Part shown: positions 1-64,000 of the stretch, in pieces | Layout of the letters: the number at the start of each line of letters is the position of its first letter | Numbering within the stretch: the stretch's first letter is position 1 | Source: Escherichia coli | Lineage (GTDB): Bacteria > Pseudomonadota > Gammaproteobacteria > Enterobacterales > Enterobacteriaceae | Reading direction: 5' to 3' (one strand) | DNA: 64,000 nucleotides | NCBI RefSeq assembly: GCF_001677475.2 | Contig: NZ_CP015229.1 | Position numbers and translations under genes: made by a program | The notes under the pieces: generated by a model | Database searches by the model: none | What the model was told of the DNA's origin: nothing | The model's input: the letters and a program-made list of their open reading frames with translations, nothing else

Positions 1-9647: not shown

Positions 9648-10154
9648 TTGAGTATTTTCAATAAACACGCACACCAGGAACGTCCGTACATCGTCATAGT
9701 AGATATTGATGGGACGATATCAGAGGCAACGGAAGACAGGCTGCATTTACTTCCACCACCAGGTAAAGGTGCATTAACAGAGCACTGGAACGAGTTTAAC
9801 CTTGCCTGTGAAACTGATGCTCCCATTACTCCAGTTATTGATATGGTGCGCCAGTTATCCAGCATTTACACGGTCTGGTTTGTAACCGGGCGCTGTGAGA
9901 TCGCAAGGGATAAAACACGAGCCTGGCTGCGAAAGTACGTAACAAACGGGGATGAGCCTTTGCTATCTATGCGTCCTGCCACCGATGACAGAAATGACGG
10001 TCCAGCAAAGATTGATCTCCTGAAGAAAATTGGTCTAAGTAAAATTGCGTTCGCGCTGGAAGATAAGATTGAAGTGGCGCGTGTTTTCAGGAGTCACGGC
10101 GTACTTACATTAATGGTTAGGGAGTATGAAAATGCGCTTCTTCATCAACAATAA
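9648..10154 (+). CDS. HAD-superfamily hydrolase/phosphatase-like protein
   Basis: 168-aa track ORF; TTG start 7 nt after GAGGAGGG; HAD motif I VIVDIDGT. Confidence 0.6.
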   Translation: MSIFNKHAHQERPYIVIVDIDGTISEATEDRLHLLPPPGKGALTEHWNEFNLACETDAPITPVIDMVRQLSSIYTVWFVTGRCEIARDKTRAWLRKYVTNGDEPLLSMRPATDDRNDGPAKIDLLKKIGLSKIAFALEDKIEVARVFRSHGVLTLMVREYENALLHQQ

Positions 10155-10170
10155 TTGCTCTAATAAATGT
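10154..10170 (+). promoter_or_regulatory. C1-repressor operator
   Basis: ATTGCTCTAATAAATGT, 16/17. Confidence 0.7.
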
Positions 10171-10252
10171 TGATTTTTAAAACAGAGAAAGTGAAAATAA
10201 AAACATGCCGCAAGGCGCGGCATGTATCCAATCAATCACAGGAGCTGAAAAT

Positions 10253-10339
10253 ATGAACACGGCATTCAAAATCATTATGGCCGCGATCTATTTCTGGCTG
10301 TTCTCTATCACTTTTGGCGGCATCGTCGCGCATGGGTAA
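10253..10339 (+). CDS. 28-aa hydrophobic peptide (tentative)
   Basis: AGGAG 8 nt upstream of the ATG; translation MNTAFKIIMAAIYFWLFSITFGGIVAHG; below the track size cutoff. Confidence 0.3.
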   Translation: MNTAFKIIMAAIYFWLFSITFGGIVAHG

Positions 10340-10348
10340 GGGGGATGC

Positions 10349-11077
10349 ATGAAAGGCGAAGTGAAAGAGCGCGGCATGATTTTCAACGATGAGATGGTCC
10401 GGGCCATCCTCGAAGGAAGGAAAACGCAGACGCGGCGGATAATGAAAAATCAGCCTGCGGAAGTTGGTCCAGAAGCACCAGTGATGGTTAGAAAAATTGG
10501 TGCAGGTTTTCAGTGGTACGGGGCTGATGGTGTAAGCAGTGTTTTCAATTGCCCCTTTGGTATCGTCGGCGATCGAATTTGGGTTCGTGAAACATGGGCG
10601 ATATTAGGCAATGAGGATGGTTGCAGTGTGGACTGGAACGACAACCCTTGTCGTGGCGATGAGAAGAACGCAGCAAGGATTTATCGGGCCAGTTGTGAGC
10701 AAAAGCCTGGTGATTACGGCTTATGGTCGATACCCGATGATGCCGACTGGAAACCTCACACTGTGAATGAAAAGTTTGATGGTGGGTGGCGTCCATCAAT
10801 TCACATGCCGCGATGGGCATCACGCATTCTGTTGGAAATTACCAACGTGCGCGTTGAGCGGTTGAACGATATCAGCGAATGCGATGCAGGGGCTGAGGGC
10901 GTTCCGCCTGCTGGAAGTTTACTTCCTGATTACCCGGGAACATTCCTTACTCCCAATGGGGACTTCGCAATGGCCAAGGTTGCGTTCCAGCGTCTGTGGG
11001 AGTCCATCTACGGCGAAGAAAGCTGGAACGCTAATCCCTGGGTGTGGGTAATCGAGTTTAAGCGCATTCAGGAATAA
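10349..11077 (+). CDS. phage protein with ASCH/PUA-like N-terminal domain
   Basis: 242-aa track ORF; MIFNDEMVRAILEGRKTQTRR motif typical of this prophage family. Confidence 0.55.
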   Translation: MKGEVKERGMIFNDEMVRAILEGRKTQTRRIMKNQPAEVGPEAPVMVRKIGAGFQWYGADGVSSVFNCPFGIVGDRIWVRETWAILGNEDGCSVDWNDNPCRGDEKNAARIYRASCEQKPGDYGLWSIPDDADWKPHTVNEKFDGGWRPSIHMPRWASRILLEITNVRVERLNDISECDAGAEGVPPAGSLLPDYPGTFLTPNGDFAMAKVAFQRLWESIYGEESWNANPWVWVIEFKRIQE

Positions 11078-11080
11078 ACC

Positions 11081-11353
11081 GTGAGTATGCATCAAGTCGT
11101 CAGCTTTTCAGGTGGACGAACATCGGCTTATCTCGTTCATCTGATGGAAGCACAGCGAAAAGCTGGCGCTAGCGTCCATTTCATTTTTATGGATAAGTCT
11201 TACGGCTGGACTGAGTGCGATACCTTCGAAAGGTATTACGATTGGTCGAGAAACAAATGGTGGGCAGTCACTGACGATGGGGAAGAATCAGCATCGAAAC
11301 TAACTCACTGGATGCCACTACCAGAACCGCCACAGGAGTCGAAGAGTGAATAA
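11081..11353 (+). CDS. PAPS-reductase-like PP-loop fragment (90 aa, probably a truncated remnant)
   Basis: VVSFSGGRTSAYLVHL...FIFMD resembles the N-terminal PP-loop of PAPS-reductase-family proteins, but the ORF is far too short for the full domain. Confidence 0.4.
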   Translation: MSMHQVVSFSGGRTSAYLVHLMEAQRKAGASVHFIFMDKSYGWTECDTFERYYDWSRNKWWAVTDDGEESASKLTHWMPLPEPPQESKSE

Positions 11354-11552
11354 AGCAGAGTTATTTCAGAAAATATCGGCTCTCGCGACTGAATGCCACG
11401 CTATAGCATCTGAGCTTGATGTTGGCGATGAACGAACCGAGATGTTCGAAATATACAGTGTGCTGCGCAATCTCTGTCGGCGTGGCTACGCCACTCAAGT
11501 AGGGCGAATGACTAACCCACTACTCTCATCCTGTGATGAGGATGACGAATGA
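11346..11552 (+). CDS. hypothetical protein
   Basis: 68-aa track ORF overlapping neighbours by a few nt. Confidence 0.4.
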   Translation: MNKAELFQKISALATECHAIASELDVGDERTEMFEIYSVLRNLCRRGYATQVGRMTNPLLSSCDEDDE

Positions 11553-12214
11553 TGCATAAATCAGTAGCCGGTGAGTTTCAGAAGGAAGTCGATAATACTA
11601 CCGTTCTATTGGACGATATTTTAAGCATTCTCGCGCTGCTTGAGGCTGGCGATTGGTCAGAACATTGCACTAAAACAGAGCTAGGCGGTCGGCTTGAAAG
11701 AGAGATTACACGGCTTGTTGGTGATGCGCAGGAAGCTACAGTCACTAGTTATGAGTTAATCGCTGAAGCCTGGCGTTTGATGGATGGACAAGATCCTAAA
11801 ACAAGCGATTGGCATAGCAAGGCTTCGAAGTATTTAAATTCCAATAGGGTAGAAAAAGTTGATGATGTGAAACCGAAGCCAGTAGACCACGGTTTCCGCG
11901 ATAACTGCGAATGCTCTAGTTGCCAGACCACGGCCCGTATTTGTTCCGAATTGACAGATAAGTCCAGCCTAATCTACGAAGTTAATGTAGGCGGTAATAC
12001 ATGGGTCGAATGCACAAGAGCTGCATACGTAAGAGCAAAAGACAAGGGTGAATTAACCAGAGTTGTTACCAATCACCCAAATAATGAGCTTAAAGATCAC
12101 CAGATTCGAGAACTGGTGAACGAGTTGAGGGATATTGCGGTTCAGTACCACGGAACGCAGCAATTGCGGGAGAAGATTGCCAGAGCAGTGAACAACTCAG
12201 TCCGTAAAAAATAA
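11549..12214 (+). CDS. hypothetical protein
   Basis: 221-aa track ORF; ATGA overlap with the upstream ORF. Confidence 0.6.
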   Translation: MMHKSVAGEFQKEVDNTTVLLDDILSILALLEAGDWSEHCTKTELGGRLEREITRLVGDAQEATVTSYELIAEAWRLMDGQDPKTSDWHSKASKYLNSNRVEKVDDVKPKPVDHGFRDNCECSSCQTTARICSELTDKSSLIYEVNVGGNTWVECTRAAYVRAKDKGELTRVVTNHPNNELKDHQIRELVNELRDIAVQYHGTQQLREKIARAVNNSVRKK

Positions 12215-12427
12215 GCAATAGTACGATAAAGAGGCCCCATGCTCTTGATGGGGCCTGTAGCAACTAGCGTTATGGACGCTGGTTTACGTACTCAATGATC
12301 GCTTTGATAATCGCGAACATCGGCGGCACGATTTTGAACAGTAAGTTAACCATAACAGGTCTCACTTAGTTTTATCGCGCCTAGCTGCAAATACCTTTGG
12401 GCTTGCCTTTGCAGTTGCAATATCTGT

Positions 12428-12620
12428 AGTCGCCAGATACTTACGGCACGATTTCGAGTTAAGGTAAGGTTTTAGAGTCACCAAAAACCTGGACTTAAAT
12501 CTTCTTTGAGAACAACGATGTTTAGTAAATGGTCATTATTACCTGGTATGACCACTCAACGTTTCTTGATGAATCCAGTACATTCGGTTAATCTTAATTC
12601 AGTCGCCAGATACTTATGGC
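12428..12620 (+). repeat. two 20-bp direct repeats AGTCGCCAGATACTTAYGGC (12428-12447 and 12601-12620) in a structured non-coding region
   Basis: 19/20 identical copies 173 bp apart, with several hairpins between and after them; no ORF with a plausible start in 12215-13015. Confidence 0.6.
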
Positions 12621-12653
12621 TCAGGAACAGAGCCGCAAACTCTGTTTCCTCTT

Positions 12654-12685
12654 AAAAAGCCCAGCCTAGTCAACTGGGCTTTTTA
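12654..12685 (+). terminator. rho-independent terminator
   Basis: AGCCCAG-loop-CTGGGCT stem with A-run before and T-run after. Confidence 0.7.
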
Positions 12686-12980
12686 ATGTCTATTTTTAAC
12701 CCAATGAACCTTCAATACCGCAACATCAGTGTCTTGCGAATTAAGATAGTGTGTATAGGTTATACATGCAAGTGCATAACTCTGTGGATAACTCAGGAAG
12801 GAAAAAGTAGCTTCCGCGCAATTTAGGCCAGACAAGGCTTTCGCAAAAGTCAACGGAGAGAAAAAATTTGTTAAAAATAACGTTTGTTGGAATTGTATAT
12901 ATTTATGCCTTTCAATAGTTAGCATCTTATTAACATCTTTTTTAAGAGATAGAGTTCAAAAATATATAGCTTCAACATAT

Positions 12981-13000
12981 ACCGTATGTATATACAGTAT
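12981..13000 (+). promoter_or_regulatory. LexA (SOS) box-like sequence upstream of humD
   Basis: ACCGTATGTATATACAGTAT: perfect CAG half and alternating TA core, CCG instead of CTG in the other half; 16 nt before the humD ATG. Confidence 0.4.
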
Positions 13001-13015
13001 TAAGAGGCGAGTATT

Positions 13016-13405
13016 ATGGGCTTCCCTTCTCCTGCGGCGGATTATGCTGAGAGCCGTATTTCTCTTGATCAGCAGATAATTAGACATCCTTCAGCGACCT
13101 ACTTCATGAGGGCAGCTGATAGTCATCACCGTGAGGGAATATTGCAGGGTGCTTTGCTGGTGGTTGATTCTTCGCTTACTCCAGTTGATGGTTCGCTGCT
13201 TGTCTGCGCTATGGAGGGTGAATATCGCATAAAGAGATACCGAAAGTATCCGCGTCAGCACCTTGAGGATTTAAGCACCGGGAAGAAAGAGGCGTTACCA
13301 GTAGATGACGATGGTTACACGGGTAGTAATGCTGTTTTTGGTGTGATCACTCATGTCATTAATGATGCCCGAAGTGGGGAATTTGATGATTGTCCGGTGA
13401 TTTAA
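13016..13405 (+). CDS. humD: UmuD-like protein (LexA/S24 peptidase fold)
   Basis: 129 aa; UmuD-like S24 fold with a putative SOS box upstream; sits immediately before phd-doc as in P1. Confidence 0.8.
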   Translation: MGFPSPAADYAESRISLDQQIIRHPSATYFMRAADSHHREGILQGALLVVDSSLTPVDGSLLVCAMEGEYRIKRYRKYPRQHLEDLSTGKKEALPVDDDGYTGSNAVFGVITHVINDARSGEFDDCPVI

Positions 13406-13440
13406 GCTGCAAAGTGCTGGTGCTTTATGCCTGTGAAGTT

Positions 13441-13470
13441 TATAATTGTGTACACATAACGAGTACACGA
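13441..13470 (+). promoter_or_regulatory. phd-doc promoter/operator region
   Basis: TATAAT followed by palindromic GTGTACAC and GAGTACAC elements just upstream of phd. Confidence 0.55.
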
Positions 13471-13477
13471 GGTGTTT

Positions 13478-13699
13478 ATGCAATCCATTAACTTCCGTAC
13501 CGCGCGCGGCAACCTTTCTGAAGTGCTCAACAATGTTGAAGCCGGGGAAGAGGTTGAAATCACTCGCAGAGGCCGTGAGCCAGCAGTAATTGTCAGCAAG
13601 GCTACTTTCGAAGCCTACAAAAAAGCGGCGCTGGATGCCGAATTTGCATCCCTGTTTGACACCCTGGACTCCACCAACAAGGAACTGGTAAACCGATAA
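13478..13699 (+). CDS. phd: Phd antitoxin
   Basis: 73 aa [49 protein letters not shown]... matches P1 Phd as recalled; stop overlaps the doc start. Confidence 0.92.
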
Positions 13700-14079
13700 T
13701 GAGGCATATATCACCGGAAGAACTTATTGCGCTTCATGATGCGAATATAAGCCGCTACGGCGGCCTGCCGGGAATGTCAGATCCGGGTAGGGCAGAGGCC
13801 ATTATCGGGAGAGTTCAGGCCAGAGTTGCCTACGAAGAGATCACCGACCTTTTCGAAGTCTCCGCCACCTACCTGGTGGCTACTGCGAGAGGGCATATAT
13901 TCAATGATGCCAATAAGCGTACCGCGCTAAACAGTGCGCTGCTATTTCTACGCCGTAACGGGGTGCAGGTATTTGATTCACCAGAACTGGCAGACCTTAC
14001 CGTAGGGGCTGCGACCGGAGAGATATCTGTATCTACTGTCGCCGCCACGTTACGTAGATTGTATGGTTCTGCGGAGTAG
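13699..14079 (+). CDS. doc: Doc toxin (Fic-fold kinase)
   Basis: 126 aa [25 protein letters not shown]...; size and sequence as P1 Doc. Confidence 0.92.
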
Positions 14080-14083
14080 ATTA

Positions 14084-14263
14084 ATGGCACGTAAATACAA
14101 CAAATTGTCCCGTAGAGCGTTAAAGATGCTTCTTGATGGCGTGAGTCGCCGCGAGGTAAAGCAATACCTGGTTGGTAAGCAAATTGGTGCCAGGACCGCT
14201 ATTGCTGTGTTATGCCGTCAGGAAATGGTTGTGCTTAAACAGAAAATGCCGGGCAGCAGATAA
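14084..14263 (+). CDS. small basic protein (at the P1 pdcA position)
   Basis: track ORF 14063-14263 trimmed to the ATG just after the doc stop. Confidence 0.4.
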   Translation: MARKYNKLSRRALKMLLDGVSRREVKQYLVGKQIGARTAIAVLCRQEMVVLKQKMPGSR

Positions 14264-14290
14264 AGCCCAATCAGTGATTAAAGGTGTGAT

Positions 14291-15334
14291 GTGAAAGCCG
14301 TAATTACTCCCTTTGTACAAAAAGAGCTTGGCCTCGCCACATTCAAAGTGGATCAGGAAGTCAGAAAGCTGGTGGAGGCTGGCCGTAAATTTATTATGGA
14401 GCCGGTGCCGCGTGAGTTAATCGAGCACATGGACGACGGCCTCGTTGTTTCCGAGCAAACCATGGCAACAAATGAGGCGTTGCAGCCGTTTTTTAACAGC
14501 GATGAACTGTTTCGCCGTATTGGTGGAATTGACGCGCTGGTGGCGTGGTTGCGCAGGAAAGAGGGGCGATGCCAGGCCGCAGATCGTAGTTGGTGTGACA
14601 ACCATATTGTCCACGCTGAACGAGACAATAGCGCGGTGTTGTTGTGCTGGCATCACGATAACCATTACCGGATGCGTGGTTTTAATGAGCTGAAAGAAAC
14701 GCTGCATAATAATCGCGTTAACTGGATGCTGGATGTCGCCCGTCAGGAAATGGGGCTTTCAGATGGCCATGATTTAAGTATTCAGGAACTGTGCTGGTGG
14801 GCTTTCATGCGCAACATGATGCACCTGATGCCGGAAGAAGTCTGCCGTATATCAATAAATAAGATGAAAGCTGCAACGCAGGATAGCGGACCTCTGAAAG
14901 AGGCGGATATTCGCCCGTATGACGATCGCGCTACAGCATATGTTCAGATGATGGAAGAACGCGCCGCGCCGATGCGTGCAAAAGTATGCCCTGTGGATGT
15001 TGACTCCGACCCAGGTATGGCGCATTTCAAAATACCAAAACTTCAATCGCTAAAATTGCCCGAGTACATGGACTTTGTGGCTTCCCGTCCATGCTGTGGC
15101 TGTGGAGCTGCGAGAGCTGGCGCTCACATTACGCCTTATATCGTTCGTCATAGTCGATTATGCGCGCATGACATTTACGCAATTCCTCTGTGCCAGTCAT
15201 GCCAGCGTGATATTGAGCGTGACCGCGATAATTGGGAGAAAACGCACGGCAGGCTGGCGATGCATCAACGATTGTTCTTTGATTACGCGCTTGGAGTCGG
15301 CGCTATCACAAGTCATTCGTCGTGTGTTAGATAA
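14291..15334 (+). CDS. hypothetical Cys-rich protein (at the P1 pdcB position)
   Basis: 347-aa track ORF; GTG start after AAGGTG. Confidence 0.6.
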
Positions 15335-15335
15335 A

Positions 15336-15352
15336 ATTGCTCTAATGCATTG
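15336..15352 (+). promoter_or_regulatory. C1-repressor operator
   Basis: ATTGCTCTAATGCATTG, 14/17, 2 nt after the upstream stop. Confidence 0.6.
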
Positions 15353-15422
15353 ATATTTCTTTAATCTAGTGTATTATATTGCACGTTGATTAGTTGACAT
15401 GGGCTAATCAGTAGGTGACAGG

Positions 15423-15875
15423 ATGTTACTTAACTGGCAGGGACGCCACTTCATGGAAATAAATCACTCACGAATAACATCGTATGAGATTGCGGATTAC
15501 ATGATCCGCACTAAATCTCTTCTATCAGCGAAAGAACTCGCAGCAATCCTTGAAAAGGAATACCCGCATCTGGATGTCGATAAGCGCGACGTTTATCTGC
15601 GCTTAAAGGCTATCGCTGTGTCTAAGTATTCGTCTGTTTTGATTGATGACAGTACACGCCCACGTAGATTTCAGATCCACTCTCTGAATCCTGAATTCTT
15701 TCGCCGCAGCCGCGCGCCGCGCCGGTTTGATGAAAAACTCCAGAACGAACTCTATATGACGCAGGACGAAAAGGAACGCCGGGAGCACCAGCCTTGGGTA
15801 ATGGCGCGTCAACTTTTCAATAAGGTGGCCCGTCAGCACCGTCATTACGGTAATGCCACATCCGCACGTATCTGA
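15423..15875 (+). CDS. putative late-promoter activator (Lpa-like)
   Basis: 150-aa track ORF immediately upstream of pacA and preceded by a C1 operator, as for P1 lpa; assignment by position and size only. Confidence 0.5.
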   Translation: MLLNWQGRHFMEINHSRITSYEIADYMIRTKSLLSAKELAAILEKEYPHLDVDKRDVYLRLKAIAVSKYSSVLIDDSTRPRRFQIHSLNPEFFRRSRAPRRFDEKLQNELYMTQDEKERREHQPWVMARQLFNKVARQHRHYGNATSARI

Positions 15876-15960
15876 TTGATTGCTTGCCCGTTCCGGGCCT
15901 TTTGACATGTGACTTTCGTTACCCTCGCGTCAAAAAGAGTTTTTACGAAAGGAAGCATAA

Positions 15961-17154
15961 GTGACCTGGGACGATCACAAGAAGAATTTTGCTCGCCTGG
16001 CGCGAGATGGTGGTTACACCATCGCACAGTATGCCGCCGAGTTTAATCTTAACCCTAATACCGCACGTCGTTATCTCCGTGCCTTCAAAGAAGACACCAG
16101 GACAGCGGACAGCCGCAAGCCAAATAAGCCAGTCAGGAAGCCACTAAAAAGCATGATCATTGATCACTCTAATGATCAACATGCAGGTGATCACATTGCG
16201 GCTGGAATAGCGAAAAAACAAAGAGTTAATGCCGTTGTCAGTGCCGCAGTCGAGAATGCGAAGCGCCAAAATAAGCGCATAAATGATCGTTCTGATGATC
16301 ATGACGTGATCACCCGTGCCCACCGGACCTTACGTGATCGCCTGGAACGCGACACCCTGGATGATGATGGTGAACGCTTTGAATTCGAAGCTGGCGATTA
16401 CCTGATAGATAACGTTGAAGCGCGGAAGGCCGCGCGCGCTATGTTGCGTCGGTCCGGGGCCGATGTTCTGGAAACCACTCTTCTGGAAAAGTCTCTTTCT
16501 CATCTCATTATGCTGGAGAACGCCAGGGATACGTGTATTCGCCTGGTGCAGGAAATGCGCGATCAGCAAAAAGACGATGATGAAGGTACTCCGCCTGAAT
16601 ACCGTATCGCGAGCATGCTAAACAGCTGTTCCGCGCAGATAAGCAGTCTGATCAACACCATTTACAGCATCCGGAATAACTATCGAAAAGAAAGCCGGGA
16701 GGCGGAAAAGCACGCTTTATCTATGGGGCAAGCTGGCATTGTTAAGCTGGCATACGAACGAAAGCGTGAAAATAACTGGTCAGTGCTGGAAGCAGCTGAA
16801 TTCATCGAGGCGCATGGTGGGAAAGTGCCGCCCCTGATGCTGGAGCAAATCAAAGCCGATCTGCGTGCTCCTAAGACCAATACCGATGATGAGGAAAGGC
16901 AAACTGCCGTCGGTGGCCCTTCTCTTGAAGATCTGGACAAAGTTGCGCGAGAACGGGCCGCCAACCGCCGCGCCGATGCCGCATTGTGGATTGAGCAACG
17001 TAGGGAAGAAATCGCCGATATCGTTGATACAGGCGGTTATGGAGATGTTGATACTGAAGGTGTATCAAACGAACCATGGCTGGAACAAGACCTGGACGAA
17101 GACGAGGAGGAAGACGAAGAAGTTACCCGCAAGCTATACGGGGATGATGATTAA
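15961..17154 (+). CDS. pacA: terminase (pacase) small subunit PacA
   Basis: 397 aa; GTG start after AAGGAAG; contains the pac hexamer cluster; precedes pacB with a 1-nt overlap. Confidence 0.85.
16154..16312. other. pac packaging site (4 + 3 hexamers TGATCA/TGATCG flanking the cleavage region)
   Basis: TGATCA at 16154, 16161, 16173, 16188 and TGATCG/TGATCA at 16284, 16296, 16307, all containing Dam GATC, inside pacA as described for P1 pac. Confidence 0.7.
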
Positions 17155-18638
17155 TGGCCAGAAGTTGCGTAACGGATCCGCGTTGGCGCGAGCTGGTGGC
17201 GCTATATCGTTATGACTGGATTGCGGCGGCAGATGTTTTGTTCGGCAAAACACCTACCTGGCAGCAGGATCTGATTATTGAGTCTGTGCAGGAACAGGGT
17301 AGCAAGACATCTGTTTCGTCTGGTCACGGTACCGGGAAATCAGACATGACTTCTATCATGATCATGTTGTTCATAATCATGTATCCCGGTGCCCGCGCCA
17401 TTATCGTTGCGAACAAAATTCAGCAGGTAATGACCGGTATATTCAAGTACATCAAGATAAACTGGGCTACGGCCACCAGCCGTTTTCCATGGCTTGCTGA
17501 TTATTTTGTTCTGACAGAAACCGCTTTCTATGAGGTTACTGGTAAAGGTGTATGGACTGTAGTACCGAAGGGCTTTCGTCTGGGAAGTGAAGAAGCTCTC
17601 GCTGGTGAACACGCAGACCATCTTCTGTATATTATCGATGAAGCCTCCGGTGTCAGTGATAGAGCTTTCGGTATCATCACCGGTGCTCTTACCGGACAGG
17701 ATAACCGCATCTTATTGCTGTCACAGCCTACACGCCCAAGCGGCTATTTCTACGATACTCACCATAAACTGGCCAAGCGTCCTGGTAACCCTGATGGCGT
17801 TTATACGGCGATCACGCTTAACAGTGAGGAATCACCGCTGGTAACGCCAGCATTTATCAAAATGAAGCTGGCGGAGTACGGCGGGCGTGATAACCCTATG
17901 TACATGATTAAGGTACGCGGCCTATTCCCTAAATCACAGGATGGCTTCCTTCTTGGACGTGATGAGGTTGAACGTGCAACGCGGCGGAAAGTCAAGATTG
18001 CCAAAGGATGGGGCTGGCTTGCATGTGTGGACGTTGCTGGTGGTACGGGACGGGATAAGTCCGTTATCAATATCATGATGGTGTCCGGCCAGCGAAATAA
18101 ACGCCGTGTAATCAACTATCGAATGCTGGAATACACAGACGTTACAGAAACGCAGCTTGCTGCCAAAATTTTCGCAGAATGTAATCCTGAGCGATTCCCC
18201 AATATCACCATAGCGATAGACGGCGATGGCCTGGGTAAAGCAACGGCGGATCTGATGTACGAGTATTATGGTATTACCGTACAGCGTATACGCTGGGGTA
18301 AAAAGATGCATAGCCGTGAAGATAAGAGCCTGTACTTTGATAAACGTGCTTATGCCAACGTTCAAGCCGCAGAGGCCGTAAAATCTGGTCGTATGAGACT
18401 GGATAAGGGTAATGAAACTATTGAGGAAGCGTCGAAAATCCCTGTAGGGATTAACTCCGCAGGTCAATGGAAGGTGATGAGTAAGGAGGATATGAAGAAA
18501 AAACTCAACCTGCACTCACCAGACCATTGGGATACATATTGTTTCGCTATGCTGGCGGATTATGTTCCCCAGGATGAAGTGCTTAGCGTCGAAGACGAAG
18601 CGCAGGTTGATGAAGCTCTGGCATGGCTTAATGAATGA
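17154..18638 (+). CDS. pacB: terminase large subunit PacB
   Basis: 494 aa; ATPase motifs GHGTGKS and LYIIDEASG. Confidence 0.9.
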
Positions 18639-18641
18639 ATA

Positions 18642-18658
18642 TTTGCTCTAATAAATTG
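18642..18658 (+). promoter_or_regulatory. C1-repressor operator (Op51-like, heading the immI-like module)
   Basis: TTTGCTCTAATAAATTG, 15/17, immediately after the pacB stop. Confidence 0.65.
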
Positions 18659-18699
18659 TGTTTTTTAACTACCGATGTTACATTGAACCTGACCTCTTG

Positions 18700-18815
18700 C
18701 GCCTTGAGGCATTTTCGGTTTATGCTGATCAGGCACCTCATTAAAACGGGTGCCGGGATTGGCCTCCCGCTTAAGTCTAAGGCGATACAGACGCCGCTCG
18801 CGTCTTTTTTTGTAT
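18700..18815 (+). ncRNA. candidate c4-type antisense regulatory RNA region
   Basis: GC-rich structured stretch ending in hairpin GACGCCGCTCGCGTC plus a T7 run, between the operator and the icd ribosome-binding site; placed by analogy with P1 immI; boundaries approximate. Confidence 0.3.
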
Positions 18816-18976
18816 CGGCGTACACGCACACCTCTACAATGGTGGGCTGTATGGGGCTACCTTCGGGTAGGCTGGTTACCTTGGACGCCAGTAAGGCCAA
18901 CTCCGTACAGTCCACCGCCAGCAAGATTGGTCTCTTCTGCGGTGGTTACATACCAACGTCTAAGGAGGCTGCCATT

Positions 18977-19198
18977 ATGGCTACTACCCCTACCCCAGCT
19001 CACCCTGAATTCATCTGGCGCTTTTACTCCTGCCAGAAACGTCACTATCACTTCGTTATCGCACCAACAGAAGATGAGGCACGTTCTCAGCTTCCGGATG
19101 CTCCCTGTATTTTCTCCGCCCGTTTTTCTACCGATTTGCGCAATTCTCTCAGTTACTGGTGCCCCCCTGTAAACGCTTGTGCTCAGGAGGGACTATGA
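18977..19198 (+). CDS. icd: Icd-like small protein
   Basis: 73 codons; TAAGGAGG 6 nt upstream of the ATG; stop overlaps the ant ATG (ATGA), matching the P1 icd/ant arrangement. Confidence 0.55.
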   Translation: MATTPTPAHPEFIWRFYSCQKRHYHFVIAPTEDEARSQLPDAPCIFSARFSTDLRNSLSYWCPPVNACAQEGL

Positions 19199-20310
19199 GA
19201 ACGTCATTAGTCACCCGTGAAGAGATGATCGAGGCAATTGAACAGCACACTGCTTGTATCAGTACCAGGGATATACCAGGCGTTATAGCCAACTACTTCA
19301 TGATCACCAAACAACTTTACCGGAGAAAGGACAAGAACGCGGTTCACCGCATCCTGCTGTCTGATATCCGCGAATACCTGCTCGAACAGGGGCATCTGAA
19401 TTACGCAACCGTCGCAGCCGAAACACGCAAGGAGGCACACAGAATGAAAGCAACTAACGTTAAATCAGAAAAAGTTCATGCACCTTCAGTTCAGGAGTCA
19501 GAGCTGGTGGTTGTTCAGAATCAGTCTGATGAAATTCCCGTTCTGGAATGGCTGGGAGTGCGTGTAGTGACAACCAAGATCCTTGCTAAGGGGTATGGGA
19601 CCGATGCGGATAACATCAAGAAGAACTTTTCCCGTAATGCTGAACGTTTTTGTGAAGGCAAGCATTTCTATAAAGTTATTGGAGATGATTTGAACAATTT
19701 GCGGGTGACTTTAAGTAACTCACAAAATCCCATCTCTCCTAAAGCCCGCTCACTCATCCTCTGGACGGAACGAGGAGCTGCCCGTCACGCAAAAATGCTC
19801 GAAACAGATCAGGCATGGGCATTCTTTGAAAAACTGGAAGACAGCTACTTCCGACAAAAAGAACAGCAACCGATCGCAATCCCCCAGACGCTTCCAGAAG
19901 CTCTGCGCCTGGCTGCCGAGCTGGCTGAACAAAAGCAACTTCTGGAACAGAAAACCCACCAGCTAAATCAGCAGCTGGTGGCCGCAGCCCCTAAAGTCGA
20001 TTTTGCCGACCGGGTATCAGTGGCTAAGGGGATCCTGATTGGGAATTTTGCAAAGGTTGTTGGACTTAAGCAAAATGCGCTGTTTGCCTGGTTACGGGAG
20101 AACGGCATCCTGATTGCGTCCGGCGGACGTAAAAATGTACCGTTTCAGCAGTACATAAACGCCGGATATTTCACAGTGAGAGAAGTGGTGCTGGATGATG
20201 AAGATGGCTATCAGATACGGCTGACGCCTCAATTAACGGGGAAAGGCCAACAGTGGTTGACGCGTAAACTGCTCGATGCTGGCTTGTTAAAACCGGTGGC
20301 GGCTGAATAA
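19195..20310 (+). CDS. ant: antirepressor (Bro-N/ORF6N-like N-terminus, KilAC/ANT C-terminal domain)
   Basis: 371 aa from ATG 19195 (track ORF starts at 19159); C-terminal KNALFAWLRENGIL...QQYINAGYF is a typical ANT-domain signature. Confidence 0.75.
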   Translation: MRTSLVTREEMIEAIEQHTACISTRDIPGVIANYFMITKQLYRRKDKNAVHRILLSDIREYLLEQGHLNYATVAAETRKEAHRMKATNVKSEKVHAPSVQESELVVVQNQSDEIPVLEWLGVRVVTTKILAKGYGTDADNIKKNFSRNAERFCEGKHFYKVIGDDLNNLRVTLSNSQNPISPKARSLILWTERGAARHAKMLETDQAWAFFEKLEDSYFRQKEQQPIAIPQTLPEALRLAAELAEQKQLLEQKTHQLNQQLVAAAPKVDFADRVSVAKGILIGNFAKVVGLKQNALFAWLRENGILIASGGRKNVPFQQYINAGYFTVREVVLDDEDGYQIRLTPQLTGKGQQWLTRKLLDAGLLKPVAAE

Positions 20311-20342
20311 TGGAAGAATGCCCGGTTGATGCCGGGCATAAT

Positions 20343-21194
20343 TTATTGCGCGCTTTCGGGGTTGTCGTTTACTGGCTGCCCCTTCTTAGTTTTACGGCTG
20401 CGCGTAACTGATGCGGCTGACTTAACCTTTTTCTCTTCGCGAGTGATGGCAATTTGTTTTTTTACATTTTCAATATCTGCCAGGCGATATATTTTTGCTT
20501 GCGGCCAGCGGTCGCAGATGATCGGTTCTATGGAGTCATAAAGGCTAAATTTTGCTTTTTCGAATTCACCGTTGATGATAATTCCATCACGGAGAGTTTC
20601 ATCGCAGATAAACACGCCACACAGTGGCACATGGTAACTAACTGATTTACCATCATTGTAGTTAGGGCTACTGGAAATGTAGTGGACGCGCAGCATTGTT
20701 TCGCTAAAGCCGTGTACGCGCATACGGAATTTTTCATCCTCTGGGTACTGCTTCATTAGCTCTTTTGTTGCTTCCAGGTTCTCTATGTATTTCGCACTGT
20801 GCTCATTGATCCCCGCGCTTTTTTGGATGCGAATGTCCTTATCAATCAGATGAATAATGCGGCCAGCGGTCATGTTGACGCTGTTCACAGCTTCTGTCTG
20901 ATAAGTCGTAACCTTACGTACACCGCGAAGGATGTTAGGCACAGGATATAAAATAGTCTTTGGGATATTGAGGTCTGGGTACTGTTCCAGTTCCCGCGCC
21001 ATTAAAGTCCATTTATCAATTTCAGCCTGAATGCTGTCTGTTTCTTTGAACGGTAGAACGACAACCGGGCGTACAGGACGACCGTCGCTGGCGGCATCAA
21101 CGTGTTGGGCGCGTGCAACAGCTTTTTTTAGAAAGAGATCCCTGAAGCTGACGAACTCCTGGTACAGTTGTTCGCCGTAGACATAATTTATCAT
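20343..21194 (-). CDS. c1: C1 repressor of lysogeny
   Basis: 283 aa MINYVYGEQLYQEFVSFRDLFLKK...; length and sequence match P1 C1 as recalled. Confidence 0.95.
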   Translation of the reverse strand: MINYVYGEQLYQEFVSFRDLFLKKAVARAQHVDAASDGRPVRPVVVLPFKETDSIQAEIDKWTLMARELEQYPDLNIPKTILYPVPNILRGVRKVTTYQTEAVNSVNMTAGRIIHLIDKDIRIQKSAGINEHSAKYIENLEATKELMKQYPEDEKFRMRVHGFSETMLRVHYISSSPNYNDGKSVSYHVPLCGVFICDETLRDGIIINGEFEKAKFSLYDSIEPIICDRWPQAKIYRLADIENVKKQIAITREEKKVKSAASVTRSRKTKKGQPVNDNPESAQ

Positions 21195-21288
21195 TGATCC
21201 TCCTCCAGAATTGACATGGTCAATAACGCCCGGCTGAGAAAACCGGTCATTACTGACCTATATTATAGAGGGATCAAACAAAAATAAT

Positions 21289-21305
21289 AGATTTATTAGT
21301 GCATT
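21289..21305 (-). promoter_or_regulatory. candidate C1 operator between coi and c1 (weak, 14/17)
   Basis: reverse complement AATGCACTAATAAATCT. Confidence 0.3.
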
Positions 21306-21514
21306 TATTGTGAGTCTAACTGGTTAGTTGCCATGAGATATTCGATTGTGTCAGTGAGGTCATCCAGGTCGTCTTGGGTGATGCGGTACTCCTGATTGGA
21401 TATCTTTGAGTAGTGTTCAGCAATGGCGCGAGCAGCGTCGGTTTCGGCGGGGTCTACAGATAAAGCGTTAGAGCAATGTCTAACATCGTCGATGGTTGGT
21501 GGAATGAAAGCCAT
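21305..21514 (-). CDS. coi: Coi (C1 inactivator)
   Basis: 69 aa, directly upstream of c1 on the same strand as in P1 immC. Confidence 0.85.
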   Translation of the reverse strand: MAFIPPTIDDVRHCSNALSVDPAETDAARAIAEHYSKISNQEYRITQDDLDDLTDTIEYLMATNQLDSQ

Positions 21515-21752
21515 AATTATGCCTCACTGTATTGACAACACAGAGCCTGAAGCTCTGACCTACTGTTTCACCCATGTTCCATGCTGGGGTTATCTATCAA
21601 CATTGCGCTGTGTGTAAGATGAGCAATGCATAGCTGTAATGCCGTTGTATAAGGTTTCCCTGTTTGCTCATTTCCTTCTGAGCCGCTCTACAACGCTGAA
21701 GACACATTAAATAGTGAATCCAAAGTCGTATTACGAAACGGTGGCAAAACTA

Positions 21753-21769
21753 TAATTTATTAGAGCAAT
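21753..21769 (-). promoter_or_regulatory. C1-repressor operator (Op99-type)
   Basis: reverse complement ATTGCTCTAATAAATTA, 16/17, upstream of coi-c1. Confidence 0.75.
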
Positions 21770-21835
21770 TGTCAAACAACTATGAAAAACAATCCAGTTT
21801 TTGGCTGGTGGAGTGGGATTTATCTCTCAAAATAT

Positions 21836-21852
21836 ATTGCTCTAATAATTCT
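21836..21852 (+). promoter_or_regulatory. C1-repressor operator
   Basis: ATTGCTCTAATAATTCT, 15/17, divergent from the 21753-21769 site. Confidence 0.7.
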
Positions 21853-21895
21853 TGTTTTTTATGCGCAGCTGGACGTAAACTCCTCTTCAGACCTA

Positions 21896-21929
21896 ATAAC
21901 TTCGTATAGCATACATTATACGAAGTTAT
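21896..21929. other. loxP recombination site
   Basis: exact ATAACTTCGTATA-GCATACAT-TATACGAAGTTAT (13-bp inverted repeats around an 8-bp spacer). Confidence 0.97.
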
Positions 21930-21948
21930 CTTAAGGGTTATTGAACAT

Positions 21949-22021
21949 GATCAATTTACCTGTAAATCCATACAGTTCAATACCTTATCAGGTCAAATAG
22001 TGATCACTTGATCATTTGATC
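21949..22021. promoter_or_regulatory. GATC (Dam site) cluster between loxP and the cre-proximal genes
   Basis: four GATC within about 70 bp, three of them in TGATCACTTGATCATTTGATCA; P1 cre promoters are known to be Dam-sensitive. Confidence 0.4.
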
Positions 22022-22118
22022 AAGGTTGCGCTACGTAAAATCTGCGAAATGTTGGCAGTGTTAGTGCTCCAGATTTCGCGTAGCGCACTTAGCACCACCA
22101 ATCAATCAGAGGTGAAAA

Positions 22119-22340
22119 ATGGGATATTCAGCTGCTAAAGTGTCCACTCATCTTGAGCTTGAGAAAAACCGTGGTTACTGGCGGGCAAAAGGGTTTGAGC
22201 GTGATAGTTACCAACTGTCATTATCTCGCGGTGAAGAGAAAATAGAACGCACGCGCGGTCGCTGGCGTTTCTATGACGAGAACCATAAACAGGTAAAGGC
22301 AGATCCAATCCTGTACACTCTGCTGAAAACAATAATTTAA
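22119..22340 (+). CDS. small hypothetical protein (73 aa) between loxP and cre
   Basis: GAGGTG ribosome-binding site before the ATG; preceded by a long stem-loop (about 22026-22085). Confidence 0.5.
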   Translation: MGYSAAKVSTHLELEKNRGYWRAKGFERDSYQLSLSRGEEKIERTRGRWRFYDENHKQVKADPILYTLLKTII

Positions 22341-22359
22341 CTTGATCATGAGGTGATGC

Positions 22360-22755
22360 ATGTTTAATAGCCTGACGGATGCCAAGGTAAACGCCTTACT
22401 TAAGGACGCAAAACAAAAAGCTGCTAACCCTGGAACGAGTGAAAATGAACGTGCTATGGCCGTTGCAATTTGGGAGTTAGCAGAAGAAGTAAAGCGAAAC
22501 CGCATGCAGTACACTCGGGTTTACCAGCAATTTGATGGTGCAAGCTGGAAAGATATCGAAGAGGCTGAATATTCAGCATGCAAAGAAGAAAAAAAGACTG
22601 TTCGGATTTTGCATGAAGCAGCAACTCCAATCACTGTAGAAATCCCCGATCACAGATATTTCGAGAACGATGATCTACCTGGGGATGTGATTCGAATTAT
22701 TGATGAGATACTTCATGAACAAGGCTTAACTGTTAAAATTACGCATAATAAATGA
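22360..22755 (+). CDS. hypothetical protein (131 aa), translationally coupled to cre
   Basis: GAGGTG before the ATG; stop overlaps the cre ATG (ATGA). Confidence 0.55.
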   Translation: MFNSLTDAKVNALLKDAKQKAANPGTSENERAMAVAIWELAEEVKRNRMQYTRVYQQFDGASWKDIEEAEYSACKEEKKTVRILHEAATPITVEIPDHRYFENDDLPGDVIRIIDEILHEQGLTVKITHNK

Positions 22756-23783
22756 CTAAATCGTTAACCGTTCACCAAAATTTGCCTGCATTGCCGGTCG
22801 ATGCAACGAGTGATGAGGTTCGCAAGAACCTGATGGATATGTTCAGGGATCGCCAGGCGTTTTCTGAGCATACCTGGAAAATGCTTCTGTCCGTTTGCCG
22901 GTCATGGGCGGCATGGTGCAAGTTGAATAACCGGAAATGGTTTCCCGCAGAACCTGAAGATGTTCGCGATTATCTTCTATATCTTCAGGCGCGCGGTCTG
23001 GCAGTAAAAACTATCCAGCAACATTTGGGCCAGCTAAACATGCTTCATCGTCGGTCCGGGCTGCCGCGACCAAGTGACAGCAATGCTGTTTCACTGGTTA
23101 TGCGGCGGATCCGAAAAGAAAACGTTGATGCCGGTGAACGTGCAAAACAGGCACTAGCGTTCGAACGCACTGATTTCGACCAGGTTCGTTCACTCATGGA
23201 AAATAGCGATCGCTGCCAGGATATACGTAATCTGGCATTTCTGGGGATTGCTTATAACACCCTGTTACGTATAGCCGAAATTGCCAGGATCAGGGTTAAA
23301 GATATCTCACGTACTGACGGTGGGAGAATGTTAATCCATATTGGCAGAACGAAAACGCTGGTTAGCACCGCAGGTGTAGAGAAGGCACTTAGCCTGGGGG
23401 TAACTAAACTGGTCGAGCGATGGATTTCTGTCTCTGGTGTGGCTGATGATCCGAATAACTACTTGTTTTGCCGGGTCAGAAAAAATGGTGTTGCCTCGCC
23501 ATCACCCACCAGCCAGCTATCAACTCGCGCCCTGGAAGGGATTTTTGAAGCAACTCACCGATTGATTTACGGGGCTAAGGATGACTCTGGCCAGAGGTAC
23601 CTGGCCTGGTCTGGACACAGTGCCCGTGTCGGAGCCGCGCGAGATATGGCCCGTGCCGGAGTTTCAATACCGGAGATCATGCAAGCTGGTGGCTGGACCA
23701 ACGTAAATATTGTCATGAACTATATCCGTAACCTGGATAGTGAAACAGGGGCAATGGTGCGCCTGCTGGAAGATGGCGATTAG
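22752..23783 (+). CDS. cre: Cre tyrosine recombinase
   Basis: 343 aa, near-identical to P1 Cre (...TVHQNLPALPVDATSDEVRKNLMDMFRDRQAFSEHTWKMLLSVCRSWAAWCKLNNRKWFPAEPEDVRDYLLYLQARGLAVKTIQQH...); differs at the N-terminus (MTKSL vs MSNLL) and around ASPSPT. Confidence 0.97.
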   Translation: MTKSLTVHQNLPALPVDATSDEVRKNLMDMFRDRQAFSEHTWKMLLSVCRSWAAWCKLNNRKWFPAEPEDVRDYLLYLQARGLAVKTIQQHLGQLNMLHRRSGLPRPSDSNAVSLVMRRIRKENVDAGERAKQALAFERTDFDQVRSLMENSDRCQDIRNLAFLGIAYNTLLRIAEIARIRVKDISRTDGGRMLIHIGRTKTLVSTAGVEKALSLGVTKLVERWISVSGVADDPNNYLFCRVRKNGVASPSPTSQLSTRALEGIFEATHRLIYGAKDDSGQRYLAWSGHSARVGAARDMARAGVSIPEIMQAGGWTNVNIVMNYIRNLDSETGAMVRLLEDGD

Positions 23784-23800
23784 CCATTAATGCGTAAATG

Positions 23801-23817
23801 ATTGCTCTAATTCTTTG
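23801..23817 (+). promoter_or_regulatory. C1-repressor operator
   Basis: ATTGCTCTAATTCTTTG, 13/17 with intact core. Confidence 0.55.
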
Positions 23818-23833
23818 ATATTTATGGTGACAT

Positions 23834-24145
23834 ATGAGAAAGGATTTCAACATCGACGGAAAATATGTAGTGCTGTCTGTAAGCACTAATATTCAGTCGC
23901 CAGCCGTCATTGTCACTGTAAAGCTGAGCGATAGAATGCCTGATATTGACTCAATATCCGTTGCGTTTCCTGTCAAAAGTATGCGTAGTGCTGAACATTT
24001 CGTGATGAATGCCACCGAGGAAGAAGCACGGCGCGGTTTTGCTAAAGTGATGTCTGAGTTTGGCGAACTCTTGGGTAAGGTTAACAATGTCCTTTCAATC
24101 AGTTCAGCAAGGTCCAAAGCGTTAACAGCTTCCATGATGAAATAA
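23834..24145 (+). CDS. hypothetical protein (at the P1 cra position)
   Basis: 103-aa track ORF directly downstream of cre. Confidence 0.6.
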   Translation: MRKDFNIDGKYVVLSVSTNIQSPAVIVTVKLSDRMPDIDSISVAFPVKSMRSAEHFVMNATEEEARRGFAKVMSEFGELLGKVNNVLSISSARSKALTASMMK

Positions 24146-24277
24146 AAAAAAGCTTGGCAAGGAGCCAGGCTGCACAAAAGAGCGGGTTTGTATTCCGCAT
24201 CCAATCAATCAAGAAGGAGTATAGCACACTGGTACTGAAGTGAAAAAATGTGATTCGCGATAAACAAAATATCTATC

Positions 24278-24307
24278 ATTGCTCTAATTGATTGCTATAA
24301 TTGAGCC
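24278..24307 (+). promoter_or_regulatory. C1-repressor operator upstream of ref, with an overlapping degenerate second copy
   Basis: ATTGCTCTAATTGATTG (14/17) overlapping ATTGCTATAATTGAGCC; ref is C1-controlled in P1. Confidence 0.6.
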
Positions 24308-24360
24308 GCGGTTTTTGTCAACTACGAAGACGAGCCATTACTTAACTCCTTGACATCATA

Positions 24361-24386
24361 GGCGGCCATTAGGCCGCCTTTTTTTT
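24361..24386 (+). terminator. rho-independent terminator-like hairpin
   Basis: GGCGGCC-ATTA-GGCCGCC followed by a T8 run, 6 nt before the ref ATG; TTGACA at about 24350. Confidence 0.65.
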
Positions 24387-24392
24387 GACCAT

Positions 24393-24953
24393 ATGAAAAC
24401 AATCGAACAAAAAATTGAACAGTGCCGCAAGTGGCAGAAGGCAGCCAGAGAACGAGCGATCGCTCGGCAACGGGAGAAGTTGGCTGATCCGGTCTGGCGA
24501 GAATCTCAATATCAGAAAATGCGAGATACTATCGACCGCCGTATCGCTAAACAGAAAGAGCGCCCACCAGCCAGCAAAACGCGGAAAAGCGCGGTAAAAA
24601 TAAAATCTCGTGGCTTGAAGGGGAGAACACCAACGGCGGAGGAACGGCGCATCGCCAATGCTCTTGGCGCTCTCCCCTGCATTGCCTGCTATATGCATGG
24701 AGTAATATCTAATGAGGTGTCTCTGCACCATATCGCCGGTCGTACCGCGCCGGGTTGTCATAAAAAGCAATTGCCACTTTGTAGATGGCACCACCAGCAT
24801 GCAGCTCCGGCTGAAGTAAGAGAAAAATACCCCTGGCTGGTCCCTGTTCATGCCGATGGTGTGGTTGGAGGCAAGAAAGAATTCACCTTGCTGAACAAGT
24901 CAGAGATGGAGTTGCTGGCTGACGCCTATGAAATGGCAAACATCATGCACTAA
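24393..24953 (+). CDS. ref: Ref (recombination enhancement function), HNH endonuclease
   Basis: 186 aa; basic N-terminus and Cys/His HNH core (CIACY...HH...CRWHH). Confidence 0.9.
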   Translation: MKTIEQKIEQCRKWQKAARERAIARQREKLADPVWRESQYQKMRDTIDRRIAKQKERPPASKTRKSAVKIKSRGLKGRTPTAEERRIANALGALPCIACYMHGVISNEVSLHHIAGRTAPGCHKKQLPLCRWHHQHAAPAEVREKYPWLVPVHADGVVGGKKEFTLLNKSEMELLADAYEMANIMH

Positions 24954-25141
24954 TAAATATATTATTTTTAATCTTAAATGATTGACAACTGACAAGTGAC
25001 TTGAGTCAGAATCATCACACGCCCGGTACGGATGGATCCCTTTTCAAATATTCCATGGACGGCACAGTCTGAGTACCGGGCGCTACCTTCAGTTGTATTG
25101 CTAAGCCGCCGCTGGTGGCTTTTCTTTTTGTAGGGGGAGCT

Positions 25142-25783
25142 ATGGATAAGAAAATATGCGTTGTTTCGATGAACGTCGGCAAACCGGCGTCAATGACTGC
25201 TGCATGGATCAACAACGAGCTGATAATGGCTGAGCGGACCAGCTACCCTGAACGCCGCCGCGACATGGAACTCCAGCTGCTGCGCGAATTGCGAGAAAAA
25301 GAGGAAAAGGGTTTTATCGTGCTGGTGGAAGAGGAAAACAGCTTTATTACTGGTCGAGTTGGCCAGCGTGTAAGGTTGCGCGATCCCTTCATGAACGGCA
25401 GGCCGGTACTGATTGAAGCAATGCAGATTTACAAGGAGCTGGAACGCCAGAAAGCGATCAAGTTACCACGCAAGGAGTCCGGCAAGTACATTCTCCATCA
25501 AAGCATCTTCGATTCCGAACACGACAAAAAAGGCGATGAATTTTTCAACATCAACTGGAGCGAAATAACCACAGAGCACGTTCTGACGCTACTATGTTGC
25601 TTTGCAACGGAATACAACAACGTGGTGAGCGCGCACTACATTCAGGCAATGGCTGGTAGGATTAATACGCAGCGTGAGCCCTCGCTGATAGAGCCATTCA
25701 TCAATATTATTAATGCTACTCAACGAATGGGAGAAACACGTGTGCCGCAAGGCTTACTCACAGGTAAATATGATTACCTTTAA
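25142..25783 (+). CDS. hypothetical protein (at the P1 mat position)
   Basis: track ORF 25115-25783 trimmed to ATG 25142, preceded by GGGGGAG. Confidence 0.6.
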   Translation: MDKKICVVSMNVGKPASMTAAWINNELIMAERTSYPERRRDMELQLLRELREKEEKGFIVLVEEENSFITGRVGQRVRLRDPFMNGRPVLIEAMQIYKELERQKAIKLPRKESGKYILHQSIFDSEHDKKGDEFFNINWSEITTEHVLTLLCCFATEYNNVVSAHYIQAMAGRINTQREPSLIEPFINIINATQRMGETRVPQGLLTGKYDYL

Positions 25784-26020
25784 TTTCAAACTTATTACAC
25801 CAAGCAGCTAATTACAAATTACTACTTAAGGTAACCAAAAATTATTATTTGCAAAACACATAAAAAACAAAAACAAAACAATAAAAAACACAAATTAACA
25901 TCAACACCAAATGAAGACATTTTACTAACCAAGCCTCAGCATCTATTACCAGTAGATATAAAGGTGATAAATGGAGGAATTAATAGCACGCATATTAAGC
26001 TGGTTGTTTCATAATCAATA

Positions 26021-26138
26021 ATTGAATAATAATTCAATGCGTCTCCATGATTTTTATGTAACGATGCACATTAATCGCATATATTTGTTGAATGATTTTC
26101 ATTTGAAATTTATTTAAAGTGAATAATTGATTTATTCA
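26021..26138. promoter_or_regulatory. two AT-rich palindromes upstream of the autotransporter gene (candidate operator sites)
   Basis: ATTGAATAATAATTCAAT (26021-26038) and TGAATAATTGATTTATTCA (26120-26138) share TGAATAA/TTATTCA arms. Confidence 0.35.
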
Positions 26139-26267
26139 ACCTCCTTATTTATTATTTTTCCGATTTTGTGCAGCGAAATGCATGAATATTTGCGAGAACA
26201 TAATCACACAGTAAACTAAAACATCTGTTATTATAAATCCGGATAATGTATAAACTCGAGGTTATCT

Positions 26268-29200
26268 ATGTCACTTTCTGTTTATAATAATAAAAAAAAT
26301 AGCTCTTCAGGGGGGAACTCTCCTCGCTTGACCCTACTGGCAGCTATAATCGGCGCATTATTTTCAAATGCTTACGCTTCAACAACTGCTATTAAAATTG
26401 ATAATGATGTTCAAGTTAATAAAGATAACCTCGATATTAATACGGGCAGTAATACAGGAAGTAATGGATATGCGATCTCTGTCACAAATTCAGGTGAACT
26501 AACTACCGAAGGTACAGTGACGTTATCTACAGAAGGTGATAAGGCAAACGGAGTTAATATATCCAGTGGGTCTAAAATTAACTCTCAAGGTGGGATTACA
26601 ATAACCACAAAAGGCAAAAACGCCTCTGGCATTTCACTTGATAATAATTCTTCAATGACTATCGCTAACGGTATGTCAATTACAACAAGTGGGATAAACG
26701 CTACAGGGATTAATGTTGACAAATCTTCACTAACTGTTGAACAAGGTGATATTAACACATCTGGTGTAAATGCTAGTGGTGTTTCTATTTTAAATGGAGG
26801 CCAAGCCAGTTTAAATAAAGTTAACATTACCACATCTGGAGATAATGCCAGAGGTATTGTTAGCTCTGGCATAAATAGCAAAATAGTAATTAGCGACTCA
26901 ACCATTACCACTCTGGGGGATAAAAAACCATCACAAGCATGGGGAGCTCGTGGCATATCTGCCGAAAACAACGGTTATGTTTCACTAACAAATACGCAGA
27001 TTAAAACTGATGGAACAGGGGCTTGGGGAGTATCTGCATCGTCAGCTGGCTCAGCTGAATTAGCTGATGTTCATATTTCCACTTCAGGCCAAAATGGCTA
27101 TGGTTTACGTGCAGATGGCAATAACTCTAGTATATCTGTATCTAAAGGACTCCAGGTAACCACTTCTGGCAAACAAGCTCATGCCGTAACTGCCTCTAAT
27201 AATGGGAATATAAATCTTGGAGTAAATGCATCTCTTGAAACATCAGGGACGCAGGCTAATACCATCCATATCACCGGTGGTAATGGTGGTATAATAACGG
27301 GTGATAGTATCTCAATAAAAACAAATGGCACATCAGCCAAAGGTATATATGTTACGGCTTTAAATCCCTCAGACTCAGCACCTGATTCACGCGTAGAGCT
27401 GACGGGAACATCAACAATCGCCACATTAGGTGATCAGTCAATAGGTGTGTGGGGGCATGGTAAAGTAGCTGATATTAGCTTCGAGCAAATAGCTATTAAT
27501 ACAGCCGGTACTGACTCATACGGTATAAATGCACAAAATGAAGCCACTGTTAATGCCCATACAGCCCAGATTATTACTAAGGGGCTAAACTCATATGGAG
27601 CAACAGCAAATTCAGCTGCAAAAATTACACTTGGTTCTGGTTCATCGATTACAACAAGCGGTGATTATGCTCATGGAATATGGGTCAGTGATGACAATAC
27701 AGTTATTAGTGGCAATAATGCATCCATTCATGTATCAGGAAAAGAGGCTGACTCTGTAGTCGCTGCCAATAATGCAAAAGTTGAGCTTACCCAAGAGAAT
27801 GGGGTGATGATTAGCGAAACTAGATATAACTTTAATGCTAATGGTGGTGCTATTTCCGCCACGTTAGATGGCAGCCAAATAAAGAATAACGGCACATTCA
27901 TCTTCTCAACCAGTAATGATGCCGGTGTGGGAGGGAACGTTGATGTTACAGTCAAGAATACTTCCTTTAATGGCGATATTCGCGCTGATAGTAACAGTAT
28001 TGCCAATCTTTCATTAGAAAATTCCAACTGGACTGGAACCGCGTATAATGGTGGCATTGTTAATTTAGCTAAAAACAGCATCTGGAATATGGTTAGCGAT
28101 TCGGATGTTGCTCATCTTAATAATAATGGCTCTATATATTTGGGCAGCGATGCAAAAAACACTTTAACAATTAATGGTGATTATACTGGCGAAAATGGCT
28201 ATATCTACTTTTCAGGCGTTCTTGGTGACGACACATCTCCAATCGATAAGTTGGTTGTAAAAGGAAATACAGAGGGTAAAACCTTTGTTTCCGTAAACAA
28301 CGTTGGTGGTATTGGGGCACAAACACTCAATGGCATCAACATTATCCAGGTTGATGGTCAATCTAACGGTGACTTTGTACAAGTTGGCCGAATTGCGGCT
28401 GGTGCTTATGATTACACTCTTGGGCGGGGGCAAGGCGATAAAAATGGCAACTGGTACCTAACTAGTGGCAAACAACCTGAGGATCCAACTCCGAACCCGG
28501 ACCCGGAGCCAAATCCGACCCCAACACCAGGTGACAATGATCTTCGCCCAGAAGCTGGTAGCTATACGGCAAACATTGCTGCTGCAAATACTATGTTCGT
28601 GACTCGCCTACACGAACGTCAGGGGCAAATGCAGTATACCGATGTGATTACCGGTGAATTGAAAACTACAAGCATGTGGATGCGTCATGAGGGTGGACAC
28701 AATCGCTGGCGCGACGGAAGCAACCAGTTAAAAACACAAAGCAACCGTTATGTTATGCAACTGGGCGGCGATATAGCACAGTGGGGTTGGAATAAAACGG
28801 ATCGCTGGCATCTTGGCTTAATGGCCGGATACGGTAATGACCACAATAATACAGAATCTGTGCGCACAGGATATCGTTCAAAAGGTAGTGTGAATGGTTA
28901 CAGCACTGGGCTGTATGCCACCTGGTATGCCAATGATGAAACACATAACGGGGCTTACCTAGACTCTTGGGCACAGTACAGCTGGTTTGATAACTATGTT
29001 AAAGGTGATGGATTGCAGAGTGAATCCTGGAAATCAAAAGGACTTACTGCATCACTGGAAACTGGTTATACCTGGAAGGCTGGTGAGTTTACGGGCAGCC
29101 AAGGTGGTTTGAATGAGTGGTATGTCCAGCCTCAGGCTCAGGTCATCTGGATGGGTGTTAAAGCGGACGAACATCGCGAAAGCAACGGTACCCGTGTTGA

Positions 29201-29522
29201 AAGCACCGGAGATGGTAATGTCCGTACCCGTCTGGGCGTGAAAACATGGATTAAAAGCCACAGTCGTATAGATGAAGGCAAATCCCGGGAATTCAGCCCA
29301 TTTGTGGAAGTGAACTGGCTGCATAACACCCGTGATTTTGGTACTCGTATGAATGGTGTGACGGTACATCAGGACGGTGCCCGTAATATCGGAGAAATAA
29401 AAACCGGTGTTGAGGGGCAGATAAATTCCAGACTGAACCTGTGGGGGAATGTAGGTGTTCAAGTCGGTGACAAAGGGTATAACGACACATCTGCAATGTT
29501 GGGTGTGAAGTATACCTTCTGA
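26268..29522 (+). CDS. AIDA-I/Ag43-type autotransporter (adhesin-like passenger, C-terminal beta-barrel)
   Basis: 1084 aa; N-terminal signal peptide, Gly/Ser/Thr-rich repetitive passenger, Pro-rich linker PTPNPDPEPNPTPTP, C-terminal barrel ending ...LGVKYTF; AT-rich codon usage unlike flanking P1-type genes. Confidence 0.85.
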   Translation: MSLSVYNNKKNSSSGGNSPRLTLLAAIIGALFSNAYASTTAIKIDNDVQVNKDNLDINTGSNTGSNGYAISVTNSGELTTEGTVTLSTEGDKANGVNISSGSKINSQGGITITTKGKNASGISLDNNSSMTIANGMSITTSGINATGINVDKSSLTVEQGDINTSGVNASGVSILNGGQASLNKVNITTSGDNARGIVSSGINSKIVISDSTITTLGDKKPSQAWGARGISAENNGYVSLTNTQIKTDGTGAWGVSASSAGSAELADVHISTSGQNGYGLRADGNNSSISVSKGLQVTTSGKQAHAVTASNNGNINLGVNASLETSGTQANTIHITGGNGGIITGDSISIKTNGTSAKGIYVTALNPSDSAPDSRVELTGTSTIATLGDQSIGVWGHGKVADISFEQIAINTAGTDSYGINAQNEATVNAHTAQIITKGLNSYGATANSAAKITLGSGSSITTSGDYAHGIWVSDDNTVISGNNASIHVSGKEADSVVAANNAKVELTQENGVMISETRYNFNANGGAISATLDGSQIKNNGTFIFSTSNDAGVGGNVDVTVKNTSFNGDIRADSNSIANLSLENSNWTGTAYNGGIVNLAKNSIWNMVSDSDVAHLNNNGSIYLGSDAKNTLTINGDYTGENGYIYFSGVLGDDTSPIDKLVVKGNTEGKTFVSVNNVGGIGAQTLNGINIIQVDGQSNGDFVQVGRIAAGAYDYTLGRGQGDKNGNWYLTSGKQPEDPTPNPDPEPNPTPTPGDNDLRPEAGSYTANIAAANTMFVTRLHERQGQMQYTDVITGELKTTSMWMRHEGGHNRWRDGSNQLKTQSNRYVMQLGGDIAQWGWNKTDRWHLGLMAGYGNDHNNTESVRTGYRSKGSVNGYSTGLYATWYANDETHNGAYLDSWAQYSWFDNYVKGDGLQSESWKSKGLTASLETGYTWKAGEFTGSQGGLNEWYVQPQAQVIWMGVKADEHRESNGTRVESTGDGNVRTRLGVKTWIKSHSRIDEGKSREFSPFVEVNWLHNTRDFGTRMNGVTVHQDGARNIGEIKTGVEGQINSRLNLWGNVGVQVGDKGYNDTSAMLGVKYTF

Positions 29523-29544
29523 ACTAAATAGCATCTAAGAACAA

Positions 29545-29571
29545 AGAGCAGAACCATGGATGGACTGCTCT
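29545..29571 (+). terminator. possible terminator hairpin after the autotransporter gene
   Basis: AGAGCAG-loop-CTGCTCT stem; T-run weak. Confidence 0.3.
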
Positions 29572-29626
29572 TTACCATGACACCGATATTCCATTATTTC
29601 TATCTTTTGATATATATATTAACAAA

Positions 29627-29971
29627 ATGAATAATAAAAAAGAAACTTGTTATATAAAAGCACATATAGAAAGGCATGATATTACAGTTCATGTGTGGAT
29701 ATCTGCATCATTGACAGAAGCTGAATGCAGCGTACTTGAGTTATTATTAAAGGGATATAATATCACTCAGATATCAAAGTCCCGATTTCGCAGCATTAAA
29801 ACAGTTTCTTTTCAGAAATACAAAATATACAAAAAGTTAGGAATTCATAATGACATCACATTCTGGGTAGATATTTCATTATCCCCTTATGTGAGAATAA
29901 AGTTCTCCGGTAAAGATAGTACGTTCAAGAAATGTATATTACCATGTCCTAATTACATCTCGATGCAGTGA
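29627..29971 (+). CDS. LuxR/GerE-type helix-turn-helix regulator
   Basis: 114 aa; LTEAECSVLELLLKGYNITQISKSRFRSIKTV matches the LuxR-type HTH signature; AT-rich. Confidence 0.65.
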   Translation: MNNKKETCYIKAHIERHDITVHVWISASLTEAECSVLELLLKGYNITQISKSRFRSIKTVSFQKYKIYKKLGIHNDITFWVDISLSPYVRIKFSGKDSTFKKCILPCPNYISMQ

Positions 29972-30111
29972 TAACTGCACTCAAACAATATCTACCTATA
30001 CAATATAAATACTCCATGACCAAGAAACGCATGAAGATATGGAACTTCACAAGTTTGCTCTTCATGGAGTATGGCTATCAGAGGGGCCAGTAACCGCAAC
30101 CTTTAAGTATA

Positions 30112-30360
30112 TCAATCTATATTCAGGAGCAATGCATTATCTATGATGATTTGCTCCCATTCTTCGAATGCCCGGTCGCGGACGCCCTGGGGAACGCTGT
30201 TAGTTTTGAAATCGACGACCGTCCGCCATTTTCCGTCCGGACGGTACATCCGCAGAGCTTTACTTCCCCCTTCCCTGCGCACCTCAACGTTATGCTTATC
30301 AGCAAACTCTTGTAATGCTCGTAGCGTCCCATGCTTTACTGTGTAGTATCGCTTTTTCAA
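30112..30360 (-). CDS. small basic protein (at the P1 lxc/bof position)
   Basis: 82-aa track ORF at the end of the darB-containing minus-strand gene string; assignment by size and position only. Confidence 0.45.
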   Translation of the reverse strand: MKKRYYTVKHGTLRALQEFADKHNVEVRREGGSKALRMYRPDGKWRTVVDFKTNSVPQGVRDRAFEEWEQIIIDNALLLNID

Positions 30361-30797
30361 GTTTTCTCTCCAGCCTGTGCTAAGGCTTCAACTTCCAAAT
30401 CGTAAGACTCAAACTCATAGTCCTGGTCGTCAACCTCTTCAGGCACTGGCAGTAAATGCCAGGCTGAGTATATCTGACCATTATCAAAACGCTCCTGGCT
30501 GTAGAGCGTCGCGGCTATGAGCGTCAGCGCCGGGCGGTCATAACGGTAAATTTTGCGAACGTCACGGTCAACGAGACGACCGAAATTACCATAACCGCGC
30601 TCCAGTAATAATTTTTTAATTTCCGGCCAGTATGGGCCGTAGCTGCGGTACAGGCGGGGATTTTTCAGTAATCGCCCGCGTAGCCCTGACAGGAAGAAAT
30701 CAACGTATTCGTCTTCTGTCTTTCCTAACAACGCTGTACGGAGTACCGCCTCAAGATATGTTTTATTCGGTTTTATTGTATCAGATAGTGTGGCCAT
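30357..30797 (-). CDS. hypothetical protein (at the P1 ulx position)
   Basis: 146-aa track ORF; 4-nt overlap with the downstream gene. Confidence 0.5.
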   Translation of the reverse strand: MATLSDTIKPNKTYLEAVLRTALLGKTEDEYVDFFLSGLRGRLLKNPRLYRSYGPYWPEIKKLLLERGYGNFGRLVDRDVRKIYRYDRPALTLIAATLYSQERFDNGQIYSAWHLLPVPEEVDDQDYEFESYDLEVEALAQAGEKT

Positions 30798-30830
30798 ATT
30801 ATGCGACGCCCGGCGAACCGGGCGCTCCTG

Positions 30831-33800
30831 TTATGCGTATTGTTGGATGACGGCCAGAACGTCCGCCACGTTGTGTTTTGTCTCGATAATCCACCAGTTA
30901 CCCGGGAAATCGCTGTTCTTCGCCTTCGCTGGCAGCCAGCGAGCGCCGAATTTCGCCTTGATTGCGTCTTTCGCACGGAAAAGAATGCCTTTCATGCCGG
31001 ACGCCTCCTGAAGCCCAAATACCTCACCAGCGGCGAATTTTGGTGCGTACATCATCTTCAAGTCGGCGGTGGATACGCGATAATTCAGACCAAGAGACTG
31101 AGCTATGCTGGTGGCATCACCCTGTATTGATGATAACTCTTCTTGTTTCTCGTTTCTGGCGGCAATTTCTTCCTCCGTGATGTTGCCTAGGGCCAGGTTT
31201 ATCCGATCAGCGTCGGCCTGTTTCTCTTCATCAGTGCGCCCGGCAAGTGCCGTGTTAATTCTCTGCAATATCTCCACATGATTCTTGCGCATGCTGAGCA
31301 ATTCCGGCGTAACCTCGTTAAGGTCCACCAGCCCAAGAATGGCAAGGTCAGAAAACATTGATACCAGGTTGTAGGTCATGCGATAGCTGAGTTGGCCATA
31401 GGCTGATGGCAACTGCACCGAATCCATTTTATAGGCATCCATAAATTTAGAGCCTTCGTTTACGACATCCGCAATTGCAGGTGTGATTTTCCCTGTGGTG
31501 GCGGCCTCCCTGATTGCTGTTACCCACGATTGAGTCAGCGCGGCGACTGCATGATTCAGATTGGCTTTCCGTTCTGCTGCAATGCGCGCGCTTGCTGCGT
31601 CCATTGCCTGCTTGATCTCATCTTTATTGCTGTAAATGTCAATGGTGCCAAACTGTGTTGTGGTGATCTCATAATCTGACGACCGGAACTCATGGGTACC
31701 GAAAATAGCATTGGTGACCTCAAGTTCAGAATCCCCGTTACGAGTAGCCCCCTGGCTTGTTTTCTCCGGCATTCTGGCGATCGCATCCGCTATTTTCTCC
31801 TGAATTGCTTCAGGAGATAGCGTATCTCCGTATGACGCGATTACATCGCCATAATTGGAGCCAAACAGTTCAGTCAGGAATACTTCTGCCAAACGGACCT
31901 GGCGGTTATTCCCTTCCGACATCATACCAAGCACCCATTTTGCAATTGACGACTTCAGCGCGCCGTCACGGCGATCCGGGTAAACCGCATGCTTCAGTGG
32001 GTTCGTATAGGTACCGACAAAATCAATGCTATAGCCTGACTCTGTAGTCTGAACGCCGTATGAGTCAGTGATTTTGATCATGCCGCGCTGCTGGAAACGG
32101 TAGAAATCGTCACAGGAAATGATGTCGTTAATCCCGGCGATGGAGACGCCACCACTGATTTTCTGCATAACAGCATCTTCATCGGGAGTTACATCCACCT
32201 GTTTATCCAGCGTCTTCACATCCCAGTTACCCGATTTGGTGCCTTTGAAGGTAAAGATAATCTCCACGTCTGCGCGCTGGCTGTCGAAGTCCAGCGACTT
32301 AATGCGAACGATATCACCGGCACAATCGTAGTATTGGCCTACACGCCATGAGCGATCGCCGATAACAAGGAACTCATTCGCATGGTTAACCAGATCAGGA
32401 TCAACATCCAGAATGCCTTTATTTATTGCATCCTCCACCAGCGGGCGCAGGCGTTTGATATCCGTCGCGGCCTTCTGAGTACGGTTCAATAATTTCTCAT
32501 AGCGGGAAATGGCTTGAGAGATATTAGCCTTGCGCTGAATGGCGCTTTTCAACGACGCGCGATACTGTGCTAACAACATACGGTCTGTGTGATGGACACT
32601 CCCCCAGCGGGCCTTCCAGTCTGCGTTATCAGCTGCTTTGGCCATTACCGCCTGTTTGAATTTAGCTACCTCGTCGGTGCTCTTTTCAAATTCCGCTTTG
32701 CTTCGCTCTAATTCAGCGGTAAGTACCTCCACATCCTCGCCAGCTGCGTGCTGCGCCTTGATGTAGTTCTGAAGGTCGATAGTAGCCTGTTCTTTCTGGC
32801 GAGCGCGTTGCGCGGCTTTCGCCTTATCCATTTGAACCTGCATCATTGCCAGACGTTCGCCATCATCCTTAGCGGTATACATCTGCATTTCGATCATATC
32901 GTTGGCGTCGGCGTTCTCCATTTCTGACTTATCTGAACGGAGGATATCGGAGATCCAGCCTGCTTTACGCTTCAGCGTCTTAAGTCGGTATTCATCGAAA
33001 GAACCCTTGCCGCAGTAGTAATGAACGCGAACGCTTGCACGGTTGGAGCCAACTCGGGCACCGCGACCGTTACGCTGTGCGATACTGGCTGGTGTCCATG
33101 GCAACGTCAGATGATGGATGTCAGTCGTTCCTCGATGCAGGTTGATACCCACCTCTGCCTTTTTGTTGCAGATGATGATCGGAGTCCAGCCCTCCTGGAA
33201 GTCGGCTGCAATCTTTTCCAGACCGCCCAACGACATTTCATTTTGCTGCGCGATATAGGCGTCATACAGAGCCATTTGCTCGTTGTATTTCGCTATCTGT
33301 GCATCTGTTGGTTCATCCGGTAGCTCTTTCGGCGGTTTAACAGCTTTCAGTTTCTGACCGGTTTTGCCTGCCTCGGCAACCGTCTGAGCATTCAGGATCC
33401 CCACCTTTGAAGGTTCAAGGTTAAGAGCATTGCAGATAATGCGTTTGAGCTTCTGGTGTTGCGTTTTTTCATCGGTGAAGATGATTTGCTTACCTTCCGG
33501 GAAAAACTCCTTCAGCGTGGCGATCAGCTTCGCGTATTTGGGCGTAACGGGGTGAGTTACGGTCTGTTCGTCAATGCCAAACTTGGCCAGGCGCTTATTC
33601 ACTTCCTGCTCAAACGCTTCCGGAACCTGCAACTGAATAAACTCGCCCTTATCTATCAGGGAGTATTGCGATTGCTGCGTGATTGAATCATCACTGTCGT
33701 CGTCTTCGCTGGTGGCTTGTTTAGGCAAACTGTCCGCCAGCTGCTGCACCGCATCGGCGTACTCCGGCAGGAAACGATAGGTGATCCGGCGATAGTACAG

Positions 33801-36800
33801 GTCCATGTCAGTACATACGCGGTCCATATCCCTGATTATTGAGAAGATCGGACGGGCTTTCTCGTGCTCAATCACGCCGTCTTCATTAACCGAGGTCGTT
33901 ACGCCATTGTTGGCTTTTGCTGCCGCTTCCGCCTGCTGACGCAATTCTTCATACGCCGCCAGTTGTTCTTCAGTAAGTGGTGCATCCTGCTGGTGTTCGT
34001 CCAGCTCCGGGATCTCCACGGTATCCTTAACGTCTTCCGCCGTTTTAAGCGTTACCCAGCGATGGAATATACCGCGCAGCGCATCAAGGTTTTCAAAGCC
34101 CACCAGCGCCATTTTTTCTTCAACTTCACCGCTGATTTTCTGTACCGTTTCCAGCCTGGTCTTGCCGAAGAATTTAACGAAGTCATCAGGACCGTAGATC
34201 CCCATCTTCTGCCAGTATTCCTTCGGCAGAACATGAGAAAGCATGTTGTATGCATCGATCGGGGTGTTAACGACTGGCGTTGCAGTCAGGAGAACCGGTC
34301 CGCGCCCGCCATTCTTTTTCATCAGGTACGCGTTTTTAATTGCCATATCCCGCGCCGATTGCGCCACCGCACTGGTGGGCAGATAGGCCAGTTGTGACGC
34401 TTCGCGACCATTTTTATAGCTATTGCGGTAGTTGTGGCCTTCGTCGGCGATCACGCTGTCGAAGCCCATATCCTCAAAGTACGGATACTTCTCTGCTTTT
34501 TCGGTACCGGTATCTGAATACTCCGACAATACCCGGCGACGCGCCGCCTCTTTGCGATGGGAATCGGAATCCATTGCGCTGGCCACACGTCCGGCAGCAA
34601 CGAAGTCATAAAGCATGTCTTGTGCATGCTCATCTACGGTGTCATCACGTAGCGGAATGCGGGCGTATTGTTCTTTGGTAAACACGACTGCACGGTAATT
34701 TGAGTGCGGGATCGCATTCATCCGCGCCGTGATAGTGGCTTCATCTGCCAGCTTAAGAGCATCGCGCATAACTGGAGTGCCATCAGCACCAAGAACAGGT
34801 TTACCGTTCTCATCGAGCACCGGCACCTGGCGAATCTGATCGCCATCCATCAGCACATCAAGACCGACGAACAGGTAGTTACTGAATGCCTCTTCACTCA
34901 GGAATTCTTTTGCTTCGTAATACCAGTTTTCCAGCACTGATTTAGGCACTACATACGCAGTACGGGTGGAGCGACCGTTCTCATAGTTGAACGCCTCAAG
35001 TGCCAGCGCGGTCGTGGTTTTACCCAGCCCGGTGCCGAAGCCCAGGATGCCGCGCCCATCTTCGGACAGTCGGCGCACCTCGCTATTCTGGTAATCAAAT
35101 GGCTGACGCTTACCGCTTAATCCCTTCAACCCAAGCGGATCGCCAGAGTGTTCATACGGGATATTGCTATTGAACACATCGTTGTATTTGGCAACCAGCT
35201 CATCGTAGCGATCGTGCGTCTTGATCCACTTATTGAACTGGTCCTCAAGCAGTGCCATCTGCTCGCGGTAGCCGTTCGCCGTCGCGCTATCTTTGCCACC
35301 GATACGCGCACCATTGAGATACTTTTCCAGCTGTGCCGGGAACCCGGTCGCGTTTTCACCTGATTTACGGTCCCACTCGTAGCGGATCTCGCCTGTTTCT
35401 TTATCCTTGCGCTGGACGACACCGTATCGGTGCCCGACGAACAGACCATCACCACCGTGATAGGTGTCAGAAACCATTTCGTCGCCTTCCAGCTGCACTG
35501 ACTGCACATAGCGCAGATCCGGATAGCCGTTTTTCTGCAAAAACTCCAGAATGACGGAGCGGTCGAACCAACGGCTATTGAGCTTAAAGCGGATATTCTC
35601 TGCTGGCGTCTTGATGCGCTTCTCTTCGATCGCTGCCAGCTGATTAAGGACGTTGTTCTTTACTGGACCGTCGGGGAGTGTGGCAAGGAATTCCTGTTTT
35701 GGAGCCACTATCTCGTTAATGTCGCCGCTGGTGGCGCGGGCGAACGGAACAATCCCGCCATACGGTGAAACCGCAATACCAGGGGTGCTGGCCAATAAAT
35801 TAAGCAACTCTTCATCACTGGCTGGCAGTTCGCCGGTAAACGCAAGGCGGAAATCATCGAGCTGGATTGGATCGCGGGTAAGATCGCTATAGAGATAACG
35901 CAGGGTGTCCTGATAGCTGGTGGAGTCATAACTGGCGCTGGAATCATGCGTAACCAGCTTTCCTGTCAGCTCGTCAGAAATAGTGCCATCCAGCTTAATT
36001 GCCCCACGGAAAGCAAACCAGGCGCGCGCACCGCTTCCCGATAATTTAGCTATCGGACCGCGACCGGGGTTACCAAAACGGTCAATCTCTGCCTGCAAAC
36101 GGGATACCAGAGAAAGGCGCTTCTGTTCGATTTGTTCAGCACTATGCCCGGCGGCCTTCATATCCTGATATTCAATTAACATCCGGCCAATCATCGCCCC
36201 GCGATACAAGCGTTCACGGTATTTTTCAGGCTGGCTGTTAATCCAGTCCACCAGCTGCACCATATCGTCGCTGATTGATGTGGTGTACTTATCGCGGACA
36301 TTTGCCATCTGGGTAAATGTCATACCGAGACGGCCTTCTGTTGTAGTCAGGTTACGCTGAAGAGCCTCCCAGCTATCCGCGCCATAACTGGCAGCATCAA
36401 TCTTAAGCTCCTTACCAGCATCAGCTTCAATCCAGCGACCACCAGCATATTTTTGCCATACGCCATTAATCAGGCGCATTTCCCCTTCATCAACAACATC
36501 TGCGGTCGGTGACGGTTCAGCCATATCGAGCAAAGACCAGTCGATACGACTTTCGAAACGATGAATCAGCTTCGCTTTAAGAGCCTGGTTATCAATCTGC
36601 CCGTCGGCACGAACCTCAATACGCCCCTGGAAGCCCTTTTCCTGGGTACCATGAACAAACCGGCGGCCATCCTTTTCAAACCACTTGCCAGAAATAAACG
36701 TTGGCCAAAGCACATTTGCCGATTCAAGAGTGCTTTCATCCACCAGGGGGATTTTCTCAGCCATCTCTGCCGGATGTTTGCGCATCAGCACCACATCAAC

Positions 36801-37598
36801 GACTGTACTGGTCCCGTTTGCGTCAAAAGTACCGGTAGGCAAGCGGTGGGCACCAAGAAATTCAGCTTTCCGTGATAGGCGCAGGCGTAACCGCTTCATG
36901 TTTGAACCTGAAACAATGGACGGCGGCACAATCACGCACATGAATCCGCCTGGCTTTATCTTGTCCAGCATGCGGAGCATGAAGTAAGAACCCATGTCCG
37001 TTTCTTCTGCGTAAGGCTTATCGATGTTGCGTGTGTTATCACGACCGCCGAACGGAACGTTACCCACAACATGGTCGAATGAATCGTTAGGTGTGCTTAT
37101 AGCCAGCTGTTCGAACGGGGAAATCTGTACGCTGTCTTCCGGGTGTAACAACTGGTTTATACGACCGGAAACACTGCTGATCTCAGTCGCGGTCATCACC
37201 GTACCAACCGGTTTTGTCTCATTAAAAACGCCAGTTCCCGCCGATGGTTCCAGAGTGTTACCTACGTCCGCGCCGTAGAGCTTCATGATCTCCCAGACAC
37301 CTTCAGCGATCGGCTTTGGTGTGTAATATTCGGAGACGGACCCGCCAATGCCGCCTTCACCGGTGTACCCAGCCAGGATCTGGCGCTGTTCATCTGTCAG
37401 TGTCGCGCCGTCCACCAGCGAATTAAGCAAATCTATCGCCTTCTGATTCGCCTCCCGGCGCAGTCGGTCATAGCTTTTGCCTTCCACCTTTTCCACGCCG
37501 TATTTAATCGGCGCTCGGTGAGATGTTATTGCCCTAATGTATTTCAATATTTCGCTGACACTTGAACAGCGAAACACCCCCATAGATAGCTTGTTCAT
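30831..37598 (-). CDS. darB: DarB antirestriction protein (N6-adenine methyltransferase + DExH helicase)
   Basis: 2255 aa, the P1 DarB length as recalled; methyltransferase motif NVPFGG and helicase motifs GFGTGLGKT and VIADEGHNYRN. Confidence 0.9.
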   Translation of the reverse strand: MNKLSMGVFRCSSVSEILKYIRAITSHRAPIKYGVEKVEGKSYDRLRREANQKAIDLLNSLVDGATLTDEQRQILAGYTGEGGIGGSVSEYYTPKPIAEGVWEIMKLYGADVGNTLEPSAGTGVFNETKPVGTVMTATEISSVSGRINQLLHPEDSVQISPFEQLAISTPNDSFDHVVGNVPFGGRDNTRNIDKPYAEETDMGSYFMLRMLDKIKPGGFMCVIVPPSIVSGSNMKRLRLRLSRKAEFLGAHRLPTGTFDANGTSTVVDVVLMRKHPAEMAEKIPLVDESTLESANVLWPTFISGKWFEKDGRRFVHGTQEKGFQGRIEVRADGQIDNQALKAKLIHRFESRIDWSLLDMAEPSPTADVVDEGEMRLINGVWQKYAGGRWIEADAGKELKIDAASYGADSWEALQRNLTTTEGRLGMTFTQMANVRDKYTTSISDDMVQLVDWINSQPEKYRERLYRGAMIGRMLIEYQDMKAAGHSAEQIEQKRLSLVSRLQAEIDRFGNPGRGPIAKLSGSGARAWFAFRGAIKLDGTISDELTGKLVTHDSSASYDSTSYQDTLRYLYSDLTRDPIQLDDFRLAFTGELPASDEELLNLLASTPGIAVSPYGGIVPFARATSGDINEIVAPKQEFLATLPDGPVKNNVLNQLAAIEEKRIKTPAENIRFKLNSRWFDRSVILEFLQKNGYPDLRYVQSVQLEGDEMVSDTYHGGDGLFVGHRYGVVQRKDKETGEIRYEWDRKSGENATGFPAQLEKYLNGARIGGKDSATANGYREQMALLEDQFNKWIKTHDRYDELVAKYNDVFNSNIPYEHSGDPLGLKGLSGKRQPFDYQNSEVRRLSEDGRGILGFGTGLGKTTTALALEAFNYENGRSTRTAYVVPKSVLENWYYEAKEFLSEEAFSNYLFVGLDVLMDGDQIRQVPVLDENGKPVLGADGTPVMRDALKLADEATITARMNAIPHSNYRAVVFTKEQYARIPLRDDTVDEHAQDMLYDFVAAGRVASAMDSDSHRKEAARRRVLSEYSDTGTEKAEKYPYFEDMGFDSVIADEGHNYRNSYKNGREASQLAYLPTSAVAQSARDMAIKNAYLMKKNGGRGPVLLTATPVVNTPIDAYNMLSHVLPKEYWQKMGIYGPDDFVKFFGKTRLETVQKISGEVEEKMALVGFENLDALRGIFHRWVTLKTAEDVKDTVEIPELDEHQQDAPLTEEQLAAYEELRQQAEAAAKANNGVTTSVNEDGVIEHEKARPIFSIIRDMDRVCTDMDLYYRRITYRFLPEYADAVQQLADSLPKQATSEDDDSDDSITQQSQYSLIDKGEFIQLQVPEAFEQEVNKRLAKFGIDEQTVTHPVTPKYAKLIATLKEFFPEGKQIIFTDEKTQHQKLKRIICNALNLEPSKVGILNAQTVAEAGKTGQKLKAVKPPKELPDEPTDAQIAKYNEQMALYDAYIAQQNEMSLGGLEKIAADFQEGWTPIIICNKKAEVGINLHRGTTDIHHLTLPWTPASIAQRNGRGARVGSNRASVRVHYYCGKGSFDEYRLKTLKRKAGWISDILRSDKSEMENADANDMIEMQMYTAKDDGERLAMMQVQMDKAKAAQRARQKEQATIDLQNYIKAQHAAGEDVEVLTAELERSKAEFEKSTDEVAKFKQAVMAKAADNADWKARWGSVHHTDRMLLAQYRASLKSAIQRKANISQAISRYEKLLNRTQKAATDIKRLRPLVEDAINKGILDVDPDLVNHANEFLVIGDRSWRVGQYYDCAGDIVRIKSLDFDSQRADVEIIFTFKGTKSGNWDVKTLDKQVDVTPDEDAVMQKISGGVSIAGINDIISCDDFYRFQQRGMIKITDSYGVQTTESGYSIDFVGTYTNPLKHAVYPDRRDGALKSSIAKWVLGMMSEGNNRQVRLAEVFLTELFGSNYGDVIASYGDTLSPEAIQEKIADAIARMPEKTSQGATRNGDSELEVTNAIFGTHEFRSSDYEITTTQFGTIDIYSNKDEIKQAMDAASARIAAERKANLNHAVAALTQSWVTAIREAATTGKITPAIADVVNEGSKFMDAYKMDSVQLPSAYGQLSYRMTYNLVSMFSDLAILGLVDLNEVTPELLSMRKNHVEILQRINTALAGRTDEEKQADADRINLALGNITEEEIAARNEKQEELSSIQGDATSIAQSLGLNYRVSTADLKMMYAPKFAAGEVFGLQEASGMKGILFRAKDAIKAKFGARWLPAKAKNSDFPGNWWIIETKHNVADVLAVIQQYA

Positions 37599-37664
37599 TG
37601 GTAATCCTTAACAAGTGACTAGTGTTAAATTCCGTTAAAACACGATGCGAATTATTCTAATTAA

Positions 37665-40395
<2,731 letters not shown>

Positions 40396-40406
40396 CCACC
40401 AAAAAT

Positions 40407-40432
40407 AACCCCGGCGGCTGCCGGGGTTCTCG
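40407..40432. terminator. bidirectional rho-independent terminator
   Basis: AACCCCGGC-loop-GCCGGGGTT stem flanked by A-run and T-rich run between convergent genes. Confidence 0.6.
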
Positions 40433-40439
40433 TTAACTA

Positions 40440-40694
40440 TTATCTCCTTCGCCTGCGTGCCATATATTTGCGCACCGCGCGGCGTGGACAATCTGAAGCA
40501 GTTTCTTTCTGCTGCATCAATCTCGCAGCCATGCTCAAAAATGTCAGGCACAGCCGAAGCCCGGCATACAATAGCGGTTCCAGTGGCCACGTCTCATTGA
40601 GCACATATACCGCCATGAAAATCGAGTCAAAAACTATCGCCGCCAGCGATAACTTCATTGTCGAAAGTCGGCGGAGCTGCCGGAGTTTATTCAT
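40440..40694 (-). CDS. small membrane protein downstream of lyz (lysis accessory, LydC-like position)
   Basis: 84-aa track ORF with a hydrophobic N-terminal segment and Arg-rich C-terminus; overlaps the lyz stop. Confidence 0.4.
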   Translation of the reverse strand: MNKLRQLRRLSTMKLSLAAIVFDSIFMAVYVLNETWPLEPLLYAGLRLCLTFLSMAARLMQQKETASDCPRRAVRKYMARRRRR

Positions 40695-41244
40695 TGACCA
40701 GTCCCGTCAGGCAAAGCTGGCGTTCTTTTTCACGGCGAATCTTTAAACCTCGCAGGGGCACGCCGTTACTGTTCACGAAATCAGGGAGATGGTTACACAT
40801 ATTCACCCATTCCCCTTTCTGCGCCCACTTGTGGATGGACGTTTCAACTCGCATGCCTCGCGCTTTGCTGTAGTAGGTCCGTAAGCTATTGCATCCCATA
40901 TTGAATGCCGCGCTTGTCATTGCACTGAAGGCATTATCGGGCATGTCTTTGCCCCGGAAGTGCTGATTAATACAGCGTTCAGCGATCAGGATATTCTTTT
41001 CCCAATCAGCGGCGATTTGCTGGTCTGTTTTTCGCACACCCGGCGTTACCCCGTGTGTATTACCGATCCCGTCAGTCCATACCCCCGCCGGGCACATGTA
41101 TGGATCACGTCGGCAACCTTCAGCGTTTCCGATAAGCTCAAGCCCCGCCTGGTTGGTTCGCACATTGCCATTACCCATCACGATGGTAATCATCACCGCG
41201 ATAGCGCAAATTGCACCGCCTCCTGCGGCTGTTTTTCCCTTCAT
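40687..41244 (-). CDS. lyz: SAR endolysin (T4-lysozyme-like, GH24)
   Basis: 185 aa from MKGKTAAGGGAICAIAVMITIV (signal-anchor-release segment); track ORF extends to 41343 through an upstream in-frame start. Confidence 0.85.
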   Translation of the reverse strand: MKGKTAAGGGAICAIAVMITIVMGNGNVRTNQAGLELIGNAEGCRRDPYMCPAGVWTDGIGNTHGVTPGVRKTDQQIAADWEKNILIAERCINQHFRGKDMPDNAFSAMTSAAFNMGCNSLRTYYSKARGMRVETSIHKWAQKGEWVNMCNHLPDFVNSNGVPLRGLKIRREKERQLCLTGLVNE

Positions 41245-41377
41245 AAAGACCTCATAAGCGAATTTTTTACGCTCCAGGACAAACACCCATTCACAGCCAA
41301 TACCGACTGACTCGATCCCTTTAGAAGGTACAGGATAATGCAAATCACTTGTTAGCTACGTTTCAAAGATATACATT

Positions 41378-41394
41378 ATTGCTCTAATTAATTT
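41378..41394 (+). promoter_or_regulatory. C1-repressor operator between divergent lyz and ssb
   Basis: ATTGCTCTAATTAATTT, 16/17. Confidence 0.75.
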
Positions 41395-41413
41395 ATTTTA
41401 TTAGGTAAGATAA

Positions 41414-42046
41414 GTGGCACAACGCGGTGTAAACAAAGTCATCCTGATTGGTACCCTGGGGCAAGACCCGGAGATCAGGTATATACCAAATGGCGGCGCG
41501 GTCGGAAGACTCAGCATCGCAACGAATGAATCATGGCGCGACAAGCAAACGGACCAACAGAAAGAGCAAACAGAATGGCATAAAGTCGTTTTGTTCGGAA
41601 AACTTGCTGAAATTGCGAGTGAGTATTTACGAAAAGGTTCTCAGGTCTACATCGAAGGGAAACTTAAAACCCGTAAGTGGACAGATGACGCCGGTGTAGA
41701 ACGTTACACGACGGAAATTATCGTCAGCCAGGGCGGCACCATGCAAATGATCGGCGCTCGCCGTGACGATTCACAGTCCTCAAATGGCTGGGGGCAATCA
41801 AACCAACCTCAAAACCACCAGCAATACAGTGGTGGCGGTAAACCTCAGAGCAACGCCAATAACGAACCTCCAATGGACTTTGACGACGATATTCAAAAAC
41901 GACTGAAAGAAAAGCGGTGGTCCAGACGCCGACAAAAGCACGAACTCGCTAAAAAACGCCAAAGCTGGCAATGGCACGCGCTTTTCACGAAAAGAACACC
42001 CCGAGGCATTGCTTTCGCTGGTGGGAAAACATTCCTCCCCACCTGA
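41414..42046 (+). CDS. ssb: single-stranded DNA-binding protein with atypical C-terminal extension
   Basis: GTG start; N-terminal OB fold near-identical to the E. coli SSB sequence as recalled, through ...[10 protein letters not shown]; the canonical final PF-stop is replaced by about 50 basic residues ([14 protein letters not shown]...). Confidence 0.85.
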
Positions 42047-42083
42047 AGGCGCAATACATCAAATTTTAAGCAGAGAAAAGACT

Positions 42084-42737
42084 ATGAATAAAATGGCAAC
42101 GAAAGAGCTTTTTAAGTTCCTTCCCAAATACAAAGCTCACAAAATCGTTAGTGCATCGAAAATCAAAGATATCGAGATTATCTCATTGATTGATAATACC
42201 CCTGCTTGTGGCTATATCACATTAATGGACCCCCAAGGCGTAACGGTTCGTGTTGATGCAGCGTTTTTGCAAAAACACCGACCAGATACTGGCGGCTATC
42301 TGCTCGGTTATGAGGACGGTTATCTGTCCTATTCACCAGAAAAAACATTTGAAGAAGGCTTTAGTCGGACTAACGACTTCTTCGAAAATGAGGTATCGCT
42401 TAGCATTGAAGGTCACAATGGGGTGACATTCATTACAGCCAGGGACGTAACTATTGCTGCCGGTGGCATCATTACCACACAAGAAGAAATCGACCTTGAA
42501 GCAGCCGACTTCTCTGACGCGCTAATGTGGTTGAAGGAAGGCAAGAAAGTTGCCCGACGCGAGTGGAAAGGCGAAAAGCAATTCTGCTGGTTAGTTCTCG
42601 CTGGAAGCGTCAATTTACACGGCATTCACGTTCCTTATGGTGACCATTTTGTATTGAAAGATGCACAAAATATGGACAGCGTTTGGTTGCCGTCTGTGGA
42701 TGATTTACTGGCATGTGACTGGTTTGTAGTGGAGTGA
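42084..42737 (+). CDS. hypothetical phage protein with DUF2829-like C-terminal domain
   Basis: track ORF 42009-42737 trimmed to ATG 42084; C-terminal ...ALMWLKEGKKVARREW...DLLACDWFVVE. Confidence 0.5.
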   Translation: MNKMATKELFKFLPKYKAHKIVSASKIKDIEIISLIDNTPACGYITLMDPQGVTVRVDAAFLQKHRPDTGGYLLGYEDGYLSYSPEKTFEEGFSRTNDFFENEVSLSIEGHNGVTFITARDVTIAAGGIITTQEEIDLEAADFSDALMWLKEGKKVARREWKGEKQFCWLVLAGSVNLHGIHVPYGDHFVLKDAQNMDSVWLPSVDDLLACDWFVVE

Positions 42738-42743
42738 TTTAAC

Positions 42744-43526
42744 GTGGAAAATACTAAAGCAATTCAATACCGCCTGCGTAATGGTCAGAGTGTCGAAGTG
42801 ACCATCAATAATGATGGTGTGCCTGGCGAAAAGGTTTCGATCTCTGATCTGGCTATCGAAAAAACCATCATGTGCCACCTTGGCTTTACTGAAGAAGTGA
42901 GCAAAAAGCATGGTGTAGCAATCTGGAGCGCAATGGATACTGGTATGCGCAGATTCATTACTGCTCGTACCCCAGGGATGACCATGATGGACCTCATGCA
43001 GATTGCGCCGCTGTTTGAATGTGAGCCTTTAGATGTATTCAGCAATCCAGCTATCTGCCAGCAGTTATATGGTGAGATGAAACTCGCGGTTACCCCCATT
43101 GTGCTGCATGAAGGATCGCTTGCTGGCGTGTGGAAAGTGGAGCGTATTTCAAGCTACATGCCTTTCCATGTCAACGGCGTAATCACTGGTGAAAATCAAC
43201 CTGTTTCCGTTATAAAGTCAGACCTCAAGCGCGCAATTCTTGAAGCAAGTTGTCGAGTTGTCGGCCTGGGCAAACAGTCTTATGTTTCCTTCCCGGCTGG
43301 CCCTGAAGGCCCGGCAGAAATTCTGATTATGGATGCCGATCTGCTATGGCAAATACAGTTTCTGATTGGCAAAAGCATCATCCGCGCTGAAGAACTCGAT
43401 CAGTACATTACCTGCACGATGACGGATGAAGTCAAAAGTGTGGCTATAGCCAATGCCCGGAACCTATGTCGTGCTGCATTAACAGAACTGCAAGAAAACA
43501 CCACGGAAGAGGTGGAAAGTGATTAA
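42744..43526 (+). CDS. hypothetical protein
   Basis: 260-aa track ORF (GTG start), overlaps the next gene by 8 nt. Confidence 0.55.
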   Translation: MENTKAIQYRLRNGQSVEVTINNDGVPGEKVSISDLAIEKTIMCHLGFTEEVSKKHGVAIWSAMDTGMRRFITARTPGMTMMDLMQIAPLFECEPLDVFSNPAICQQLYGEMKLAVTPIVLHEGSLAGVWKVERISSYMPFHVNGVITGENQPVSVIKSDLKRAILEASCRVVGLGKQSYVSFPAGPEGPAEILIMDADLLWQIQFLIGKSIIRAEELDQYITCTMTDEVKSVAIANARNLCRAALTELQENTTEEVESD

Positions 43527-44613
43527 TCGTATACAGAATGAATCTGCCTGGTTAGCACTGATAGAACGGTATAAAGACAATTGGGAACTGGCAGCAAAAG
43601 AGTTGCTTGATATTGAGTTAACACCTCATCAAGCAAAAATTATTAACGCGATAAAGAACACCGGAGCCAAAGTCACTGCCACCACACCACATGGTATTGG
43701 GGAAACCTCTATTGTGGCAGTGATTAGCATCCTGCAAACAATACTGTATTCGTGTTCCCGTACAGTGGTTGTTTCTCCTGCGATTAACGATAGTCGAAAA
43801 ACAATAATTGACTATATGTTCCGTTATTGGGAGCGAGTTACCCAAAAACACCCTTTTCTTGGCAATTATTTCAGAATACACCCTGACAAAGGGTTGGTGC
43901 ATATCAGTGAAACATGGGGATGCGTCTATATAACCTATTGTCTGAATAACGAAGAGTCTCTGGCTGGTTTTACTGGACCGCACGATCTTTTCATCGTTAT
44001 TAACTCGGCGGAAATCAGCGATCGCGCTCATGCAGTGATAACTGGCAATTTAACCAATTATGACTCGCGCCTGCTGTTGCTGTCGAAACCATCGGAACGC
44101 GAGAAAGGGTACTTTTATGATTCGCATCACCGGTTGGCCCATAGTAAAAACAATCCTGCTGGTTTTTTCACGGCGATAACTCTAAACACAGAGGATTCAC
44201 CTCTCGTTTCTGAAGCATATCTTGAATTCAAAGCCAAAGAGTTTGGTGGACGCAATAGCGATGAATATCGCCGATTGATCTTGGGGAAATTCCCCGGGAT
44301 TCGGGAGTTGATGGAAAAGTCATCTGTTCCCCGTAATATGCACTTCACAATGACTGACGGTAGTAAATGGGTAGTGCCTACGATCGTGATCGCCAAACAC
44401 CATGCGAAACATCACGCTCAAAAACACAACTCCAGCACATTAGACTGGCTGAAGGCCTATACAATACCGTTATTCTCGGCAAACCATAACGCTATAACTG
44501 AATGGGCTAAACAAATCCCCTGGCAGGATGTGGCTGAAGAGGCGTTTGTCGAAAAACCACCAAGAGATTTGCACGAGCACTGTTGGCTGACATCAGAAAA
44601 AAGCTTCTCGTGA
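43519..44613 (+). CDS. terminase-large-subunit-like ATPase paralog (PacB N-terminal domain homolog without nuclease half)
   Basis: 364 aa; shares blocks with PacB at 17154-18638 (LLLLSKPSEREKGYFYDSHHRLA vs [22 protein letters not shown]; FTAITLNTEDSPLV vs [14 protein letters not shown]). Confidence 0.65.
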   Translation: MINRIQNESAWLALIERYKDNWELAAKELLDIELTPHQAKIINAIKNTGAKVTATTPHGIGETSIVAVISILQTILYSCSRTVVVSPAINDSRKTIIDYMFRYWERVTQKHPFLGNYFRIHPDKGLVHISETWGCVYITYCLNNEESLAGFTGPHDLFIVINSAEISDRAHAVITGNLTNYDSRLLLLSKPSEREKGYFYDSHHRLAHSKNNPAGFFTAITLNTEDSPLVSEAYLEFKAKEFGGRNSDEYRRLILGKFPGIRELMEKSSVPRNMHFTMTDGSKWVVPTIVIAKHHAKHHAQKHNSSTLDWLKAYTIPLFSANHNAITEWAKQIPWQDVAEEAFVEKPPRDLHEHCWLTSEKSFS

Positions 44614-44616
44614 GGT

Positions 44617-44646
44617 AAAAATCCCGCCGATTGGCGGGATTTCTTC
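44617..44646. terminator. bidirectional rho-independent terminator
   Basis: ATCCCGCC-GATT-GGCGGGAT stem flanked by A-run and T-rich run between convergent genes. Confidence 0.6.
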
Positions 44647-44953
44647 AATATACGATCTGGTCTACATGATCACCAAAATCATCGTCGTCGTCCTCATCGC
44701 CACCATCTACTGCTGGCCAATCAACAAACCAGCCAGCGTAAAGATGCAGCGTTCGGAGAACATCACTTGCGGGAGCATCAAGGGTGTTAACGAATCCCAT
44801 ATAGCTATTGGGATTTGCTCCAGCTATGGCTTCAGCGATCATGTCCTCGGTAATGTCACCGGAGATAATGCTTAAACGCCCGGAAACTTCTTCATTATCA
44901 TCAAATTCGATAATGGCATCTCCACCTAATGGCGCTGCGATTTTAATCTGCAT
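44645..44953 (-). CDS. small acidic protein at the end of the darA-type operon
   Basis: 102-aa track ORF ending in an Asp-rich tail; overlaps the ddrB-like stop. Confidence 0.5.
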   Translation of the reverse strand: MQIKIAAPLGGDAIIEFDDNEEVSGRLSIISGDITEDMIAEAIAGANPNSYMGFVNTLDAPASDVLRTLHLYAGWFVDWPAVDGGDEDDDDDFGDHVDQIVY

Positions 44954-45789
44954 TATTTAGCTCCTTTGCCACACCTAATAACAGTTCCAGCAATCCGTCA
45001 CCATTCATCAGTGATGCGGCAGCGGCCTCTTTGTCATGATACAACTGAAGAGCCATAGAGAATACTTCCGTTGCTGACGTTTTGGAAATAGTCGGTGATT
45101 TCTGCCGAATTTTCCCGGTGTTACTTACTGAGGCTGGCGGGTATACCTTCGCCATATAAATATTACTCAATCGAGATCTGAAGCACCATTCAGGCTTGCC
45201 ACGCCCACCGATATTGACGAAAGATGGCTTATCCCCTTCAACATTGGCCTTCAGGAATGACCGGGCTTTCTCTAACAAACCAGGGTTACTGTACTCAAGA
45301 TGATGACCCAGCTCGTGCCACAGTGCACTTGCATTTTCATCGTTCAAATTGACAGCAACAACACCATTTAGATTTGCATATGCCCTTCCCTGGTGGTGAA
45401 CTACCTTTGATAAGGTCGATATTTTCCCGCCGGTCAGGCGATAAATATCAGCAAGTTCCTTGCGCAGGTCTATCCCACCATTCTGTCCAGCGCGGGCTTC
45501 TTCCACTTCTTCTGTGATAAAAGAGTCGGCCCACTCAAGAGCTTTTTCTTCAGATACGGATGAGTTTGCGATCGCACTGTTCATGGCAGATAACACTTTC
45601 TCGTGGACCGAACCCATACTTCGCTGATTCATTTGCCAGCGTGTCTGCGGGTTATATGAGAATCGCTTAAGTAGTTGGTCAAGCTGCTCAAGTTCTTCTT
45701 CACTGACATACTTTTTAGCCTCACTATTAGACGTCAACTAGTTTTGCCGACTCGCGCCAACTATACTGGCCGCACCCTTCAGGGCGACA

Positions 45790-46545
45790 TCAAGTCGCGC
45801 TTGTTACTGCCTTCGCTGTCTTTTTCCTGTAGCTTTCCCCTTTCAGTTCGAACATATATCCGTGATGGATCAGCCTGTCTGCCGCAGCCACCGCCATAGT
45901 CTCATCCACGAAGATGCTGCCCCACATGCTGAACGGATGGTTACTGGTTATCACCAGGCTCCCACGTTCATAGCGATGCGCTATTAACTCGAACAGCACA
46001 CCCGTTTCGGCACTATCGCGTTTGACATAGCCAAGATCATCCACCACTATCACCCGGTAGCGATCCAGTTTCAGTAGCAGCTCATTCAGTTTCAACTGAG
46101 CTCTGGCTTTACGTAGTTCCTGCAACAGCTCTCCTGCGCTGTAGAACCGGGCCCGGTAGCCCTGACCTACTACGCCATCCACGATCGCTGCCGCCAGATG
46201 GCTTTTCCCCAACCCGCTGGCTCCGAACAGCAGAACGTTTTCTCCTGCATCAACCCAGTCTGTCGTTTCACAGAGTTGCCGGAACTGAGCTCCATTCAGT
46301 TCCGGCACCTGACTGAAGTCGTATTCGCTCAGCGTTTTGGCAACTGGCAACCGGGCCTCCTTTTTATAACGACGCAGTTTTTCACTCTCGCGCCACAGGA
46401 GTTCTTCATTGCATAGCGTCAGAAGATAGCGCGATGGTGTCCAGCCTTCTGCCAGCGCTCGTTTTTCCAGAGCGTGCCATTCAGCTCCAACTCGTGTCAG
46501 GCGTAGTTTACGCAGGCTATGTTCAAGGTGATGGATATTGCTCAC
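45790..46545 (-). CDS. istB: IS21-family IstB helper ATPase
   Basis: 251 aa, one residue different from copy 1 (DRLIHHG vs DRLLHHG). Confidence 0.92.
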   Translation of the reverse strand: MSNIHHLEHSLRKLRLTRVGAEWHALEKRALAEGWTPSRYLLTLCNEELLWRESEKLRRYKKEARLPVAKTLSEYDFSQVPELNGAQFRQLCETTDWVDAGENVLLFGASGLGKSHLAAAIVDGVVGQGYRARFYSAGELLQELRKARAQLKLNELLLKLDRYRVIVVDDLGYVKRDSAETGVLFELIAHRYERGSLVITSNHPFSMWGSIFVDETMAVAAADRLIHHGYMFELKGESYRKKTAKAVTSAT

Positions 46546-48041
46546 TGCGAACCTCCCTTGCCACGCAGTAGTTGCTCATAACTGCTCAGGTTATGCTGTA
46601 TCACATTGACTACCGGCAACGCCTTTTCTTTTATACCCAGGAAGCGCATCAGCCGGTGCAGATCCACGTTTCCCGGGGTATTCAGCATCTGCTCCATACC
46701 TTTTGCCACGACTGAGATATCGTCGTATCCTGCAGCCAGTTTCAGGGCATGTACCATCAGCCTTCCTGCCATATCGGGCTCCAGATGATTACATAAGCGA
46801 CGCCACAGCCTCCGCCATTCATCGTCCGGCAGGATGTCATTTCTCAGCGTTGCATGGCAGAACGCACCGGGCTTTTTTGCCAGACTGTCGATCACATGTC
46901 GGAAGTCGATACGACGGGCCCGCGTCTTCCCTTTTTCTGGTCTGACGCGAGGGCAGCTCATGACCTCGCTGCTGCCAACGTAACAGCTCAGACGATCGTC
47001 CCATAACCTGACCCGTAACAGTTGACCTACAAGCCGGGAAGGTACGCTGTAGACGACGTGCTTCACATTGATGGTACTGCTGCGACTAACCCTCACAGTC
47101 AGCTCATCATAGTCAGCACTGCGACGAAGCGGCAGCGGTTTCAGATGAAGACGTTCTTCCTTGACCAGATCCTGATTGTTACGGTTGTGCCGCATAACCT
47201 GCTGAGTGATGAAGGCCTGATATTCTTCTATGGTGCTGAAGTCGTTACTGCCCCGCAGTATCAGCGCCTGACAGATACGCCTTTTCAGATGTCCGTGGGC
47301 ACTTTCAACCGAGCCATTTTCGTGGCCCCGACCGGCATTATTGTGTACGCCCTGCATTCCGTAGTGCTGACAGAGAGTAGCATAACGCTCAGTCAGCTCG
47401 CGGCGTCCATCTTCGCCCTGTTGTTTCCATGCTGCCCTCAGGCTGTCCGTTTTATGTTCTACCGGCACTCCGCCCAGTTGTCCGAGGGCTTCCTGCAGGC
47501 CTTCAGCCAGAGCAGAGAAGCTCTCACCACCCAGAACAACCCGCATCCAGCTCCAGTGGCTCCATTCCAGACGGAAGTGATACAACTTATGCGCCAACAA
47601 CTTACCGGCGATGGTGACAACTACACCTTTCAGTTCAGTAAAGTCCGACAGGCCTCGCAGGCCGGGCTGATGTTGCTGGCGGAACATGACCTCCTGCTCT
47701 GTACCATACTGTAGTTTCCATTCGCGAACCCGCCGTTGCATTGTTCTTCGAAGGCTGTTGGGGTACTGGCCGGGATATTTATCCTGTAGCATCTCCAGTA
47801 GAGTTGTTGGTGTCAGAGCCGGCCTCTCTTTCAACAGAGGAACAAGCATGCTGTCCCACACAGCTTCCAGAGGATCTTTGCGTGTGCGCCAGTGCCGAAC
47901 ACTGTTTTTTGCCCACTCTCCTTTTTCGATCCGACGACCAGAACGGACTGAGATACCAGCCTTCATGGCCGAGATATGCTGAGTTATACCTTTCTTACGC
48001 TGAGTCATATAGTAACTGACCTGAGAAGTATTGAGCGTCAC
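46542..48041 (-). CDS. istA: IS21-family IstA transposase (intact)
   Basis: 499 aa, GTG start; continuous frame spanning both fragments of copy 1. Confidence 0.92.
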   Translation of the reverse strand: MTLNTSQVSYYMTQRKKGITQHISAMKAGISVRSGRRIEKGEWAKNSVRHWRTRKDPLEAVWDSMLVPLLKERPALTPTTLLEMLQDKYPGQYPNSLRRTMQRRVREWKLQYGTEQEVMFRQQHQPGLRGLSDFTELKGVVVTIAGKLLAHKLYHFRLEWSHWSWMRVVLGGESFSALAEGLQEALGQLGGVPVEHKTDSLRAAWKQQGEDGRRELTERYATLCQHYGMQGVHNNAGRGHENGSVESAHGHLKRRICQALILRGSNDFSTIEEYQAFITQQVMRHNRNNQDLVKEERLHLKPLPLRRSADYDELTVRVSRSSTINVKHVVYSVPSRLVGQLLRVRLWDDRLSCYVGSSEVMSCPRVRPEKGKTRARRIDFRHVIDSLAKKPGAFCHATLRNDILPDDEWRRLWRRLCNHLEPDMAGRLMVHALKLAAGYDDISVVAKGMEQMLNTPGNVDLHRLMRFLGIKEKALPVVNVIQHNLSSYEQLLRGKGGSQ

Positions 48042-50358
48042 GCCATTTCCTGTTGGATCATGTAAATGACACTCAGGTTACAAAACCGGCCAGAATAATC
48101 GGCGCCAGGCGGACTGAGTTATTGTCGTCTCATACCTCACCAATAATGCCAGGGAGAATATTGCCGTTAGGATTAAACGCTCGCGAAAGGAAGAGTTTCA
48201 GCGCCCCCATGCCCTCCGATGCTTCAATATCACCAATAACCCGGTTAACAATGGCCGCACTCTTCGGATTAGCATCCGCCAACGCTCTGGCTACAATTTG
48301 CAGGGACGATACGACCTCACGCTGCATATCCGTCCTGATCTCATCAATAAACTCTGGCGTTATGCCGTGCTCTTTAAGAATATCCCTGCCTTCCGCCGTT
48401 ACCCCATCGATATCACCGACATGTTTATTAACCCGACTTTGCAATGCCTTAAATGCCTTCAGAATTCCACGGGAATCATCCGCTTTACTAACGGCCTTCC
48501 TGAATGCTGGCAAGAAGTCTGAGTTAACCTCATTTTGTTGATCGGCCCACTGAATGGAGGCTTCTTTCATCTCGTCCAGAGTCAGATCACCCAACGCGGT
48601 ATGGTCTGTGAATATGAGCGACAACCTCTGAACCATTTCTGCCAATGGTGATGCCGAATGCGCCGCGCTAAGGAATGCTTTCACCCTGGTTGGGCGAATG
48701 GAAAACCAGTCAATAGCTGGTGGCATATCTCCGTTTTGTATCGCCTGCGCTATCTCATCAAAGCCGTCGCGCCCAAGGGAGGATGCGTGATTTAACAATC
48801 CGCGAAGTAACGAATTGCTGATACCGAATAATCGGCACCATTTATTCACGTCGGCAACAGGCATTCGAACAAAATGCGCAAGCACTTGTACAAGCTGTTC
48901 ATCCTGGGGATCTGTACGGGAAAGCAGCCTGATCAGATGAATAATGTCTTTGATGCCGGATGCCCGATGTAATAGCAAGCTGGTATATGGAGCAACACCG
49001 TTGTAACTACCGCCGGAAACGGACTCGAAAAGACCGCCGGATATCCCTTGCATGCCTTCGTTTTCCAGTTCCTGAGACACCTGGCGAAGGATATCCTGTA
49101 ACGACACATCGCCGCCGCCAAACATATCCCCCAGCGCCTGGCCCTGGTGCTGTAACTCATCATTGATACGTTGAGCCATCAACTTAAAGGCGGTGGCCAT
49201 ACGCTTCGCGCTACGGTTATTCGCGACGATGAACAACGCGAGTGCTTTCACTTCCGGGGCCGTTTCGCTGAACATATCCCCCTGAGCAATAACATCGGTA
49301 ATATGCTGGCCTGACTCCTTCGATTGCCTTACCAGGTCTACCGCATCTTTCAATGCCGCCAGCGCCTTTTTATCGAGGCTATCCGCTGTCTCAATGCCAT
49401 CAACAATAGTTGTCACAGCCTGCTTGTGCGCTTCTCCTGATAAAGCCTGCATCTGGACAAAATCATTGGCTGCCGCATTAAGCGCCGTCAGAACATTACG
49501 CATATCCGGATCAGGTTCTTCTGCAACCATCCTTACCAGGCGCGCATCCTTATATGCCTTGGCAAAGATCGCGTTTTGTATACGGTCAACAAGTTGCCGC
49601 GTTGGTCGCCCATCTTCCGTTACAAGGCCAGCAGCCTGTGTGGCACCAACTTGCGTCATGAATCCGCGAATAAACGCGTCATTACTGCGGCTAAGCAGAT
49701 CTCCGCTTTCTGACGGATTAAACAGCGCCATCATCGCCGGTGTTATGCTGTCGGCATCAACAAAAGCCTTTTCACTGGCTGCCATTTCCTGAAGATCAGA
49801 AATATTTGAGTCCTTGGCAAACTGAACGCGGTCAACCTTAGTTAACCGGCGGCGCACCAATACAGGAGCCGTCATTGATTCAACCTTTTCAGGTCGTATG
49901 CCGAATTCGGTCGCATGTTCAATCAGGTACTCACGATACCGATCCGCATTGCCGTCCTGATAGGCTTTAATGATTCCCATGGTCCGTCCATTACCTGACT
50001 CAACGGCATTGTCCTCACCAATTATCGGCGCGCCATGGCTGGATAAACCGGAATCGGTAAGCTGAGCAGGCCGCAAATCTTTGGATATCTGGTTAACCTG
50101 AAGAAGGCTGGATGCGCGGGTCCGGTCGCGCGGCTGAAGTTCCTGGGGATAGTCAGGATTAATTTTCCCATCCAGAGTATTGGATACCAAAAGAGCTGAG
50201 GCATCGACGATATCAAACGCTGTTTTTACCTCGTCTCCCTTCGCTGTCACCACATACGAAACCCGCCCATAATCGGGCAGGTTCTTAAGCAGCTCGATCA
50301 GCGTTTCTATGCTGGTGGCAATTACCACCTGATCGCTTAAGCTCATCCCTGTTACGCC

Positions 50359-50724
50359 TTATGCTGCCTCTTCAATGTTGGCGGCTATCCATGCCGCCGT
50401 GTGCTGTTTAACCTGGTCCAGGTCGATGTATGTGCCAACATATTGACTCAAGTCCTGCAAGGTACCGATAAATGCATCTGTGCTCTGATCGACGAATTTA
50501 TCAGCCAGGAAATCAGCAACCAGTTTTGGCACACCATCATGTTCCGAAGGTTGTTTTTCCTCGCCACTACCACCGCCGGACGCGCCGTACCCCATCTGTT
50601 GCATGATCTGGTCAATTTCATCGCTGATATCCAGCAACTCCATGCCACTCGCGGTAGCAGCTTTGGACATCAGAGAATCCAACTTGTCGCTGAGGTCCAT
50701 TAACTCAATAGCTGATAGTGTCAT
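50359..50724 (-). CDS. small acidic protein (at the P1 ddrA position)
   Basis: 121-aa track ORF between the darA-like and ddrB-like genes. Confidence 0.5.
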   Translation of the reverse strand: MTLSAIELMDLSDKLDSLMSKAATASGMELLDISDEIDQIMQQMGYGASGGGSGEEKQPSEHDGVPKLVADFLADKFVDQSTDAFIGTLQDLSQYVGTYIDLDQVKQHTAAWIAANIEEAA

Positions 50725-52640
50725 GCCGCTACCCCCGCTTTCTGGATTGCTACCAGCAGATCAGCCAGGTGGCGAGCAGCGCCATTAACCAGCTCTTCGT
50801 TTTCCTCAAAACGCCCGGCAGCCTGAAGGGCTGCAATCGCTTCCCGGACATTACCCCGGGCGTTACGGATCTCCGCCATGTCAGTGCTTTGCATATCCAT
50901 CACGTTATTGAGATATTCAATGGCTTTATTAGCCTCTGCATCTGCTTCGCTAACCGTTTCATCAGGCTGTGCCGGGGCAGGTTCTGGCTGAGTAATCTCA
51001 CCGACTTCGGCCTGCAATGCATTGATCATGCTCTGCACCATTTTCTCGGTGCCAGCGCCCCCCGGAAACGCAATATTGGGGAAAGTTTTTTGAAACTGAG
51101 TTTTCAGCATTACGCGGAACTCGTCTGGTGAGCTGGTGGCCAGCTCCAGAGCTTTTTGTGCATATTTGCCAAACGGACCATTAGTAAGTGTCTTCGCCAG
51201 GAAGTCGAAAGAATCCTCGCGAGGCAATAACTTCAGGTCGTACTCACTCATTTGCTGATCAGAAAGCGGGGTATCGTAAGTAGCAATGCCGTAGCGTGCA
51301 TATTCATAATACGGGTCACCTTCATCAGGGCGCGGCAGAATTGCTTTGTTACCTTCAGGTATTGCGCCAGGGGCCGCCGGACGCATTTGCAGGGCATATC
51401 GATATGCACCTACAGAGACTTCTGGTTCAGGCGAAGAGCTACCGGTATCCTCCGCTGGTTCAGGTTCGACGTTTTCCGGTTTATGTTCTTCTGGTTGGAC
51501 CAGGTATTCCGATACATTACCCGCTTTATAGGCTTTAAACAGCTTGCCGATCGCATCTGCCATGTCCACACCCTGTATGGATTTAGCCTTGATCATGTAC
51601 ACGCTGCCATCCGAATCGGTTAACTGGATATACCCTTCGCCGTCCTCAATGAATTGCTTCATTGATGCTCCATTACTGAGCGTCACTTCCCCGTTCATAT
51701 GCATACGATTTTTGATACTGGCAAGGCGATCCGTCAGCGCGCGCGAGTGCCCACCAGTCATCCCCGCTGGATCAATGGTATCGCGCCCACCTGTGCGATT
51801 GAGCTGATCAATCTCCGTCTGCAAACGCTCATTCTCTTCATAAAGAGAATCCGCTTCCGATGCAACAGCGTTAATTTTCTGCTCCAGATCTACCTTCTGC
51901 CCTTCTACCGCTGCCACCTGATCCGCGAGGTCGCTCATGGCATCCTCTTTCTGGTCACTGTCAGCCTGTAGTTGGGTTATTTCATCAACCAGGGCTTTTT
52001 TCTTCTTCTGCGCACGCTGGAATTTTGCCGAGTTTTTCTCTGCAAGGTTGGCAAGTTTCATGGTGACCTGCGCCAGCGTCATATCACGTCCACTCATCGG
52101 AGCAACGGTGTGAGTAACGTCTTTTTTATTCAGTAAGAACTGGAAAGCAACCAGCGTATCGCTATTGGTGATCCGGTTTTCCGCTGTCGGGCTATGAAAC
52201 AGAATGCTGATAGTCTGACCATCACTGAGCGGAATAATGGCTGGCAGGACCGGCAGCCCGTTAACGTTACGTGCCCGGCCAATTTCAGCACCGCCGATCG
52301 CGCGCGCGCCGCTCTGGGCCACCTCCCCCGTTTTATCACTCCCCGCAGAGATTCCGGTACCATTCAGCTTCTGGTTCAATGCCCGGACAAATGCCTGCAT
52401 GGTCCGGTGTAACTGCAAACGAGTAGAACTAATCGCCTCCAGTAAATCCGTAGCACACCAGTGGATCGGCGTGTCATAGAAGAACGTAGCCTCGATTTCC
52501 TCCAGGGTGTTGGATTCCGTCATCAGATAGCGGTCCTCACCGGCCATTAATGCGCGATATTCATCATCAGTCACTGGCGGGGGAAGCACGTCAAGCCCAG
52601 GCTTGATCGTCACCCCTTTATTGATATTTAACTGTTCCAT
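50721..52640 (-). CDS. DarA-like internal head/antirestriction protein
   Basis: 639 aa with central coiled coil; follows the holin/antiholin pair as in the P1 darA operon; assignment by size and order. Confidence 0.6.
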   Translation of the reverse strand: MEQLNINKGVTIKPGLDVLPPPVTDDEYRALMAGEDRYLMTESNTLEEIEATFFYDTPIHWCATDLLEAISSTRLQLHRTMQAFVRALNQKLNGTGISAGSDKTGEVAQSGARAIGGAEIGRARNVNGLPVLPAIIPLSDGQTISILFHSPTAENRITNSDTLVAFQFLLNKKDVTHTVAPMSGRDMTLAQVTMKLANLAEKNSAKFQRAQKKKKALVDEITQLQADSDQKEDAMSDLADQVAAVEGQKVDLEQKINAVASEADSLYEENERLQTEIDQLNRTGGRDTIDPAGMTGGHSRALTDRLASIKNRMHMNGEVTLSNGASMKQFIEDGEGYIQLTDSDGSVYMIKAKSIQGVDMADAIGKLFKAYKAGNVSEYLVQPEEHKPENVEPEPAEDTGSSSPEPEVSVGAYRYALQMRPAAPGAIPEGNKAILPRPDEGDPYYEYARYGIATYDTPLSDQQMSEYDLKLLPREDSFDFLAKTLTNGPFGKYAQKALELATSSPDEFRVMLKTQFQKTFPNIAFPGGAGTEKMVQSMINALQAEVGEITQPEPAPAQPDETVSEADAEANKAIEYLNNVMDMQSTDMAEIRNARGNVREAIAALQAAGRFEENEELVNGAARHLADLLVAIQKAGVAA

Positions 52641-52641
52641 G

Positions 52642-53253
52642 TTAATTTCCTGCTTTCAGTTGCTTAAGACGACGTTTGAGTTCGCCATTCCGTGCCTTTT
52701 CGTTATTGAGTCGGCCCGTCTCCTTATCCAGCTTCGCCCGCAAATCAGTGATCTGCTGTTGATTGAAAGACACCGAATTCTGCGCGGACTTATAAGCGGC
52801 AACCACCTGAGCATTCCGCTGTTTTGCTTCTTGCAGGCGCTGAAAGTTGGATTTAACTGCCGGTTTCTTGTCTACCGGATTGGCAACACGCTTCGCTTTG
52901 GCGATCAGTGATTTCTGGAATTTTGCGGAGTTTTTGCGGGCCGCCTGTCCCATGACGGTACCAAGCGTCTTGATATCCGGCGACTGAGCGTTAGGAATAG
53001 CTTTTCCATTCAGTTTCACAGACGATATATCGCCAGTATCGTTTACCTGTATGGCAAGAATTTGTCCGTCGTTAAGAACCAGCTTTGCGGTTTTAACTTT
53101 AACGCCATCTTTCGTTGTTGCGCGGTTGCTGGAGTCAACCTCAATTACCGTAACACCGGTTTTATTGATCGCCGCGATAAGGGATTTCAGCCCCTTTTCA
53201 TTAACCTGGTCAAAATCGACCGTTGCATACTTATTTTTCGTCATCTGACACAT
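52642..53253 (-). CDS. hypothetical protein (at the P1 hdf position)
   Basis: 203-aa track ORF between the lydB-like and darA-like genes. Confidence 0.5.
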   Translation of the reverse strand: MCQMTKNKYATVDFDQVNEKGLKSLIAAINKTGVTVIEVDSSNRATTKDGVKVKTAKLVLNDGQILAIQVNDTGDISSVKLNGKAIPNAQSPDIKTLGTVMGQAARKNSAKFQKSLIAKAKRVANPVDKKPAVKSNFQRLQEAKQRNAQVVAAYKSAQNSVSFNQQQITDLRAKLDKETGRLNNEKARNGELKRRLKQLKAGN

Positions 53254-53674
53254 CCTGTGCGAGATTTATTACGTAACTTCTGCGGATTTGCTGAGTAACA
53301 GGGAAAATCCGATACAACGGGTTAATGAACGAGTCGCCATGCGTAACCATGACGTTGAAATGCCACAGTCGCTCTCCTTTACCCATATATTCAGTGGGTA
53401 TGTACAACCATTCACTGTTTTCGCCCTGTTCAGCTGACGTCAGACAACGTTGTTCGCCTTCAATCACTGTCGTCGGCTTCTGAACATCGCGGATCCAATA
53501 TCTGACCGTTGCGCCGCGCAAAAACGGGAATTTAGACCGGTATTTGAACGGCACCCGGATGAAACCCGGTTTAATTTCCACATCACCAAGTTCTAAATGC
53601 GTGATGTCCTTGCGTTTTAGCAAATAGCGATCGGCTAAGGCTAACGCAAGAACGCATACACCCCAGCCAATCAT
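53231..53674 (-). CDS. LydB-like (antiholin) protein
   Basis: 147-aa track ORF immediately after the holin-like gene. Confidence 0.5.
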   Translation of the reverse strand: MIGWGVCVLALALADRYLLKRKDITHLELGDVEIKPGFIRVPFKYRSKFPFLRGATVRYWIRDVQKPTTVIEGEQRCLTSAEQGENSEWLYIPTEYMGKGERLWHFNVMVTHGDSFINPLYRIFPVTQQIRRSYVINLAQDVSDDEK

Positions 53675-54000
53675 TTCCCGCCTCCCTTTTTCACCAAACT
53701 TGTAAGAACATTCAGAATGCTATCGATATTCACTCGTTTCATCCCTGAAATCACCTCATGACCGTTATTGCTGGCTATCGTTACCATTAAGTACGTAATT
53801 GATAACTCCCAGCCCTCGTGTTGCCCCAATAGGTACGCCACCGCGCCAGCTGTCACTGCAACAAAGATCTCCGTAACCAATCCCAACAAATTGCCAGACT
53901 GGCGACCGTCTCGGACATCCATCAGGAACGTGCCTATCCCACCAATTACTGAAAGCAGGAGCGCAATAGCAACTGGAGCTAATTCCTGTGTGTCAAGCAC
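53671..54000 (-). CDS. holin (LydA-like)
   Basis: 109 aa with two to three hydrophobic helices and a charged C-terminus; first gene of the operon. Confidence 0.6.
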   Translation of the reverse strand: MLDTQELAPVAIALLLSVIGGIGTFLMDVRDGRQSGNLLGLVTEIFVAVTAGAVAYLLGQHEGWELSITYLMVTIASNNGHEVISGMKRVNIDSILNVLTSLVKKGGGK

Positions 54001-54466
54001 AAGTTCCCTCCTACGTTGTCAGGAGGTAATGGTATGCAAAGTAACTTCTCATCTGGTTGTTCATAATTTGCCAATACATTCGTAAATCAAGTGAAAAACC
54101 CATATTTTGGTTATTCTTAATACAAAATGGCTATTCCAACTACATATCAAAAAAGCAACCACATTCAAAAATGAGTTTCCCCACTGAACTTCTGCAAGAC
54201 AAAAACCAACAAAACCACCTTTTATGGCAAGCAGCCATGCTTCAAGCCAATGTAAAAAACATGGCTTATAAGCTCCACGCCTAACTCCAGTAAGAAATAA
54301 ATAGGTTCCACTAATAATGGACATTAAAAAAATCAAAATCTGCATAAGCTCCTCCCGGATCTAACAAAAATCAAGCAGGAACCTATTCAGATTGTTATTT
54401 CTGTGCATAACGCTTTGTTCTTTAAAATTCGCAGACTCATAAGAACAACGCATTAGAGTAAAAATC

Positions 54467-55027
54467 ATGCTGATCGGCTATGTACGCGTATCAACAAATG
54501 AACAAAACACTGCTTTGCAACGAAATGCCCTTGAAAGCGCAGGATGTGAGCTAATTTTTGAGGATAAGGCGAGCGGCAAAAAGACTGAACGCCCTGGGCT
54601 AAAAAAGGTTTTGCGTATGCTTTCCAGAGGTGACACCCTGGTCGTATGGAAGTTAGATCGTCTTGGGCGCAGCATGCGTCACTTGGTTGTGCTGGTGGAA
54701 GAGCTGCGTGACAGAGGAATTAATTTCCGGAGTCTCACTGACTCTATCGACACCAGTACACCAATGGGGCGTTTTTTCTTTCACGTAATGGGGGCGCTGG
54801 CTGAAATGGAACGCGAGCTTATCGTTGAACGTACACGCGCTGGACTTGATGCAGCTCGCGCAGAAGGTCGAATAGGAGGCCGTCGGCCTAAATACCAAGA
54901 AGAAACATGGCAGCAAATGCGTCGATTGCTGGAGAATGGCATCCCCCGTAAGCAGGTTGCAATCATCTATGATGTTGCTGTTTCCACGCTTTATAAAAAG
55001 TTTCCTGCGTCATCATTTCAATCCTAA
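54467..55027 (+). CDS. cin: Cin serine invertase
   Basis: 186 aa; MLIGYVRVSTNEQ... catalytic Ser and C-terminal HTH typical of the Gin/Hin/Cin family; stop lies inside cixL. Confidence 0.92.
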   Translation: MLIGYVRVSTNEQNTALQRNALESAGCELIFEDKASGKKTERPGLKKVLRMLSRGDTLVVWKLDRLGRSMRHLVVLVEELRDRGINFRSLTDSIDTSTPMGRFFFHVMGALAEMERELIVERTRAGLDAARAEGRIGGRRPKYQEETWQQMRRLLENGIPRKQVAIIYDVAVSTLYKKFPASSFQS

Positions 55028-55044
55028 ACCTTGGTTTAAGAGAA
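55019..55044. other. cixL crossover site of the invertible C segment
   Basis: CAATCCTAAACC-TT-GGTTTAAGAGAA, a 26-bp site with inverted 12-bp arms and AAACC..GGTTT core. Confidence 0.7.
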
Positions 55045-55074
55045 CTCGGTACCAGCGGTGAAAAGATCCCCCTG

Positions 55075-56676
55075 TTGAGCACGGCTAACACATGGAGTGC
55101 GCGCCAGACTTTCAACGGCGGGATCACCGGAGCGCTGACAGGGAACGCCGATACCGCAACGAAATTGAAAACAGCCAGAAACATTAATGGCGTCAGGTTC
55201 GATGGTTCTGGTGACATTAATATCAATACTATGGTATCGCGTGGTCGCGTAACGGCTCTGGGGGCGAATGCACAGGGGACATCCGGGATTCAGCTGTATG
55301 AGGCATACAACAATGGCTACCCTTCCCCCTATGGCAATGTGCTTCACCTTAAAGGTGCCACCGCTGCTGGCGAAGGTGAGTTATTCATTGGCTGGAGTGG
55401 CACGAGTGGTGACCATGCGCCCGTACATATCCGTTCGCGGCGGGATACTGATTCTGCTAACTGGTCTGAATGGGCGCAGGTCTATACGTCAAAAGATTCC
55501 GTTCCCGGCGTTAATGCCAAAGGGAATCAGGACACCTCTGGTAATGCGGCTACAGCGACTAAATTGCAGACAGCATGTACTATTAACGGTGTCTCGTTTG
55601 ATGGTTCTAAAAACATTGAGTTAACGGCGGAAGATTTAAATCTACAGGAATTCATTAATAAAGCAAATAATGCCGTTCAGCGTTCAGGCGATATCTTGTC
55701 CGGCGGGCTTACTTTTGAAAATGACTCAATCCTTGCCTGGATTCGAAATACTGACTGGGCAAAGATTGGATTTAAAAATGATGCCGACAGCGATACTGAT
55801 TCATACATGTGGTTTGAAACAGGCGACAACGGAAATGAATATTTCAAATGGAGAAGCCGCCAGAGCACCACAACAAAAGACCTGATGAATCTTAAATGGG
55901 ATGCTTTGTCTGTCCTTGTTAAAGCCCTTTTCAGCAGTGAAGTAAAAATATCGACAGTCAATGCACTGAGGATATTTAATTCATCTTTTGGTGCTATTTT
56001 TCGTCGCTCTGAAGAATGCCTGCATATCATCCCTACACGAGAGAATGAGGGAGAAAATGGTGATATAGGGCCACTACGCCCCTTTACGCTTAATCTCAGA
56101 ACTGGTCGGATAAGCATGGGGCATGGTCTGGATGTTACAGGAGATATAACAACTAACGCCTGGGTGTATGCAAACAGGTTTGCTATTAATAGTGGCTCAA
56201 CCTCATGGATTGATATGCGAAACCAGAATGTCATTTTTGGTAGAAACGCAGTATCAACAAGTTCTGCGCAGGCTTTGTTAAGACAAGACCATGCAGAACG
56301 CAAATTTTTTGTCGGTGGACTTGGTAACTACCAGTTTGGTTTTTACATGATTAATAATTCAAGGACAGCCAATGGCACCGATGGTCAGGCGTACATGGAT
56401 AATAACGGAAACTGGCTTTGCGGTGCGCAAGTTATTCCCGGCAACTATGGCAATTTTGATTCCAGATATGTGAAAGATGTTCGACTTGGTTCACAGCAAT
56501 ATTATGGAGTGAACAACTGGCAAACATGGAATTTCCAGTGCCCGTCAGGTCATGTATTGTCTGGTATTAATGTTCAGGATACAGGGTCCAACTCTGCCGA
56601 TAATATAGCTGGCGTTTATTACAGACCCGTTCAAAAGTATATAAATGGCACCTGGTATAATGTAGCGAGCGTTTAA
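55075..56676 (+). CDS. alternative tail-fibre C-terminal segment (Sv'-like), currently not fused to the constant part
   Basis: 533 aa beginning inside the inverted repeat ([33 protein letters not shown]...); the apparent TTG start is an ORF-finder artefact. Confidence 0.7.
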
Positions 56677-56677
56677 T

Positions 56678-57205
56678 ATGATGCACTTAAAGAACATAAA
56701 AGCGGGTAACGCTAAAACACTGGAACAGTATGAGTTAACAAAGAAACACGGAGTTATCTGGCTTTACTCTGAGGACGGAAAAAACTGGTATGAGGAAGTG
56801 AAAAACTTTCAGCCAGACACAATAAAGATTGTTTACGATGCAAATAATATTATTGTCGCCATCACTAAAGATGCCTCCACGCTTAACCCTGAAGGTTTTA
56901 GCGTCGTTGAGGTTCCCGATATAACAGCCAACCGCCGCGCTGATGATTCAGGAAAGTGGATGTTTAAGGATGGAGCTGTAGTTAAACGGATTTATACGGC
57001 AGACGAACAGCAACAACAAGCCGAATCACAAAAGGCCGCATTGCTTTCCGAAGCTGAATCAGTCATTCAGCCGCTGGAACGCGCTGTCAGGCTGAATATG
57101 GCAACAGACGAGGAACGCACACGACTGGAAGCATGGGAACGCTACAGTGTTCTGGTCAGCCGTGTGGATACGGCAAATCCTGAATGGCCACAAAAGCCTG
57201 AATAA
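56678..57205 (+). CDS. tail-fibre assembly chaperone (U'-like)
   Basis: 175 aa [10 protein letters not shown]..., paralog of the 57234-57767 protein. Confidence 0.7.
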
Positions 57206-57233
57206 AAATTAAGGCCCGCTATCGGGCCTTGTC

Positions 57234-57767
57234 TCATTCAGGTTGTTCGGGAAATGTTACTGGCAGGCTGGAGGTGTCTGTAGATTCGACTTTCTGCGCA
57301 TAGAGCATCCACTCGGTTAATTTTTGTTTATTCTCGTCGGAAAGGATGCCCAGCCGTAGCTGTGAGTCCCATAGCTGGGTTTTATCCCTGACAAGTTGCA
57401 ACAGGCTTTGCTTTTCATTCTCTGCCTGCTGCCTCTGTTCCTCCTCGGTATAAGTTCGCTTTATCACTACGCCATCTTTGAACATCCATTTACCCGAAAT
57501 ATCAGCCCGGCGATTTGCTGTAATATCAGGAACCTCAACGACGCTTGCGCCTTCTGGATTAATTGCTGAAACATCCTTTTCAATACAAATAATAACGTTG
57601 TTGTGGTCATAGACCATTTTCAACGTATCAGGCTGAAAGTTCTTTTGTTCCTCATACCAGTTTTTCCCATCCTCTGTATAAAGCCATTTGATGTTAAATT
57701 GTTTCGTTAGCTGGTATTGCTCTTTTGTTTTAGGGTTGCCAGCAGTAATATTTTTTAAGTGCATCAT
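57234..57767 (-). CDS. tail-fibre assembly chaperone (U-like), expressed orientation
   Basis: 177 aa [10 protein letters not shown]...; directly downstream of S on the minus strand. Confidence 0.75.
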
Positions 57768-57769
57768 AA

Positions 57770-60691
57770 TTAAATACTCCCCGCGTTATACCACGTTCCA
57801 TTAATGCAATACTGAATTGGCCTTGCCTGAGTTGTATCAATTAATTCATCACGGTTTCCGTTAACTGAACCCGTAACGACATAACCTGACCTGTCAGACC
57901 AGCCGGGACCATTCCATGTCTGAACAGATGACAGACCGCCAAGGCGAATACCTGTAATAAACCTTGAGTTACATTCTGCCTGCGTATATGCACCAACATC
58001 TCCTGCTGATGGCTTGCGTGTTGTGGTGTAAAATTCTGACCAGTCAGCTTCGAATCCGTAACCATCACGCGCTGAACGATAAAAAATACCACCGTTCCTG
58101 TAATTCACGCGGAACTGTACAGCAGGGCAGCTCCCCGTATTCATATTGAAGTGGAGGATTAATGTCGATGCGCCACCAATGATTGCGTTATAGACCCCGC
58201 TATTCCAGTTCCAGCCAACAGCTTTATCATTTCCGACAGTGCTTCCTGTTTGCCCTAAAGCAAATGCAGGTTGCTGATTTTTCGTGTTGTAGTCACGCCG
58301 CCAGCCTGGCGCATAATCTCCACCGTGGTTTATATAAGTAAATTGTGCATTAGTAGTTCCGCCACCGCTGGAAGTGCTTGGTGTTGTTACACGGATGGTC
58401 ATGGCACCTTTATTACCCATAACCTCAATAACGCAACCTGCAAGATGAATAGTTCCACAGCCAGTATCGGTAATAATTTTATTATTGCCGTATGACCATG
58501 AACATTTGCACATCCAGTATGGGTGATTGAATGCCCCTTGAGAATCCAGCCATTCAATCAATTGTGCTGTTGTCCAGTTACCTGCCCCTGTACTAATAGC
58601 ACTGTGAAAAGCGCGACATGCACCAATATTTTTGGTGAAGGTATCTTTTCCTGGAATATCCGCGCCGTTCTGGTTTTTCTGTAATGCTCCTACGGCTAAT
58701 TCTACGGTTTGCTCAAGATTTAAATCTTCCGCCGTTAGCTCAATGTTTTTAGAACCATCAAACGAGACACCGTTAATAGTACGTGCTGTCTGCAATTTGG
58801 TCGCTGTAGCCGCATTACCAGAGGTGTCCTGATTCCCTTTGGCATTAACGCCGGGAACGGAGTCTTTTGACGTATAGATCTGTGCCCATTCGGACCATGC
58901 CGCAGCAGTGCTATCTCTTTTGGATCGAATGAAAGCAGGTGCATGAGCGCCATTTGTGCCACTCCAGCCAATGAGCAACTCGCCTTCACCAGTTGATGCA
59001 GCTCCCTTCAGGTGAAGTACATTCCCGTAAGTCGTCGGATAACCATTGTTGTATGCCTCATACATCTGCAATCCAGTAGCAGCACCTTGCGTTGTACCGG
59101 TAAGCGCAGTAACGCGTCCTCTAGACGTAATTGTTGGTATCGAAATGTTCGTAGAACCATCGAACCTGACGCCATTAATATTTATGGCTGTTTTTAATTT
59201 CGTCGCGGTGTCGGCGTTCCCTGTCAGCGCCCCGGTGATCCCGCCGTTGAAAGTCTGGCGCGCACTCCATGTGTTAGCCGTACTCAACAGGGGGATCTTT
59301 TCACCGCTGGTACCGAGTTCTCTTAAACCAAGGTATTGGATAACGGCCAGTGTGCTTGTTTTAGCCAGAATATCGCGACCGACTGACGTTAAATCAGTCT
59401 GAGCTACCGTATCCTTACCAGTAAAATAAGGCAGTTTGTTTGCACCAGTCGCAAGGGCCGCGAGAGCGGTTAAAGTTGCATCCAGAGGCTGTTTGCCTGC
59501 CAGCGCATTTGTCATTGTTGTCGCAAAGTTCGGGTCATTGCCAAGTGCTGCGGCAAGCTCATTCAGGGTATCAAGAGCTTCTGGTGATGAACCAACCAGT
59601 GCGGATATGGCAGCTCTTACATAAGCGGTCGTAGCAATCTGCGTATTATTTGTGCCCTGTGCGGCGGTCGGCGCAGTAGGGACACCCGTTAATGCAGGGC
59701 TTGCCAAAGGCGCTTTGAGAGCCAGGGCATTGTTGATAGTTGTGCTGAAATTCGGGTCGTTATTGATCGCAGCCGCTATTTCTTTCAGCGTATCCAGTGT
59801 GCCAGGCGCACCGTTGATAAGTGCAGTTATAGCTGCCTTAACAAAGGCTGTATTTGCGATCTGCGTGCTGTTTGTACCTTGCGCTGCCGTCGGCGCGGTT
59901 GGCGTTCCTGTCAGACTCGGGCTTTCTATTGGCGCTTTGGTATCAGCCAGATCCTTTACAGACTTAACGGCTTTAGGGGTCGCCGCCATTGTTTCGCTGT
60001 CGCTGTTAGTTTCGCTACTGAGCTGAACTAATCCCTTTTGCGTTGTGCTTGCATCCTGCGCCGTATACTTGCTTTTTGCCAGATCGTAGGCTTTTTTAAC
60101 TGCCAGCGAACTTGCAGCAACATCACTTCTACTACTGGTTACAGAGTCTGAAATATCAATGCCGATCGTGCGGTTAATACGCTCGGATGTATCAATCATC
60201 TCCTGGGTAATGGCTGATACGCCAGCAGGGATATTCACCGTACAAACAAGCAGCTCCCCATCTCCTAACTGATATGAATCGGTATAGGTTCTGGCAACAA
60301 ATTCAGCCGCATGAATATGTGACGCGGTATTAACCTGATAGGTATCCTCTCCAAGGAGGTATCTTCCCTTCAGCACAATTGCATATTTCTTGCCTGCACT
60401 AAGTGCAAGAGAAATATCCTTACGGTGCTGAATAGTTACCTGGTAGAATTCACCAATATCCACCGACGCCGCGCCTGCGGTTTTATCACCATCCACTGAG
60501 GTGATTAACAGGTTCATCCCACCGCCAGGCTTAGGTAAGAAACCGGCATAAAATCCCGGGTCAACAATCCCCCTGAATTTTCGGTTTAGCGCGGCTGACA
60601 GATATGGTTCGTGGTATTGCACATCAGCCACCAGAGCCAACGACTCGGGTGATGGGGAAGTAACCGATGTGACAACTGTAACGTCATTCAT
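57770..60691 (-). CDS. tail fibre protein S (constant part fused to the Sv variable part)
   Basis: 973 aa from ATG 60691 (AAGGA upstream); track ORF extends to 60778 through an in-frame upstream start overlapping R; crosses cixR. Confidence 0.85.
59318..59343. other. cixR crossover site
   Basis: TTCTCTTAAACC-AA-GGTATTGGATAA, inverted relative to cixL. Confidence 0.7.
59480..59930 (-). repeat. internal tandem duplication (about 2 x 216 bp) within the S gene
   Basis: two consecutive ~72-aa blocks ([59 protein letters not shown]... and [59 protein letters not shown]...); coordinates approximate. Confidence 0.5.
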
Positions 60692-60702
60692 CAAACATAT
60701 CC

Positions 60703-61137
60703 TTATGCTGTAGTCGTGTTTATGGCCATAACTGCGGTATATGTTTTGCCCACATACAGCGAGTCTTCCTGGACACAAATAATGGCGATTGGCTTGTTCT
60801 CGTTATCCAGAACAACCAGAGTGTTGAATGGGTAGTTTTTCCCTTCCTGCAACTGGCTTTGATCAAGGTCCATTCGGACAGTAATTATCCCGCCTGAGTA
60901 GGTTGGGACGAGGTTGATGGTGCAAAATTGACTGGTCAGTTCTGCCAGATCGAAAGCCTTTGGCAGTTCTCCAATCTCATAAGTGCCATCTCCTTTCTTA
61001 GTAACCAGTGAACTGGTACCGAAAACGGCCTTGCTGATTAAAAATCGAGAGCCTTTGTTAATGGACGATTCAGCGCGCCGCTGATAGTAATAGTCCAACA
61101 ACTGACTCTTATAGAGGTTTGTTGAGACGTCAGACAT
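60703..61137 (-). CDS. tail-fibre-associated protein (R-like)
   Basis: 144-aa track ORF immediately upstream of S. Confidence 0.55.
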   Translation of the reverse strand: MSDVSTNLYKSQLLDYYYQRRAESSINKGSRFLISKAVFGTSSLVTKKGDGTYEIGELPKAFDLAELTSQFCTINLVPTYSGGIITVRMDLDQSQLQEGKNYPFNTLVVLDNENKPIAIICVQEDSLYVGKTYTAVMAINTTTA

Positions 61138-61215
61138 GATTTTCCCTAATCAATGTTGTGAAGCCTCATTGTAAGAGAAGTAACTTGTCACCCCGCCCTG
61201 CGGACGGGGTGATTG

Positions 61216-62055
61216 TCAGGCGTCGCTATCCAGCAACAAATCATCTGCGCGTGTGCGATCAAACGTAGGTGTCGCTTTCACAATAGTGCCACCCGGCGTT
61301 GCGGTGATAGGGGCGCTAATCGACGTAACTCCAGTAAGCGAAGTTGTATCCGAAGTTTCAAACCAGCAGAATGCTTTTTCGGTATCAGAAATCTCGTTCA
61401 AGGTGATCATGTCGGCCTGTTCATTTACAACAACCGACAAATAGAGCGTAAGCCCATCAAACACTATATGCAGTGGCAGTAGAGGCTTTACGAACTGATT
61501 AAACTTTCTGAGAATTTCTTCTGTAATTGCTGACTGATCTATCGTGCCAGTAATACCCATTGTCCGGGCCAGGTCGTTTATGGGAATACTGATCATCCCT
61601 CTGGAAGTCAGAAACATCTCGCCGAATGTGCCGCCGGTAGTCTCCAGTGTGCTTTCTGGTATTAGAACTGTGCCATAGGGATGACGCTCAAGGTCCACCG
61701 GTGCATATATCGGATCCCATAAAACAGAAATACCGTTAAATTCGCGGTAAATTGTCTGGTTTATAGGGCGTTCAGTTCCCTTAAAGTGAATCTCATCAAG
61801 ACGCTGTTGTAACAACATCGGAACGGAAGATGAGTTCGACGTTCTGATAGTAAAGAACTGGCCAAGTTCATTTGTCCTGGTCTCCAGATCCTCCTTGCTC
61901 ATGGAAAAAATAGACTTCCGGTTGGTAATTCGCTCCAACCATGGGTCAACAAAGGTATCCATCATTAACTGAACCAAATCAGCCAATGATTTATAGAGCA
62001 ATGACTTTTGCTTAGCTGATGTAAGCCGGTTATTAAACCAGGAACGCTGCATCAC
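61216..62055 (-). CDS. baseplate-region structural protein
   Basis: 279-aa track ORF; 4-nt overlap with the upstream gene. Confidence 0.5.
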   Translation of the reverse strand: MMQRSWFNNRLTSAKQKSLLYKSLADLVQLMMDTFVDPWLERITNRKSIFSMSKEDLETRTNELGQFFTIRTSNSSSVPMLLQQRLDEIHFKGTERPINQTIYREFNGISVLWDPIYAPVDLERHPYGTVLIPESTLETTGGTFGEMFLTSRGMISIPINDLARTMGITGTIDQSAITEEILRKFNQFVKPLLPLHIVFDGLTLYLSVVVNEQADMITLNEISDTEKAFCWFETSDTTSLTGVTSISAPITATPGGTIVKATPTFDRTRADDLLLDSDA

Positions 62056-63485
62056 TCCTCCTCATACGAAATATTAAAGGTGGAGTTTTCTGTATCCAGA
62101 TAAACGAAATCGTAAAAGCCGTTGGACTCATTCCACTCGACAAATTCCAGATAAAAGTCGCGGAAATAACCCAGCGTTTCGATAAATGCCCAAACGTCTT
62201 TTTTCTTAATCAGGATGTACTTGCCGACACGGTTCGGATCAAAGAAAGTTGAGTCACGCCCAAATTTTGTTTCCAGTGCCGACTTCAGCTCATCGGTCAC
62301 GTTCTCAATGGTCAGGCTTGCCGATATCCGCCCGGTGATGGTGATCTTAAAGGGTAGTTTTCTGACCTCTTTATACGAGAATTTCTTGTTCAACTCATTC
62401 GGCACCTTCTTAAAGGCAGCCAGGATCATTTCTTCAAGCTCTGACTGGCTTTTGTTTGGATGCCATCCTGAAATAAATATCCTATTGATATTCCGAATAT
62501 TATAAGCACCATCTAATTTCTCTTGCTGGCCTTCGCCCCATGCCTTTACCCAGGACAGTCCCGGGATGTTACGCACCAGAAAATACGTATAGTCCCCGCC
62601 CCATACGACCTGATCATCATAGGCAAGGTAATATTGTGCACGGTTACGTGTGATCTCCGTTGTTTCAGCATCGGTACCTGCGGTTATAGGTGTCGTTGTC
62701 TTAACTGAAATCAAATTAGCTAAATTAGCCGCAGAATCGACAGGCGTCAGGTTTTGGCCAGCAACCAGGGTTATATCGCCGTTGGTGCACCATACCTTAA
62801 GCGTAATTGTCGAGCCTTCTGGCGGTATTTGCCCAATTAGCCCATCGCCGAATCGAACCCCCAACTGCTCGGATGGTTTATAAAACTCAACGTAGACCTG
62901 GCTTTTACTACCGGCTAACCGGAACATAGTGCTGGAAGACCACTGCGTGGTCTTACCATCGGTCGTCACGAATACTTCCAGCTTATAGCAGACAGCAGTG
63001 AGAGCCTTTGATAACACGACTTCCAGAAATTCTTTGGCTGCCGTAACGGTATATGTCACCTCCTGGATTTCCAACTGTGCCACTTCTACCGTACCGGTGC
63101 CGTCAACCAATCTGCATACATCCATAGTCATGTAAGGGTACTGGTCGTCAGATATTAAAGGCATGTTTTTGGGGATTACCGCTGGAGCATCTTCACTTGT
63201 GGCTGTGATCTCAATCATCCCCGATGACGGTGTTGGCTTGGTACCAACATAACTGTTCGTTTCTGCCGCAGCCAGGATAGAGGAACGCCGCGTCGCAGTC
63301 GATATAAAGCCTTCAGCCAGCGCAGCATCGGCATATTGAAAACACCTGTATACAATCTGGGTAATAAACAATGTCAGCATCGAGACAAATTGAGAGCCGA
63401 CAAACTTCGACCAGAATGAATCTTTCTCGACAAGCTCTTCAAACTCTGCACGAATACTGTCTTTAGTCGGTGTTGTTTTACTCAT
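62052..63485 (-). CDS. baseplate protein (BplA-like)
   Basis: 477-aa track ORF in the structural operon. Confidence 0.5.
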   Translation of the reverse strand: MSKTTPTKDSIRAEFEELVEKDSFWSKFVGSQFVSMLTLFITQIVYRCFQYADAALAEGFISTATRRSSILAAAETNSYVGTKPTPSSGMIEITATSEDAPAVIPKNMPLISDDQYPYMTMDVCRLVDGTGTVEVAQLEIQEVTYTVTAAKEFLEVVLSKALTAVCYKLEVFVTTDGKTTQWSSSTMFRLAGSKSQVYVEFYKPSEQLGVRFGDGLIGQIPPEGSTITLKVWCTNGDITLVAGQNLTPVDSAANLANLISVKTTTPITAGTDAETTEITRNRAQYYLAYDDQVVWGGDYTYFLVRNIPGLSWVKAWGEGQQEKLDGAYNIRNINRIFISGWHPNKSQSELEEMILAAFKKVPNELNKKFSYKEVRKLPFKITITGRISASLTIENVTDELKSALETKFGRDSTFFDPNRVGKYILIKKKDVWAFIETLGYFRDFYLEFVEWNESNGFYDFVYLDTENSTFNISYEEE

Positions 63486-63838
63486 AGCACCACGTCCTGT
63501 GTGATAGTTATATCCCTGATACGAATGGATATTTTCAACTTATCAAAAGCATCTCCCTCGGCTACTGACAAGCCAGAAATCGGTATGTCGGGTAAATCTA
63601 CCGTCAGTTTTTGCAAAAGCATTGCCTCAACCGCAATTTGAACATACGACAAGTTGGTCGGTTCGTGTTTAAACTGCGGTAAAACATTGCCCCATGACGG
63701 ATCTCCGTATACCTCACCCTGATAAGTGTTTAGCCACTCATATAAACGAGCGCCCCAGGCCTCCTCCTGGGACTCATACGTTTTTACGCCGGATAACTCC
63801 AGCGTCAGTAAAGGATCAATTTCGTTATTGTTGGCCAT
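63482..63838 (-). CDS. small structural-module protein
   Basis: track ORF 63482-63841 trimmed to ATG 63838. Confidence 0.5.
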   Translation of the reverse strand: MANNNEIDPLLTLELSGVKTYESQEEAWGARLYEWLNTYQGEVYGDPSWGNVLPQFKHEPTNLSYVQIAVEAMLLQKLTVDLPDIPISGLSVAEGDAFDKLKISIRIRDITITQDVVL

Positions 63839-64000
63839 CAATCAACTCTCGCGTAGTCATTCATCAACGGATCATCAATTGACAGTGGCACCGTGCGCAT
63901 AACGCCCGGTTGAGGCGTGCTGACCTTTACGACAGTTCCCTGGCCTTTCGCCGAGTCTTTGGTGTGCTCTTCAATCCTGGCAAGCAATGAGGTCATCTGC
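63838..64000 (-). CDS. 3' end of an upstream structural gene (partial, runs off the window end)
   Basis: open minus-strand frame from the window edge ending ...PLSIDDPLMNDYARVD-stop, overlapping the next start. Confidence 0.4.
   Translation of the reverse strand, partial: QMTSLLARIEEHTKDSAKGQGTVVKVSTPQPGVMRTVPLSIDDPLMNDYARVD

Follow-up and report, generated by a model that had tools for sequence, protein, structure and literature searches.

An autotransporter and a LuxR-type regulator as probable horizontally acquired cargo at the mat-lxc site of a P1-type Escherichia coli phage-plasmid

Results

The window, that is, the whole stretch of 64,000 nucleotides analysed here, contains a variable segment (25657-30120) that corresponds to the mat-lxc interval of a P1-type E. 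coli phage-plasmid. The plus-strand mat gene ends at 25783 and is followed, where the first-pass annotation had placed them, by a 484-bp leader, an ORF of 1084 residues and an ORF of 114 residues; beyond these lie, on the minus strand, lxc (30112-30360), the modulator of C1 and our right-hand backbone anchor, ulx (30357-30797) and darB (30831-37598). P1, in agreement with the first-pass annotation, carries its res/mod genes at this position (EcoPI, a type III restriction-modification system), and in phage RCS47 the site is empty, with 39 bp between mat and lxc. Homology to RCS47 breaks off at 25656 and restarts at 30121, so that the exchanged segment is slightly bigger than first reported and takes in the last ~42 codons of mat (25657-25783, plus strand), swapped along with the cargo. 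Over this variable 3' end the GC3 of mat changes from 0.60 to 0.38, and the C-termini of mat vary with cargo type. The borders, a break within the mat 3' end and a rejoining at the lxc stop, are those of the mat-lxc hotspot of P1-like phage-plasmids. A long hairpin (30009-30072; ΔG -28.6 kcal/mol, z -3.56) separates the regulator gene from lxc, which runs towards it, and is probably a transcriptional insulator or terminator; none of 200 shuffles reached an equal fold.

The first-pass annotation had named synteny and uniform composition with P1 relatives as an outcome that would count against its reading, and the region was found to show neither. The flanks have a GC content of 0.48-0.52; the values for the leader, the passenger-coding and barrel-coding parts of the large ORF and the LuxR gene are 0.275, 0.40, 0.49 and 0.32, respectively. 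GC3 is 0.29, 0.45 and 0.31 for passenger, barrel and LuxR gene, against 0.48-0.57 for cre, ref, ulx, lxc and darB. RSCU correlates with that of the backbone at 0.12 for the passenger and -0.17 for the LuxR gene; cre reaches 0.69 and darB 0.98, the last value being coloured by a reference set that consists mostly of darB itself. The sharp departure from the backbone claimed earlier is therefore seen in base composition and codon usage alike. Together with insertion at a variable site, it supports the proposed horizontal acquisition, and the cargo is best read as an adhesin module of two genes that came in by horizontal transfer.

The large ORF (26268-29522, plus strand), whose identical protein WP_244585966.1 is present in E. 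coli assemblies, is, judged from profile matches and an AF2 model (pLDDT 88.4), a complete classical (type Va) autotransporter with an AIDA-I-type transport unit. Inspection of the sequence places a signal peptide at residues 1-37 (26268-26378), with K9, K10 and R20 in the n-region, the h-region LTLLAAIIGALF and predicted cleavage between AYA and S; in the model, a helix spans residues 21-35 and a beta-helix begins at 42. The passenger (26379-28472) is predicted to be a right-handed beta-helix of ~690 residues (aa ~42-732, pLDDT mostly >90), which in Foldseek matches pertactin (1dab), Ag43 (7koh) and IcsA (5ke1/3ml3) and which contains an AC_1 autochaperone domain (aa 612-718, 28101-28421; Pfam E 2.5e-27). 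The Pfam AIDA and pertactin repeats gave no match in the passenger, nor has it a close match to any characterised adhesin. A Pro-rich disordered linker (PEDPTPNPDPEPNPTPTP; low pLDDT at 738-754), whose length differs between alleles of 1084-1096 aa, and a predicted barrel-plugging alpha-helix (aa 761-775) occupy 28473-28670. The C-terminal beta-barrel translocator follows (aa 802-1084, with 802-1083 forming the barrel in the model; 28671-29519; PF03797, E 8e-44), and barrel and linker superpose on the AIDA-I transport unit 4mee (Foldseek TM 0.96, rmsd 1.4 Å, 38% identity). Both features that the first-pass annotation had singled out as the check on its reading of this ORF, the signal peptide and the barrel, are thus present.

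The label "AIDA-I/Ag43-type" holds for the architecture, since AIDA-I, TibA and Ag43 are likewise type Va proteins with a Sec signal, a long beta-helix passenger, AC_1, a Pro-rich linker and a 12-strand barrel, but it fails for orthology. The protein has phmmer matches to 4mee, IcsA and Vag8 and scores 412 bits on TIGR01414, and it lies far under every NCBIfam orthologue cutoff (305 bits on the AIDA-I model, with a cutoff of 1200 bits); candidate orthology to AIDA-I, Ag43, MisL, YfaL or ShdA was rejected on these grounds. The Aah/TibC heptosyltransferase gene of AIDA-I and TibA is also absent from the cargo, and the leader contains no GATC sites and hence no Dam/OxyR switch of the Ag43 kind.

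Comparison of three diverged alleles gave a dN/dS of ~0.26 for the passenger and 0.05-0.07 for the barrel, and that of the regulator is 0.11-0.16, so that purifying selection acts on both genes. Barrel nucleotide identity to the window is 97-99% for allele L001 and 89-97% for allele L009. Codons 9-16 of the autotransporter gene (26292-26315) hold an A8 tract (26292-26299) and a G6 tract (26310-26315), and an otherwise identical allele, L019 (GCA_018683295.1), has an A6 tract and a shifted frame. The tracts are a possible slipped-strand ON/OFF site, for which a single variant is weak evidence. The frameshifted assembly would also fit a silent hitch-hiker, an H-NS-silenced and decaying remnant of a bigger adhesin island that includes a truncated pdeL-like gene minus EAL and serves no current function, as would the extremely AT-rich composition, the rarity of the cargo among P1-like plasmids and the hint of domain loss from regulator relatives in which the LuxR and EAL parts occur as two ORFs or are fused into one protein. 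We nevertheless regard such a remnant as highly improbable, given that both ORFs are intact and selected across the three alleles, that the Shine-Dalgarno sequence and promoter-proximal region are conserved, that family regulators of 111-124 aa keep their length and sequence across many contexts, and that about 96 distinct protein variants were found, many on contigs the size of a P1 plasmid (~93-99 kb).

In the leader (25784-26267, plus strand), the proximal ~180 bp are kept in the three cargo alleles and the distal half is poorly conserved. A sigma-70-like promoter candidate for the autotransporter gene, TTGATT-17-TATTAT (26127-26155, plus strand; 9/12 in a consensus scan), has an invariant -35 hexamer and a nearly invariant -10 hexamer across the three alleles, and a Shine-Dalgarno sequence GAGG (26258-26261), 6 nt before the ATG at 26268, is kept in all alleles. 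No terminator-like site was found on the plus strand from mat to the autotransporter start. The leader also holds a perfect 7-4-7 palindrome, ATTGAAT-N4-ATTCAAT (26021-26038), a candidate operator that is the sole match in the 64-kb window with two mismatches allowed; the palindrome alone is without statistical significance, as at least one match (≤2 mismatches) occurred in 32 of 100 window shuffles. Its arms are conserved and its spacer is variable in L001 and L009. Downstream of the autotransporter stop, a hairpin with a 9-bp stem and no U-run (29543-29573, plus strand; ΔG -13.9 kcal/mol, z -2.15) is at most a weak terminator, so that transcription may run on into the regulator gene.

The regulator gene (29627-29971, plus strand) starts 104 bp past the autotransporter gene on the same strand, with no evident Shine-Dalgarno sequence. 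Its description as LuxR/GerE-type is upheld by PF00196, precomputed for the identical protein P0066, and by matches to RcsB, BglJ and PdeL, and can be narrowed: from its sequence, it is a stand-alone PdeL-N-domain/SrgD-like GerE/LuxR HTH protein (HTH aa 27-80, 29705-29866), in which no receiver, autoinducer or EAL domain was found. The best match of solved structure is PdeL (YahA; 7pk5), which in E. coli K-12 is both a LuxR-EAL transcription factor and a c-di-GMP phosphodiesterase and whose residues 4-82 align with regulator residues 7-85 (E 1e-15, 43% identity over 77 aa). The EAL domain of PdeL, which accounts for catalysis, c-di-GMP sensing and dimer/tetramer formation, is missing, and the cargo protein would consequently be blind to c-di-GMP if it binds PdeL-type sites. 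SrgD (pSLT orf7, 115 aa, LuxR family) resembles it in size and in lying downstream of an adhesin operon, but the similarity is limited to the HTH (47% identity, E 8e-17; 29% over the whole alignment). The recognition-helix motif RSxKT(I/V)SxQK is common to the regulator, PdeL, SrgD and RcsB, and its Gln-Lys pair is invariant in the regulator family.

In 10 of the 11 distinct genomic contexts inspected, a relative of the regulator lies directly downstream of an adhesin locus. The pairing with an autotransporter recurs in three divergent P1 cargo alleles and on IncF plasmids; in E. coli M8 and C. rodentium pCROD1 the regulator follows an Aah-like heptosyltransferase gene and an AIDA-like autotransporter gene, at a TibC-TibA locus it comes next together with an EAL gene, and elsewhere it follows Pef-like fimbrial operons. 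E. albertii pEA4_97 carries a Pef-like operon, an SrgA-like DsbA and a family regulator at the same P1 hotspot. By its neighbourhoods, then, the regulator is one of a family whose genes move along with adhesin loci, at their 3' end. On the chromosome, a paralogue of the autotransporter (69% at the aa level) stands without a regulator, which means that the pair is not obligatory.

These contexts bear on the proposal that the small LuxR protein has no host targets and serves solely to activate or de-silence the autotransporter promoter, binding the leader palindrome and displacing H-NS. The low GC of the leader (27%), the kept arms and variable spacer of the palindrome, and the fact that PdeL, the closest solved relative, relieves H-NS silencing of its own promoter are in its favour. 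Yet the family accompanies many unrelated adhesin promoters, of autotransporters with various passengers and of Pef-like fimbriae, and the palindrome was not found upstream of the other LuxR-linked autotransporters. Moreover, dS to the counterpart alleles is 1.1-1.5 for the regulator and 0.09-0.32 for the adjacent autotransporter and leader-proximal DNA, a disparity that speaks against protein and operator having co-evolved closely, and an activator encoded downstream cannot open a silenced promoter without other input. A purely dedicated activator is accordingly rather unlikely.

The usual occupants of the mat-lxc hotspot are restriction-modification or candidate defence genes, and here it holds a rare adhesin cargo. 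In P1-like plasmids chosen as a spread sample, the interval mostly contained RelA/SpoT, SIR2, PIN/DUF4935, DUF2971, GNAT and YaaC genes, most of which resemble defence genes, and it also housed KilAC/Icd genes, EAL and AraC genes, and fimbriae. Autotransporter-type cargo was present in one of ~700 P1-like PLSDB records, and neither the 19 phage records nor the 5426 complete E. coli genomes contained the adhesin cargo. At such a site a role in phage exclusion or defence might be suspected, with the surface protein masking receptors and the PdeL-like protein rewiring the PdeL/c-di-GMP switch that governs sensitivity to phages like N4. P1 itself carries type III restriction-modification genes there, an EAL-domain gene occupies the site in about one fifth of the sampled P1-like records, and phage sensitivity shifts with PdeL-controlled c-di-GMP states (bioRxiv 10.1101/2021.10.01.462762; PMC8669472). 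However, PADLOC gave no match for the autotransporter and a weak one for the regulator, confined to the HTH; on IncF and IncHI plasmids, homologous pairs of a regulator with an autotransporter or fimbriae lie in ordinary adhesin loci, outside defence islands; and the hotspot is not exclusively defensive. We therefore give little credence to a defensive role. The adhesin and regulator are a real and fairly ordinary accessory "lifestyle" cargo.

Discussion

Drawing on homology and gene neighbourhood, from which all functional steps for the cargo derive, we consider it likely that the interval holds a two-gene adhesin module which converts the lysogen to a sessile, adherent lifestyle and does not serve phage defence. 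Lysogenic-conversion cargo, as initially proposed, is thus the better-supported reading. As in the family, the autotransporter would be exported by Sec via its 37-residue signal peptide, the 12-strand barrel would be placed in the outer membrane by BAM, and the ~690-residue passenger would be threaded outward, folding from the autochaperone domain, so that the lysogen would gain a new adhesin or aggregation factor on its surface. The AT-rich leader, with its own conserved promoter, probably holds the autotransporter gene under H-NS-type silencing, and the regulator gene is probably partly co-transcribed with it. The regulator most likely represses flagellar genes, as PefI-SrgD (PMC3224193) and PdeL do, and in this way links host behaviour to expression of the adhesin. 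PdeL, which binds promoter DNA rich in AT, is a competitor of H-NS and a repressor of fliF; its targets are fliFGHIJK, sslE and pdeL, and it is an H-NS anti-silencer (bioRxiv 10.1101/2022.01.19.477023, 10.1101/2021.10.01.462762). In addition, or as an alternative, the cargo regulator may counter H-NS at the promoter of the module, in the way that PdeL acts on pdeL.

The Salmonella pef locus differs in combining fimbriae with a PefI partner, with which SrgD works, whereas the cargo has an autotransporter and no PefI-like ORF. By gene make-up, the module can be likened to ipuR-upaE of UPEC CFT073, which likewise pairs a gene for an autotransporter adhesin with one for a LuxR-type regulator, although there the regulator comes first, the reverse of the cargo order, and expression is driven by an invertible promoter element that has its dedicated recombinases, neither of which the cargo possesses. 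The LuxR gene of that operon had no assignable phenotype, and the operon in its ON state lowered motility and raised adhesion (PMC6083910).

Insertion of a foreign cargo between mat and lxc

The window is a P1-like phage-plasmid, in which cra, cre (22752-23783), a c8-like gene, ref (24393-24953) and mat (25115-25783) are followed by the cargo, whose right flank is formed by lxc (30112-30360), ulx (30357-30797) and darB (30831-37598), all three on the minus strand. The first-pass annotation had placed a leader and two genes in this interval, and all were found, at 25784-26267 (leader, 484 bp), 26268-29522 (large ORF, 1084 aa) and 29627-29971 (small ORF, 114 aa), with no other plus-strand ORF of at least 50 aa from mat to lxc. 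The contrast in base composition and codon usage that it described was borne out as well. The flanks have a GC of approximately 0.49-0.51. It drops to 0.28 in the leader; the large ORF has 0.37-0.43 over its first two thirds and a backbone-like value (0.48) only in its final third, and the surroundings of the small ORF are at 0.32. The passenger has a GC3 of 0.29, the barrel 0.45 and the regulator 0.31, compared with 0.48-0.57 in the backbone genes cre, ref, ulx, lxc and darB. In codon usage (RSCU), the passenger correlates with the backbone at 0.12 and the regulator at -0.17.

In agreement with the proposed insertion of foreign DNA, mat and lxc are spaced by 39 bp in the RCS47 phage and the interval is filled by the EcoPI res/mod genes in P1, and the composition of the cargo is foreign. 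Homology between the window and RCS47 is lost after 25656 and regained at 30121, implying that the exchanged segment takes in the final ~42 codons of mat, where GC3 falls too. The P1 flanks occur in ~700 PLSDB records, just one of which also has the cargo (CP056895.1, 88-90% identity), an IncY plasmid of E. coli from wastewater. Neither the 19 matching phage records nor 5426 complete E. coli genomes contain the cargo. P1-associated autotransporters fall into two protein clusters at 90%, which together comprise ~96 distinct sequences, many on 93-99 kb contigs; this makes the cargo a recurrent minority occupant of the site.

Among a spread sample of the PLSDB hits, the usual mat-lxc occupants were SIR2, RelA/SpoT, PIN/DUF4935, DUF2971, GNAT, YaaC and KilAC/Icd proteins and an EAL protein paired with an AraC-type regulator, or else the site was empty. 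The EAL/AraC arrangement, a 229-aa stand-alone EAL protein that keeps the EVL and DDFGSG motifs plus a 240-aa AraC-type regulator, was present in about one fifth of the sampled P1-like plasmids, for example in loci L016 (CP085518.1, 1142-2787) and L017 (NZ_AP028823.1, 1142-4050), and is regulatory or c-di-GMP cargo, not a classical defence system. We rejected the 114-aa regulator as a remnant of this cargo, since both the 229-aa EAL protein and the 240-aa AraC-type HTH protein are unrelated to it in sequence.

The large ORF is a complete type Va autotransporter

The large ORF (26268-29522) is a complete classical (type Va) autotransporter. Its C-terminus matches the autotransporter beta-domain PF03797 (aa 803-1062, E 8e-44; Pfam) and the TIGR01414 barrel (412 bits against a cutoff of 16; NCBIfam), and an AC_1 autochaperone domain lies next to the linker (PF18883, aa 612-718, E 2.5e-27; Pfam). 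In an AlphaFold2 model built from 33 homologues (mean pLDDT 88.4) a signal helix (21-35) precedes an unbroken beta-helix (42-732, pLDDT >90), from which a Pro-rich linker, disordered over 738-754, and an alpha-helix (761-775) lead to the barrel (802-1083). Barrel and linker superpose on the AIDA-I transport unit (4mee) with a TM of 0.96, an rmsd of 1.4 Å and 38% identity (Foldseek), and the passenger matches pertactin, Ag43 and IcsA (Foldseek), in concurrence with phmmer searches of PDB sequences. By inspection, the N-terminus MSLSVYNNKKNSSSGGNSPRLTLLAAIIGALFSNAYA/STT has three recognisable Sec-signal regions, the predicted signal peptide having K9/K10/R20 as its basic residues, LTLLAAIIGALF as its hydrophobic core and then AYA/S. 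The signal peptide and C-terminal barrel on which the original assignment depended are thus both present. A Shine-Dalgarno sequence, GAGG, lies 6 nt 5' of the ATG and is kept in all alleles, favouring the long start over the shorter starts of some database annotations; one of these (protein P0074) was considered as a frameshift and rejected, the start being merely called differently.

Orthology with AIDA-I was discarded (NF033176, 304.8 bits vs a 1200-bit cutoff), as were MisL (521 vs 1297), YfaL (215 vs 1459), ShdA (189 vs 2249) and membership of the ECSE_1600 family (588 bits vs 2335), all below their NCBIfam cutoffs. Glycosylated SAAT loci of the AIDA-I/TibA kind have an adjacent aah/tibC heptosyltransferase gene, whereas the cargo has none; such genes are present in three related loci (L022, L023, L024). 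An Ag43 (Flu)-like Dam/OxyR phase switch was likewise rejected because the leader lacks GATC, with no such site in 25601-26473. Two homopolymer tracts, A8 and G6, fall within codons 9-16, and a single allele (GCA_018683295.1), otherwise identical, has A6 and a broken frame. The tracts are a possible phase-variation site, and the A6 allele could equally be an ordinary inactivating mutation.

In the phage collection, autotransporter matches were at barrel level only (GER2, phi456), none extending to the passenger. The C-terminal half of the protein matches phrog_15824 (E 2e-221), a family labelled 'tail fiber protein proximal subunit', and the GER2 homologue is annotated 'long tail fiber proximal subunit'; these labels look like propagated mis-annotation.

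The small ORF is a stand-alone GerE/LuxR protein

The small ORF (29627-29971) is a stand-alone GerE/LuxR HTH protein of a specific family. PF00196 is precomputed for an identical database protein (P0066), and residues 26-80 match only the C-terminal DNA-binding parts of the RcsB, BglJ, UvrY, FimZ and CsgD profiles (NCBIfam). Among solved structures PdeL/YahA gives the top match, through its N-terminal DNA-binding domain, aligned over regulator residues 7-85 and PdeL residues 4-82 (E 1e-15, 43% identity), with RcsB second, and the protein shares 47% identity over the HTH (53 aa, E 8e-17) with SrgD (pSLT orf7, 115 aa). The regulator, PdeL, RcsB and SrgD share RSxKT(I/V)SxQK as their recognition-helix motif, and Q63/K64 are invariant across the family. 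The 114-aa protein has no receiver, autoinducer-binding or EAL domain; with 26 aa before the HTH it was rejected as a response regulator or quorum-sensing LuxR protein, and also as a PdeL (YahA) orthologue with fused EAL, given that the ORF stops at 114 aa and 140 bp are left before lxc. An AlphaFold2 model from a 9-sequence alignment was unusable (pLDDT 49), and no relative of the regulator was found in IMG/VR viral contigs.

Regulator relatives accompany adhesin loci

A tblastn search located relatives of the regulator on 158 plasmids in PLSDB, from Escherichia, Salmonella, Citrobacter and Shigella. In 10 of the 11 distinct contexts inspected, the gene lies directly 3' of an adhesin locus on the same strand. 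An autotransporter precedes it in the three P1 cargo alleles and in two IncF plasmids; an Aah-like heptosyltransferase and an AIDA-like autotransporter do so in E. coli M8 plasmid A and C. rodentium pCROD1; in a Salmonella IncHI1 plasmid, TibC-TibA is followed by the regulator and a separate EAL gene; and Pef-like chaperone-usher operons end in it elsewhere. The eleventh context is a 1.6-kb contig with the regulator, then an EAL gene, and nothing else visible. Among the Pef-like cases is E. albertii pEA4_97 (L027, NZ_CP117679.1), an IncY, P1-like plasmid in which the segment directly beside lxc (1-6747) encodes a fimbrial operon, an SrgA-like DsbA and the regulator. The P1 hotspot thus hosts another type of adhesin cargo as well, again with a member of this regulator family at its end. 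This cargo also has a 315-aa unknown protein, and its 113-aa regulator is 67.5% identical to that of the window; the observation also takes in loci L010-L013.

The family takes three forms: alone, with a separate ~256-269-aa EAL ORF, and as fused PdeL-like LuxR-EAL proteins on plasmids (regulator and EAL in L014, 4-1346, in L023, 7001-8566, and in plasmid matches H177-H188). Judging from these sequences, the three forms suggest domain fission or loss from a pdeL-like ancestor.

These neighbourhoods bear on the alternative that the cargo is a defence or exclusion module, an idea prompted solely by the neighbourhood statistics of the hotspot and the literature on PdeL and phage sensitivity (bioRxiv 10.1101/2021.10.01.462762; PMC8669472). 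Against it, the autotransporter matches no PADLOC-DB 2.0 model, the PADLOC match of the regulator is weak and confined to the HTH (CARF-HTH model, E 5.5e-6), and homologous adhesin-regulator pairs sit in ordinary adhesin loci. The earlier view of the module as lysogenic-conversion cargo rather than defence is the better supported of the two, surface display and the adhesin role being predicted.

Allelic divergence and selection

Three diverged two-gene alleles occupy the P1 site, in the window, in CP056895.1 and on a GCA_031507945.1 contig. Divergence is mosaic: barrel identity to the window is 97-99% (CP056895.1) and 89-97% (GCA_031507945.1), the passenger is 81-100% identical in patches, the regulator region 71-77%, and the distal leader 51-74%, the proximal leader being conserved. 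With dN/dS at 0.26 in the passenger, 0.05-0.07 in the barrel and 0.11-0.16 in the regulator, both genes are under purifying selection, which contradicts the alternative that the cargo is silent, decaying DNA. Synonymous divergence is far higher in the regulator (dS 1.1-1.5) than in the autotransporter beside it (dS 0.09-0.32), so the histories of the two genes differ, which points to module shuffling.

A chromosomal autotransporter paralogue (1037 aa, ~250 sequence variants) is 69% identical and lacks the regulator. In loci L003 and L006-L008 it is located at the distal end of CP4-type islands, directly after cbeA/cbtA/yeeW-like genes, a position analogous to that of ypjA in CP4-57. The islands of L006-L008 adjoin yicS-side genes (MFS, EamA, lipoprotein-9, YicS), a region which we take to be adjacent to selC.

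Leader signals and a proposed mechanism

Within the leader, a candidate promoter (TTGATT-17-TATTAT, 26127-26155) is conserved among alleles. A sigma-70 scan gave 10 promoter-like sites, fewer than the 15 in shuffles, and thus no statistical support, so conservation is what the proposed promoter draws on. The hairpin after the autotransporter stop is weak and has no U-run. The module may be driven by its own promoter and, given the nature of the hairpin, the regulator is probably at least partly co-transcribed with the autotransporter.

H-NS acts in xenogeneic silencing and controls several E. coli autotransporters; the 27%-GC leader would be a target of H-NS-type silencing. It is possible that the regulator acts as a dedicated anti-silencer, in line with a palindrome (ATTGAAT-N4-ATTCAAT, 26021-26038) whose arms are conserved and whose spacer is variable. 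The palindrome, however, is not common to the other loci of the family: it is missing 5' of other regulator-linked autotransporters, in the pdeL promoter and in those parts of the fimbrial loci that were inspected, and we therefore rejected it as a common operator. Taken alone it is not statistically significant, and two ATTGAAT half-sites seen by eye 5' of K-12 pdeL were judged too weak.

Characterised AIDA-I-type passengers act as adhesins or aggregation factors, and the autotransporter would be displayed on the outer membrane in such a role. The regulator may couple adhesin expression to host behaviour, because both characterised relatives touch flagellar genes. PefI-SrgD repress flagellar expression (PMC3224193); that pair joins an SrgD-like protein to the PapI-like PefI in repressing flhDC, whereas the cargo has no PefI-like ORF. 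The targets of PdeL are fliFGHIJK, sslE and pdeL, and it displaces H-NS at its own promoter (bioRxiv 10.1101/2022.01.19.477023, 10.1101/2021.10.01.462762). A direct precedent for pairing a LuxR-type gene with an autotransporter is the ipuR-upaE operon, in which the two are co-expressed and the ON state lowers motility (PMC6083910). The family occurs alongside numerous unrelated adhesin promoters, which one conserved target in the host (flagella) would explain more parsimoniously than a cognate operator at every locus. Given the common recognition helix, one may speculate that the regulator is an RcsB partner, like RcsA, BglJ and MatA.

A bolder reading, to which we give little credence, is that the regulator mimics the DNA-binding domain of PdeL while being blind to c-di-GMP (or serves RcsB as an auxiliary partner), and that adhesin-delivering mobile elements use it to seize the motile/sessile switch of the host and, with it, c-di-GMP-dependent phage receptors, the mat-lxc hotspot also being an adhesin-swapping site where autotransporter or fimbrial cassettes are exchanged between mat and a conserved regulator beside lxc. 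If so, the cargo would be a regulatory switch of lifestyle and phage sensitivity, more than an added adhesin.

Significance of adhesin cargo on P1-like elements

P1-like phage-plasmids are known chiefly as carriers of resistance and defence genes. Virulence-type genes represent ~0.23% of phage-plasmid genes (PMC10879196). The res/mod hotspot of P1 can also deliver whole adhesin modules via transduction or lysogeny, of two kinds, the autotransporter of the window and the Pef-like fimbriae of E. albertii, and the colonisation, aggregation and biofilm behaviour of lysogens could change as a result. In open-access full text we found no description of adhesin cargo at the P1 mat-lxc site, nor of the regulator family as a companion that generally follows adhesin loci at their 3' side; the literature likewise yielded nothing relevant on autotransporters or adhesins in P1-like elements, or on the WP accessions. 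The components are of already known kinds: the autotransporter is of AIDA-I type and uncharacterised, the small LuxR protein is SrgD/PdeL-N-like, and the site is a known variable one of P1. The module is a testable case of lysogenic conversion by a phage-plasmid, although mechanistically unsurprising. Regulators of ~115 aa resembling PdeL/SrgD recur as the 3'-terminal gene in many adhesin loci of plasmids, TibA/AIDA-like ones included. They form an apparently uncharacterised family, and a candidate open to testing for cross-talk between adhesion and motility in E. coli, Salmonella and Citrobacter.

Other features of the window

Two IS21-family copies on the minus strand, at 2267-4728 and 45725-48134, bracket ~41 kb including the adhesin cargo. 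The first lies at the start of a VRR-NUC gene and has istA split in two ORFs; the second is intact (IstA 498 aa, IstB 250 aa) and, by comparison with CP056895.1, interrupts a ~995-aa ddrB-like gene, leaving ORFs 48130-50346 and 44943-45737. An extra 131-aa ORF (22360-22755) with a full-length match to phrog_20152 (unknown function) lies between cra and cre, which abut in CP056895.1. Homology to this closest complete relative is absent or weak at 10441-12766, 18646-20343 and 55644-56560, the last segment being within the tail-fibre region, and ORFs 10349-11077 and 11549-12214 match the phage families phrog_874 and phrog_20174, both of unknown function.

Follow-up and report, generated by a model that had tools for sequence, protein, structure and literature searches.

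The AT-rich DNA upstream of an autotransporter adhesin gene on a P1-like phage-plasmid of Escherichia coli appears to hold one credible conserved operator and one chance palindrome. The putative operator, palindrome 1, is an inverted repeat whose arms are preserved in all five versions of the upstream region that we compared, and its best candidate binder is the host arginine repressor ArgR. The other inverted repeat, palindrome 2, lies over the –35 hexamer of the predicted promoter.

The adhesin gene and its upstream region

The window, that is, the whole stretch of 64,000 nucleotides that was analysed, is a P1-like phage-plasmid. The features discussed below are located as follows, in window coordinates:

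25784–30111, plus strand: cargo segment (adhesin gene and HTH gene), between P1-type mat and lxc
25980–25998, no strand assigned: third dyad, TTAATA-GCACGCA-TATTAA, a perfect 6-7-6 repeat missed by the original prediction
26021–26038, no strand assigned: palindrome 1, ATTGAAT-AATA-ATTCAAT, 230–247 bp upstream of the ATG at 26268
26120–26138, no strand assigned: palindrome 2, TGAATAA-TTGAT-TTATTCA, 130–148 bp upstream of the ATG at 26268
26127–26155, plus strand: predicted sigma-70 promoter, TTGATT-17-TATTAT (from prediction and conservation)
26268–29522, plus strand: AIDA-I/Ag43-type autotransporter gene, 1084 aa, with the Shine-Dalgarno sequence GAGG at 26258–26261
29627–29971, plus strand: gene for a 114-aa stand-alone GerE/LuxR-type HTH protein (Pfam GerE, residues 28–76)

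The cargo segment is flanked by Cre (343 aa), Ref and Mat on one side, and by Lxc, Ulx and the 2255-aa DarB, encoded on the other strand, on the opposite side. The mat–lxc slot carries the EcoPI res/mod genes in phage P1, and in hundreds of P1-like plasmids it is filled by SIR2, PIN, RelA/SpoT, GNAT, DUF4935 or other genes. P1 and its relatives carry such varied genes at this position that it counts as a known variable slot, and the adhesin and HTH genes are its cargo here. The P1-like context was noted over positions 22752–37598 of the window. A megablast search of the region against complete E. coli genomes returned no match. An adhesin is a rare cargo for this mostly defence-type slot, with one other record among 791 plasmid hits. 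The autotransporter contains the AC_1 and Autotransporter beta-domain families of Pfam and matches AIDA-I/MisL/ECSE_1600-type models of NCBIfam. Just past its stop codon, a hairpin (AGAGCAG-N13-CTGCTCT) followed by TTT occupies 29541–29569, and the HTH reading frame beyond it has no obvious Shine-Dalgarno sequence.

The original prediction described palindromes 1 and 2 as paired candidate regulator sites with shared TGAATAA/TTATTCA arms. On re-reading the sequence, the two palindromes, their coordinates, their separation of about 100 bp (99.5 bp from centre to centre) and their distance from the autotransporter start are all right. The shared arms hold in part: TGAATAAT is common to both palindromes, but the right arm of palindrome 1 is TAATTCA and not TTATTCA. 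Furthermore, the gap between the TGAAT and ATTCA half-sites is 4 bp in palindrome 1 versus 9 bp in palindrome 2, and the two therefore do not represent one site in duplicate. The spacer upstream of the autotransporter gene is 484 bp long with a GC content of 27.5%, versus about 49% for the window. Dinucleotide-preserving shuffles of this spacer contain on average 0.88 perfect dyads with 7-bp arms (spacer 0–10), and 22% of them contain at least two; within the window alone, the pair is therefore correctly described and unremarkable. The TGAAT/ATTCA pentamers show a mild enrichment in the spacer (6 observed versus 2.9 expected, P = 0.07), and the core of palindrome 1, TGAATNNNNATTCA, occurs once in the 64-kb window.

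Five distinct upstream variants were compared, three from plasmids (the window, CP056895.1 and L053, a contig of a third P1-like plasmid that ends inside the autotransporter gene) and two from E. coli chromosomes (chrA and chrB). The version in the window recurs, identical, in several sequencing-run contigs. Adhesin identity to the window copy is 90% for CP056895.1, 84% for L053 and 58–68% for chrA and chrB, whose adhesin loci are situated at the end of a CP4-like element beside yghD/pheV, with a CSS-EAL gene and no HTH gene downstream. The upstream sequences are 70–86% identical within the plasmid group, versus 48–56% between plasmid and chromosomal variants. A genome scan based on the autotransporter gave only proteins that share the C-terminal beta-domain, and the dyad was found in none of those loci. 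Two annotations met along the way deserve mention. The CP056895 autotransporter is annotated from an internal Met (position 2829 of locus L031), and the conserved start ATGTCACTTTCTG lies in frame 54 bp further upstream, at position 2775, preceded by GAGG. In addition, a contig labelled as a Collinsella MAG (L003) encodes an Escherichia-type autotransporter C-terminus (67% identity), probably as a result of binning contamination.

Palindrome 1 is present in all five variants, as ATTGAAT-AATA-ATTCAAT in the window (–247 from the ATG), ATTGAAT-ACAA-ATTCAAT in CP056895 (–235), ATTGAAT-ATCA-ATTCAAC in L053 (–245), AATGAAT-AGAA-ATTCATT in chrA (–249) and AGCGAAT-AACT-ATTCACA in chrB (–231). The resulting consensus is (T/C)GAAT-N4-ATTCA, in which the arms do not vary, any base may occupy the two central positions and the immediate flanks have diverged. 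The pair just outside TGAAT changes from T:A to A:T to G:C among the variants and stays complementary throughout, and it is the sole covarying pair. The dyad was assessed by shuffling alignment columns, a procedure that preserves composition and per-column conservation. In four variants, 26 of 28 pairs are complementary, versus a null mean of 19.6 and a maximum of 24 (0 of 1000 shuffles). In all five, which represent only two to three independent lineages and whose MAFFT alignment may have anchored on this very dyad, 32 of 35 pairs are complementary, versus a null mean of 25.0 and a maximum of 31 (0 of 500 shuffles). Palindrome 1 is also the top-scoring dyad of the upstream alignment. On this comparative evidence, palindrome 1 is likely to be a functional binding site. 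It would serve as a cis-regulatory operator within the autotransporter gene's own 450-bp AT-rich upstream region, and would move with the adhesin gene, irrespective of whether that gene resides on a P1-like phage-plasmid or within a chromosomal island of E. coli.

Palindrome 2 behaves differently. The dyad is degraded in two of the three plasmid variants (CGAATAA..TTATTTA in CP056895 and TGAATAA..TTATTTA in L053), where the substitutions do not compensate for each other, and it is absent from both chromosomal variants. Over the five variants it scores 25 of 35 complementary pairs, which equals the column-shuffle null mean. Its centre, TTGATT (26127–26132), is the –35 hexamer of the predicted promoter, the only promoter-like site on the plus strand in 25700–26350. 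The TTG of this hexamer is kept in all variants, and the –10 hexamer reads TATTAT, TATCAT, TATTAT, TATAAT and TATTAT across them. Because the dyad is unconserved, scores at the null level and is centred on the –35 element, we interpret palindrome 2 as AT-rich DNA surrounding a promoter element and not as a selected dyad. Transcription would start near 26162 and give a leader of about 105 nt, which would place the centre of palindrome 1 about 133 bp upstream of the start. The proposal that both palindromes are candidate regulator sites is supported for palindrome 1, whose arms are conserved in the homologous islands and whose spacer varies; by the same criterion of conservation, palindrome 2 fails. 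Whatever the binder, the comparison singles out the palindrome 1 dyad, the AATTAATAGC block and the promoter as conserved elements of the region.

ArgR as a candidate binder of palindrome 1

Our comparison with regulator consensus sequences points to ArgR. The E. coli ARG box consensus, which we take to be WNTGAATWWWWATTCANW, is matched by palindrome 1 at 18 of 18 positions, including all 16 informative ones, and the five variants match it at 18, 17, 17, 16 and 16 of 18 positions. The match was found post hoc, and a perfect ARG consensus occurs in 6.5e-4 of shuffled spacers. When the K-12 argI, carAB, argECBH and argR boxes are scanned alike, they give 8–10 of 10 core matches; palindrome 1 is comparable, and its quality equals that of the argI box ATTGAATTTTAATTCATT. 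Neither palindrome showed a conserved match to the consensus strings that we assumed for Lrp, Fur, RcsB, FNR, CRP and IHF. Because palindrome 1 is a perfect ARG box, ArgR would be its most likely binder, an assignment that we make tentatively. ArgR is present in every host, a fact that would account for conservation of the dyad on plasmids and chromosomes alike.

The ARG box positions most conserved in E. coli are G4, A6, T7, A12 and T13 (PMC6640053). The central positions of palindrome 1, by contrast with those of arginine regulon boxes, are not kept A/T among its relatives: they include C or G, and two of the five variants have C at box position 10, a base that is very unusual there in real ARG sites (PMC2409434). 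A 16/18 consensus match near the P1 loxP site did not bind ArgR in vitro (PMC2409434), and agreement with the consensus alone is therefore weak evidence.

The arrangement of the site also bears on the assignment. Palindrome 1 shares with the ARG boxes of the E. coli arginine regulon the 18-bp palindrome, the TGAAT/ATTCA arms and the four-base gap. Arginine regulon operators, however, consist of two boxes 2–3 bp apart placed over the –35 and –10 elements, whereas palindrome 1 is solitary, lies about 133 bp ahead of the predicted start and belongs to an adhesin gene. Palindrome 1 lacks a canonical second ARG box at 2–3 bp; its best neighbour, which is not conserved, has 5 of 10 core matches in the window and chrA and 2–4 of 10 in CP056895. 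Scored as two boxes, the K-12 operators reach 14–19 of 20, versus 14–15 of 20 for the palindrome 1 site. In a ChIP-exo study, all E. coli ArgR sites occupied in vivo had a 39-bp double box (PMC4381063). The ARG boxes of strongly repressed genes overlap the promoter, and unusual positions are known, for example at lrp (PMC6640053); palindrome 1, unlike the boxes of strongly repressed genes, is far upstream of the predicted promoter.

There is precedent both for a solitary box and for ArgR at acquired genes. The single ARG box of ColE1 cer is enough for ArgR binding at about 10 nM, and like palindrome 1 it is a solitary, plasmid-borne 18-bp box (PMC2409434). The cer box assists Xer recombination as an accessory site and is separated by 98 bp from the XerC/XerD core; near palindrome 1, by contrast, no convincing Xer core was seen by eye, and the dyad also accompanies the gene in its chromosomal copies. 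ArgR is a direct activator of acquired virulence loci such as the LEE (EHEC, C. rodentium) and the T6SS of K. pneumoniae, where the arginine sensor is wired to acquired colonisation genes via a promoter-region ARG box (PMC12341379). Those cases are experimentally supported, whereas palindrome 1 is a prediction from sequence.

In the mechanism that we envisage, arginine-loaded ArgR would bind the solitary box at palindrome 1 and bend the DNA, and its binding would modulate, and most likely relieve, silencing of the weak AT-rich promoter, in the way known for ArgR at other acquired loci. Taken together, palindrome 1 as an operator, ArgR as its anti-silencing binder and palindrome 2 as a by-product make up the best explanation overall, one that we hold provisionally and with clearly less than even confidence. 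It is rather improbable that the full scheme applies, in which the adhesin of a temperate phage-plasmid would be tied to the host arginine sensor via a solitary far-upstream ARG box acting as an anti-silencing switch, and the co-transferred PdeL-like HTH protein would in parallel tune motility or c-di-GMP targets. Should ArgR indeed bind palindrome 1, acquired colonisation genes would once more be found linked to a nutrient signal of the host, in this instance arginine, and the phage-plasmid could carry the entire regulated module from strain to strain. The site would then also provide a natural instance of a regulatory ARG box that is single and distal to the promoter.

The PdeL-like protein encoded downstream

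The palindromes had originally been likened to lux boxes, as targets of the LuxR-family regulator encoded just downstream. This framing does not survive inspection of the protein. The 114-aa protein consists of a GerE-type HTH alone and is therefore not a quorum-sensing LuxR. Its closest solved relative is PdeL (PDB 7pk5), which matches residues 7–85 with an E-value of 9.7e-16, and the recognition-helix residues K, T, S, Q and K are invariant across the HTH family and PdeL. By these sequence matches, the protein is best described as a stand-alone homologue of the N-terminal DNA-binding domain of PdeL (YahA). The resemblance to a lux-box system, as used by LuxR and TraR, is confined to an inverted repeat upstream of a promoter and a GerE-type HTH regulator: lux-box regulators have an N-terminal autoinducer domain, which the 114-aa protein lacks. 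The lux box itself is a 20-bp inverted repeat centred near –42.5 of its target promoter. Both palindromes are dissimilar to it: relative to the predicted start, palindrome 1 is centred at about –133, and palindrome 2, the only one near the –40 region, is centred at about –33, is 19 bp long and is unconserved.

The HTH family is a small one, restricted to Escherichia and, at greater distance, Salmonella. Its genes are found 3' of adhesin genes: tibA in ETEC H10407, a second autotransporter gene neighbouring the UpaE locus and, on a P1-like plasmid of E. albertii, a Pef-like fimbrial operon. An EAL gene or fragment often comes next, as though a PdeL-like gene had been cut in two, and the arrangement looks like the outcome of repeated splitting or truncation of a PdeL-type HTH–EAL gene. 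The module of autotransporter, small PdeL-like HTH and EAL gene or fragment recurs in the tib locus of H10407 (L046), where it directly follows tibA, and at two loci of E. coli chromosomes (L040 and L047). The small regulator should be annotated as a DNA-binding domain of the PdeL type, which is found repeatedly 3' of adhesin genes.

The alternative closest to the original prediction is that the 114-aa protein or a paralogue binds palindrome 1, palindrome 2 or both in the manner of PdeL, countering H-NS, recruiting RNA polymerase and forming a feedback loop with the adhesin gene. PdeL recognises two sites upstream of its own promoter, a distal AT-rich palindrome (CIB) and a proximal box (CDB), competes with H-NS and activates that promoter (bioRxiv 10.1101/2021.10.01.462762). 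This precedent, a distal AT-rich palindrome and a proximal box upstream of an H-NS-silenced promoter, resembles the adhesin upstream region in having a regulator of the same HTH family and two AT-rich sites, the distal one palindromic, and the clear homology of the 114-aa protein to the PdeL DNA-binding domain, with its invariant recognition-helix residues, speaks for the same reading. We take CIB to be TTCAATAAG-N6-CTTATTTAA, as inferred from the oligonucleotide table of that study and not from a figure. Its left half, TTCAATAAG, resembles TTGAATAAT of palindrome 1 (7 of 9 positions) and GTGAATAAT of palindrome 2 (6 of 9), but similarity between AT-rich half-sites carries little information. 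A free central spacer, as in palindrome 1, is typical of HTH dimers. In addition, palindrome 2 is found in plasmid variants only, in two of which the HTH gene follows directly (the L053 contig ends within the autotransporter gene), and an HTH paralogue lies 37–40 kb away in six of the eight chrA-type genomes.

Several observations stand against such binding. The half-site gaps differ among palindrome 1, palindrome 2 and CIB, with spacings of 7-4-7, 7-5-7 and 9-6-9, respectively (shorter in the two palindromes than in CIB by at least 3 bp), so a single binding mode cannot fit all three. TGAAT-N4-ATTCA, with at most one mismatch, is absent near the adhesin promoters of five other HTH-family loci (77.7 kb), which comprise tibA, two loci of the second autotransporter, the Pef-like fimbriae and an isolated copy; the K-12 PdeL target regions pdeL, fliF and sslE also have no TGAAT-N4-ATTCA. 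Between the window and CP056895, identity of the HTH protein is only 69%, with differences in the recognition helix, yet palindrome 1 has the same arms in both. Furthermore, the dyad persists at the chromosomal orthologues although no HTH gene is adjacent, and no HTH homologue was detectable in three of nine chromosomal-type genomes (C5, 52F4 and SC418), all of which have the adhesin gene and the dyad. PdeL differs in having an EAL domain and in needing Cra at the proximal site; the 114-aa protein, a putative binder here, is the DNA-binding domain alone. The link between this regulator and the palindromes appears weakly supported, and we consider it unlikely.

Further sequence likenesses were noted around the HTH genes and pdeL. 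A TACCTT-N3-AAGGTA repeat in the K-12 pdeL leader was considered as a PdeL box and dropped, since the published oligonucleotides put CIB and CDB further upstream. Dyads of the form GAATAA-N5-(T/A)(T/A)ATTC, with the spacing of palindrome 2, lie on the start codons of three HTH genes (L031 6161, L040 9006 and L047 7003); they probably reflect the shared MNN... coding sequence, and with lower probability may be autoregulatory sites. The 11-mer TCATTTGAAAT is located at 26099–26109, between the two palindromes, and also just downstream of CIB in the K-12 pdeL control region (L049 1211–1223). TTGAAAT is kept in four of the five upstream variants. By a rough estimate, the sharing of TCATTTGAAAT with the pdeL region is within chance for AT-rich DNA.

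Base composition, hairpins and the third dyad

A less probable explanation dispenses with a sequence-specific regulator altogether: the upstream region would be an AT-rich leader silenced by H-NS, Fis or IHF-type proteins, and both palindromes would be by-products of base composition. H-NS silencing of E. coli autotransporter genes is common, and the spacer is markedly AT-rich DNA upstream of a horizontally acquired gene, as expected of H-NS-type targets. The GC content of 27.5%, the presence of at least two 7-bp dyads in 22% of shuffles, the only mild enrichment of TGAAT/ATTCA (P = 0.07) and the chance-like behaviour of palindrome 2 in the column-shuffle tests all fit this reading. It fails, however, for palindrome 1, which remains a near-perfect dyad across sequences that are about 50% diverged, with a variable spacer and complementary changes in its flanks. 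Nucleoid-protein binding in this AT-rich DNA, which the original prediction had offered as an alternative, is plausible as a background.

It is very unlikely that palindrome 1 acts as a nucleic-acid hairpin, be it an RNA stem-loop in a read-through transcript from mat or an upstream island gene, or a DNA cruciform. The outermost pair stays complementary through T:A, A:T and G:C, a classic signature of pairing, and all four variants that were folded have, as their minimum-free-energy structure, the same stem of 7 bp or 4+1 bp closed by a 4-nt loop. A search for intrinsic terminators found none, including between mat and the adhesin gene, which is compatible with read-through. The stems, however, are weak and AU-rich (–3.9 to –5.8 kcal/mol, z-scores –1.4 to –3.0), only one pair covaries, and an Rfam search of 20000–32000 gave no match. 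Palindrome 1 is also upstream of the only conserved promoter, so that a transcript across the site would be hypothetical.

Other readings were rejected more directly. A leader peptide encoded by a 16-codon reading frame ending at 26020 was set aside because its ATG is absent in CP056895, and a P1 C1 operator and an Xer/cer-type core were rejected on by-eye comparison. An invertible element bounded by TTGAATAA (26022–26029) and TTATTCAA (26132–26139) was likewise dismissed, as the second repeat is missing in the chromosomal variants.

The third dyad, upstream of palindrome 1, contains the conserved block AATTAATAGC at 25983–25992. The dyad is kept in L053 (TTAATAGCATGCATATTAA) and in chrA (TTAATAGCGCACTTATTAA), and its left block, AAT(T/A)AATAGC, is found in all five variants. 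For the right half there are two versions, GCAYATTAA-like and CAAACCA, whose distribution does not follow the grouping into plasmid and chromosomal variants; this pattern suggests mosaic recombination. At one of the chromosomal HTH-family loci, upstream of the second autotransporter of CEA224S (L040 4600–4720), we also observed a cluster of GATC sites, ...GATCAG...AGCGATCGATT...TGATCG...GTCGATCGGG..., an arrangement reminiscent, by analogy, of Dam/OxyR phase-variable control as in Ag43.

Follow-up and report, generated by a model that had tools for sequence, protein, structure and literature searches.

The window, by which we mean the whole 64,000-nucleotide stretch of Escherichia coli DNA analysed here, contains a segment that corresponds to the lyz-ssb-isaA region of a P1-like phage-plasmid. 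The genes follow one another in the order pro, lydD, lyz, ssb, (orf60), a Tad2-like gene and an isaA-like gene, which agrees with the order in relatives and puts ssb in the position that it occupies in Punavirus genomes. The ssb gene is the orthologue of P1 ssb (product AAQ13990.1, record AF234172), with which it has in common the GTG start, the promoters, the C1 operator and the site downstream of lyz; over residues 1-160 the two proteins are identical at 159 of 160 positions. Its control region (41349-41411, plus strand; coordinates transferred from the AF234172 annotation and function presumed from P1) is predicted to comprise the promoters P2ssb (41349-41377) and P1ssb (41384-41411) together with the C1 operator Ossb/Op21 (41378-41394), all on the plus strand. 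The 101 nt between 41340 and 41440, which include both promoters and the operator, are 100% identical to P1. An intact DUF2829/Tad2-like gene (PF11195; 42084-42737, plus strand) is next in the operon.

In the window, the ssb reading frame is fused to that of orf60, the small gene behind it. The fused ORF runs from its GTG start at 41414 to 42046 on the plus strand and comprises 210 codons and a stop, made up of Ssb residues 1-160, a hybrid junction codon (Gln161) and 49 downstream codons, which are those of orf60 from codon 4 onward. Past the sequence ...MDFDDDI the protein adds 50 basic residues and the Pro-Phe-stop end is absent, so that what remains of the acidic tip (MDFDDDI, residues 154-160; 41873-41893, plus strand) is now internal and lacks the terminal Pro-Phe-COOH. 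The initial annotation, which was made from the DNA letters and their reading frames, had described an SSB without the canonical acidic tip and with a basic run-on of about 50 residues, and both our reading of the ORF and the ends of the profile matches agree with that description. The NCBIfam profiles NF006533 (260.8 bits, cut-off 260) and TIGR00621 (174.8 bits, cut-off 53.95) match the protein as far as residue 160 and end two profile positions short, corresponding to the missing Pro-Phe. Neither an IPF-stop nor a second SSB gene was found in any frame of the 64-kb window, and the first of these results bears out the further claim that no single-base frameshift would restore the tip.

The body of the protein is that of P1 Ssb with a single substitution. 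The OB-fold domain for ssDNA binding and tetramerisation (residues 6-106; 41429-41731, plus strand) matches PF00436 with E = 3.8e-39, and W41, W55, H56, F61 and W89 (counting Met1), which occupy invariant columns in an alignment of 18 sequences, are all kept. From what is known of E. coli SSB, we take W41, W55, F61 and W89 to be the aromatic residues that contact ssDNA and H56 to be the histidine of the tetramer interface. The domain is followed by a Gly/Gln/Pro/Asn-rich linker (about residues 107-153; 41732-41872, plus strand), which is predicted to be disordered from its composition and from AF2 pLDDT values below 50 over residues 107-152; residues 107-153 are the same as in P1. Over residues 1-160 the protein departs from P1 Ssb only at codon 47 (41552-41554, plus strand): the P1 codon GGC (Gly) has become GAC (Asp), a change that falls in the loop joining strands 2 and 3. 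Position 47 is glycine in all 80 of the IMG/VR SSB loci. Relative to P1 Ssb, then, the window protein lacks Pro161, Phe162 and the stop, carries the 50-residue basic tail and has the G47D substitution. An acidic tip that ends in a free C-terminal Ile-Pro-Phe, a defining feature of bacterial-type SSBs, is missing; judged by its sequence, the window Ssb has every other feature by which a bacterial SSB is recognised.

The origin of the fusion is seen directly in DNA alignments of the ssb region with P1 (AF234172), SJ46, pMTY1586 and pSA186_4. Between positions 41894 and 41895 (plus strand; alignments A1, A2 and A6), 15 bases that are present in P1, CGTTTTGAATGTGTA, are gone from the window. The missing piece spans two of the three bases of the Pro161 codon, the Phe162 codon, the TGA stop, the ATG and TGT codons of orf60 and the first base of its AAA codon; the deletion thus removed codons 161-162 and the stop of ssb together with two and a third codons at the start of orf60. 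The deletion allele reads ATTC/AAAAACG across the junction (the slash marks the lost bases), and the form that has the 15 bases reads CCGTTTTGA. A loss of 15 bases, being divisible by three, leaves the phase unchanged, so that Ssb residues 1-160 are read in frame into orf60. The gap is a discrete feature of the alignment rather than a statistical signal, and both flanks are near-identical across the relatives. Comparison with P1 and related Ssbs, which had been proposed as a check, shows that the indel or fusion suspected towards the 3' end of ssb is a clean 15-bp gap in otherwise near-identical DNA.

A second lesion lies 143 nt downstream, at 42037 on the plus strand, where the window has C in place of the GA that all relatives have, a net loss of 1 nt. 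This shifts the reading frame, so that the fusion ends in ...GGKTFLPT-stop instead of ...GGKTFLTHLKAQYISF-stop and the last 10 codons of orf60 are put out of frame. It is because of this second lesion that the fusion stops after 50 added residues. The remnant of the orf60 3' end, HLKAQYIKF-stop (42038-42069, plus strand), persists out of frame with the fusion, in the frame of an ORF at 41971-42069.

As to how the 15 bases were lost, no flanking microhomology was found at the junction. The deleted piece corresponds to one arm and the loop of CGTTTT-N-AAAACG, and the stem is the predicted minimum-energy structure; this is a weak suggestion that a hairpin caused the deletion. A hairpin-mediated event is nonetheless speculative, since the stem is weak, having an energy of -3.5 kcal/mol and a z-score of -1.0, with 35 of 200 shuffled sequences folding as well. 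Searches for structured RNA returned no Rfam matches at E <= 1 within 41200-42300, and an ARAGORN scan of all 64 kb predicted no tRNA genes.

The gene into which ssb now reads deserves attention of its own. In relatives, orf60 is a conserved ORF of 60 codons whose wild-type product contains 17 Lys and Arg against 3 Asp and Glu, and the extension that the fusion derives from it (41895-42043, plus strand) contains 16 against 2. The orf60 ATG directly adjoins the ssb stop in P1-type sequences and follows it by 5 nt in pSA186-type sequences, being retained across the 5-nt indel that separates the two allele types; this stop-start arrangement suggests that orf60 is translationally coupled to ssb. 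In the P1 record AF234172 (our locus L001) the orf60 region lies at 2104-2286, and its counterpart in the window is 41895-42069. All 17 distinct same-length variants at P1-like loci keep the orf60 frame open, and their variable sites fall at codon positions 1, 2 and 3 in the numbers 8, 4 and 11. PGAP calls a 60-residue hypothetical protein here in NZ_CP095126.1 (WP_032163662.1), and the gene is annotated in only some records. No PHROG family was found for orf60, no Pfam domain was found in the fusion tail, and a search of 5.8 billion sequences returned two near-identical clusters and no relatives outside P1-like elements. We treat orf60, on its pattern of conservation, as a real small gene that is restricted to P1-like elements and mostly unannotated.

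The same variants bear on the annotation of isaA. In the P1 GenBank record, the isaA CDS has a GTG start inside the orf60 region, in another frame. This overlapping frame, which makes up the annotated N-terminus of isaA, carries stops in 10 of the 17 variants, and we rejected it for that reason as a long coding frame; the N-terminus of isaA in the P1 record is probably over-extended. It is for annotation that the present observations carry their main weight: the label of a long SSB, the standing of orf60 as a real gene and the N-terminus of isaA. The "long SSB", as read from these alignments, is an evolutionary fusion artefact and not a new class of SSB.

The fused allele is not peculiar to one assembly. 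The exact 210-residue protein (P0001) was found in a public protein collection and is present on at least nine contigs. Four of these, which we compared in detail, come from four separate sequencing runs (SRR22006506, SRR11608754, ERR10434848 and SRR3929499); they are 99.98-100% identical to the window over 38414-45046 and have both lesions in common with it. With 0-1 SNP in 6.6 kb, the sequences that carry the fusion are near-clonal, so that a measurement of selection on it would lack statistical power. The comparisons show it confined to this one near-clonal lineage. The exact junction had no match in IMG/VR, in GTDB genome contigs or in JGI metagenome contigs, which only shows that the lineage is missing from those three collections, and it was also absent from the phage, plasmid and complete E. 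coli genome records searched. The surroundings of ssb are in good order: a comparison of 19 neighbouring genes from 30.1 to 54.3 kb with those of plasmid p15648-1 finds 16 of them full length at 97-100% amino-acid identity. Besides ssb, the exceptions are ddrB, which is split, the Tad2-like gene, which is full length at 69%, and one holin that matches weakly. These intact neighbours indicate that the window is not a noisy assembly.

The split ddrB gene gives the fusion a relative age. An IS21-family element (45723-48135) with istA (46542-48041) and istB (45790-46545), both on the minus strand, separates the two ddrB parts at 48130-50346 and 44943-45737. In the sibling contig from SRR11608754 (L087) the ssb fusion is present, the IS21 insertion is absent and ddrB is intact at 995 residues. 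The fusion is therefore older than the insertion and has persisted through further divergence.

Loss of the docking tip is rare among P1-like elements and has occurred more than once. All 41 P1-like loci in IMG/VR end in [D/E]DDIPF, as do P1, P7, SJ46 and the plasmids that we inspected, and the same end is found in 73 of the 80 IMG/VR SSB loci overall; public P1-like ssb alleles form a 90% cluster of 2151 member sequences. A shared extension in all P1-like homologs would have made the window protein ordinary, and the 41 loci dispose of this possibility. Only one tip-loss allele came up in a search with matches in 425 complete E. coli genomes, that of pMB06172 (WP_447312147.1), in which a 13-bp deletion at nearly the same site is out of frame and leads to ...DDDIPKND-stop; a locus of this type lies at 1075-1569 of L004 (NZ_JBRNIL010000002.1). 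A Salmonella allele of 145 residues (P0007), present on 17 contigs, has lost 51 bp in frame and with them the entire acidic tip, so that the protein ends in ...GGGKPF. It is found at 1501-1938 of loci L092 and L093, where orf60 is left intact. Finally, IMG/VR locus L019 has a deletion of 105 bp (about 2980-3010) that keeps the IPF-stop and drops approximately the first 33 codons of orf60. Taken together, these alleles mark the 3' end of ssb as a site of recurrent damage in P1-like elements, and tip-less P1-type Ssb alleles have at least three origins, two of them represented on many contigs (at least 9 and 17).

The consequences for the protein were considered with the help of a predicted structure. 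The AF2 model of the fused Ssb, for which alignment A5 was used, has a low overall confidence (mean pLDDT 56), with values of about 66-75 in the beta-barrel. It places one long helix over residues 156-192, which begins in the acidic remnant and continues into the basic tail; pLDDT is about 75-78 over residues 161-180. (A further alignment, A4, was dropped because orf60 proteins had been wrongly set against the SSB N-terminus.) The tail has a charge of +14, and the fusion moves the net charge of the protein from -2 to +12 and its pI from 5.7 to about 10.

We consider it most likely, with a probability of roughly 0.75, that the lineage-specific fusion of ssb to orf60 by a 15-bp deletion amounts to a partial loss of function and is tolerated rather than adaptive. 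The deletion across the ssb stop has joined Ssb residues 1-160 to orf60, and a second small lesion ends the tail. With its OB fold and linker undamaged, and with the promoters and C1 operator of its gene unchanged, the protein can probably still cover ssDNA, and the general biology of SSBs suggests that it would do so as a tetramer. It would no longer offer a free ...DDDIPF-COOH to partner proteins; the acidic remnant would lead instead into the +14, probably helical tail. The net effect may be a coat on ssDNA that does not recruit partners. The initial annotation had set an altered interactome against an indel or fusion as alternatives, and the alignments make it likely that the former is a consequence of the latter.

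Tolerance of such a lesion is easily imagined, given the position of ssb in the biology of P1. The gene is reportedly repressed in lysogens, and the phage is said to manage without it while hosts grow exponentially and to profit from it only in stationary phase, so that a damaged copy would cost little. Since P1 ssb is repressed and accessory, the lesion is most likely tolerated: as a prophage gene it would be silenced by C1, and host SSB would back up its function. The two hits in orf60 and the G47D substitution at an invariant glycine also point, at the level of sequence, towards relaxed constraint on the ssb-orf60 pair rather than towards a new function.

Published experiments on other SSBs give an idea of what such a protein might do. 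SSB function depends on the C-terminal IPF, and in complexes with partners it is the IPF that is seen bound (PMC10143822). Fusions of GFP to the C-terminus of SSB required co-expression of wild-type SSB; in mixed tetramers, up to two fused subunits keep activity, while three lead to weaker partner binding (bioRxiv 10.1101/664532). Over-expressed P1 SSB complements the E. coli ssb-1 mutation (PMC3208561).

The relevant event might alternatively have been the inactivation of orf60, in which case the change in ssb would be collateral, its stop lying inside the same deletion. The window has two separate orf60 lesions, one that deletes the start codon and one that frameshifts the 3' end, and the 13-bp deletion of pMB06172 and the 105-bp deletion of L019 likewise remove the orf60 start. 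That orf60 has neither relatives beyond P1-like elements nor a PHROG family also speaks for this explanation. Most of the orf60 sequence, however, is still in frame as the predicted tail of the SSB, and the Salmonella 51-bp allele loses the tip and leaves orf60 intact. With a sample of three or four alleles, we regard this explanation as unlikely.

Rather unlikely, too, is a change of function in which loss of the docking tip and gain of a basic helical tail were selected in phage-plasmids. The gains that can be envisaged are an escape from the recruitment of host nucleases and helicases, the poisoning of host SSB tetramers during lytic growth, or an altered sensing by defence systems, several of which respond to phage SSBs. 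The reversal of the net charge and the predicted helicity of the tail would fit with this, as would the independent occurrence of three tip-loss alleles (15 bp, 13 bp and 51 bp) that all spare the OB fold. Indeed, at least three origins of tip loss, two of them on many contigs, could reflect positive selection instead of tolerance, and a selected change of function would likewise be expected to leave the OB fold unharmed, as all lesions seen do. Against this, the tip is kept by the vast majority of relatives, including every P1-like locus in IMG/VR, and the search with matches in 425 genomes brought up a single exception. The three altered C-termini also differ from one another (a basic tail of 50 residues, ...IPKND and ...GGGKPF) and have no gain in common, and the frameshift within the tail, like G47D at its invariant glycine, has the look of decay. 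Moreover, T7 gp2.5 without its C-terminal Phe or its tail still triggers DARNA and Retron-Eco8, the two SSB-sensing systems in which this has been tried (10.64898/2026.02.22.705581; PMC13402713). The stronger proposal, that tip loss has been recurrently selected and that the fusion is a working neomorph which shields ssDNA from SSB-recruited enzymes or alters defence sensing, seems to us distinctly improbable. Selection for tip loss, if real, would have implications for the way in which mobile elements handle the host SSB interactome and for immunity that senses SSBs; the evidence does not favour it.

That the true end is ...DDDIPF-stop and the fusion an artefact of sequencing or assembly is very unlikely on the basis of assembled contigs, for although indels near homopolymers (here CC and AAAAAA) are typical errors, a 15-bp loss is unlike a homopolymer error, the same junction and second lesion recur in assemblies of independent runs, and the flanking genes are largely full length, so that the concern over an assembly error raised in the initial annotation is answered at the level of assemblies.

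Counterparts of such a partially defective Ssb have been made experimentally. Mutants of E. coli SSB that are altered at the C-terminus, and proteins fused to it there, resemble the window Ssb in that the terminal IPF is either gone or not free. The ssb-113 (P176S) mutant and tip deletions of E. coli SSB bind ssDNA and recruit partners poorly. Likewise, SSBs with C-terminal fusions bind ssDNA, recruit partners poorly and need wild-type subunits (PMC10143822; bioRxiv 10.1101/664532). Unlike these constructs, the window allele is natural, lies on a mobile element where it is a redundant copy of ssb, and ends in a basic peptide rather than a tag. In T7 gp2.5, the absence of Phe232 abolishes binding of the partner polymerase and leaves ssDNA binding intact (summarised in 10.64898/2026.02.22.705581), although gp2.5 comes from an SSB lineage without relation to this one, is a dimer and not a tetramer, and was altered in the laboratory.

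Among natural proteins, the closest parallels are the tip-less alleles of pMB06172 and Salmonella, in which the same gene in the same context is damaged in the same region and the docking end is lost; they arose by other deletions, and neither is fused to orf60, in contrast to the window allele. Bacillus subtilis SsbB is a second SSB that is naturally without a tail, an OB fold lacking the docking tip, and represents a conserved family of competence paralogues. The window allele is no such dedicated paralogue: it is an orthologue whose normal form has a tip and which was damaged recently. What the window adds is a natural case of a phage-plasmid that has persisted for a while with an SSB whose docking tip is not usable, which fits with the accessory role of the gene.

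A separate group of phage SSBs places residues behind the tip without damaging it. Seven of the 39 non-P1 phage SSBs (IMG/VR loci L051, L052, L053, L054, L058, L060 and L081, at about 2501-3040 in each) keep DDDIPF and continue for approximately 15 conserved residues, for example APVTLPFPRHAIHAL, so that the IPF is internal. By tblastn, they have full-length matches in named phages, among them Escherichia phage ECP1, Cronobacter phage JK004 and Hafnia phages. Like the window Ssb, these proteins are natural and their IPF is not C-terminal; unlike it, they keep the whole of DDDIPF and their tail is short, not basic, and conserved across divergent phages. The window tail has no similarity to their motif APxxLPxPxHxxxx[L/I] and does not belong to the ECP1-like class of extensions.

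One further observation concerns the gene downstream. PF11195 is the family of the anti-Thoeris sponge Tad2; P1 is without such a gene, and the window allele is 69% identical to that of p15648-1. With ssb/orf60 on one side and the isaA-like gene on the other, it appears to occupy a slot for variable cargo.

Follow-up and report, generated by a model that had tools for sequence, protein, structure and literature searches.

Terminases are a textbook hallmark conserved among the tailed phages, and are now known to be a main pattern read by the NLR-like immunity of bacteria. The packaging-interference proteins of satellites (SaPI Ppi, PICI Rpp) bind the small terminase of the helper. EcAvs2 and Upx need no more than the ATPase domain of the large subunit (TerL) for recognition, and what Avs2 reads is the ATP bound to the terminase together with the Walker site; the uncharacterised T4 vs.8, a paralog of the T4 terminase ATPase domain without a nuclease, reportedly activates EcAvs2 (bioRxiv 10.64898/2026.04.30.721860). 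No description of a dead or second terminase paralog was found in the literature on P1-like elements.

The window (the whole stretch of DNA analysed, 64,000 nucleotides) encodes, in addition to PacB, a second protein related to its ATPase half. The gene lies between ssb (41414..) and hxr/ddrB (44645.., minus strand), about 25 kb from pacA/pacB, and its position far from the pac module is thus as given in the preliminary description. No small-subunit or portal gene adjoins it, so that its setting is not that of a TerL in a packaging module. The features of the locus are as follows.

17154..18638, plus strand: pacB, 494 aa, encoding the complete resident large terminase subunit with both Walker motifs and the nuclease half intact; reference for the paralogy
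41378..41394, plus strand: C1 repressor operator ATTGCTCTAATTAATTT (equivalent of P1 Ossb/Op21), 20 nt upstream of ssb, from a pattern search
41414..42046, plus strand: ssb, which opens the same-strand string ssb / tad2-like / isaA / paralog, from its ORF and identity to P1 Ssb
42084..42737, plus strand: Tad2-like gene (DUF2829; 217 aa), an insertion between ssb and isaA, from Pfam PF11195
42744..43526, plus strand: isaA-like gene, 260 aa, directly upstream of the paralog, from its ORF, phrog_2326 and homology to P1 isaA
43509..43514, plus strand: Shine-Dalgarno sequence GAGGTG, 4-5 nt upstream of the GTG start, read from the sequence
43519..44613, plus strand: dead PacB paralog gene, 364 aa, GTG start and TGA stop, from its ORF, BLASTP to PacB and dN/dS
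44619..44642, no strand assigned: stem-loop AAATCCCGCC-GATT-GGCGGGATTT in the gap that separates the paralog from the convergent hxr, read from the sequence

The ORF is exactly the one described earlier, and the same boundaries are used in the RefSeq/GenBank annotations of related plasmids and in MH422554. BLASTP aligned the product with PacB in a single colinear alignment (query residues 11-272 against PacB residues 11-274, E 8e-55), with 35% identity over 266 aa, 58% positives and 6 gaps, which bears out the colinear blocks noticed before. At the level of sequence the similarity is far beyond chance, and low-complexity sequence is ruled out as its source. Nothing in the nuclease half of PacB was aligned by BLASTP with the last ~95 residues of the paralog. 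The earlier statement that the nuclease half is absent therefore stands, but this half is not simply missing: a different domain of ~95 aa takes its place.

The fold was examined by profile and structure searches. The single paralog sequence had no match in the PDB by phmmer, and the solved TerLs were reached only by a family profile and a fold search. The PHROG profile search assigned the protein to the phrog 'terminase large subunit' (phrog_2, E 3.6e-9). An AF2 model (pLDDT 87.8) was matched by Foldseek to the TerLs of Sf6 (gp2), P74-26, T4 (gp17), D6E and HK97, with E values down to 1.5e-9 and, for the ATPase domain of P74-26 TerL, a TM score on the target of 0.64-0.68. The model thus places the paralog in the TerL ATPase fold (ASCE/RecA-like), and the resemblance to PacB is more than a matter of short low-complexity stretches. 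The paralog has no match in Pfam or NCBIfam, and neither has PacB itself. Within the protein the following parts were distinguished.

43531..43662, plus strand: N-terminal helical region, residues ~5-48, with the retained Q-motif H37-Q38, from the model helices
43684..43707, plus strand: degenerate Walker A, residues 56-63, TPHGIGET against SGHGTGKS in PacB, from alignments
43987..44013, plus strand: degenerate Walker B, residues 157-165, LFIVINSAE, with Asp-Glu replaced by Asn-Ser, from alignments
44083..44298, plus strand: residues 189-260, the lid-like final third of the ATPase domain, beginning with the degenerate motif III
44326..44610, plus strand: C-terminal orphan phage domain of ~95 aa, residues ~270-364, replacing the nuclease

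Inspection of the Walker motifs found both destroyed (PHGIGET for GHGTGKS; VINSAEI for IIDEASG). In Walker A the lysine is replaced by glutamate and the neighbouring Ser/Gly residues are also altered, and the same degenerate motif is present in the alleles L001 and L003-L006. In Walker B the paralog has LFIVINS where PacB has LYIIDEA, and in motif III it has SKPSE where the PacB group has SQPT-R. The positions shared with PacB are the Q-motif, the Walker A glycines, W133, E146-x-x-A-G, S189-x-P, GxFYxxHH, SPxV, GG, Y250 and GxFP. The paralog is thus a terminase paralog with the predicted fold, as had been proposed, and it is the label 'ATPase' that fails; a role in DNA translocation, also suggested then, finds no support, since Walker A, Walker B and SQPT-R are all replaced. 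As far as can be read from these motifs, the protein cannot be an ATPase or a translocase.

Homologs were collected with a word-indexed search, which gave 3 proteins (and 3 for the C-terminal domain), and the family was then defined from an exhaustive search of representatives. A member has a PacB-type ATPase domain without the Walker A Lys and the Walker B Glu, no nuclease, a length of 230-444 aa and a full PacB resident in the same element; the paralog fits this definition of a dead PacB-like protein, and the family is a part of phrog_5902. Both GK[ST] and DE were present in 120 of the 141 relatives of at least 200 aa, and the relatives with neither motif were all 230-444 aa long, none of them with a nuclease half. 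In the nine core members (P0001, P0002, P0004, P0006, P0007, P0009, P0010, P0013 and P0014) the residues S56, G57, K62, S63, H152, D161, E162, S164, G165, Q190, T192 and R194 are lost and structural residues kept. The position of K62 is occupied by E, H, R, R, M, T, I, C and T; D161 and E162 are each lost in 9/9, with Asp at the position of the Glu in four; the dead family as a whole has lost Q190, T192 and R194; and Q38 is kept in 9/9.

The nine core proteins form one clade in a neighbour-joining tree, with a bootstrap value of only 54/100. In each of four elements the dead copy is ~35% identical to the PacB of its own element. Between the same pairs of elements, dead copies are 33-49% identical to each other and PacB proteins 58-81%; the dead proteins evolve faster than the resident PacB. 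The same architecture is found in relatives down to 33% identity, with a conserved set of non-catalytic residues, and the family is, on these comparisons, a small and old lineage. In the elements open to inspection (L007, L016, L020 and the window) a resident PacB accompanies the dead copy. Members come from E. coli, Shigella, Salmonella, Citrobacter and Leclercia, on contigs of 80-100 kb; among the members seen so far, none was found outside PacB-bearing P1/D6-like phage-plasmids of the Enterobacteriaceae.

The gene was found in 119 plasmids against 616 for pacB (about one fifth), and at least 80% of it was covered in 118 of the 119 copies. Comparison with the corresponding region of P1, as the preliminary description had proposed, found reference (laboratory) P1 without the gene, and D6 also lacks it. 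The gene is dispensable, patchily distributed and located in early accessory regions. In six alleles all 364 codons are intact and no stops are present; dN/dS is 0.09-0.38, and alleles at 8% divergence differ by ~40 synonymous and 46 non-synonymous changes. The gene is not decaying and is maintained by purifying selection, and the degenerate duplicate considered at first, in the sense of a decaying or recent copy, finds no support.

The expression signals of the locus were then examined. The C1 operator was matched five times in the window, against 0.01 expected; within the string from ssb to the paralog the only match is the one upstream of ssb, at the position of the annotated Ossb of P1. 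The start of the paralog overlaps the stop codon of the isaA-like gene (43524-43526) by 8 nt, which suggests translational coupling. The stem-loop at the end of the string has a T-run on its minus-strand side and a weaker one on the plus side, and looks like a bidirectional intrinsic terminator closing the ssb string. The C1 operator, the packing of the genes on one strand and this terminator-like stem-loop together suggest that the paralog may be expressed early. A promoter scan gave no signal above background. P1-type C1 operators were not found in the distant loci L007, L013 and L016, where other repressor specificities probably apply.

The interval between ssb and hxr is a known variable region (PMC6906374, PMC9603915). 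The Tad2-like gene, a putative anti-Thoeris gene and thereby of a known counter-defence type (PF11195, E 3.7e-18, over the gathering score), was present in only 19 matching plasmids at a coverage of at least 80% of a 4.5-kb query. A homolog of 61% identity occupies the same place in the three-gene group of L007, and an isaA-like homolog of 47% identity lies directly upstream of the paralog in the D6-like elements L007 and L020. The tad2-like / isaA-like / paralog group recurs, elsewhere in the genome, in two D6-like elements (three backbones in all). The neighbours of distant members are a Ref-like nuclease, a radical SAM protein and small early ORFs, on which PHROGs gave nothing decisive. PADLOC had no match for the paralog, its neighbours, P0010 or P0126.

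Two other readings of the neighbourhood were rejected. P1 isaA and isaB are not the halves of a paralog gene split by IS1: P1 IsaB (201 aa) is unrelated, and isaA is the intact upstream gene. In a blastn comparison of an IS1-free relative with reference P1, homology stops 9 nt into the paralog gene and resumes at the hxr stop. IsaA is also not a paralog of PacA (the small terminase) that would make a second terminase pair, as there is no similarity, and it had no sequence match in the PDB.

Taken jointly, these results make it very probable that the gene encodes a pseudo-enzyme under selection, an old paralog of the PacB ATPase domain that has kept the fold and lost the catalytic motifs and the nuclease, that has been found only in PacB-bearing P1/D6-like elements, and that is accessory and can neither power packaging nor cut DNA. 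Since the catalytic residues and the nuclease are lost and the gene is nevertheless kept under selection, the protein probably acts by binding something and not as an enzyme. The evidence points toward a co-opted regulatory or binding protein, one of the roles first suggested for it.

What it binds can be stated only tentatively, and our best guess is that it is a terminase look-alike serving as a decoy against terminase-sensing immunity. The look-alike would be made early from the C1-controlled ssb operon, ahead of the late-expressed PacB, and would occupy host sensors of the TerL ATPase fold (Avs1-3, Upx-type). These sensors would stay off because the ATP site that they read has been erased and the nuclease half is gone, and their response to the real terminase would be blunted. 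The neighbouring Tad2-like gene would then be further counter-defence cargo in this hot spot. This explanation is consistent with the homology and predicted fold, the catalytic death, the purifying selection and the age of the lineage; with the early-expression signals (operator, packing and stem-loop); with an arms-race-like pattern (33-49% against 58-81% identity, 119 against 616 plasmids, absence from P1 and D6); and with a counter-defence setting, the Tad2-like gene lying two genes upstream in the variable ssb-hxr region. Against it, no inhibitor of Avs that mimics a terminase is known (EVADES lists a ligase and a DprA-like protein as anti-Avs proteins), and the sole described analogue, T4 vs.8, reportedly activates EcAvs2 instead of blocking it. 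Upx reportedly recognises an unfolded ATPase core irrespective of catalytic residues, so that it might be triggered by a dead copy. Nothing in favour of the decoy came from PADLOC, Pfam or NCBIfam, the neighbourhoods of distant members are not clearly of the counter-defence kind, and the other homes of the C-terminal domain, in replication/recombination modules, are left unexplained. The wider proposal, that P1-like phage-plasmids carry early, catalytically erased mimics of the TerL ATPase which bind Avs1-3/Upx without activating them, is to be regarded as doubtful.

It is somewhat unlikely that the dead copy binds the terminase itself. It would retain the contact surfaces of PacB for its partners (PacA, other PacB protomers or the portal) and act as a non-productive competitor, which would time or limit pac cleavage and packaging or poison the motor of a rival P1-like element. 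In lambda gpA and in the TerL of P74-26, it is through N-terminal segments and the lid that TerS is bound and the ring assembled. The lid-like third of the paralog is its best conserved part with PacB (GYFYDSHH, SPLV, GGR and G.FP), and identity between dead copies and PacB is 48% there and 37% in the N-terminal helices (model helices 9-18, 22-29 and 36-45, pLDDT >95) as against 33% in the RecA core. The co-residence of a PacB-type TerL in every inspected element, and the confinement of the family to such elements, also fit. The conserved lid residues may, however, be mere determinants of the fold. The gene is dispensable, being absent from reference P1 and D6, both of which package normally; it is patchy, in about one fifth of the pacB-bearing plasmids; and the dead copy evolves far faster than the PacB that it would have as a partner.

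It is unlikely that the paralog is an accessory of replication or recombination, in which the dead RecA-like domain together with the C-terminal domain would make up a scaffold for DNA or for a protein of replication or recombination (Ssb, a Ref-like nuclease, a helicase) in early lytic DNA metabolism. The paralog is the last gene of the ssb operon, and its homolog P0013 (Citrobacter/E. coli elements) overlaps the stop of a gene for a Ref-like RecA-dependent nuclease. The C-terminal domain (a beta-hairpin, three helices and two short strands, with the motif MxDGSxWxVP...IAxxHAxxHA...TxPLF...WAxxxxW) had no match among solved structures; elsewhere it forms the end of a 471-aa protein of Xanthomonas phages, encoded between DUF2303 and a recombinase-exonuclease-SSB block, and a 98-aa ORF of Cronobacter phage JK004 that follows DnaB by two genes, and its standalone homolog P0126 adjoins DUF2303 and an H-NS-like gene. 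Most family members are without this domain, which is therefore not the core of the function. The neighbours vary widely, and proximity is weak evidence because the early regions of temperate phages mix genes of DNA metabolism and counter-defence. PacB ATPase domains tend to be more basic than the dead copies, and this does not favour DNA binding by the latter; net charge and pI showed no acidity of the DNA-mimic kind.

A functionless relic, that is, a decaying pacB duplicate carried along, is very improbable and already largely refuted. The loss of both Walker motifs and the nuclease, the absence of the gene from P1 and D6, and a few plasmid copies (H67, H84, H85 and H90) with 1094 rather than 1095 bases or only 71% of the gene would agree with it, but the dN/dS values, the six alleles without stops, the architecture retained with its non-catalytic residues down to 33% identity, and a good ribosome-binding site coupled to the upstream gene do not. 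A working second terminase or DNA translocase, to which the modelled TerL ATPase fold and the labels 'terminase large subunit' and 'DNA packaging protein' (MH422554, MH445380, MAG records, UniRef) would point, can be dismissed almost entirely, as the Walker A lysine, the Walker B Asp-Glu, motif III, the nuclease domain and a small-subunit or portal neighbour are all lacking.

The same labels are an annotation trap that could mislead the detection and phylogeny of phages based on TerL. The paralog is a clean example of a viral pseudo-enzyme, the binding partner of which should be findable by simple pull-downs, and a testable candidate either for an immune decoy that mimics the terminase or for a natural dominant-negative regulator of a motor that packages by headfuls. 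Isogenic plus/minus tests would be easy in P1, which is a standard laboratory system and in its reference form is naturally without the gene. A decoy made from the very target of immunity would, if true, be an undescribed strategy of counter-defence against terminase sensing.

Among known systems, PacB is homologous to the paralog throughout the ATPase domain and has the same predicted fold. The paralog differs from it in lacking the Walker A Lys/Ser, the Walker B Asp-Glu, SQPT-R and the RNase-H-like nuclease half, in its other C-terminal domain, and in being dispensable, patchy, faster-evolving and placed in an early accessory operon. T4 vs.8 likewise resembles the TerL ATPase, stands alone and is encoded apart from the packaging genes, in a phage that has a normal terminase as well, but vs.8 (219 aa) has intact Walker A (GGRQSGKS) and Walker B (LYIIDE) motifs. 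BLASTP between the two proteins gave nothing significant (best E 0.023 over 25 residues); with no detectable similarity in sequence, vs.8 arose independently. SaPI Ppi and PICI Rpp are, like the paralog, accessory non-enzymatic proteins that could redirect or block a terminase by binding, and offer the analogy for a modulator of packaging; unlike it, they are encoded by satellites and not derived from TerL. With counter-defence proteins such as Tad2 the paralog shares an early accessory place, patchiness, fast evolution and, in three backbones, a Tad2-like neighbour; none of those known has a TerL fold, and by this analogy the paralog is a candidate for an anti-immune role.

The window is part of a P1-like phage-plasmid, and the region was matched at 93-99% identity by P1-type phages and hundreds of Enterobacteriaceae plasmids. 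The 364-aa PacB-like protein (the paralog), PacB itself and the neighbouring features are encoded as follows.

17154-18638: pacB, 494-aa ORF directly 3' of the 397-aa PacA ORF
41414-42046, plus strand: ssb
42084-42737, plus strand: Tad2-like/DUF2829 gene (PF11195, E 3.7e-18)
42744-43526, plus strand: isaA homolog
43519-44613, plus strand: paralog gene, 364-codon ORF with GTG start
44619-44642: stem-loop between the paralog gene and the convergent hxr

A Shine-Dalgarno sequence (GAGGTG) was read 4-5 nt upstream of the GTG, and there is an overlap of 8 nt between the paralog start and the stop of the gene upstream. By BLASTP, residues 11-272 of the paralog and 11-274 of PacB gave a single colinear alignment (35% identity, 58% positives, E 8e-55), and the final ~95 residues had no match anywhere in PacB. 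The colinear similarity to the ATPase half of PacB that was claimed in a preliminary description was thus confirmed, as was the location away from the packaging module, between ssb and hxr/ddrB.

Both proteins were assigned to phrog_5902 and matched phrog_2, 'terminase large subunit' (PHROGs; E 3.6e-9 for the paralog, 3.3e-40 for PacB). A 63-sequence family profile reached the solved large terminase subunits (TerLs) Sf6 gp2, P74-26 (ATPase domain, E 8.8e-7) and T4 gp17. The paralog was modelled by AlphaFold2 with a mean pLDDT of 87.8 (above 90 across residues 10-260), and the top PDB matches of the model (Foldseek) were TerLs: Sf6 gp2 (E 1.5e-9), the P74-26 ATPase domain (TM 0.64-0.68 on the target) and, further, the T4 gp17 ATPase domain, D6E TerL and HK97 TerL. 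The paralog has a TerL ATPase fold; the kinship first proposed held in phrog_2, family profile and Foldseek searches alike.

The catalytic motifs were compared in the alignment with PacB.

Walker A: SGHGTGKS in PacB, TPHGIGET in the paralog
Walker B: LYIIDEASG in PacB, LFIVINSAE in the paralog
Motif III: SQPT-R in PacB, SKPSE in the paralog

Both Walker motifs are degenerate and motif III is also replaced, so neither the ATPase label nor the suggested DNA-translocating role was upheld; judged by its motifs, the paralog cannot be an ATPase. GIGET and IN[SA]AE were found in all six P1-type alleles read. When 1.84 billion representative proteins were searched exhaustively with phmmer, 746 matches were obtained at E ≤ 1e-3; 141 matches of at least 200 aa, among the matches listed, were aligned for a motif survey, and GK[ST] and DE were present in 120 of them. 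Every aligned relative that lacked both motifs was short (230-444 aa), and the nuclease half was found in none of these. Nine core members of the family of PacB-like copies without catalytic residues (dead copies) were then set against positions with at least 80% conservation among 29 active PacB-type TerLs, which divided cleanly into a lost set (S56, G57, K62, S63, H152, D161, E162, S164, G165, Q190, T192, R194) and a kept set (Q37/Q38, G59, G61, W133, E146, A149-G150, S189, P191, G197, F199, H204, S227-P228, V230, G244, Y250, G256, F258). Since the replacements at lost positions vary between the nine members, they look like relaxed constraint at a disused site, not a new active site.

The gene is old and is not decaying. 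All six alleles retain 364 intact codons, down to 92% nucleotide identity (Escherichia albertii plasmids), with pairwise dN/dS of 0.09-0.38, which does not bear out the earlier suggestion of a degenerate duplicate. The gene was found in 119 PLSDB plasmids, with at least 80% covered in 118; a few copies (H67, H84, H85, H90) are truncated or differ in length by a single base. Roughly one in five plasmids with pacB also have the gene (119 vs 616), and its 90%-identity cluster holds 851 sequences. The more distant members include the following.

P0004: 366 aa, 49% identical to the paralog, same architecture
P0002: from a MAG
P0006, P0007, P0009, P0013, P0014: 252-266 aa, ATPase-like domain alone
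P0010: 444 aa, different tail

The contigs of distant members are of 80-100 kb, from E. coli, Shigella, Salmonella, Citrobacter and Leclercia. The nine core members formed a single clade outside the PacB clade in a neighbour-joining tree built on the ATPase domain; their monophyly is likely, though not secure at a bootstrap of 54/100. The dead copy is 34-37% identical to the PacB of its own element in each of four elements, which fits one old duplication and not repeated recent ones. In the same element pairs, dead copies are less alike (33-49% identity) than the PacBs (58-81%), and so diverge faster. By region, identity between dead copies and PacB was highest in the lid-like last third (48%), then in the N-terminal helices (37%) and the RecA core (33%).

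The paralog gene is the fourth and last of the tightly packed same-strand genes ssb, Tad2-like, isaA and paralog. The sole match to the P1 C1 operator in this stretch lies 20 nt upstream of ssb, at the position of the annotated P1 Ossb/Op21; given this operator, the packing and the stem-loop after the paralog gene, the string is most simply read as a C1-repressed early operon. Four further consensus matches were found in the window (10154-10170, 18642-18658, 21753-21769 and 21836-21852; 0.01 expected by chance), one of them directly following pacB, where the c1-side region starts, consistent with the scattered C1 operators known in P1. IsaA has no similarity to PacA. In comparison with P1 and three further P1-like elements, 15 bp (CGTTTTGAATGTGTA) are deleted from ssb near 41895, and with them the terminal Pro-Phe and the stop codon; the resulting Ssb has 210 aa instead of 162 and ends in other residues, without the canonical ...DDDIPF tip, the binding site for SSB partner proteins. 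The deletion may reflect an assembly error or a genuine variant in which partner binding is impaired. The Tad2-like (Thoeris anti-defence 2) gene is an insertion between ssb and isaA, found in only 19 of the plasmids that match the region and shortened in D6; its domain takes up just the last 75 residues of a 217-aa protein whose N-terminal ~130 residues have no assignment. ISEc10 (IS21-family; ~45725-48136, with istB at 45790-46545 and istA at 46542-48041, both minus strand) splits the Dar anti-restriction gene ddrB into ORFs of 264 aa (N-terminal, 44943-45737) and 738 aa (C-terminal, 48130-50346), so that ddrB is probably inactive.

The ssb-hxr interval is a recognised variable region of P1-like phage-plasmids (PMC6906374, PMC9603915), and its cargo in other elements includes a dGTPase-like gene and a porin. 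Comparison with reference P1 (NC_005856) showed the paralog gene to be absent there: homology breaks off 9 nt into the gene and restarts at the hxr stop, with ~94 bp, IS1 and an unrelated 201-aa isaB in its place (3896-5608 vs window 43519-44613). A disrupted copy in P1 was therefore rejected, and isaA and isaB are not two halves of one gene; CRISPRi knockdowns in P1 showed both to be non-essential (PMC10695390). Two IS1-free 'P1' records contain the paralog gene, labelled 'terminase large subunit'. The Tad2-like/IsaA/paralog trio recurs in D6-like elements (61/47/49% amino-acid identity) at a different genome position, downstream of a cre-like recombinase and a dUTPase gene; phage D6 has the first two genes and no paralog. 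Distant members overlap a gene for a Ref-like RecA-dependent nuclease, follow a radical-SAM gene, or lie among small early ORFs or near partition genes. In three Citrobacter/E. coli phage-plasmids (L013-L015) the dead gene (L013 8001-8792) overlaps the Ref-like stop (ATGA) and adjoins a polynucleotide kinase/phosphatase-like gene, a different and possibly informative partnership.

Residues ~270-364 of the paralog were modelled as a separate domain (beta-hairpin, three helices, two short strands; pLDDT 88 when modelled alone on a 10-sequence alignment) that matches the C-terminus of phrog_17928. It was also found in these settings.

End of a 471-aa protein of Xanthomonas CP2-like phages, between DUF2303 and a recombinase-exonuclease-SSB block (phage Tenjo, L021 2894-4309)
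98-aa ORF of Cronobacter phage JK004, two genes after DnaB (L022 5001-5297)
Bordetella phage PHB04
P0126, a 123-aa stand-alone protein (L010 2562-2933)

This orphan domain is not a nuclease, in keeping with the claimed absence of a nuclease half. The uncharacterised ~95-aa phage family (conserved MPDGSxWxVP, TxPLF and DWAxNNMNWxDV) is found as a stand-alone protein or joined to other N-terminal regions, and its neighbours repeatedly include DUF2303, DnaB, recombinase/exonuclease/SSB or H-NS-like genes. Most members of the dead family lack the domain and one D6-like relative has lost it, so it is accessory to the core function.

The paralog is thus a selected, non-catalytic, accessory and fast-evolving protein with a TerL ATPase fold, encoded in a putative early accessory operon, and therefore probably acts by binding. 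The leading, though tentative, hypothesis is a terminase look-alike decoy against terminase-sensing immunity. The TerL ATPase domain alone is enough for recognition by EcAvs2 and Upx, and Avs2 reads terminase-bound ATP and the Walker site (bioRxiv 10.64898/2026.04.30.721860); an early-made copy with the sensed features erased would compete by binding the sensor and not activating it. The erasure of these features in a copy presumably made early, next to a Tad2-like gene in three backbones, fits such a decoy, and the patchy distribution and fast divergence resemble those of arms-race cargo. Against it, no inhibitor of this kind is known, T4 vs.8, the sole described analogue, triggers EcAvs2 (bioRxiv 10.64898/2026.04.30.721860), catalytic residues are reportedly not needed by Upx, and the neighbourhoods of distant members are not clearly counter-defence. 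A modulator or poison subunit binding PacA/PacB is somewhat doubtful: the lid and N-terminal helices are conserved and the family is restricted to PacB-type elements, but the gene is dispensable and diverges faster than its supposed partner. Membership of the ssb string, coupling to the Ref-like gene and the settings in which the C-terminal domain recurs elsewhere support a replication/recombination accessory, which we consider unlikely. A functionless relic and, still more firmly, a working terminase are essentially excluded. Because the gene is naturally missing from laboratory P1, its role can be tested cheaply.

No publication describing the dead family was found in literature searches, and its database labels are 'hypothetical protein', 'DNA packaging protein' and 'terminase large subunit'. 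The latter two mislabel MH422554.1 (16006-17100), MH445380.1 and MAG and UniRef records (P0002, P0176, P0197), and could make an element seem to have two TerLs when phages are detected or placed in phylogenies by marker genes. The paralog is homologous to TerL but, lacking Walker A, Walker B, motif III and the nuclease and lying outside the packaging module, fails all functional criteria of that family. The nearest described analogue is T4 vs.8 (219 aa; NC_000866 9254-9913, minus strand), a stand-alone, nuclease-less terminase-ATPase paralog. It keeps both Walker motifs intact (GGRQSGKS and LYIIDE), whereas the paralog has neither, and BLASTP found no sequence similarity between them; the two therefore arose independently. 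The dead family is a pseudo-enzyme branch of the PacB-type terminase, conserved and with an architecture of its own.

Follow-up and report, generated by a model that had tools for sequence, protein, structure and literature searches.

The Dar anti-restriction system of phage P1 and the insertion sequence ISEc10 have both been described before. The DdrB protein of P1 is incorporated into the virion and affects type I restriction (PMC9024508, PMC12810830), and both ddrB and hxr, the last gene of the same operon, score as non-essential in P1 (PMC10695390). A requirement of the C-terminal zincin domain for DdrB processing and packaging has been predicted, and self-processing proteolysis is likewise a prediction (PMC5512222). 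Prior to packaging, DdrB is reportedly trimmed to approximately 76 kDa (approximately 700 aa), possibly by its own peptidase domain. Elements of the IS21 family, to which ISEc10 belongs, generate target duplications of 4-8 bp.

Here, we analysed a window of 64,000 nucleotides from Escherichia coli (contig NZ_CP015229.1, assembly GCF_001677475.2), which is a P1-like phage-plasmid. We consider it highly probable that ISEc10 transposed into its ddrB gene at codon 737/738, and that a staggered strand transfer led to the duplication of CCTCAC. Judged from the nucleotide sequence, an exact insertion is shown by the empty site in P1 and by the remaining operon, which is free of gaps relative to P1. 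Indeed, P1 DNA aligned gap-free on either side of the element, with an overlap of exactly 6 bp between the two alignments, and P1 has a single copy of CCTCAC at the matching site. The empty site is present in P1 and in hundreds of P1-like plasmids.

An earlier note on this DNA had placed an IS21-family element at positions 45725-48134, and this stretch is a complete ISEc10 of 2,410 bp on the minus strand, with istA and istB co-directional with ddrB. Compared with copies labelled ISEc10 by RefSeq/PGAP, the best nucleotide identity was 99.9% over 2,410 bp, and 560 E. coli records annotated as ISEc10 matched the element over its full length at 99.0-99.9%. Both genes are intact: istA (46542-48041, minus strand) encodes an IS21-family DDE transposase of 499 aa (NF033546 transpos_IS21, 226 bits, cut-off 160), and istB (45790-46545, minus strand) an AAA+ helper and target-selecting ATPase of 251 aa (NF038214 IS21_help_AAA, 267 bits, cut-off 200), which overlaps the istA stop by 4 bp in the order istA then istB that membership of IS21 requires. 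Imperfect terminal inverted repeats are found at both ends and match at 34 of the first 50 positions; the left, istA-proximal repeat (48087-48134) is a 48-nt arm with 71% complementarity, and the right, istB-distal repeat (45725-45772) contains an outward-facing TTGACG at 45732-45737.

The clean 6-bp direct repeats noticed earlier directly abut the element, one copy of CCTCAC lying beside the 3' fragment of ddrB (45719-45724) and the other beside the 5' fragment (48135-48140). They represent a true target duplication, since six further ISEc10 copies in unrelated surroundings independently define the ends of the element (TATTAGACG...CGTCTCATA); at such fixed ends, the chance of a 6-bp match is 1/4096. 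Target duplications of 5, 5, 6 and 7 bp flank four of these six copies, and none was found for the remaining two (L006 and L007, which share the same site).

Removal of the element and of one CCTCAC restores a single open reading frame of 995 aa, as had been proposed for the flanking frames of 738 and 264 aa. Its alignment to P1 DdrB, which the earlier note had called for, is colinear, with 981 of 995 residues identical and 0 gaps, and the two fragments match positions 1-737 and 737-995 of the 995 positions of phrog_2299. The description as a 'ddrB-like' gene thus pointed to the right gene and understated its identity, as the product shares 99% of its residues with that of P1 and the gene is ddrB itself. 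The 5' part (48130-50346, minus strand) encodes residues 1-737 of DdrB plus a valine, with a mass of 80.3 kDa, and ends in GGT GAG GTA TGA, where TA TGA is already IS sequence; translation stops 5 nt into the element at this IS-supplied stop. The 3' part (44943-45724, minus strand), which corresponds to DdrB 737-995 and holds the zincin-like HExxH domain, is without a start codon of its own, and the 264-aa frame (44943-45737, minus strand) borrows TTG ACG TCT AAT A from the element, i.e. four codons and one base. Both of these junction details had been read correctly from the letters.

Which parts of DdrB are separated by the insertion? The 5' product contains a DdrB-ParB domain at aa 36-167 (PF18763, E = 6e-39). 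Homologues of the C-terminal part were collected by an exhaustive representative search, as a word-indexed protein search gave only near-identical fragments. The HExxH motif was found in 40 of 40 homologues inspected, and H136, E137, H140, E143, E178 and E219 were invariant (29 sequences, 22-38% identity to the query). The C-terminal domain has the zincin fold and combines HExxH with the further conserved glutamate of a zincin-like metallopeptidase (MPTase of polyvalent proteins); its homologues start aligning approximately 30-50 residues downstream of the cut. Neither of the DdrB fragments nor Hxr matched a family in NCBIfam, and a PDB sequence search with the C-terminal fragment gave one chance match only. 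The predicted truncated product thus still has its DdrB-ParB domain at the N-terminus, whereas the zincin-like HExxH domain at the C-terminus is gone; the loss of the HELGHH-containing domain that the earlier note had proposed follows from the truncation at residue 737. The cut lies approximately 37 residues past the approximate mature size of 700 aa, and the truncated DdrB would be near in size to the mature form of approximately 76 kDa.

The operon is otherwise gap-free from LPdar to hxr (lydA, lydB, hdf, darA, ddrA, ddrB) when aligned to the annotated P1 locus, in agreement with the location in the darA operon given before. The late promoter LPdar (54029-54047, minus strand) is an exact string match to the 19-nt P1 feature and, by P1 annotation, drives lydA, lydB, hdf, darA, ddrA and ddrB, and now the co-oriented element as well. 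Also on the minus strand, hdf (203 aa, 52642-53253) and ddrA (121 aa, 50359-50724) are intact by P1 annotation and alignment, as is darA (639 aa, 50721-52640) by P1 alignment, with DarA_N and DarA_C found on an identical contig. The last gene, hxr (102 aa, 44645-44953, minus strand), is identical to P1 Hxr at 100 of 102 residues, and its ATG overlaps the ddrB stop by 11 bp. The following open reading frame is convergent, and PADLOC gave no match for the accessory frames adjoining hxr.

Late transcription from LPdar should run through into istAB and beyond, because the element and the operon point the same way and neither a convincing intrinsic terminator nor a new promoter turned up. The 3' fragment of ddrB would probably be translated inefficiently, its sole IS-derived start being a TTG without a Shine-Dalgarno sequence. 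Due to the overlap of its ATG with the ddrB stop, hxr would lose translational coupling and, sitting behind approximately 0.8 kb of untranslated RNA, would probably be under-expressed through Rho-dependent polarity. The polar effects on downstream genes that had been suspected can therefore concern hxr, and hxr only, as it is the last gene of the operon and the next frame is convergent. A severe change in head-protein packaging, which had also been suggested, is not expected in view of the non-essentiality of ddrB and hxr in P1, and for the same reason a phage carrying ddrB::ISEc10 should, by analogy, be viable. The expected phenotype would be a shifted restriction-protection profile versus type I systems with infectivity kept.

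The copy in ddrB is not the only one on this replicon. A second ISEc10 of 2,463 bp lies in the first codons of pmgM (2266-4728, minus strand), flanked by the 6-bp target duplication GAAGAG. Relative to the copy in ddrB, it carries a single SNP and a tandem duplication of 53 bp, which puts istA out of frame; when this duplicated variant was sought in complete E. coli genomes, the matches listed were all of the unduplicated 68-bp version. Both copies have the same orientation and are 41 kb apart, so that the phage-plasmid would be prone to IS-mediated deletion or mobilisation of the segment between them. Transposition activity of ISEc10 here would be implied only by the presence of two copies, both flanked by target duplications, on the same replicon.

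Is the disrupted ddrB restricted to this sequence? Both ddrB::IS junctions were found, 100% identical, in independently assembled draft contigs (GCA_002516285.1 and SRR3929499). Each IS-junction product is recorded on approximately 6 contigs, including these two, and the allele is therefore not private to the window; one junction product has been deposited as GenBank protein QTP16609.1. The claim of a probably recent transposition holds in the evolutionary sense, but the insertion is not a one-off. None of the three annotated collections that were searched contained ISEc10 in ddrB, and among complete E. coli genome and plasmid records none covered 80% or more of the ddrB::IS region. The second ISEc10 (2266-4728), the junctions in draft assemblies and the truncation near the mature DdrB size had not appeared in the earlier note.

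With two near-identical ISEc10 copies in the window, an assembler might have misplaced a repeated IS into ddrB, as assemblers can err in such cases. We regard this as exceedingly improbable: both copies sit between perfect 6-bp target duplications of their own, joining the flanks restores the P1 sequence exactly, and both ddrB junctions recur, 100% identical, in separately assembled short-read contigs in which unique DNA leads into the IS ends. The two insertions, in ddrB and pmgM, and the frameshifting 53-bp duplication in one IS copy could also be taken as signs of decay, in which case ddrB would be long inactive and the element a non-inducible plasmid remnant. However, no additional stop or frameshift is present in either ddrB fragment, identity to P1 stands at 99.1% in the 3' fragment, if anything above the 98.3% of the remaining operon, a single SNP separates the two IS copies, every other operon gene is intact, and the genes struck are both non-essential in P1, all of which makes an old pseudogene very unlikely.

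It is also conceivable that the allele persists because the loss of the peptidase domain, or of DdrB as a whole, is advantageous, e.g. against EcoB/EcoK-type restriction. Such a separation of function would fit the position of the cut, approximately 37 residues past the mature size and 30-50 before the zincin homology, the presence on approximately 6 contigs and the listing of DdrB in PMC12810830 with proteins that 'confer sensitivity' to EcoB/EcoK. Deletion of ddrB is reported to lower sensitivity to EcoB/EcoK (Piya 2017). Yet persistence in a few related isolates would equally be expected if the insertion were neutral, ddrB being non-essential, the comparable contigs are 100% identical to the window and may all stem from one clone, and ddrB is intact in hundreds of P1-like plasmids; selection for the allele is thus unlikely. 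It would be very improbable, too, that DdrB 1-737 mimics the mature 76-kDa virion form without its own zincin domain and alters, possibly improves, EcoB/EcoK-type protection, that ISEc10 driven by LPdar couples the transposase to prophage induction, and that the isolates reflect selection. Finally, the right end of IS21 carries a -35, and, as in IS21, an outward-facing TTGACG lies here 7 nt from the IS tip, its TTG also opening the 264-aa frame, such that the element might provide both a promoter and a start codon for expression of the zincin domain and hxr as a new separate product. A minus-strand scan of the junction, however, revealed no sigma-70-like promoter, the best -10 candidate was AAGTAT (3/6) at 18 nt, and no Shine-Dalgarno sequence precedes the TTG. 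On the scan and the poor -10 candidate, the outward promoter was largely rejected, and a new product of this kind is highly improbable.

The insertion of ISEc10 into ddrB is an ordinary disruption by known parts, ISEc10 and P1 ddrB both being described already, and it leaves the current picture of IS21 elements and of the Dar system unaltered. The 'hypothetical proteins' of 738 and 264 aa are the two parts of ddrB, and a single IS-disrupted gene should be annotated in their place, which is mostly a matter of annotation hygiene. Beyond this, ddrB::ISEc10 could serve as a natural mutant to examine whether the ParB-like part depends on the zincin domain for being processed and packaged, and to explore the contribution of hxr.

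Compared with known systems, the window copy shares its ends, the istA/istB pair and target duplications of 5-7 bp with ISEc10 of other E. coli RefSeq genomes, and differs from them in the insertion site alone. With P1 (NC_005856, P1_gp022; Dar anti-restriction system), ddrB of the window has in common the operon, the overlap with hxr and LPdar, whereas the P1 gene is whole and that of the window is split after codon 737, which parts the HExxH domain from the ParB-like part. Insertions are likewise tolerated in this operon in RCS47, SJ46 and many P1-like plasmids, where an IS200/IS605-type element (insQ/TnpB) lies between ddrA and ddrB; this insertion is intergenic, in the opposite orientation and leaves ddrB intact, whereas ISEc10 in the window is intragenic and co-oriented. 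Like ISEc10 here, the IS1 of P1 itself (isaA/isaB locus) is a resident IS in a non-essential P1 region, but it belongs to another IS family and another locus, and in the window the isaA/isaB locus is replaced by accessory open reading frames.

By its sequence, the window is a P1-like (Punavirus) phage-plasmid. Neighbouring DNA keeps the P1 gene order (darB, prt, pro, lyz, ssb), and the DNA on either side of the inserted element is 98-99% identical to P1 and to numerous P1-like phages and plasmids, all lacking the element. The ORF list places a 738-aa ORF (48130..50346, minus strand) and a 264-aa ORF (44943..45737, minus strand) on either side of the insertion, and removing the element and one copy of CCTCAC in silico yields a single 995-aa ORF that is identical to P1 DdrB (P1_gp022, 995 aa) at 981 of 995 positions without a gap. 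The two fragments also match phrog_2299 (995 positions) colinearly, at 1-737 and 737-995, which bears out the proposal of the earlier note that they are parts of one gene. When the annotated P1 locus was compared with the window by local BLAST, we obtained two gap-free alignments that share exactly 6 bp of the P1 sequence; therefore, P1 carries a single copy of the target sequence. The same alignment showed the operon LPdar-lydA-lydB-hdf-darA-ddrA-ddrB-hxr to be otherwise undisturbed, and the 19-nt late promoter LPdar (54029-54047) is identical to that of P1. Also conserved, and free of the element, is iddB ('internal to ddrB', 132 aa), which is annotated in P1 as an antisense ORF and lies here at 49394-49792 on the plus strand.

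The insertion itself is a 2,410-bp segment (45725-48134), directly abutted at both ends by CCTCAC (45719-45724 and 48135-48140, located in the raw sequence with a script). Its ends, TATTAGACGTCA... and ...TGTCGTCTCATA, are imperfect inverted repeats of 48 nt with 71% complementarity. The segment encodes intact istA (499 aa, 46542..48041) and istB (251 aa, 45790..46545), both on the minus strand, whose products score above the curated cut-offs of NF033546 (IstA, 226 bits) and NF038214 (IstB, 267 bits). It matched 560 E. coli records over at least 80% of its length, the best covering all 2,410 bp at 99.0-99.9% identity, and RefSeq labels istA and istB of matching copies 'IS21-like element ISEc10 family'. 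In six copies fetched from unrelated chromosomal and plasmid contexts, homology ended at the identical first and last base; target duplications of 5, 5, 6 and 7 bp flanked four of them, and the other two (one site in two strains) had none. The boundaries of ISEc10 are thus fixed independently of the ddrB locus, and CCTCAC is a genuine target-site duplication rather than a chance match (probability 1/4096), so that the IS21-family element with 6-bp direct repeats described earlier is confirmed.

At the junctions, the 738-aa ORF ends ATT ATT GGT GAG GTA TGA, the final five bases (TA TGA) being derived from the element; its product therefore consists of DdrB residues 1-737 and one foreign Val. 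The 264-aa ORF begins TTG ACG TCT AAT A|GT GAG GCT and, as had been noted, borrows its first four codons, plus one further base, from the element.

Are the repeats present in real reads, or was ISEc10 misassembled into ddrB? Contigs of GCA_002516285.1 and of SRR3929499 (Logan assembly) run from unique P1 DNA through CCTCAC into the ends of the element and match the window at 100% identity over 4.2-6.8 kb. Since these independently assembled contigs span both junctions, the repeats do occur in real reads and misassembly is ruled out. The exact 738-aa and 264-aa junction products both occur in a large protein collection, each on about six contigs, and the shorter already has a database entry from an E. 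coli plasmid, QTP16609.1, under the name 'hypothetical protein'. Among INPHARED phages, PLSDB plasmids and 5,426 complete E. coli genomes, no record had ISEc10 at the ddrB site (no match covered 80% or more of the query), and the contigs carrying this insertion may all derive from one clone. Neither ddrB fragment holds a further lesion, and identity to P1 is 99.1% in the 3' fragment versus 98.3% in the remainder of the operon.

The truncated product retains the DdrB-ParB domain (Pfam PF18763, E = 6e-39, residues 36-167). The C-terminal part is annotated in P1 as 'possible metallopeptidase' and was described as an MPTase by Iyer et al. (PMC5512222). An exhaustive search with residues 737-995 returned 392 homologues, and the HExxH motif, here HELGHH at residues 872-877, was kept at the same position in all 40 inspected. 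H136, E137, H140, E143, E178 and E219 (fragment numbering) are invariant in an alignment of 29 sequences with 22-38% identity to the query. The AlphaFold model of the fragment is confident (pLDDT 89.3, pTM 0.85), and a Foldseek search gave no match. The predicted fold and the HExxH motif together support a zincin-like domain, a putative peptidase. Homologue alignments start about 30-50 residues into the fragment, which places ISEc10 just upstream of this domain, cleanly cutting it from the rest.

Within the Dar system, DdrB is one of the head proteins of the virion (PMC9024508, PMC12810830). Before it is packaged, it is reportedly processed to about 76 kDa (about 700 aa), with the MPTase domain as predicted agent (PMC5512222). 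The computed mass of truncated DdrB is 80.3 kDa, versus 76.3 kDa for residues 1-700; should the virion form correspond to the N-terminal piece, the truncated protein would be near mature size. The 3' fragment lacks its native start, and we found no Shine-Dalgarno sequence upstream of the IS-derived TTG at the junction. As in P1, the hxr ATG and the ddrB stop overlap by 11 bp, so that translational coupling of hxr is presumably lost. Scans revealed neither a consensus minus-strand promoter at the IS locus nor a convincing intrinsic terminator at its 3' end; late transcripts that start at LPdar probably extend across istAB to the 3' fragment and hxr, although Rho may attenuate them. The suggested polar effects on downstream genes would thus be confined to hxr, the only gene of the operon beyond the element, as the next ORF is convergent. 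Because ddrB, iddB and hxr are all non-essential in a genome-wide P1 CRISPRi screen (PMC10695390), we expect the phage to remain viable and, at most, to show a changed profile of protection against restriction.

Hxr itself (44645-44953) is annotated as 'possible repressor, Xre homologue'. It is extremely acidic (pI 4.05, 23 Asp/Glu versus 3 Lys/Arg, a DEDDDDD run), hit no NCBIfam family and matched only a PHROG group of unknown function; its composition looks more like that of an acidic or DNA-mimic-type protein than of an HTH repressor. In the adjoining 42009-44613 interval, other ORFs replace the P1 IS1/isaB region: after ssb a Tad2-like ORF (PF11195/DUF2829), then a 260-aa IsaA-related ORF (94% nucleotide identity to the 3' part of P1 isaA) and a 364-aa ORF that weakly matches a terminase-large-subunit-like ATPase (phrog_2, 3.6e-9). 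PADLOC gave no matches to ORFs of this interval.

When the element was compared with the window by BLAST, a second copy of ISEc10 emerged at 2266-4728, on the same strand and flanked by its own 6-bp target duplication, GAAGAG. It differs from the ddrB copy by one SNP (Ile to Leu in IstB) and by a 53-bp tandem duplication. The duplication shifts the istA frame and leaves pieces of 233 aa and 271 aa; this istA variant was not found among the E. coli records listed. Once rejoined, the flanks of the second copy align to P1 in a single piece across pmgL and pmgM. The insertion interrupts pmgM within its first codons, and this gene is likewise non-essential in P1 (PMC10695390). The two copies lie 41 kb apart in direct orientation, an arrangement that makes IS-mediated deletion or composite mobilisation possible.

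Taken together, the observation is correct and its reading as a ddrB gene split by an IS is supported. All components (ISEc10, P1 ddrB, the Dar operon) are already known, and ISEc10 in ddrB is an ordinary finding of the kind that IS21-family transposition normally produces. The only, modest value of ddrB::ISEc10 is that of a natural allele with which the predicted self-processing by the DdrB zincin domain could be probed. In tandem copies of IS21, the element's end supplies the -35 to junction promoters. At its istB-distal tip, 7 nt from the end, ISEc10 has a TTGACG that faces outward (45732-45737, minus strand) and resembles this -35, and no matching -10 was found in the ddrB flank. In natural relatives of P1, this operon already accommodates other mobile elements: in RCS47, SJ46, vB_EcoM-813R1 and many plasmids, an IS200/IS605-type insQ/TnpB element lies between ddrA and ddrB, adding 1.3 kb in opposite orientation to an otherwise 12-bp spacer (RCS47 3617-4825). 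Mobile elements therefore land repeatedly in the ddrB operon.

Follow-up and report, generated by a model that had tools for sequence, protein, structure and literature searches.

The locus analysed here, part of a 64,000-nucleotide stretch of Escherichia coli DNA (the window), can be read with a probability of about 0.93 as the classic host-range switch known from P1/P7-like phage-plasmids (Punavirus), a DNA inversion that exchanges the tip of the tail fibre. The system is already known and is ordinary for this phage family, and the present copy looks intact. The switch has flipped in nature, and the prophage most likely carries it in working form. The initial annotation had proposed an invertible C segment with Cin and cix sites, and this proposal holds: Cin, two cix sites and both tail-fibre modules are present as in P1 and P7 (Table 1).

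Invertases of the Gin/Hin/Cin/Pin family pair inverted sites, cut the core and flip the segment between them. By homology, Cin would pair the two inverted 26-bp cix sites, cut at the central TT and flip the 4.3-kb segment, aided by a Fis-dependent enhancer that lies within cin. Outside the segment are LPs (the late promoter), R and the constant part of S (Sc), so that each orientation joins Sc in frame to one 3' part. The matching tail-fibre chaperone gene then lies downstream of the Sc fusion in either orientation, and a common hairpin between the convergent chaperone genes would end the operon. In the present state, Sc is joined to the homologue of P1 Sv'/U' (and Mu S'/U'), and the Sv/U-like module at cin is silent.

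Components of the switch

Table 1. Features of the C-segment region, in window coordinates.
Feature	Position	Strand	Basis or remark
cin, serine DNA invertase, 186 aa	54467-55027	+	ORF, Pfam domains, P1/P7 identity
Putative recombinational enhancer, 5' part of cin	54485-54556	+	by homology
cixL, 26 bp	55019-55044	+	identical to P1 and P7 cixL
Crossover dinucleotide TT of cixL	55031-55032	+	position per P7 annotation
cixR, 26 bp	59318-59343	-	inside S coding sequence, encodes ..IQYLGLRE..
Invertible C segment, 4.3 kb	55031-59331	.	found exactly inverted elsewhere
cin-side arm, P1-type	55019-55643	+	96.5% identical to P1 repeat
Sc-side arm	58716-59343	-	central block ~58896-59152 is the P7 allele
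Arm block A	55030-55209		96% nt, 98% aa identity between arms
Arm block B	55210-55463		63% nt, 65% aa identity between arms
Arm block C	55464-55643		96% nt, 97% aa identity between arms
Silent S 3' part	55033-56676	+	adjoins cin; without own start codon
Silent tail-fibre assembly chaperone, 175 aa, P1 U type	56678-57205	+	Pfam Caudo_TAP 8.7e-38
GC-rich hairpin between convergent chaperone genes	57211-57230	.	likely terminator, either orientation
Expressed-position chaperone, 177 aa, P1 U' type	57234-57767	-	Pfam Caudo_TAP 1.1e-36
S tail-fibre gene as assembled, 973 aa	57770-60691	-	Pfam Phage_fiber_2
Sv'-type variable part of S	57770-59329	-
Sc, constant part of S	59332-60691	-
R, tail-fibre gene	60703-61137	-	upstream of S, shared operon; P7 annotation
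Putative late promoter LPs (-22 box and -10), driving R-S-U	61168-61186	-	by homology

The gene for Cin adjoins the segment, and the protein carries Pfam Resolvase (3.8e-51) and HTH_7 (2.4e-18) domains. It is identical to P7 Cin at 185 of 186 positions and to P1 Cin at 184, the substitutions relative to P1 being T40 and N157, and an NCBI exact-protein look-up places the same sequence on 228 contigs. The putative enhancer of the C-segment system in the 5' part of cin matches the one annotated in P1 (AF234172) at 69 of 72 positions and lies at an equal offset within the gene.

The two 26-bp sites that had been proposed, one at the end of cin and an inverted one inside S, both lie at the predicted positions and are letter-for-letter the annotated cixL and cixR of P1 and P7. 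cixL reads CAATCCTAAACC-TT-GGTTTAAGAGAA and takes in the final 9 nt of cin, stop codon included, so that cin ends within it. On the minus strand cixR reads TTATCCAATACC-TT-GGTTTAAGAGAA; the sites agree at 22 of 26 positions, share the TT core and do not differ at all in their inner half-sites. No third cix-like core was found within the 64-kb window, where four other near-matches are at chance level.

The segment holds two alternative S 3' ends in opposed directions, each with its own chaperone gene, and R, the late promoter and Sc all lie outside it. The open reading frames agree with the earlier description of a constant S part fused to one variable part and followed by its chaperone gene: S reads in frame through cixR, and a 177-aa chaperone gene comes next. 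The Sc-fused module is 89% identical in nucleotides to P1 Sv'-U' over the full 2.1 kb and its chaperone equals P1 U' in length; judged by homology to P1 and Mu it is of the Sv'/U' (C(-)/G(-)) type, which makes the window C(-) in P1 terms. The initial annotation had called this expressed module Sv/U, a name that homology reverses. That label was positional only and agrees with usage in the P7 GenBank record. Because Sv and Sv' are positional labels in the P7 record and homology-based ones for P1, copied orientation calls can be inverted. Our statements on C(+)/C(-) and on the 0.62-kb repeat draw on GenBank annotations, our own comparison and general knowledge.

The silent module is, by the same kind of comparison, P1 Sv/U-like. 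Its S part is P1 Sv-like at the 5' end and differs from P1 in the middle, where it matches the cin-side part of P7; its chaperone gene is 91% identical in nucleotides to P1 U and, as in P1 U, encodes 175 aa. A sequence scan found neither a start codon nor a promoter-like site belonging to this module, as expected from its earlier description as promoterless. A sigma-70 promoter scan gave no pertinent hit, with 3 sites found where 11.7 were expected; the late promoters of P1 belong to another type, and LPs was therefore located by homology instead. We infer promoter activity for LPs from its match to the annotated P1 LPs at 18 of 19 positions. R carries Pfam Phage_P1_tail_fiber_R, precomputed on an identical locus. 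The hairpin has a T-rich tail after its stem on the minus strand, and this structure likely terminates the operon in both orientations.

Inversion in nature and the position of the crossover

Window positions 49770-64000, or 14.2 kb, recur at 100% identity and in the same orientation in a public E. coli assembly (locus L008). In another E. coli assembly (locus L007; GCA_051060675.1, contig ABZLKR010000022.1) positions 55031-59331 are exactly inverted with 0 mismatches, the flanks are identical over 50197-60891 and the outer cix half-sites have stayed with the flanks. The two orientations were thus seen in different isolates, not in one population. Both fusion proteins exist as exact NCBI sequences: the assembled 973-aa S, an intact ORF, is WP_071906130.1, and the likewise intact 1001-aa S produced by in-silico inversion is EPD5392061.1. 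Searching for the exact protein predicted from an inverted segment proved an inexpensive stand-in for read-level data on inversion.

These observations bear on whether the locus is a frozen relic, in which arm divergence or changes in Cin stopped inversion and only the Sv'-type fibre is made. The arms are imperfect, unlike those of P1, and Cin has its two substitutions relative to P1. However, independent assemblies carry this very segment both ways round with 0 mismatches, conservation extends to the cix sites and the enhancer, and exact Cin recurs on the many contigs counted above. P7 has arms shorter still, at ~150 bp, yet its record annotates the segment as invertible. We regard a relic as very unlikely.

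The inverted isolate also locates the crossover. All seven differences between the arms in block A travelled with the segment in L007, which places the exchange within 55028-55079, an interval of 52 bp that includes the cix core. Host homologous recombination by RecA between near-identical arm blocks, rather than Cin at cix, would have had identical runs of 52, 50, 62 and 44 bp in blocks A and C to act upon. But neither block B nor any of the seven block-A differences was exchanged, an even distribution of crossovers along the ~360 near-identical bp would put only about one in seven inside those 52 bp, and Cin is intact with its sites and enhancer present. Taken together these points make RecA highly improbable as the agent of the switch, and we favor a model in which Cin acts at cix. 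The initial annotation had likewise confined recombination to cix, a view that the inverted isolate and its 52-bp interval sustain. Its reasoning from the divergence of the arms does not follow, because the length of the arms does not matter to Cin, which in P1 acts at cix despite perfect 0.62-kb arms.

Further comparisons add less. In two E. fergusonii plasmids of 122,823 bp each, which carry the same cix sites, an exact inversion of 4,280 bp is the sole difference over the 7.5 kb compared; their arms are identical over ~450 bp, so that Cin and RecA are indistinguishable in this pair, which is supporting evidence only. When the in-silico inverted junction of cin and the Sc-side arm was compared with PLSDB, a P7-type arm was found to adjoin cin in CP057742 (95.2% identity), a weak control, given that the Sc of CP057742 is a different one and that its second cix site has no exact match. 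Full-length BLAST relatives among phages, plasmids and complete E. coli genomes are at best 94-96% identical and thus unfit as same-element controls.

Mosaic arms

The arms align over ~625 bp (55019-55643 against 59343-58716) with mosaic identity. The perfect identity of P1-type arms over ~0.6 kb was not found here, the values being 96%, 63% and 96% for blocks A, B and C. Near-identity had been thought to end after ~190 bp, with similarity further in only at the protein level. Neither statement stands: block C, overlooked at the time, returns to 96% in nucleotides, and beyond 55644 there is no relatedness between the two variable parts at the protein level either (24% aa identity). Perfect 0.62-kb arms are not defining for the wider family, because those of P7 match over such a short distance.

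On the cin side, the arm matches plasmid p3 of E. coli EC02 at 100% identity. Positions 58832-59232 of the Sc-side arm are 98-100% identical to P7 and only 64-74% identical to EC02 p3. Synonymous differences affect 34 of the 56 codons conserved in block B, which argues for an old allele and not recent decay. Judged from these comparisons, the divergence of the arms is a sharply bounded replacement by a P7 allele rather than gradual decay. The mosaic is an instance of tail-fibre mosaicism, and the cix sites are unaffected. Blocks A and C retain identical stretches of 44-62 bp, which could support rare RecA-dependent exchange. The product of a RecA-dependent crossover inside the first identical 52 bp would be identical to Cin's.

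Invertible segments with repeats classically yield chimeric short-read contigs, and mosaic arms could in principle arise from merged reads, through mixed orientations or two co-resident P1-like elements. Plasmid NZ_CP016549.1 of strain O177:H21 shows four matching places, and one listed Cin accession may come from that strain. Against such an assembly artefact, an independent assembly is 100% identical over 14.2 kb, the reciprocal inverted form is internally consistent, and the diverged block is a genuine P7 allele, found at ≥95% identity in 17 PLSDB plasmids. We find this explanation scarcely credible.

Divergence of one arm only is a common finding in P1-like plasmids. The P1-type central block occurs at 237 places in 160 PLSDB plasmids, about half of which seem to have two copies, and 64 further PLSDB plasmids carry the P7-type or a third allele. 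That arm heterogeneity is a maintained polymorphic trait, and not neutral mosaicism, seems to us doubtful. If it were so, arm-to-arm gene conversion could recur and be countered by imported alleles, and diverged central blocks might be favoured by suppressing RecA-dependent inversion or conversion, leaving Cin as the sole switch. Alternatively, diverged blocks might give the two fibres different shaft segments.

Relation to known switches and meaning

A close parallel is P7 (AF503408), which has the same gene order and deposited orientation as the window as well as identical cixL and cixR. The Sc-side arm, including its diverged central block, is 98-100% identical between the two, and the expressed modules are 92.6% identical over 2.1 kb; the distal part, at ~58300-58600, reaches only 70-83% identity to P7 and EC02 p3, which were the closest relatives compared. 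The cin-side part of P7 is without ~280 bp of the arm, whereas the window has a full P1-type 625-bp cin-side arm that restores the second near-identical block. In addition, the gene in the U position is split into Ua and Ub in P7 and is one intact 177-aa ORF here. P1 (AF234172) has the same system, with identical cix sites, homologues of both modules and arms of ~0.62 kb. Its record is deposited in the opposite orientation, with Sc fused to the module that is silent in the window. The P1 arms are ~100% identical over ~570 bp, then 93% and 83%, ending near 625 bp, and it is the central 255 bp, only 63% identical, that sets the window apart.

The G segment of Mu is also invertible and has two S 3' ends with U and U' chaperones, and it shares ~90% nucleotide identity with the window over the distal Sv-U-U'-Sv' core (55687-58687). 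Mu has an invertase of the same serine class as Cin, encoded by gin and acting at gix sites, but its repeats are only 34 bp long and its Sc is unrelated to that of P1; the window, unlike Mu, has a P1-like genome throughout. In the Min system of p15B several crossover sites and a large number of gene segments take part, in contrast to exactly two sites and two modules here, and a multiple-inversion system of that kind is ruled out by the presence of just two cix cores in 64 kb. p15B is a P1-related plasmid in which a Cin-family invertase switches tail-fibre 3' ends (PMC5786510, PMC6906374).

Beyond annotation, the significance of this locus is small. The assembled state of the prophage encodes an S'/U'-type fibre; the S'/U' fibre of P1 transduces Shigella flexneri 2a and 5a and E. 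coli O3, with the O-antigen involved (bioRxiv 10.1101/2022.07.24.501295).

The C segment in two orientations

By its overall similarity, the whole 64-kb window represents a P1-like (Punavirus) phage-plasmid genome, with P1-like phages 97-98% identical to its first 50 kb over the aligned ~70-76%. The best annotated matches of the locus studied here are RCS47 and P7 (~94.5% identity, 92% of 6.4 kb covered). Its C segment, the DNA between cixL and cixR that the invertase Cin is predicted to flip, swaps the 3' end of S together with a chaperone gene. Cin is identical to the P1 protein at 184/186 residues and to that of P7 at 185/186. The cix sites share the TT core and identical inner half-sites and are letter-for-letter those annotated in P1 and P7. 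A search of the 64-kb window for cix cores found no site beyond these two, which lie in inverted orientation exactly where the initial annotation had placed them. All P1/P7 switch parts are present and conserved, and both fusion frames are open.

Features of the locus under study (lydC, cin, C segment, S, R, gene 16), in plus-strand coordinates
Feature	Coordinates	Strand	Description
cin	54467-55027	+	186-aa serine recombinase; Pfam Resolvase + HTH_7
Recombinational enhancer (predicted)	54485-54556		inside cin; 69/72 match to enhancer annotated in P1 cin
cixL	55019-55044		CAATCCTAAACC-TT-GGTTTAAGAGAA; overlaps cin stop codon
S 3' part without start codon	55033-56676	+	adjoins cin
Arm block A	55030-55209		identity 96% nt, 98% aa
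Arm block B	55210-55463		identity 63% nt, 65% aa
Arm block C	55464-55643		identity 96% nt, 97% aa
Beyond arms	55644 onward		identity 41% nt, 24% aa (no similarity)
Second Caudo_TAP chaperone gene	56678-57205	+	175 aa
GC-rich hairpin	57211-57230		between convergent chaperone genes; perfect 8-bp stem, AAGGCCCG..CGGGCCTT
Caudo_TAP chaperone gene after S	57767->57234	-	177 aa
S, as now assembled	60691->57770	-	973 aa, read through cixR
cixR	59318-59343	-	TTATCCAATACC-TT-GGTTTAAGAGAA; within S reading frame
R	60703-61137		upstream of S
Late promoter LPs (predicted)	61168-61186		beyond R; 18/19 match to P1 LPs

The evidence for inversion comes from exact-sequence look-ups in public assemblies and NCBI proteins, and the orientations come from different isolates. 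Inverting the segment in silico between the TT cores yields an intact 1001-aa S, composed of the constant 5' part (Sc) and the silent part, which exactly matches EPD5392061.1, just as native S matches WP_071906130.1. The contig encoding native S, from GCA_033692955.1, is 100% identical to window 49770-64000 with orientation unchanged. The one encoding the inverted fusion, from GCA_051060675.1, carries 55021-59341 reversed; its only four mismatches (55025, 55027, 59335 and 59337) fall in the outer half-sites of cix, which remain with the flanks. Within the inverted 55031-59331 there is none, and flank identity extends from 50197 to 60891. The arm differences at 55080 and six more block A positions all moved with the segment, and the crossover therefore fell within 55028-55079, 52 bp that contain the cix core. 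In addition, two 122,823-bp Escherichia fergusonii plasmids from different Japanese isolates (NZ_AP028829 and NZ_AP028849), which have the same cix sites, show a single difference across the 7.5 kb compared, an exact inversion of 4,280 bp between these sites, with no mismatch in segment or flanks.

These comparisons show one and the same element in either state and map the exchange to cix. The natural occurrence of both orientations, together with the intact switch parts, contradicts a frozen switch. An assembly artefact is likewise contradicted, as independent assemblies are identical and the P7 allele described below is authentic. By analogy with what is established for the Gin/Hin/Cin/Pin invertases, Cin and the Fis-bound enhancer would bring both cix sites into synapsis, Cin would cut at the TT core and strand rotation would follow, after which LPs would drive R, S and whichever chaperone gene stands downstream. 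Inversion by RecA-dependent recombination is possible in principle, since identical runs of 44-62 bp persist in the arms, but is disfavoured: the mapped interval would catch only ~1/7 of evenly spread crossovers by chance. The E. fergusonii pair cannot separate Cin from RecA because its arms are identical over ~450 bp. Confinement of recombination to cix, as proposed earlier, cannot be deduced from arm divergence, because Cin acts at cix whatever the arm length and the identical runs are still open to RecA; divergence can only reduce RecA-dependent exchange.

An NCBI look-up also placed the exact native S on a 5,498,453-bp contig, which is either a P1-like element integrated or assembled into one E. 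coli chromosome or a concatenated record.

Mosaic arms of the inverted repeat

Alignment of 55019-55760 with the reverse complement of 58600-59343 revealed mosaic arms of ~625 bp, as long as the 0.62-kb repeats of P1. The initial annotation had limited near-identity to ~190 bp next to cix, overlooking block C, and had described the remainder as similar only as protein, a description that suits block B alone, where protein identity barely exceeds nucleotide identity, and no other part of the arms. Of the 56 block B codons whose amino acid is conserved, 34 show synonymous differences. In P1 the arms have essentially 100% identity along ~570 bp and in P7 they match over ~150 bp only; the 96/63/96% mosaic of the window is intermediate between them. 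A 78-nt direct repeat (71-72% identity) encoding the motif GNA(D/A)TATKL(K/Q)TA..ING(V)(R/S)FDGS occurs once in block A (55141-55218) and once in block C (55540-55617), mirrored in the other arm at 59144-59221 and 58742-58819; the conserved blocks thus coincide with the motif, its two copies being separated by the diverged block.

On the cin side the arm is of P1 type: it shares 96.5% identity with the P1 repeat and 100% with plasmid p3 of E. coli EC02, in which the two arms agree at 99.7%. Across 58832-59232 the Sc-side arm is 98-100% identical to P7 and only 64-74% to EC02 p3, and by this measure it carries the P7 allele. Sharp borders together with synonymous differences at saturation point to an old allele having been brought in, not to gradual decay away from cix; the asymmetry of the arms is ordinary tail-fibre mosaicism. 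Among PLSDB plasmids, the P1-type central block occurs at 237 places in 160 plasmids, and may lie in both arms of about half of them; the P7-type block occurs in 17 at at least 95% identity and a further allele in 45 at 80-90% identity. From these counts, one-sided arm divergence is therefore common among P1-like plasmids.

The expressed module and the S operon

Against the annotated P1 record, the expressed module is 89% identical to Sv'-U' over all 2.1 kb, and its chaperone has the same length as U', 177 aa. The silent module begins with 911 nt at 93.6% identity to P1 Sv, has a middle that matches P7 in its cin-side part, and carries a chaperone gene sharing 91% identity with P1 U (175 aa in both). 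On this homology the expressed module is the P1 Sv'-U' counterpart and the silent module is Sv/U-like, and the window is therefore C(-) in P1 nomenclature. The label "Sc-Sv/U" in the initial annotation holds only positionally, as in the P7 GenBank record, and fails by homology to P1. Along the distal stretches of the two modules, the plus strand of the window is colinear with the Mu record; in the orientation we take that record to have, this fits a G(+)-like silent and a G(-)-like expressed module.

The P7 record (AF503408) gives the name "Sv, C(+)" to the variable part next to Sc, which by homology corresponds to Sv' in P1 (AF234172), and the record's "Sv prime" is P1 Sv-like. Since these labels are positional in P7, they do not carry over from one record to the other. 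The P7 record also splits the chaperone at 4037-4570 into an ORF Ua of 282 nt and an ORF Ub of 252 nt, whereas its counterpart in the window is one intact 177-aa ORF; the P7 record may contain a frameshift or sequencing error there. Within the distal expressed Sv'-type region, 58232-58632 shares only 70-83% identity with each of the closest relatives, P7 and EC02 p3, against 95-100% identity to one or the other on either side, and has the look of a third allele, situated in what is probably the receptor-binding part.

The hairpin in the 28-bp gap between the chaperone genes lies where it could end transcription of the S operon whichever way the segment points, and has a clear T-rich tail on the minus strand only. 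Another GC-rich inverted repeat, at 61187-61212 (CACCCCGTCCGCAGGGCGGGGTG, minus strand), lies directly upstream of LPs between gene 16 and R and may act as a terminator or have a regulatory role. The silent module lacks an S start codon, and a promoter scan found no promoter-like site directed into it; low-level read-through from cin is conceivable.

Altogether, this is a textbook C-segment switch whose sequence is already in public assemblies, and the additions made here are purely descriptive: a 96/63/96% mosaic repeat, an orientation label to correct, and two states in different isolates.
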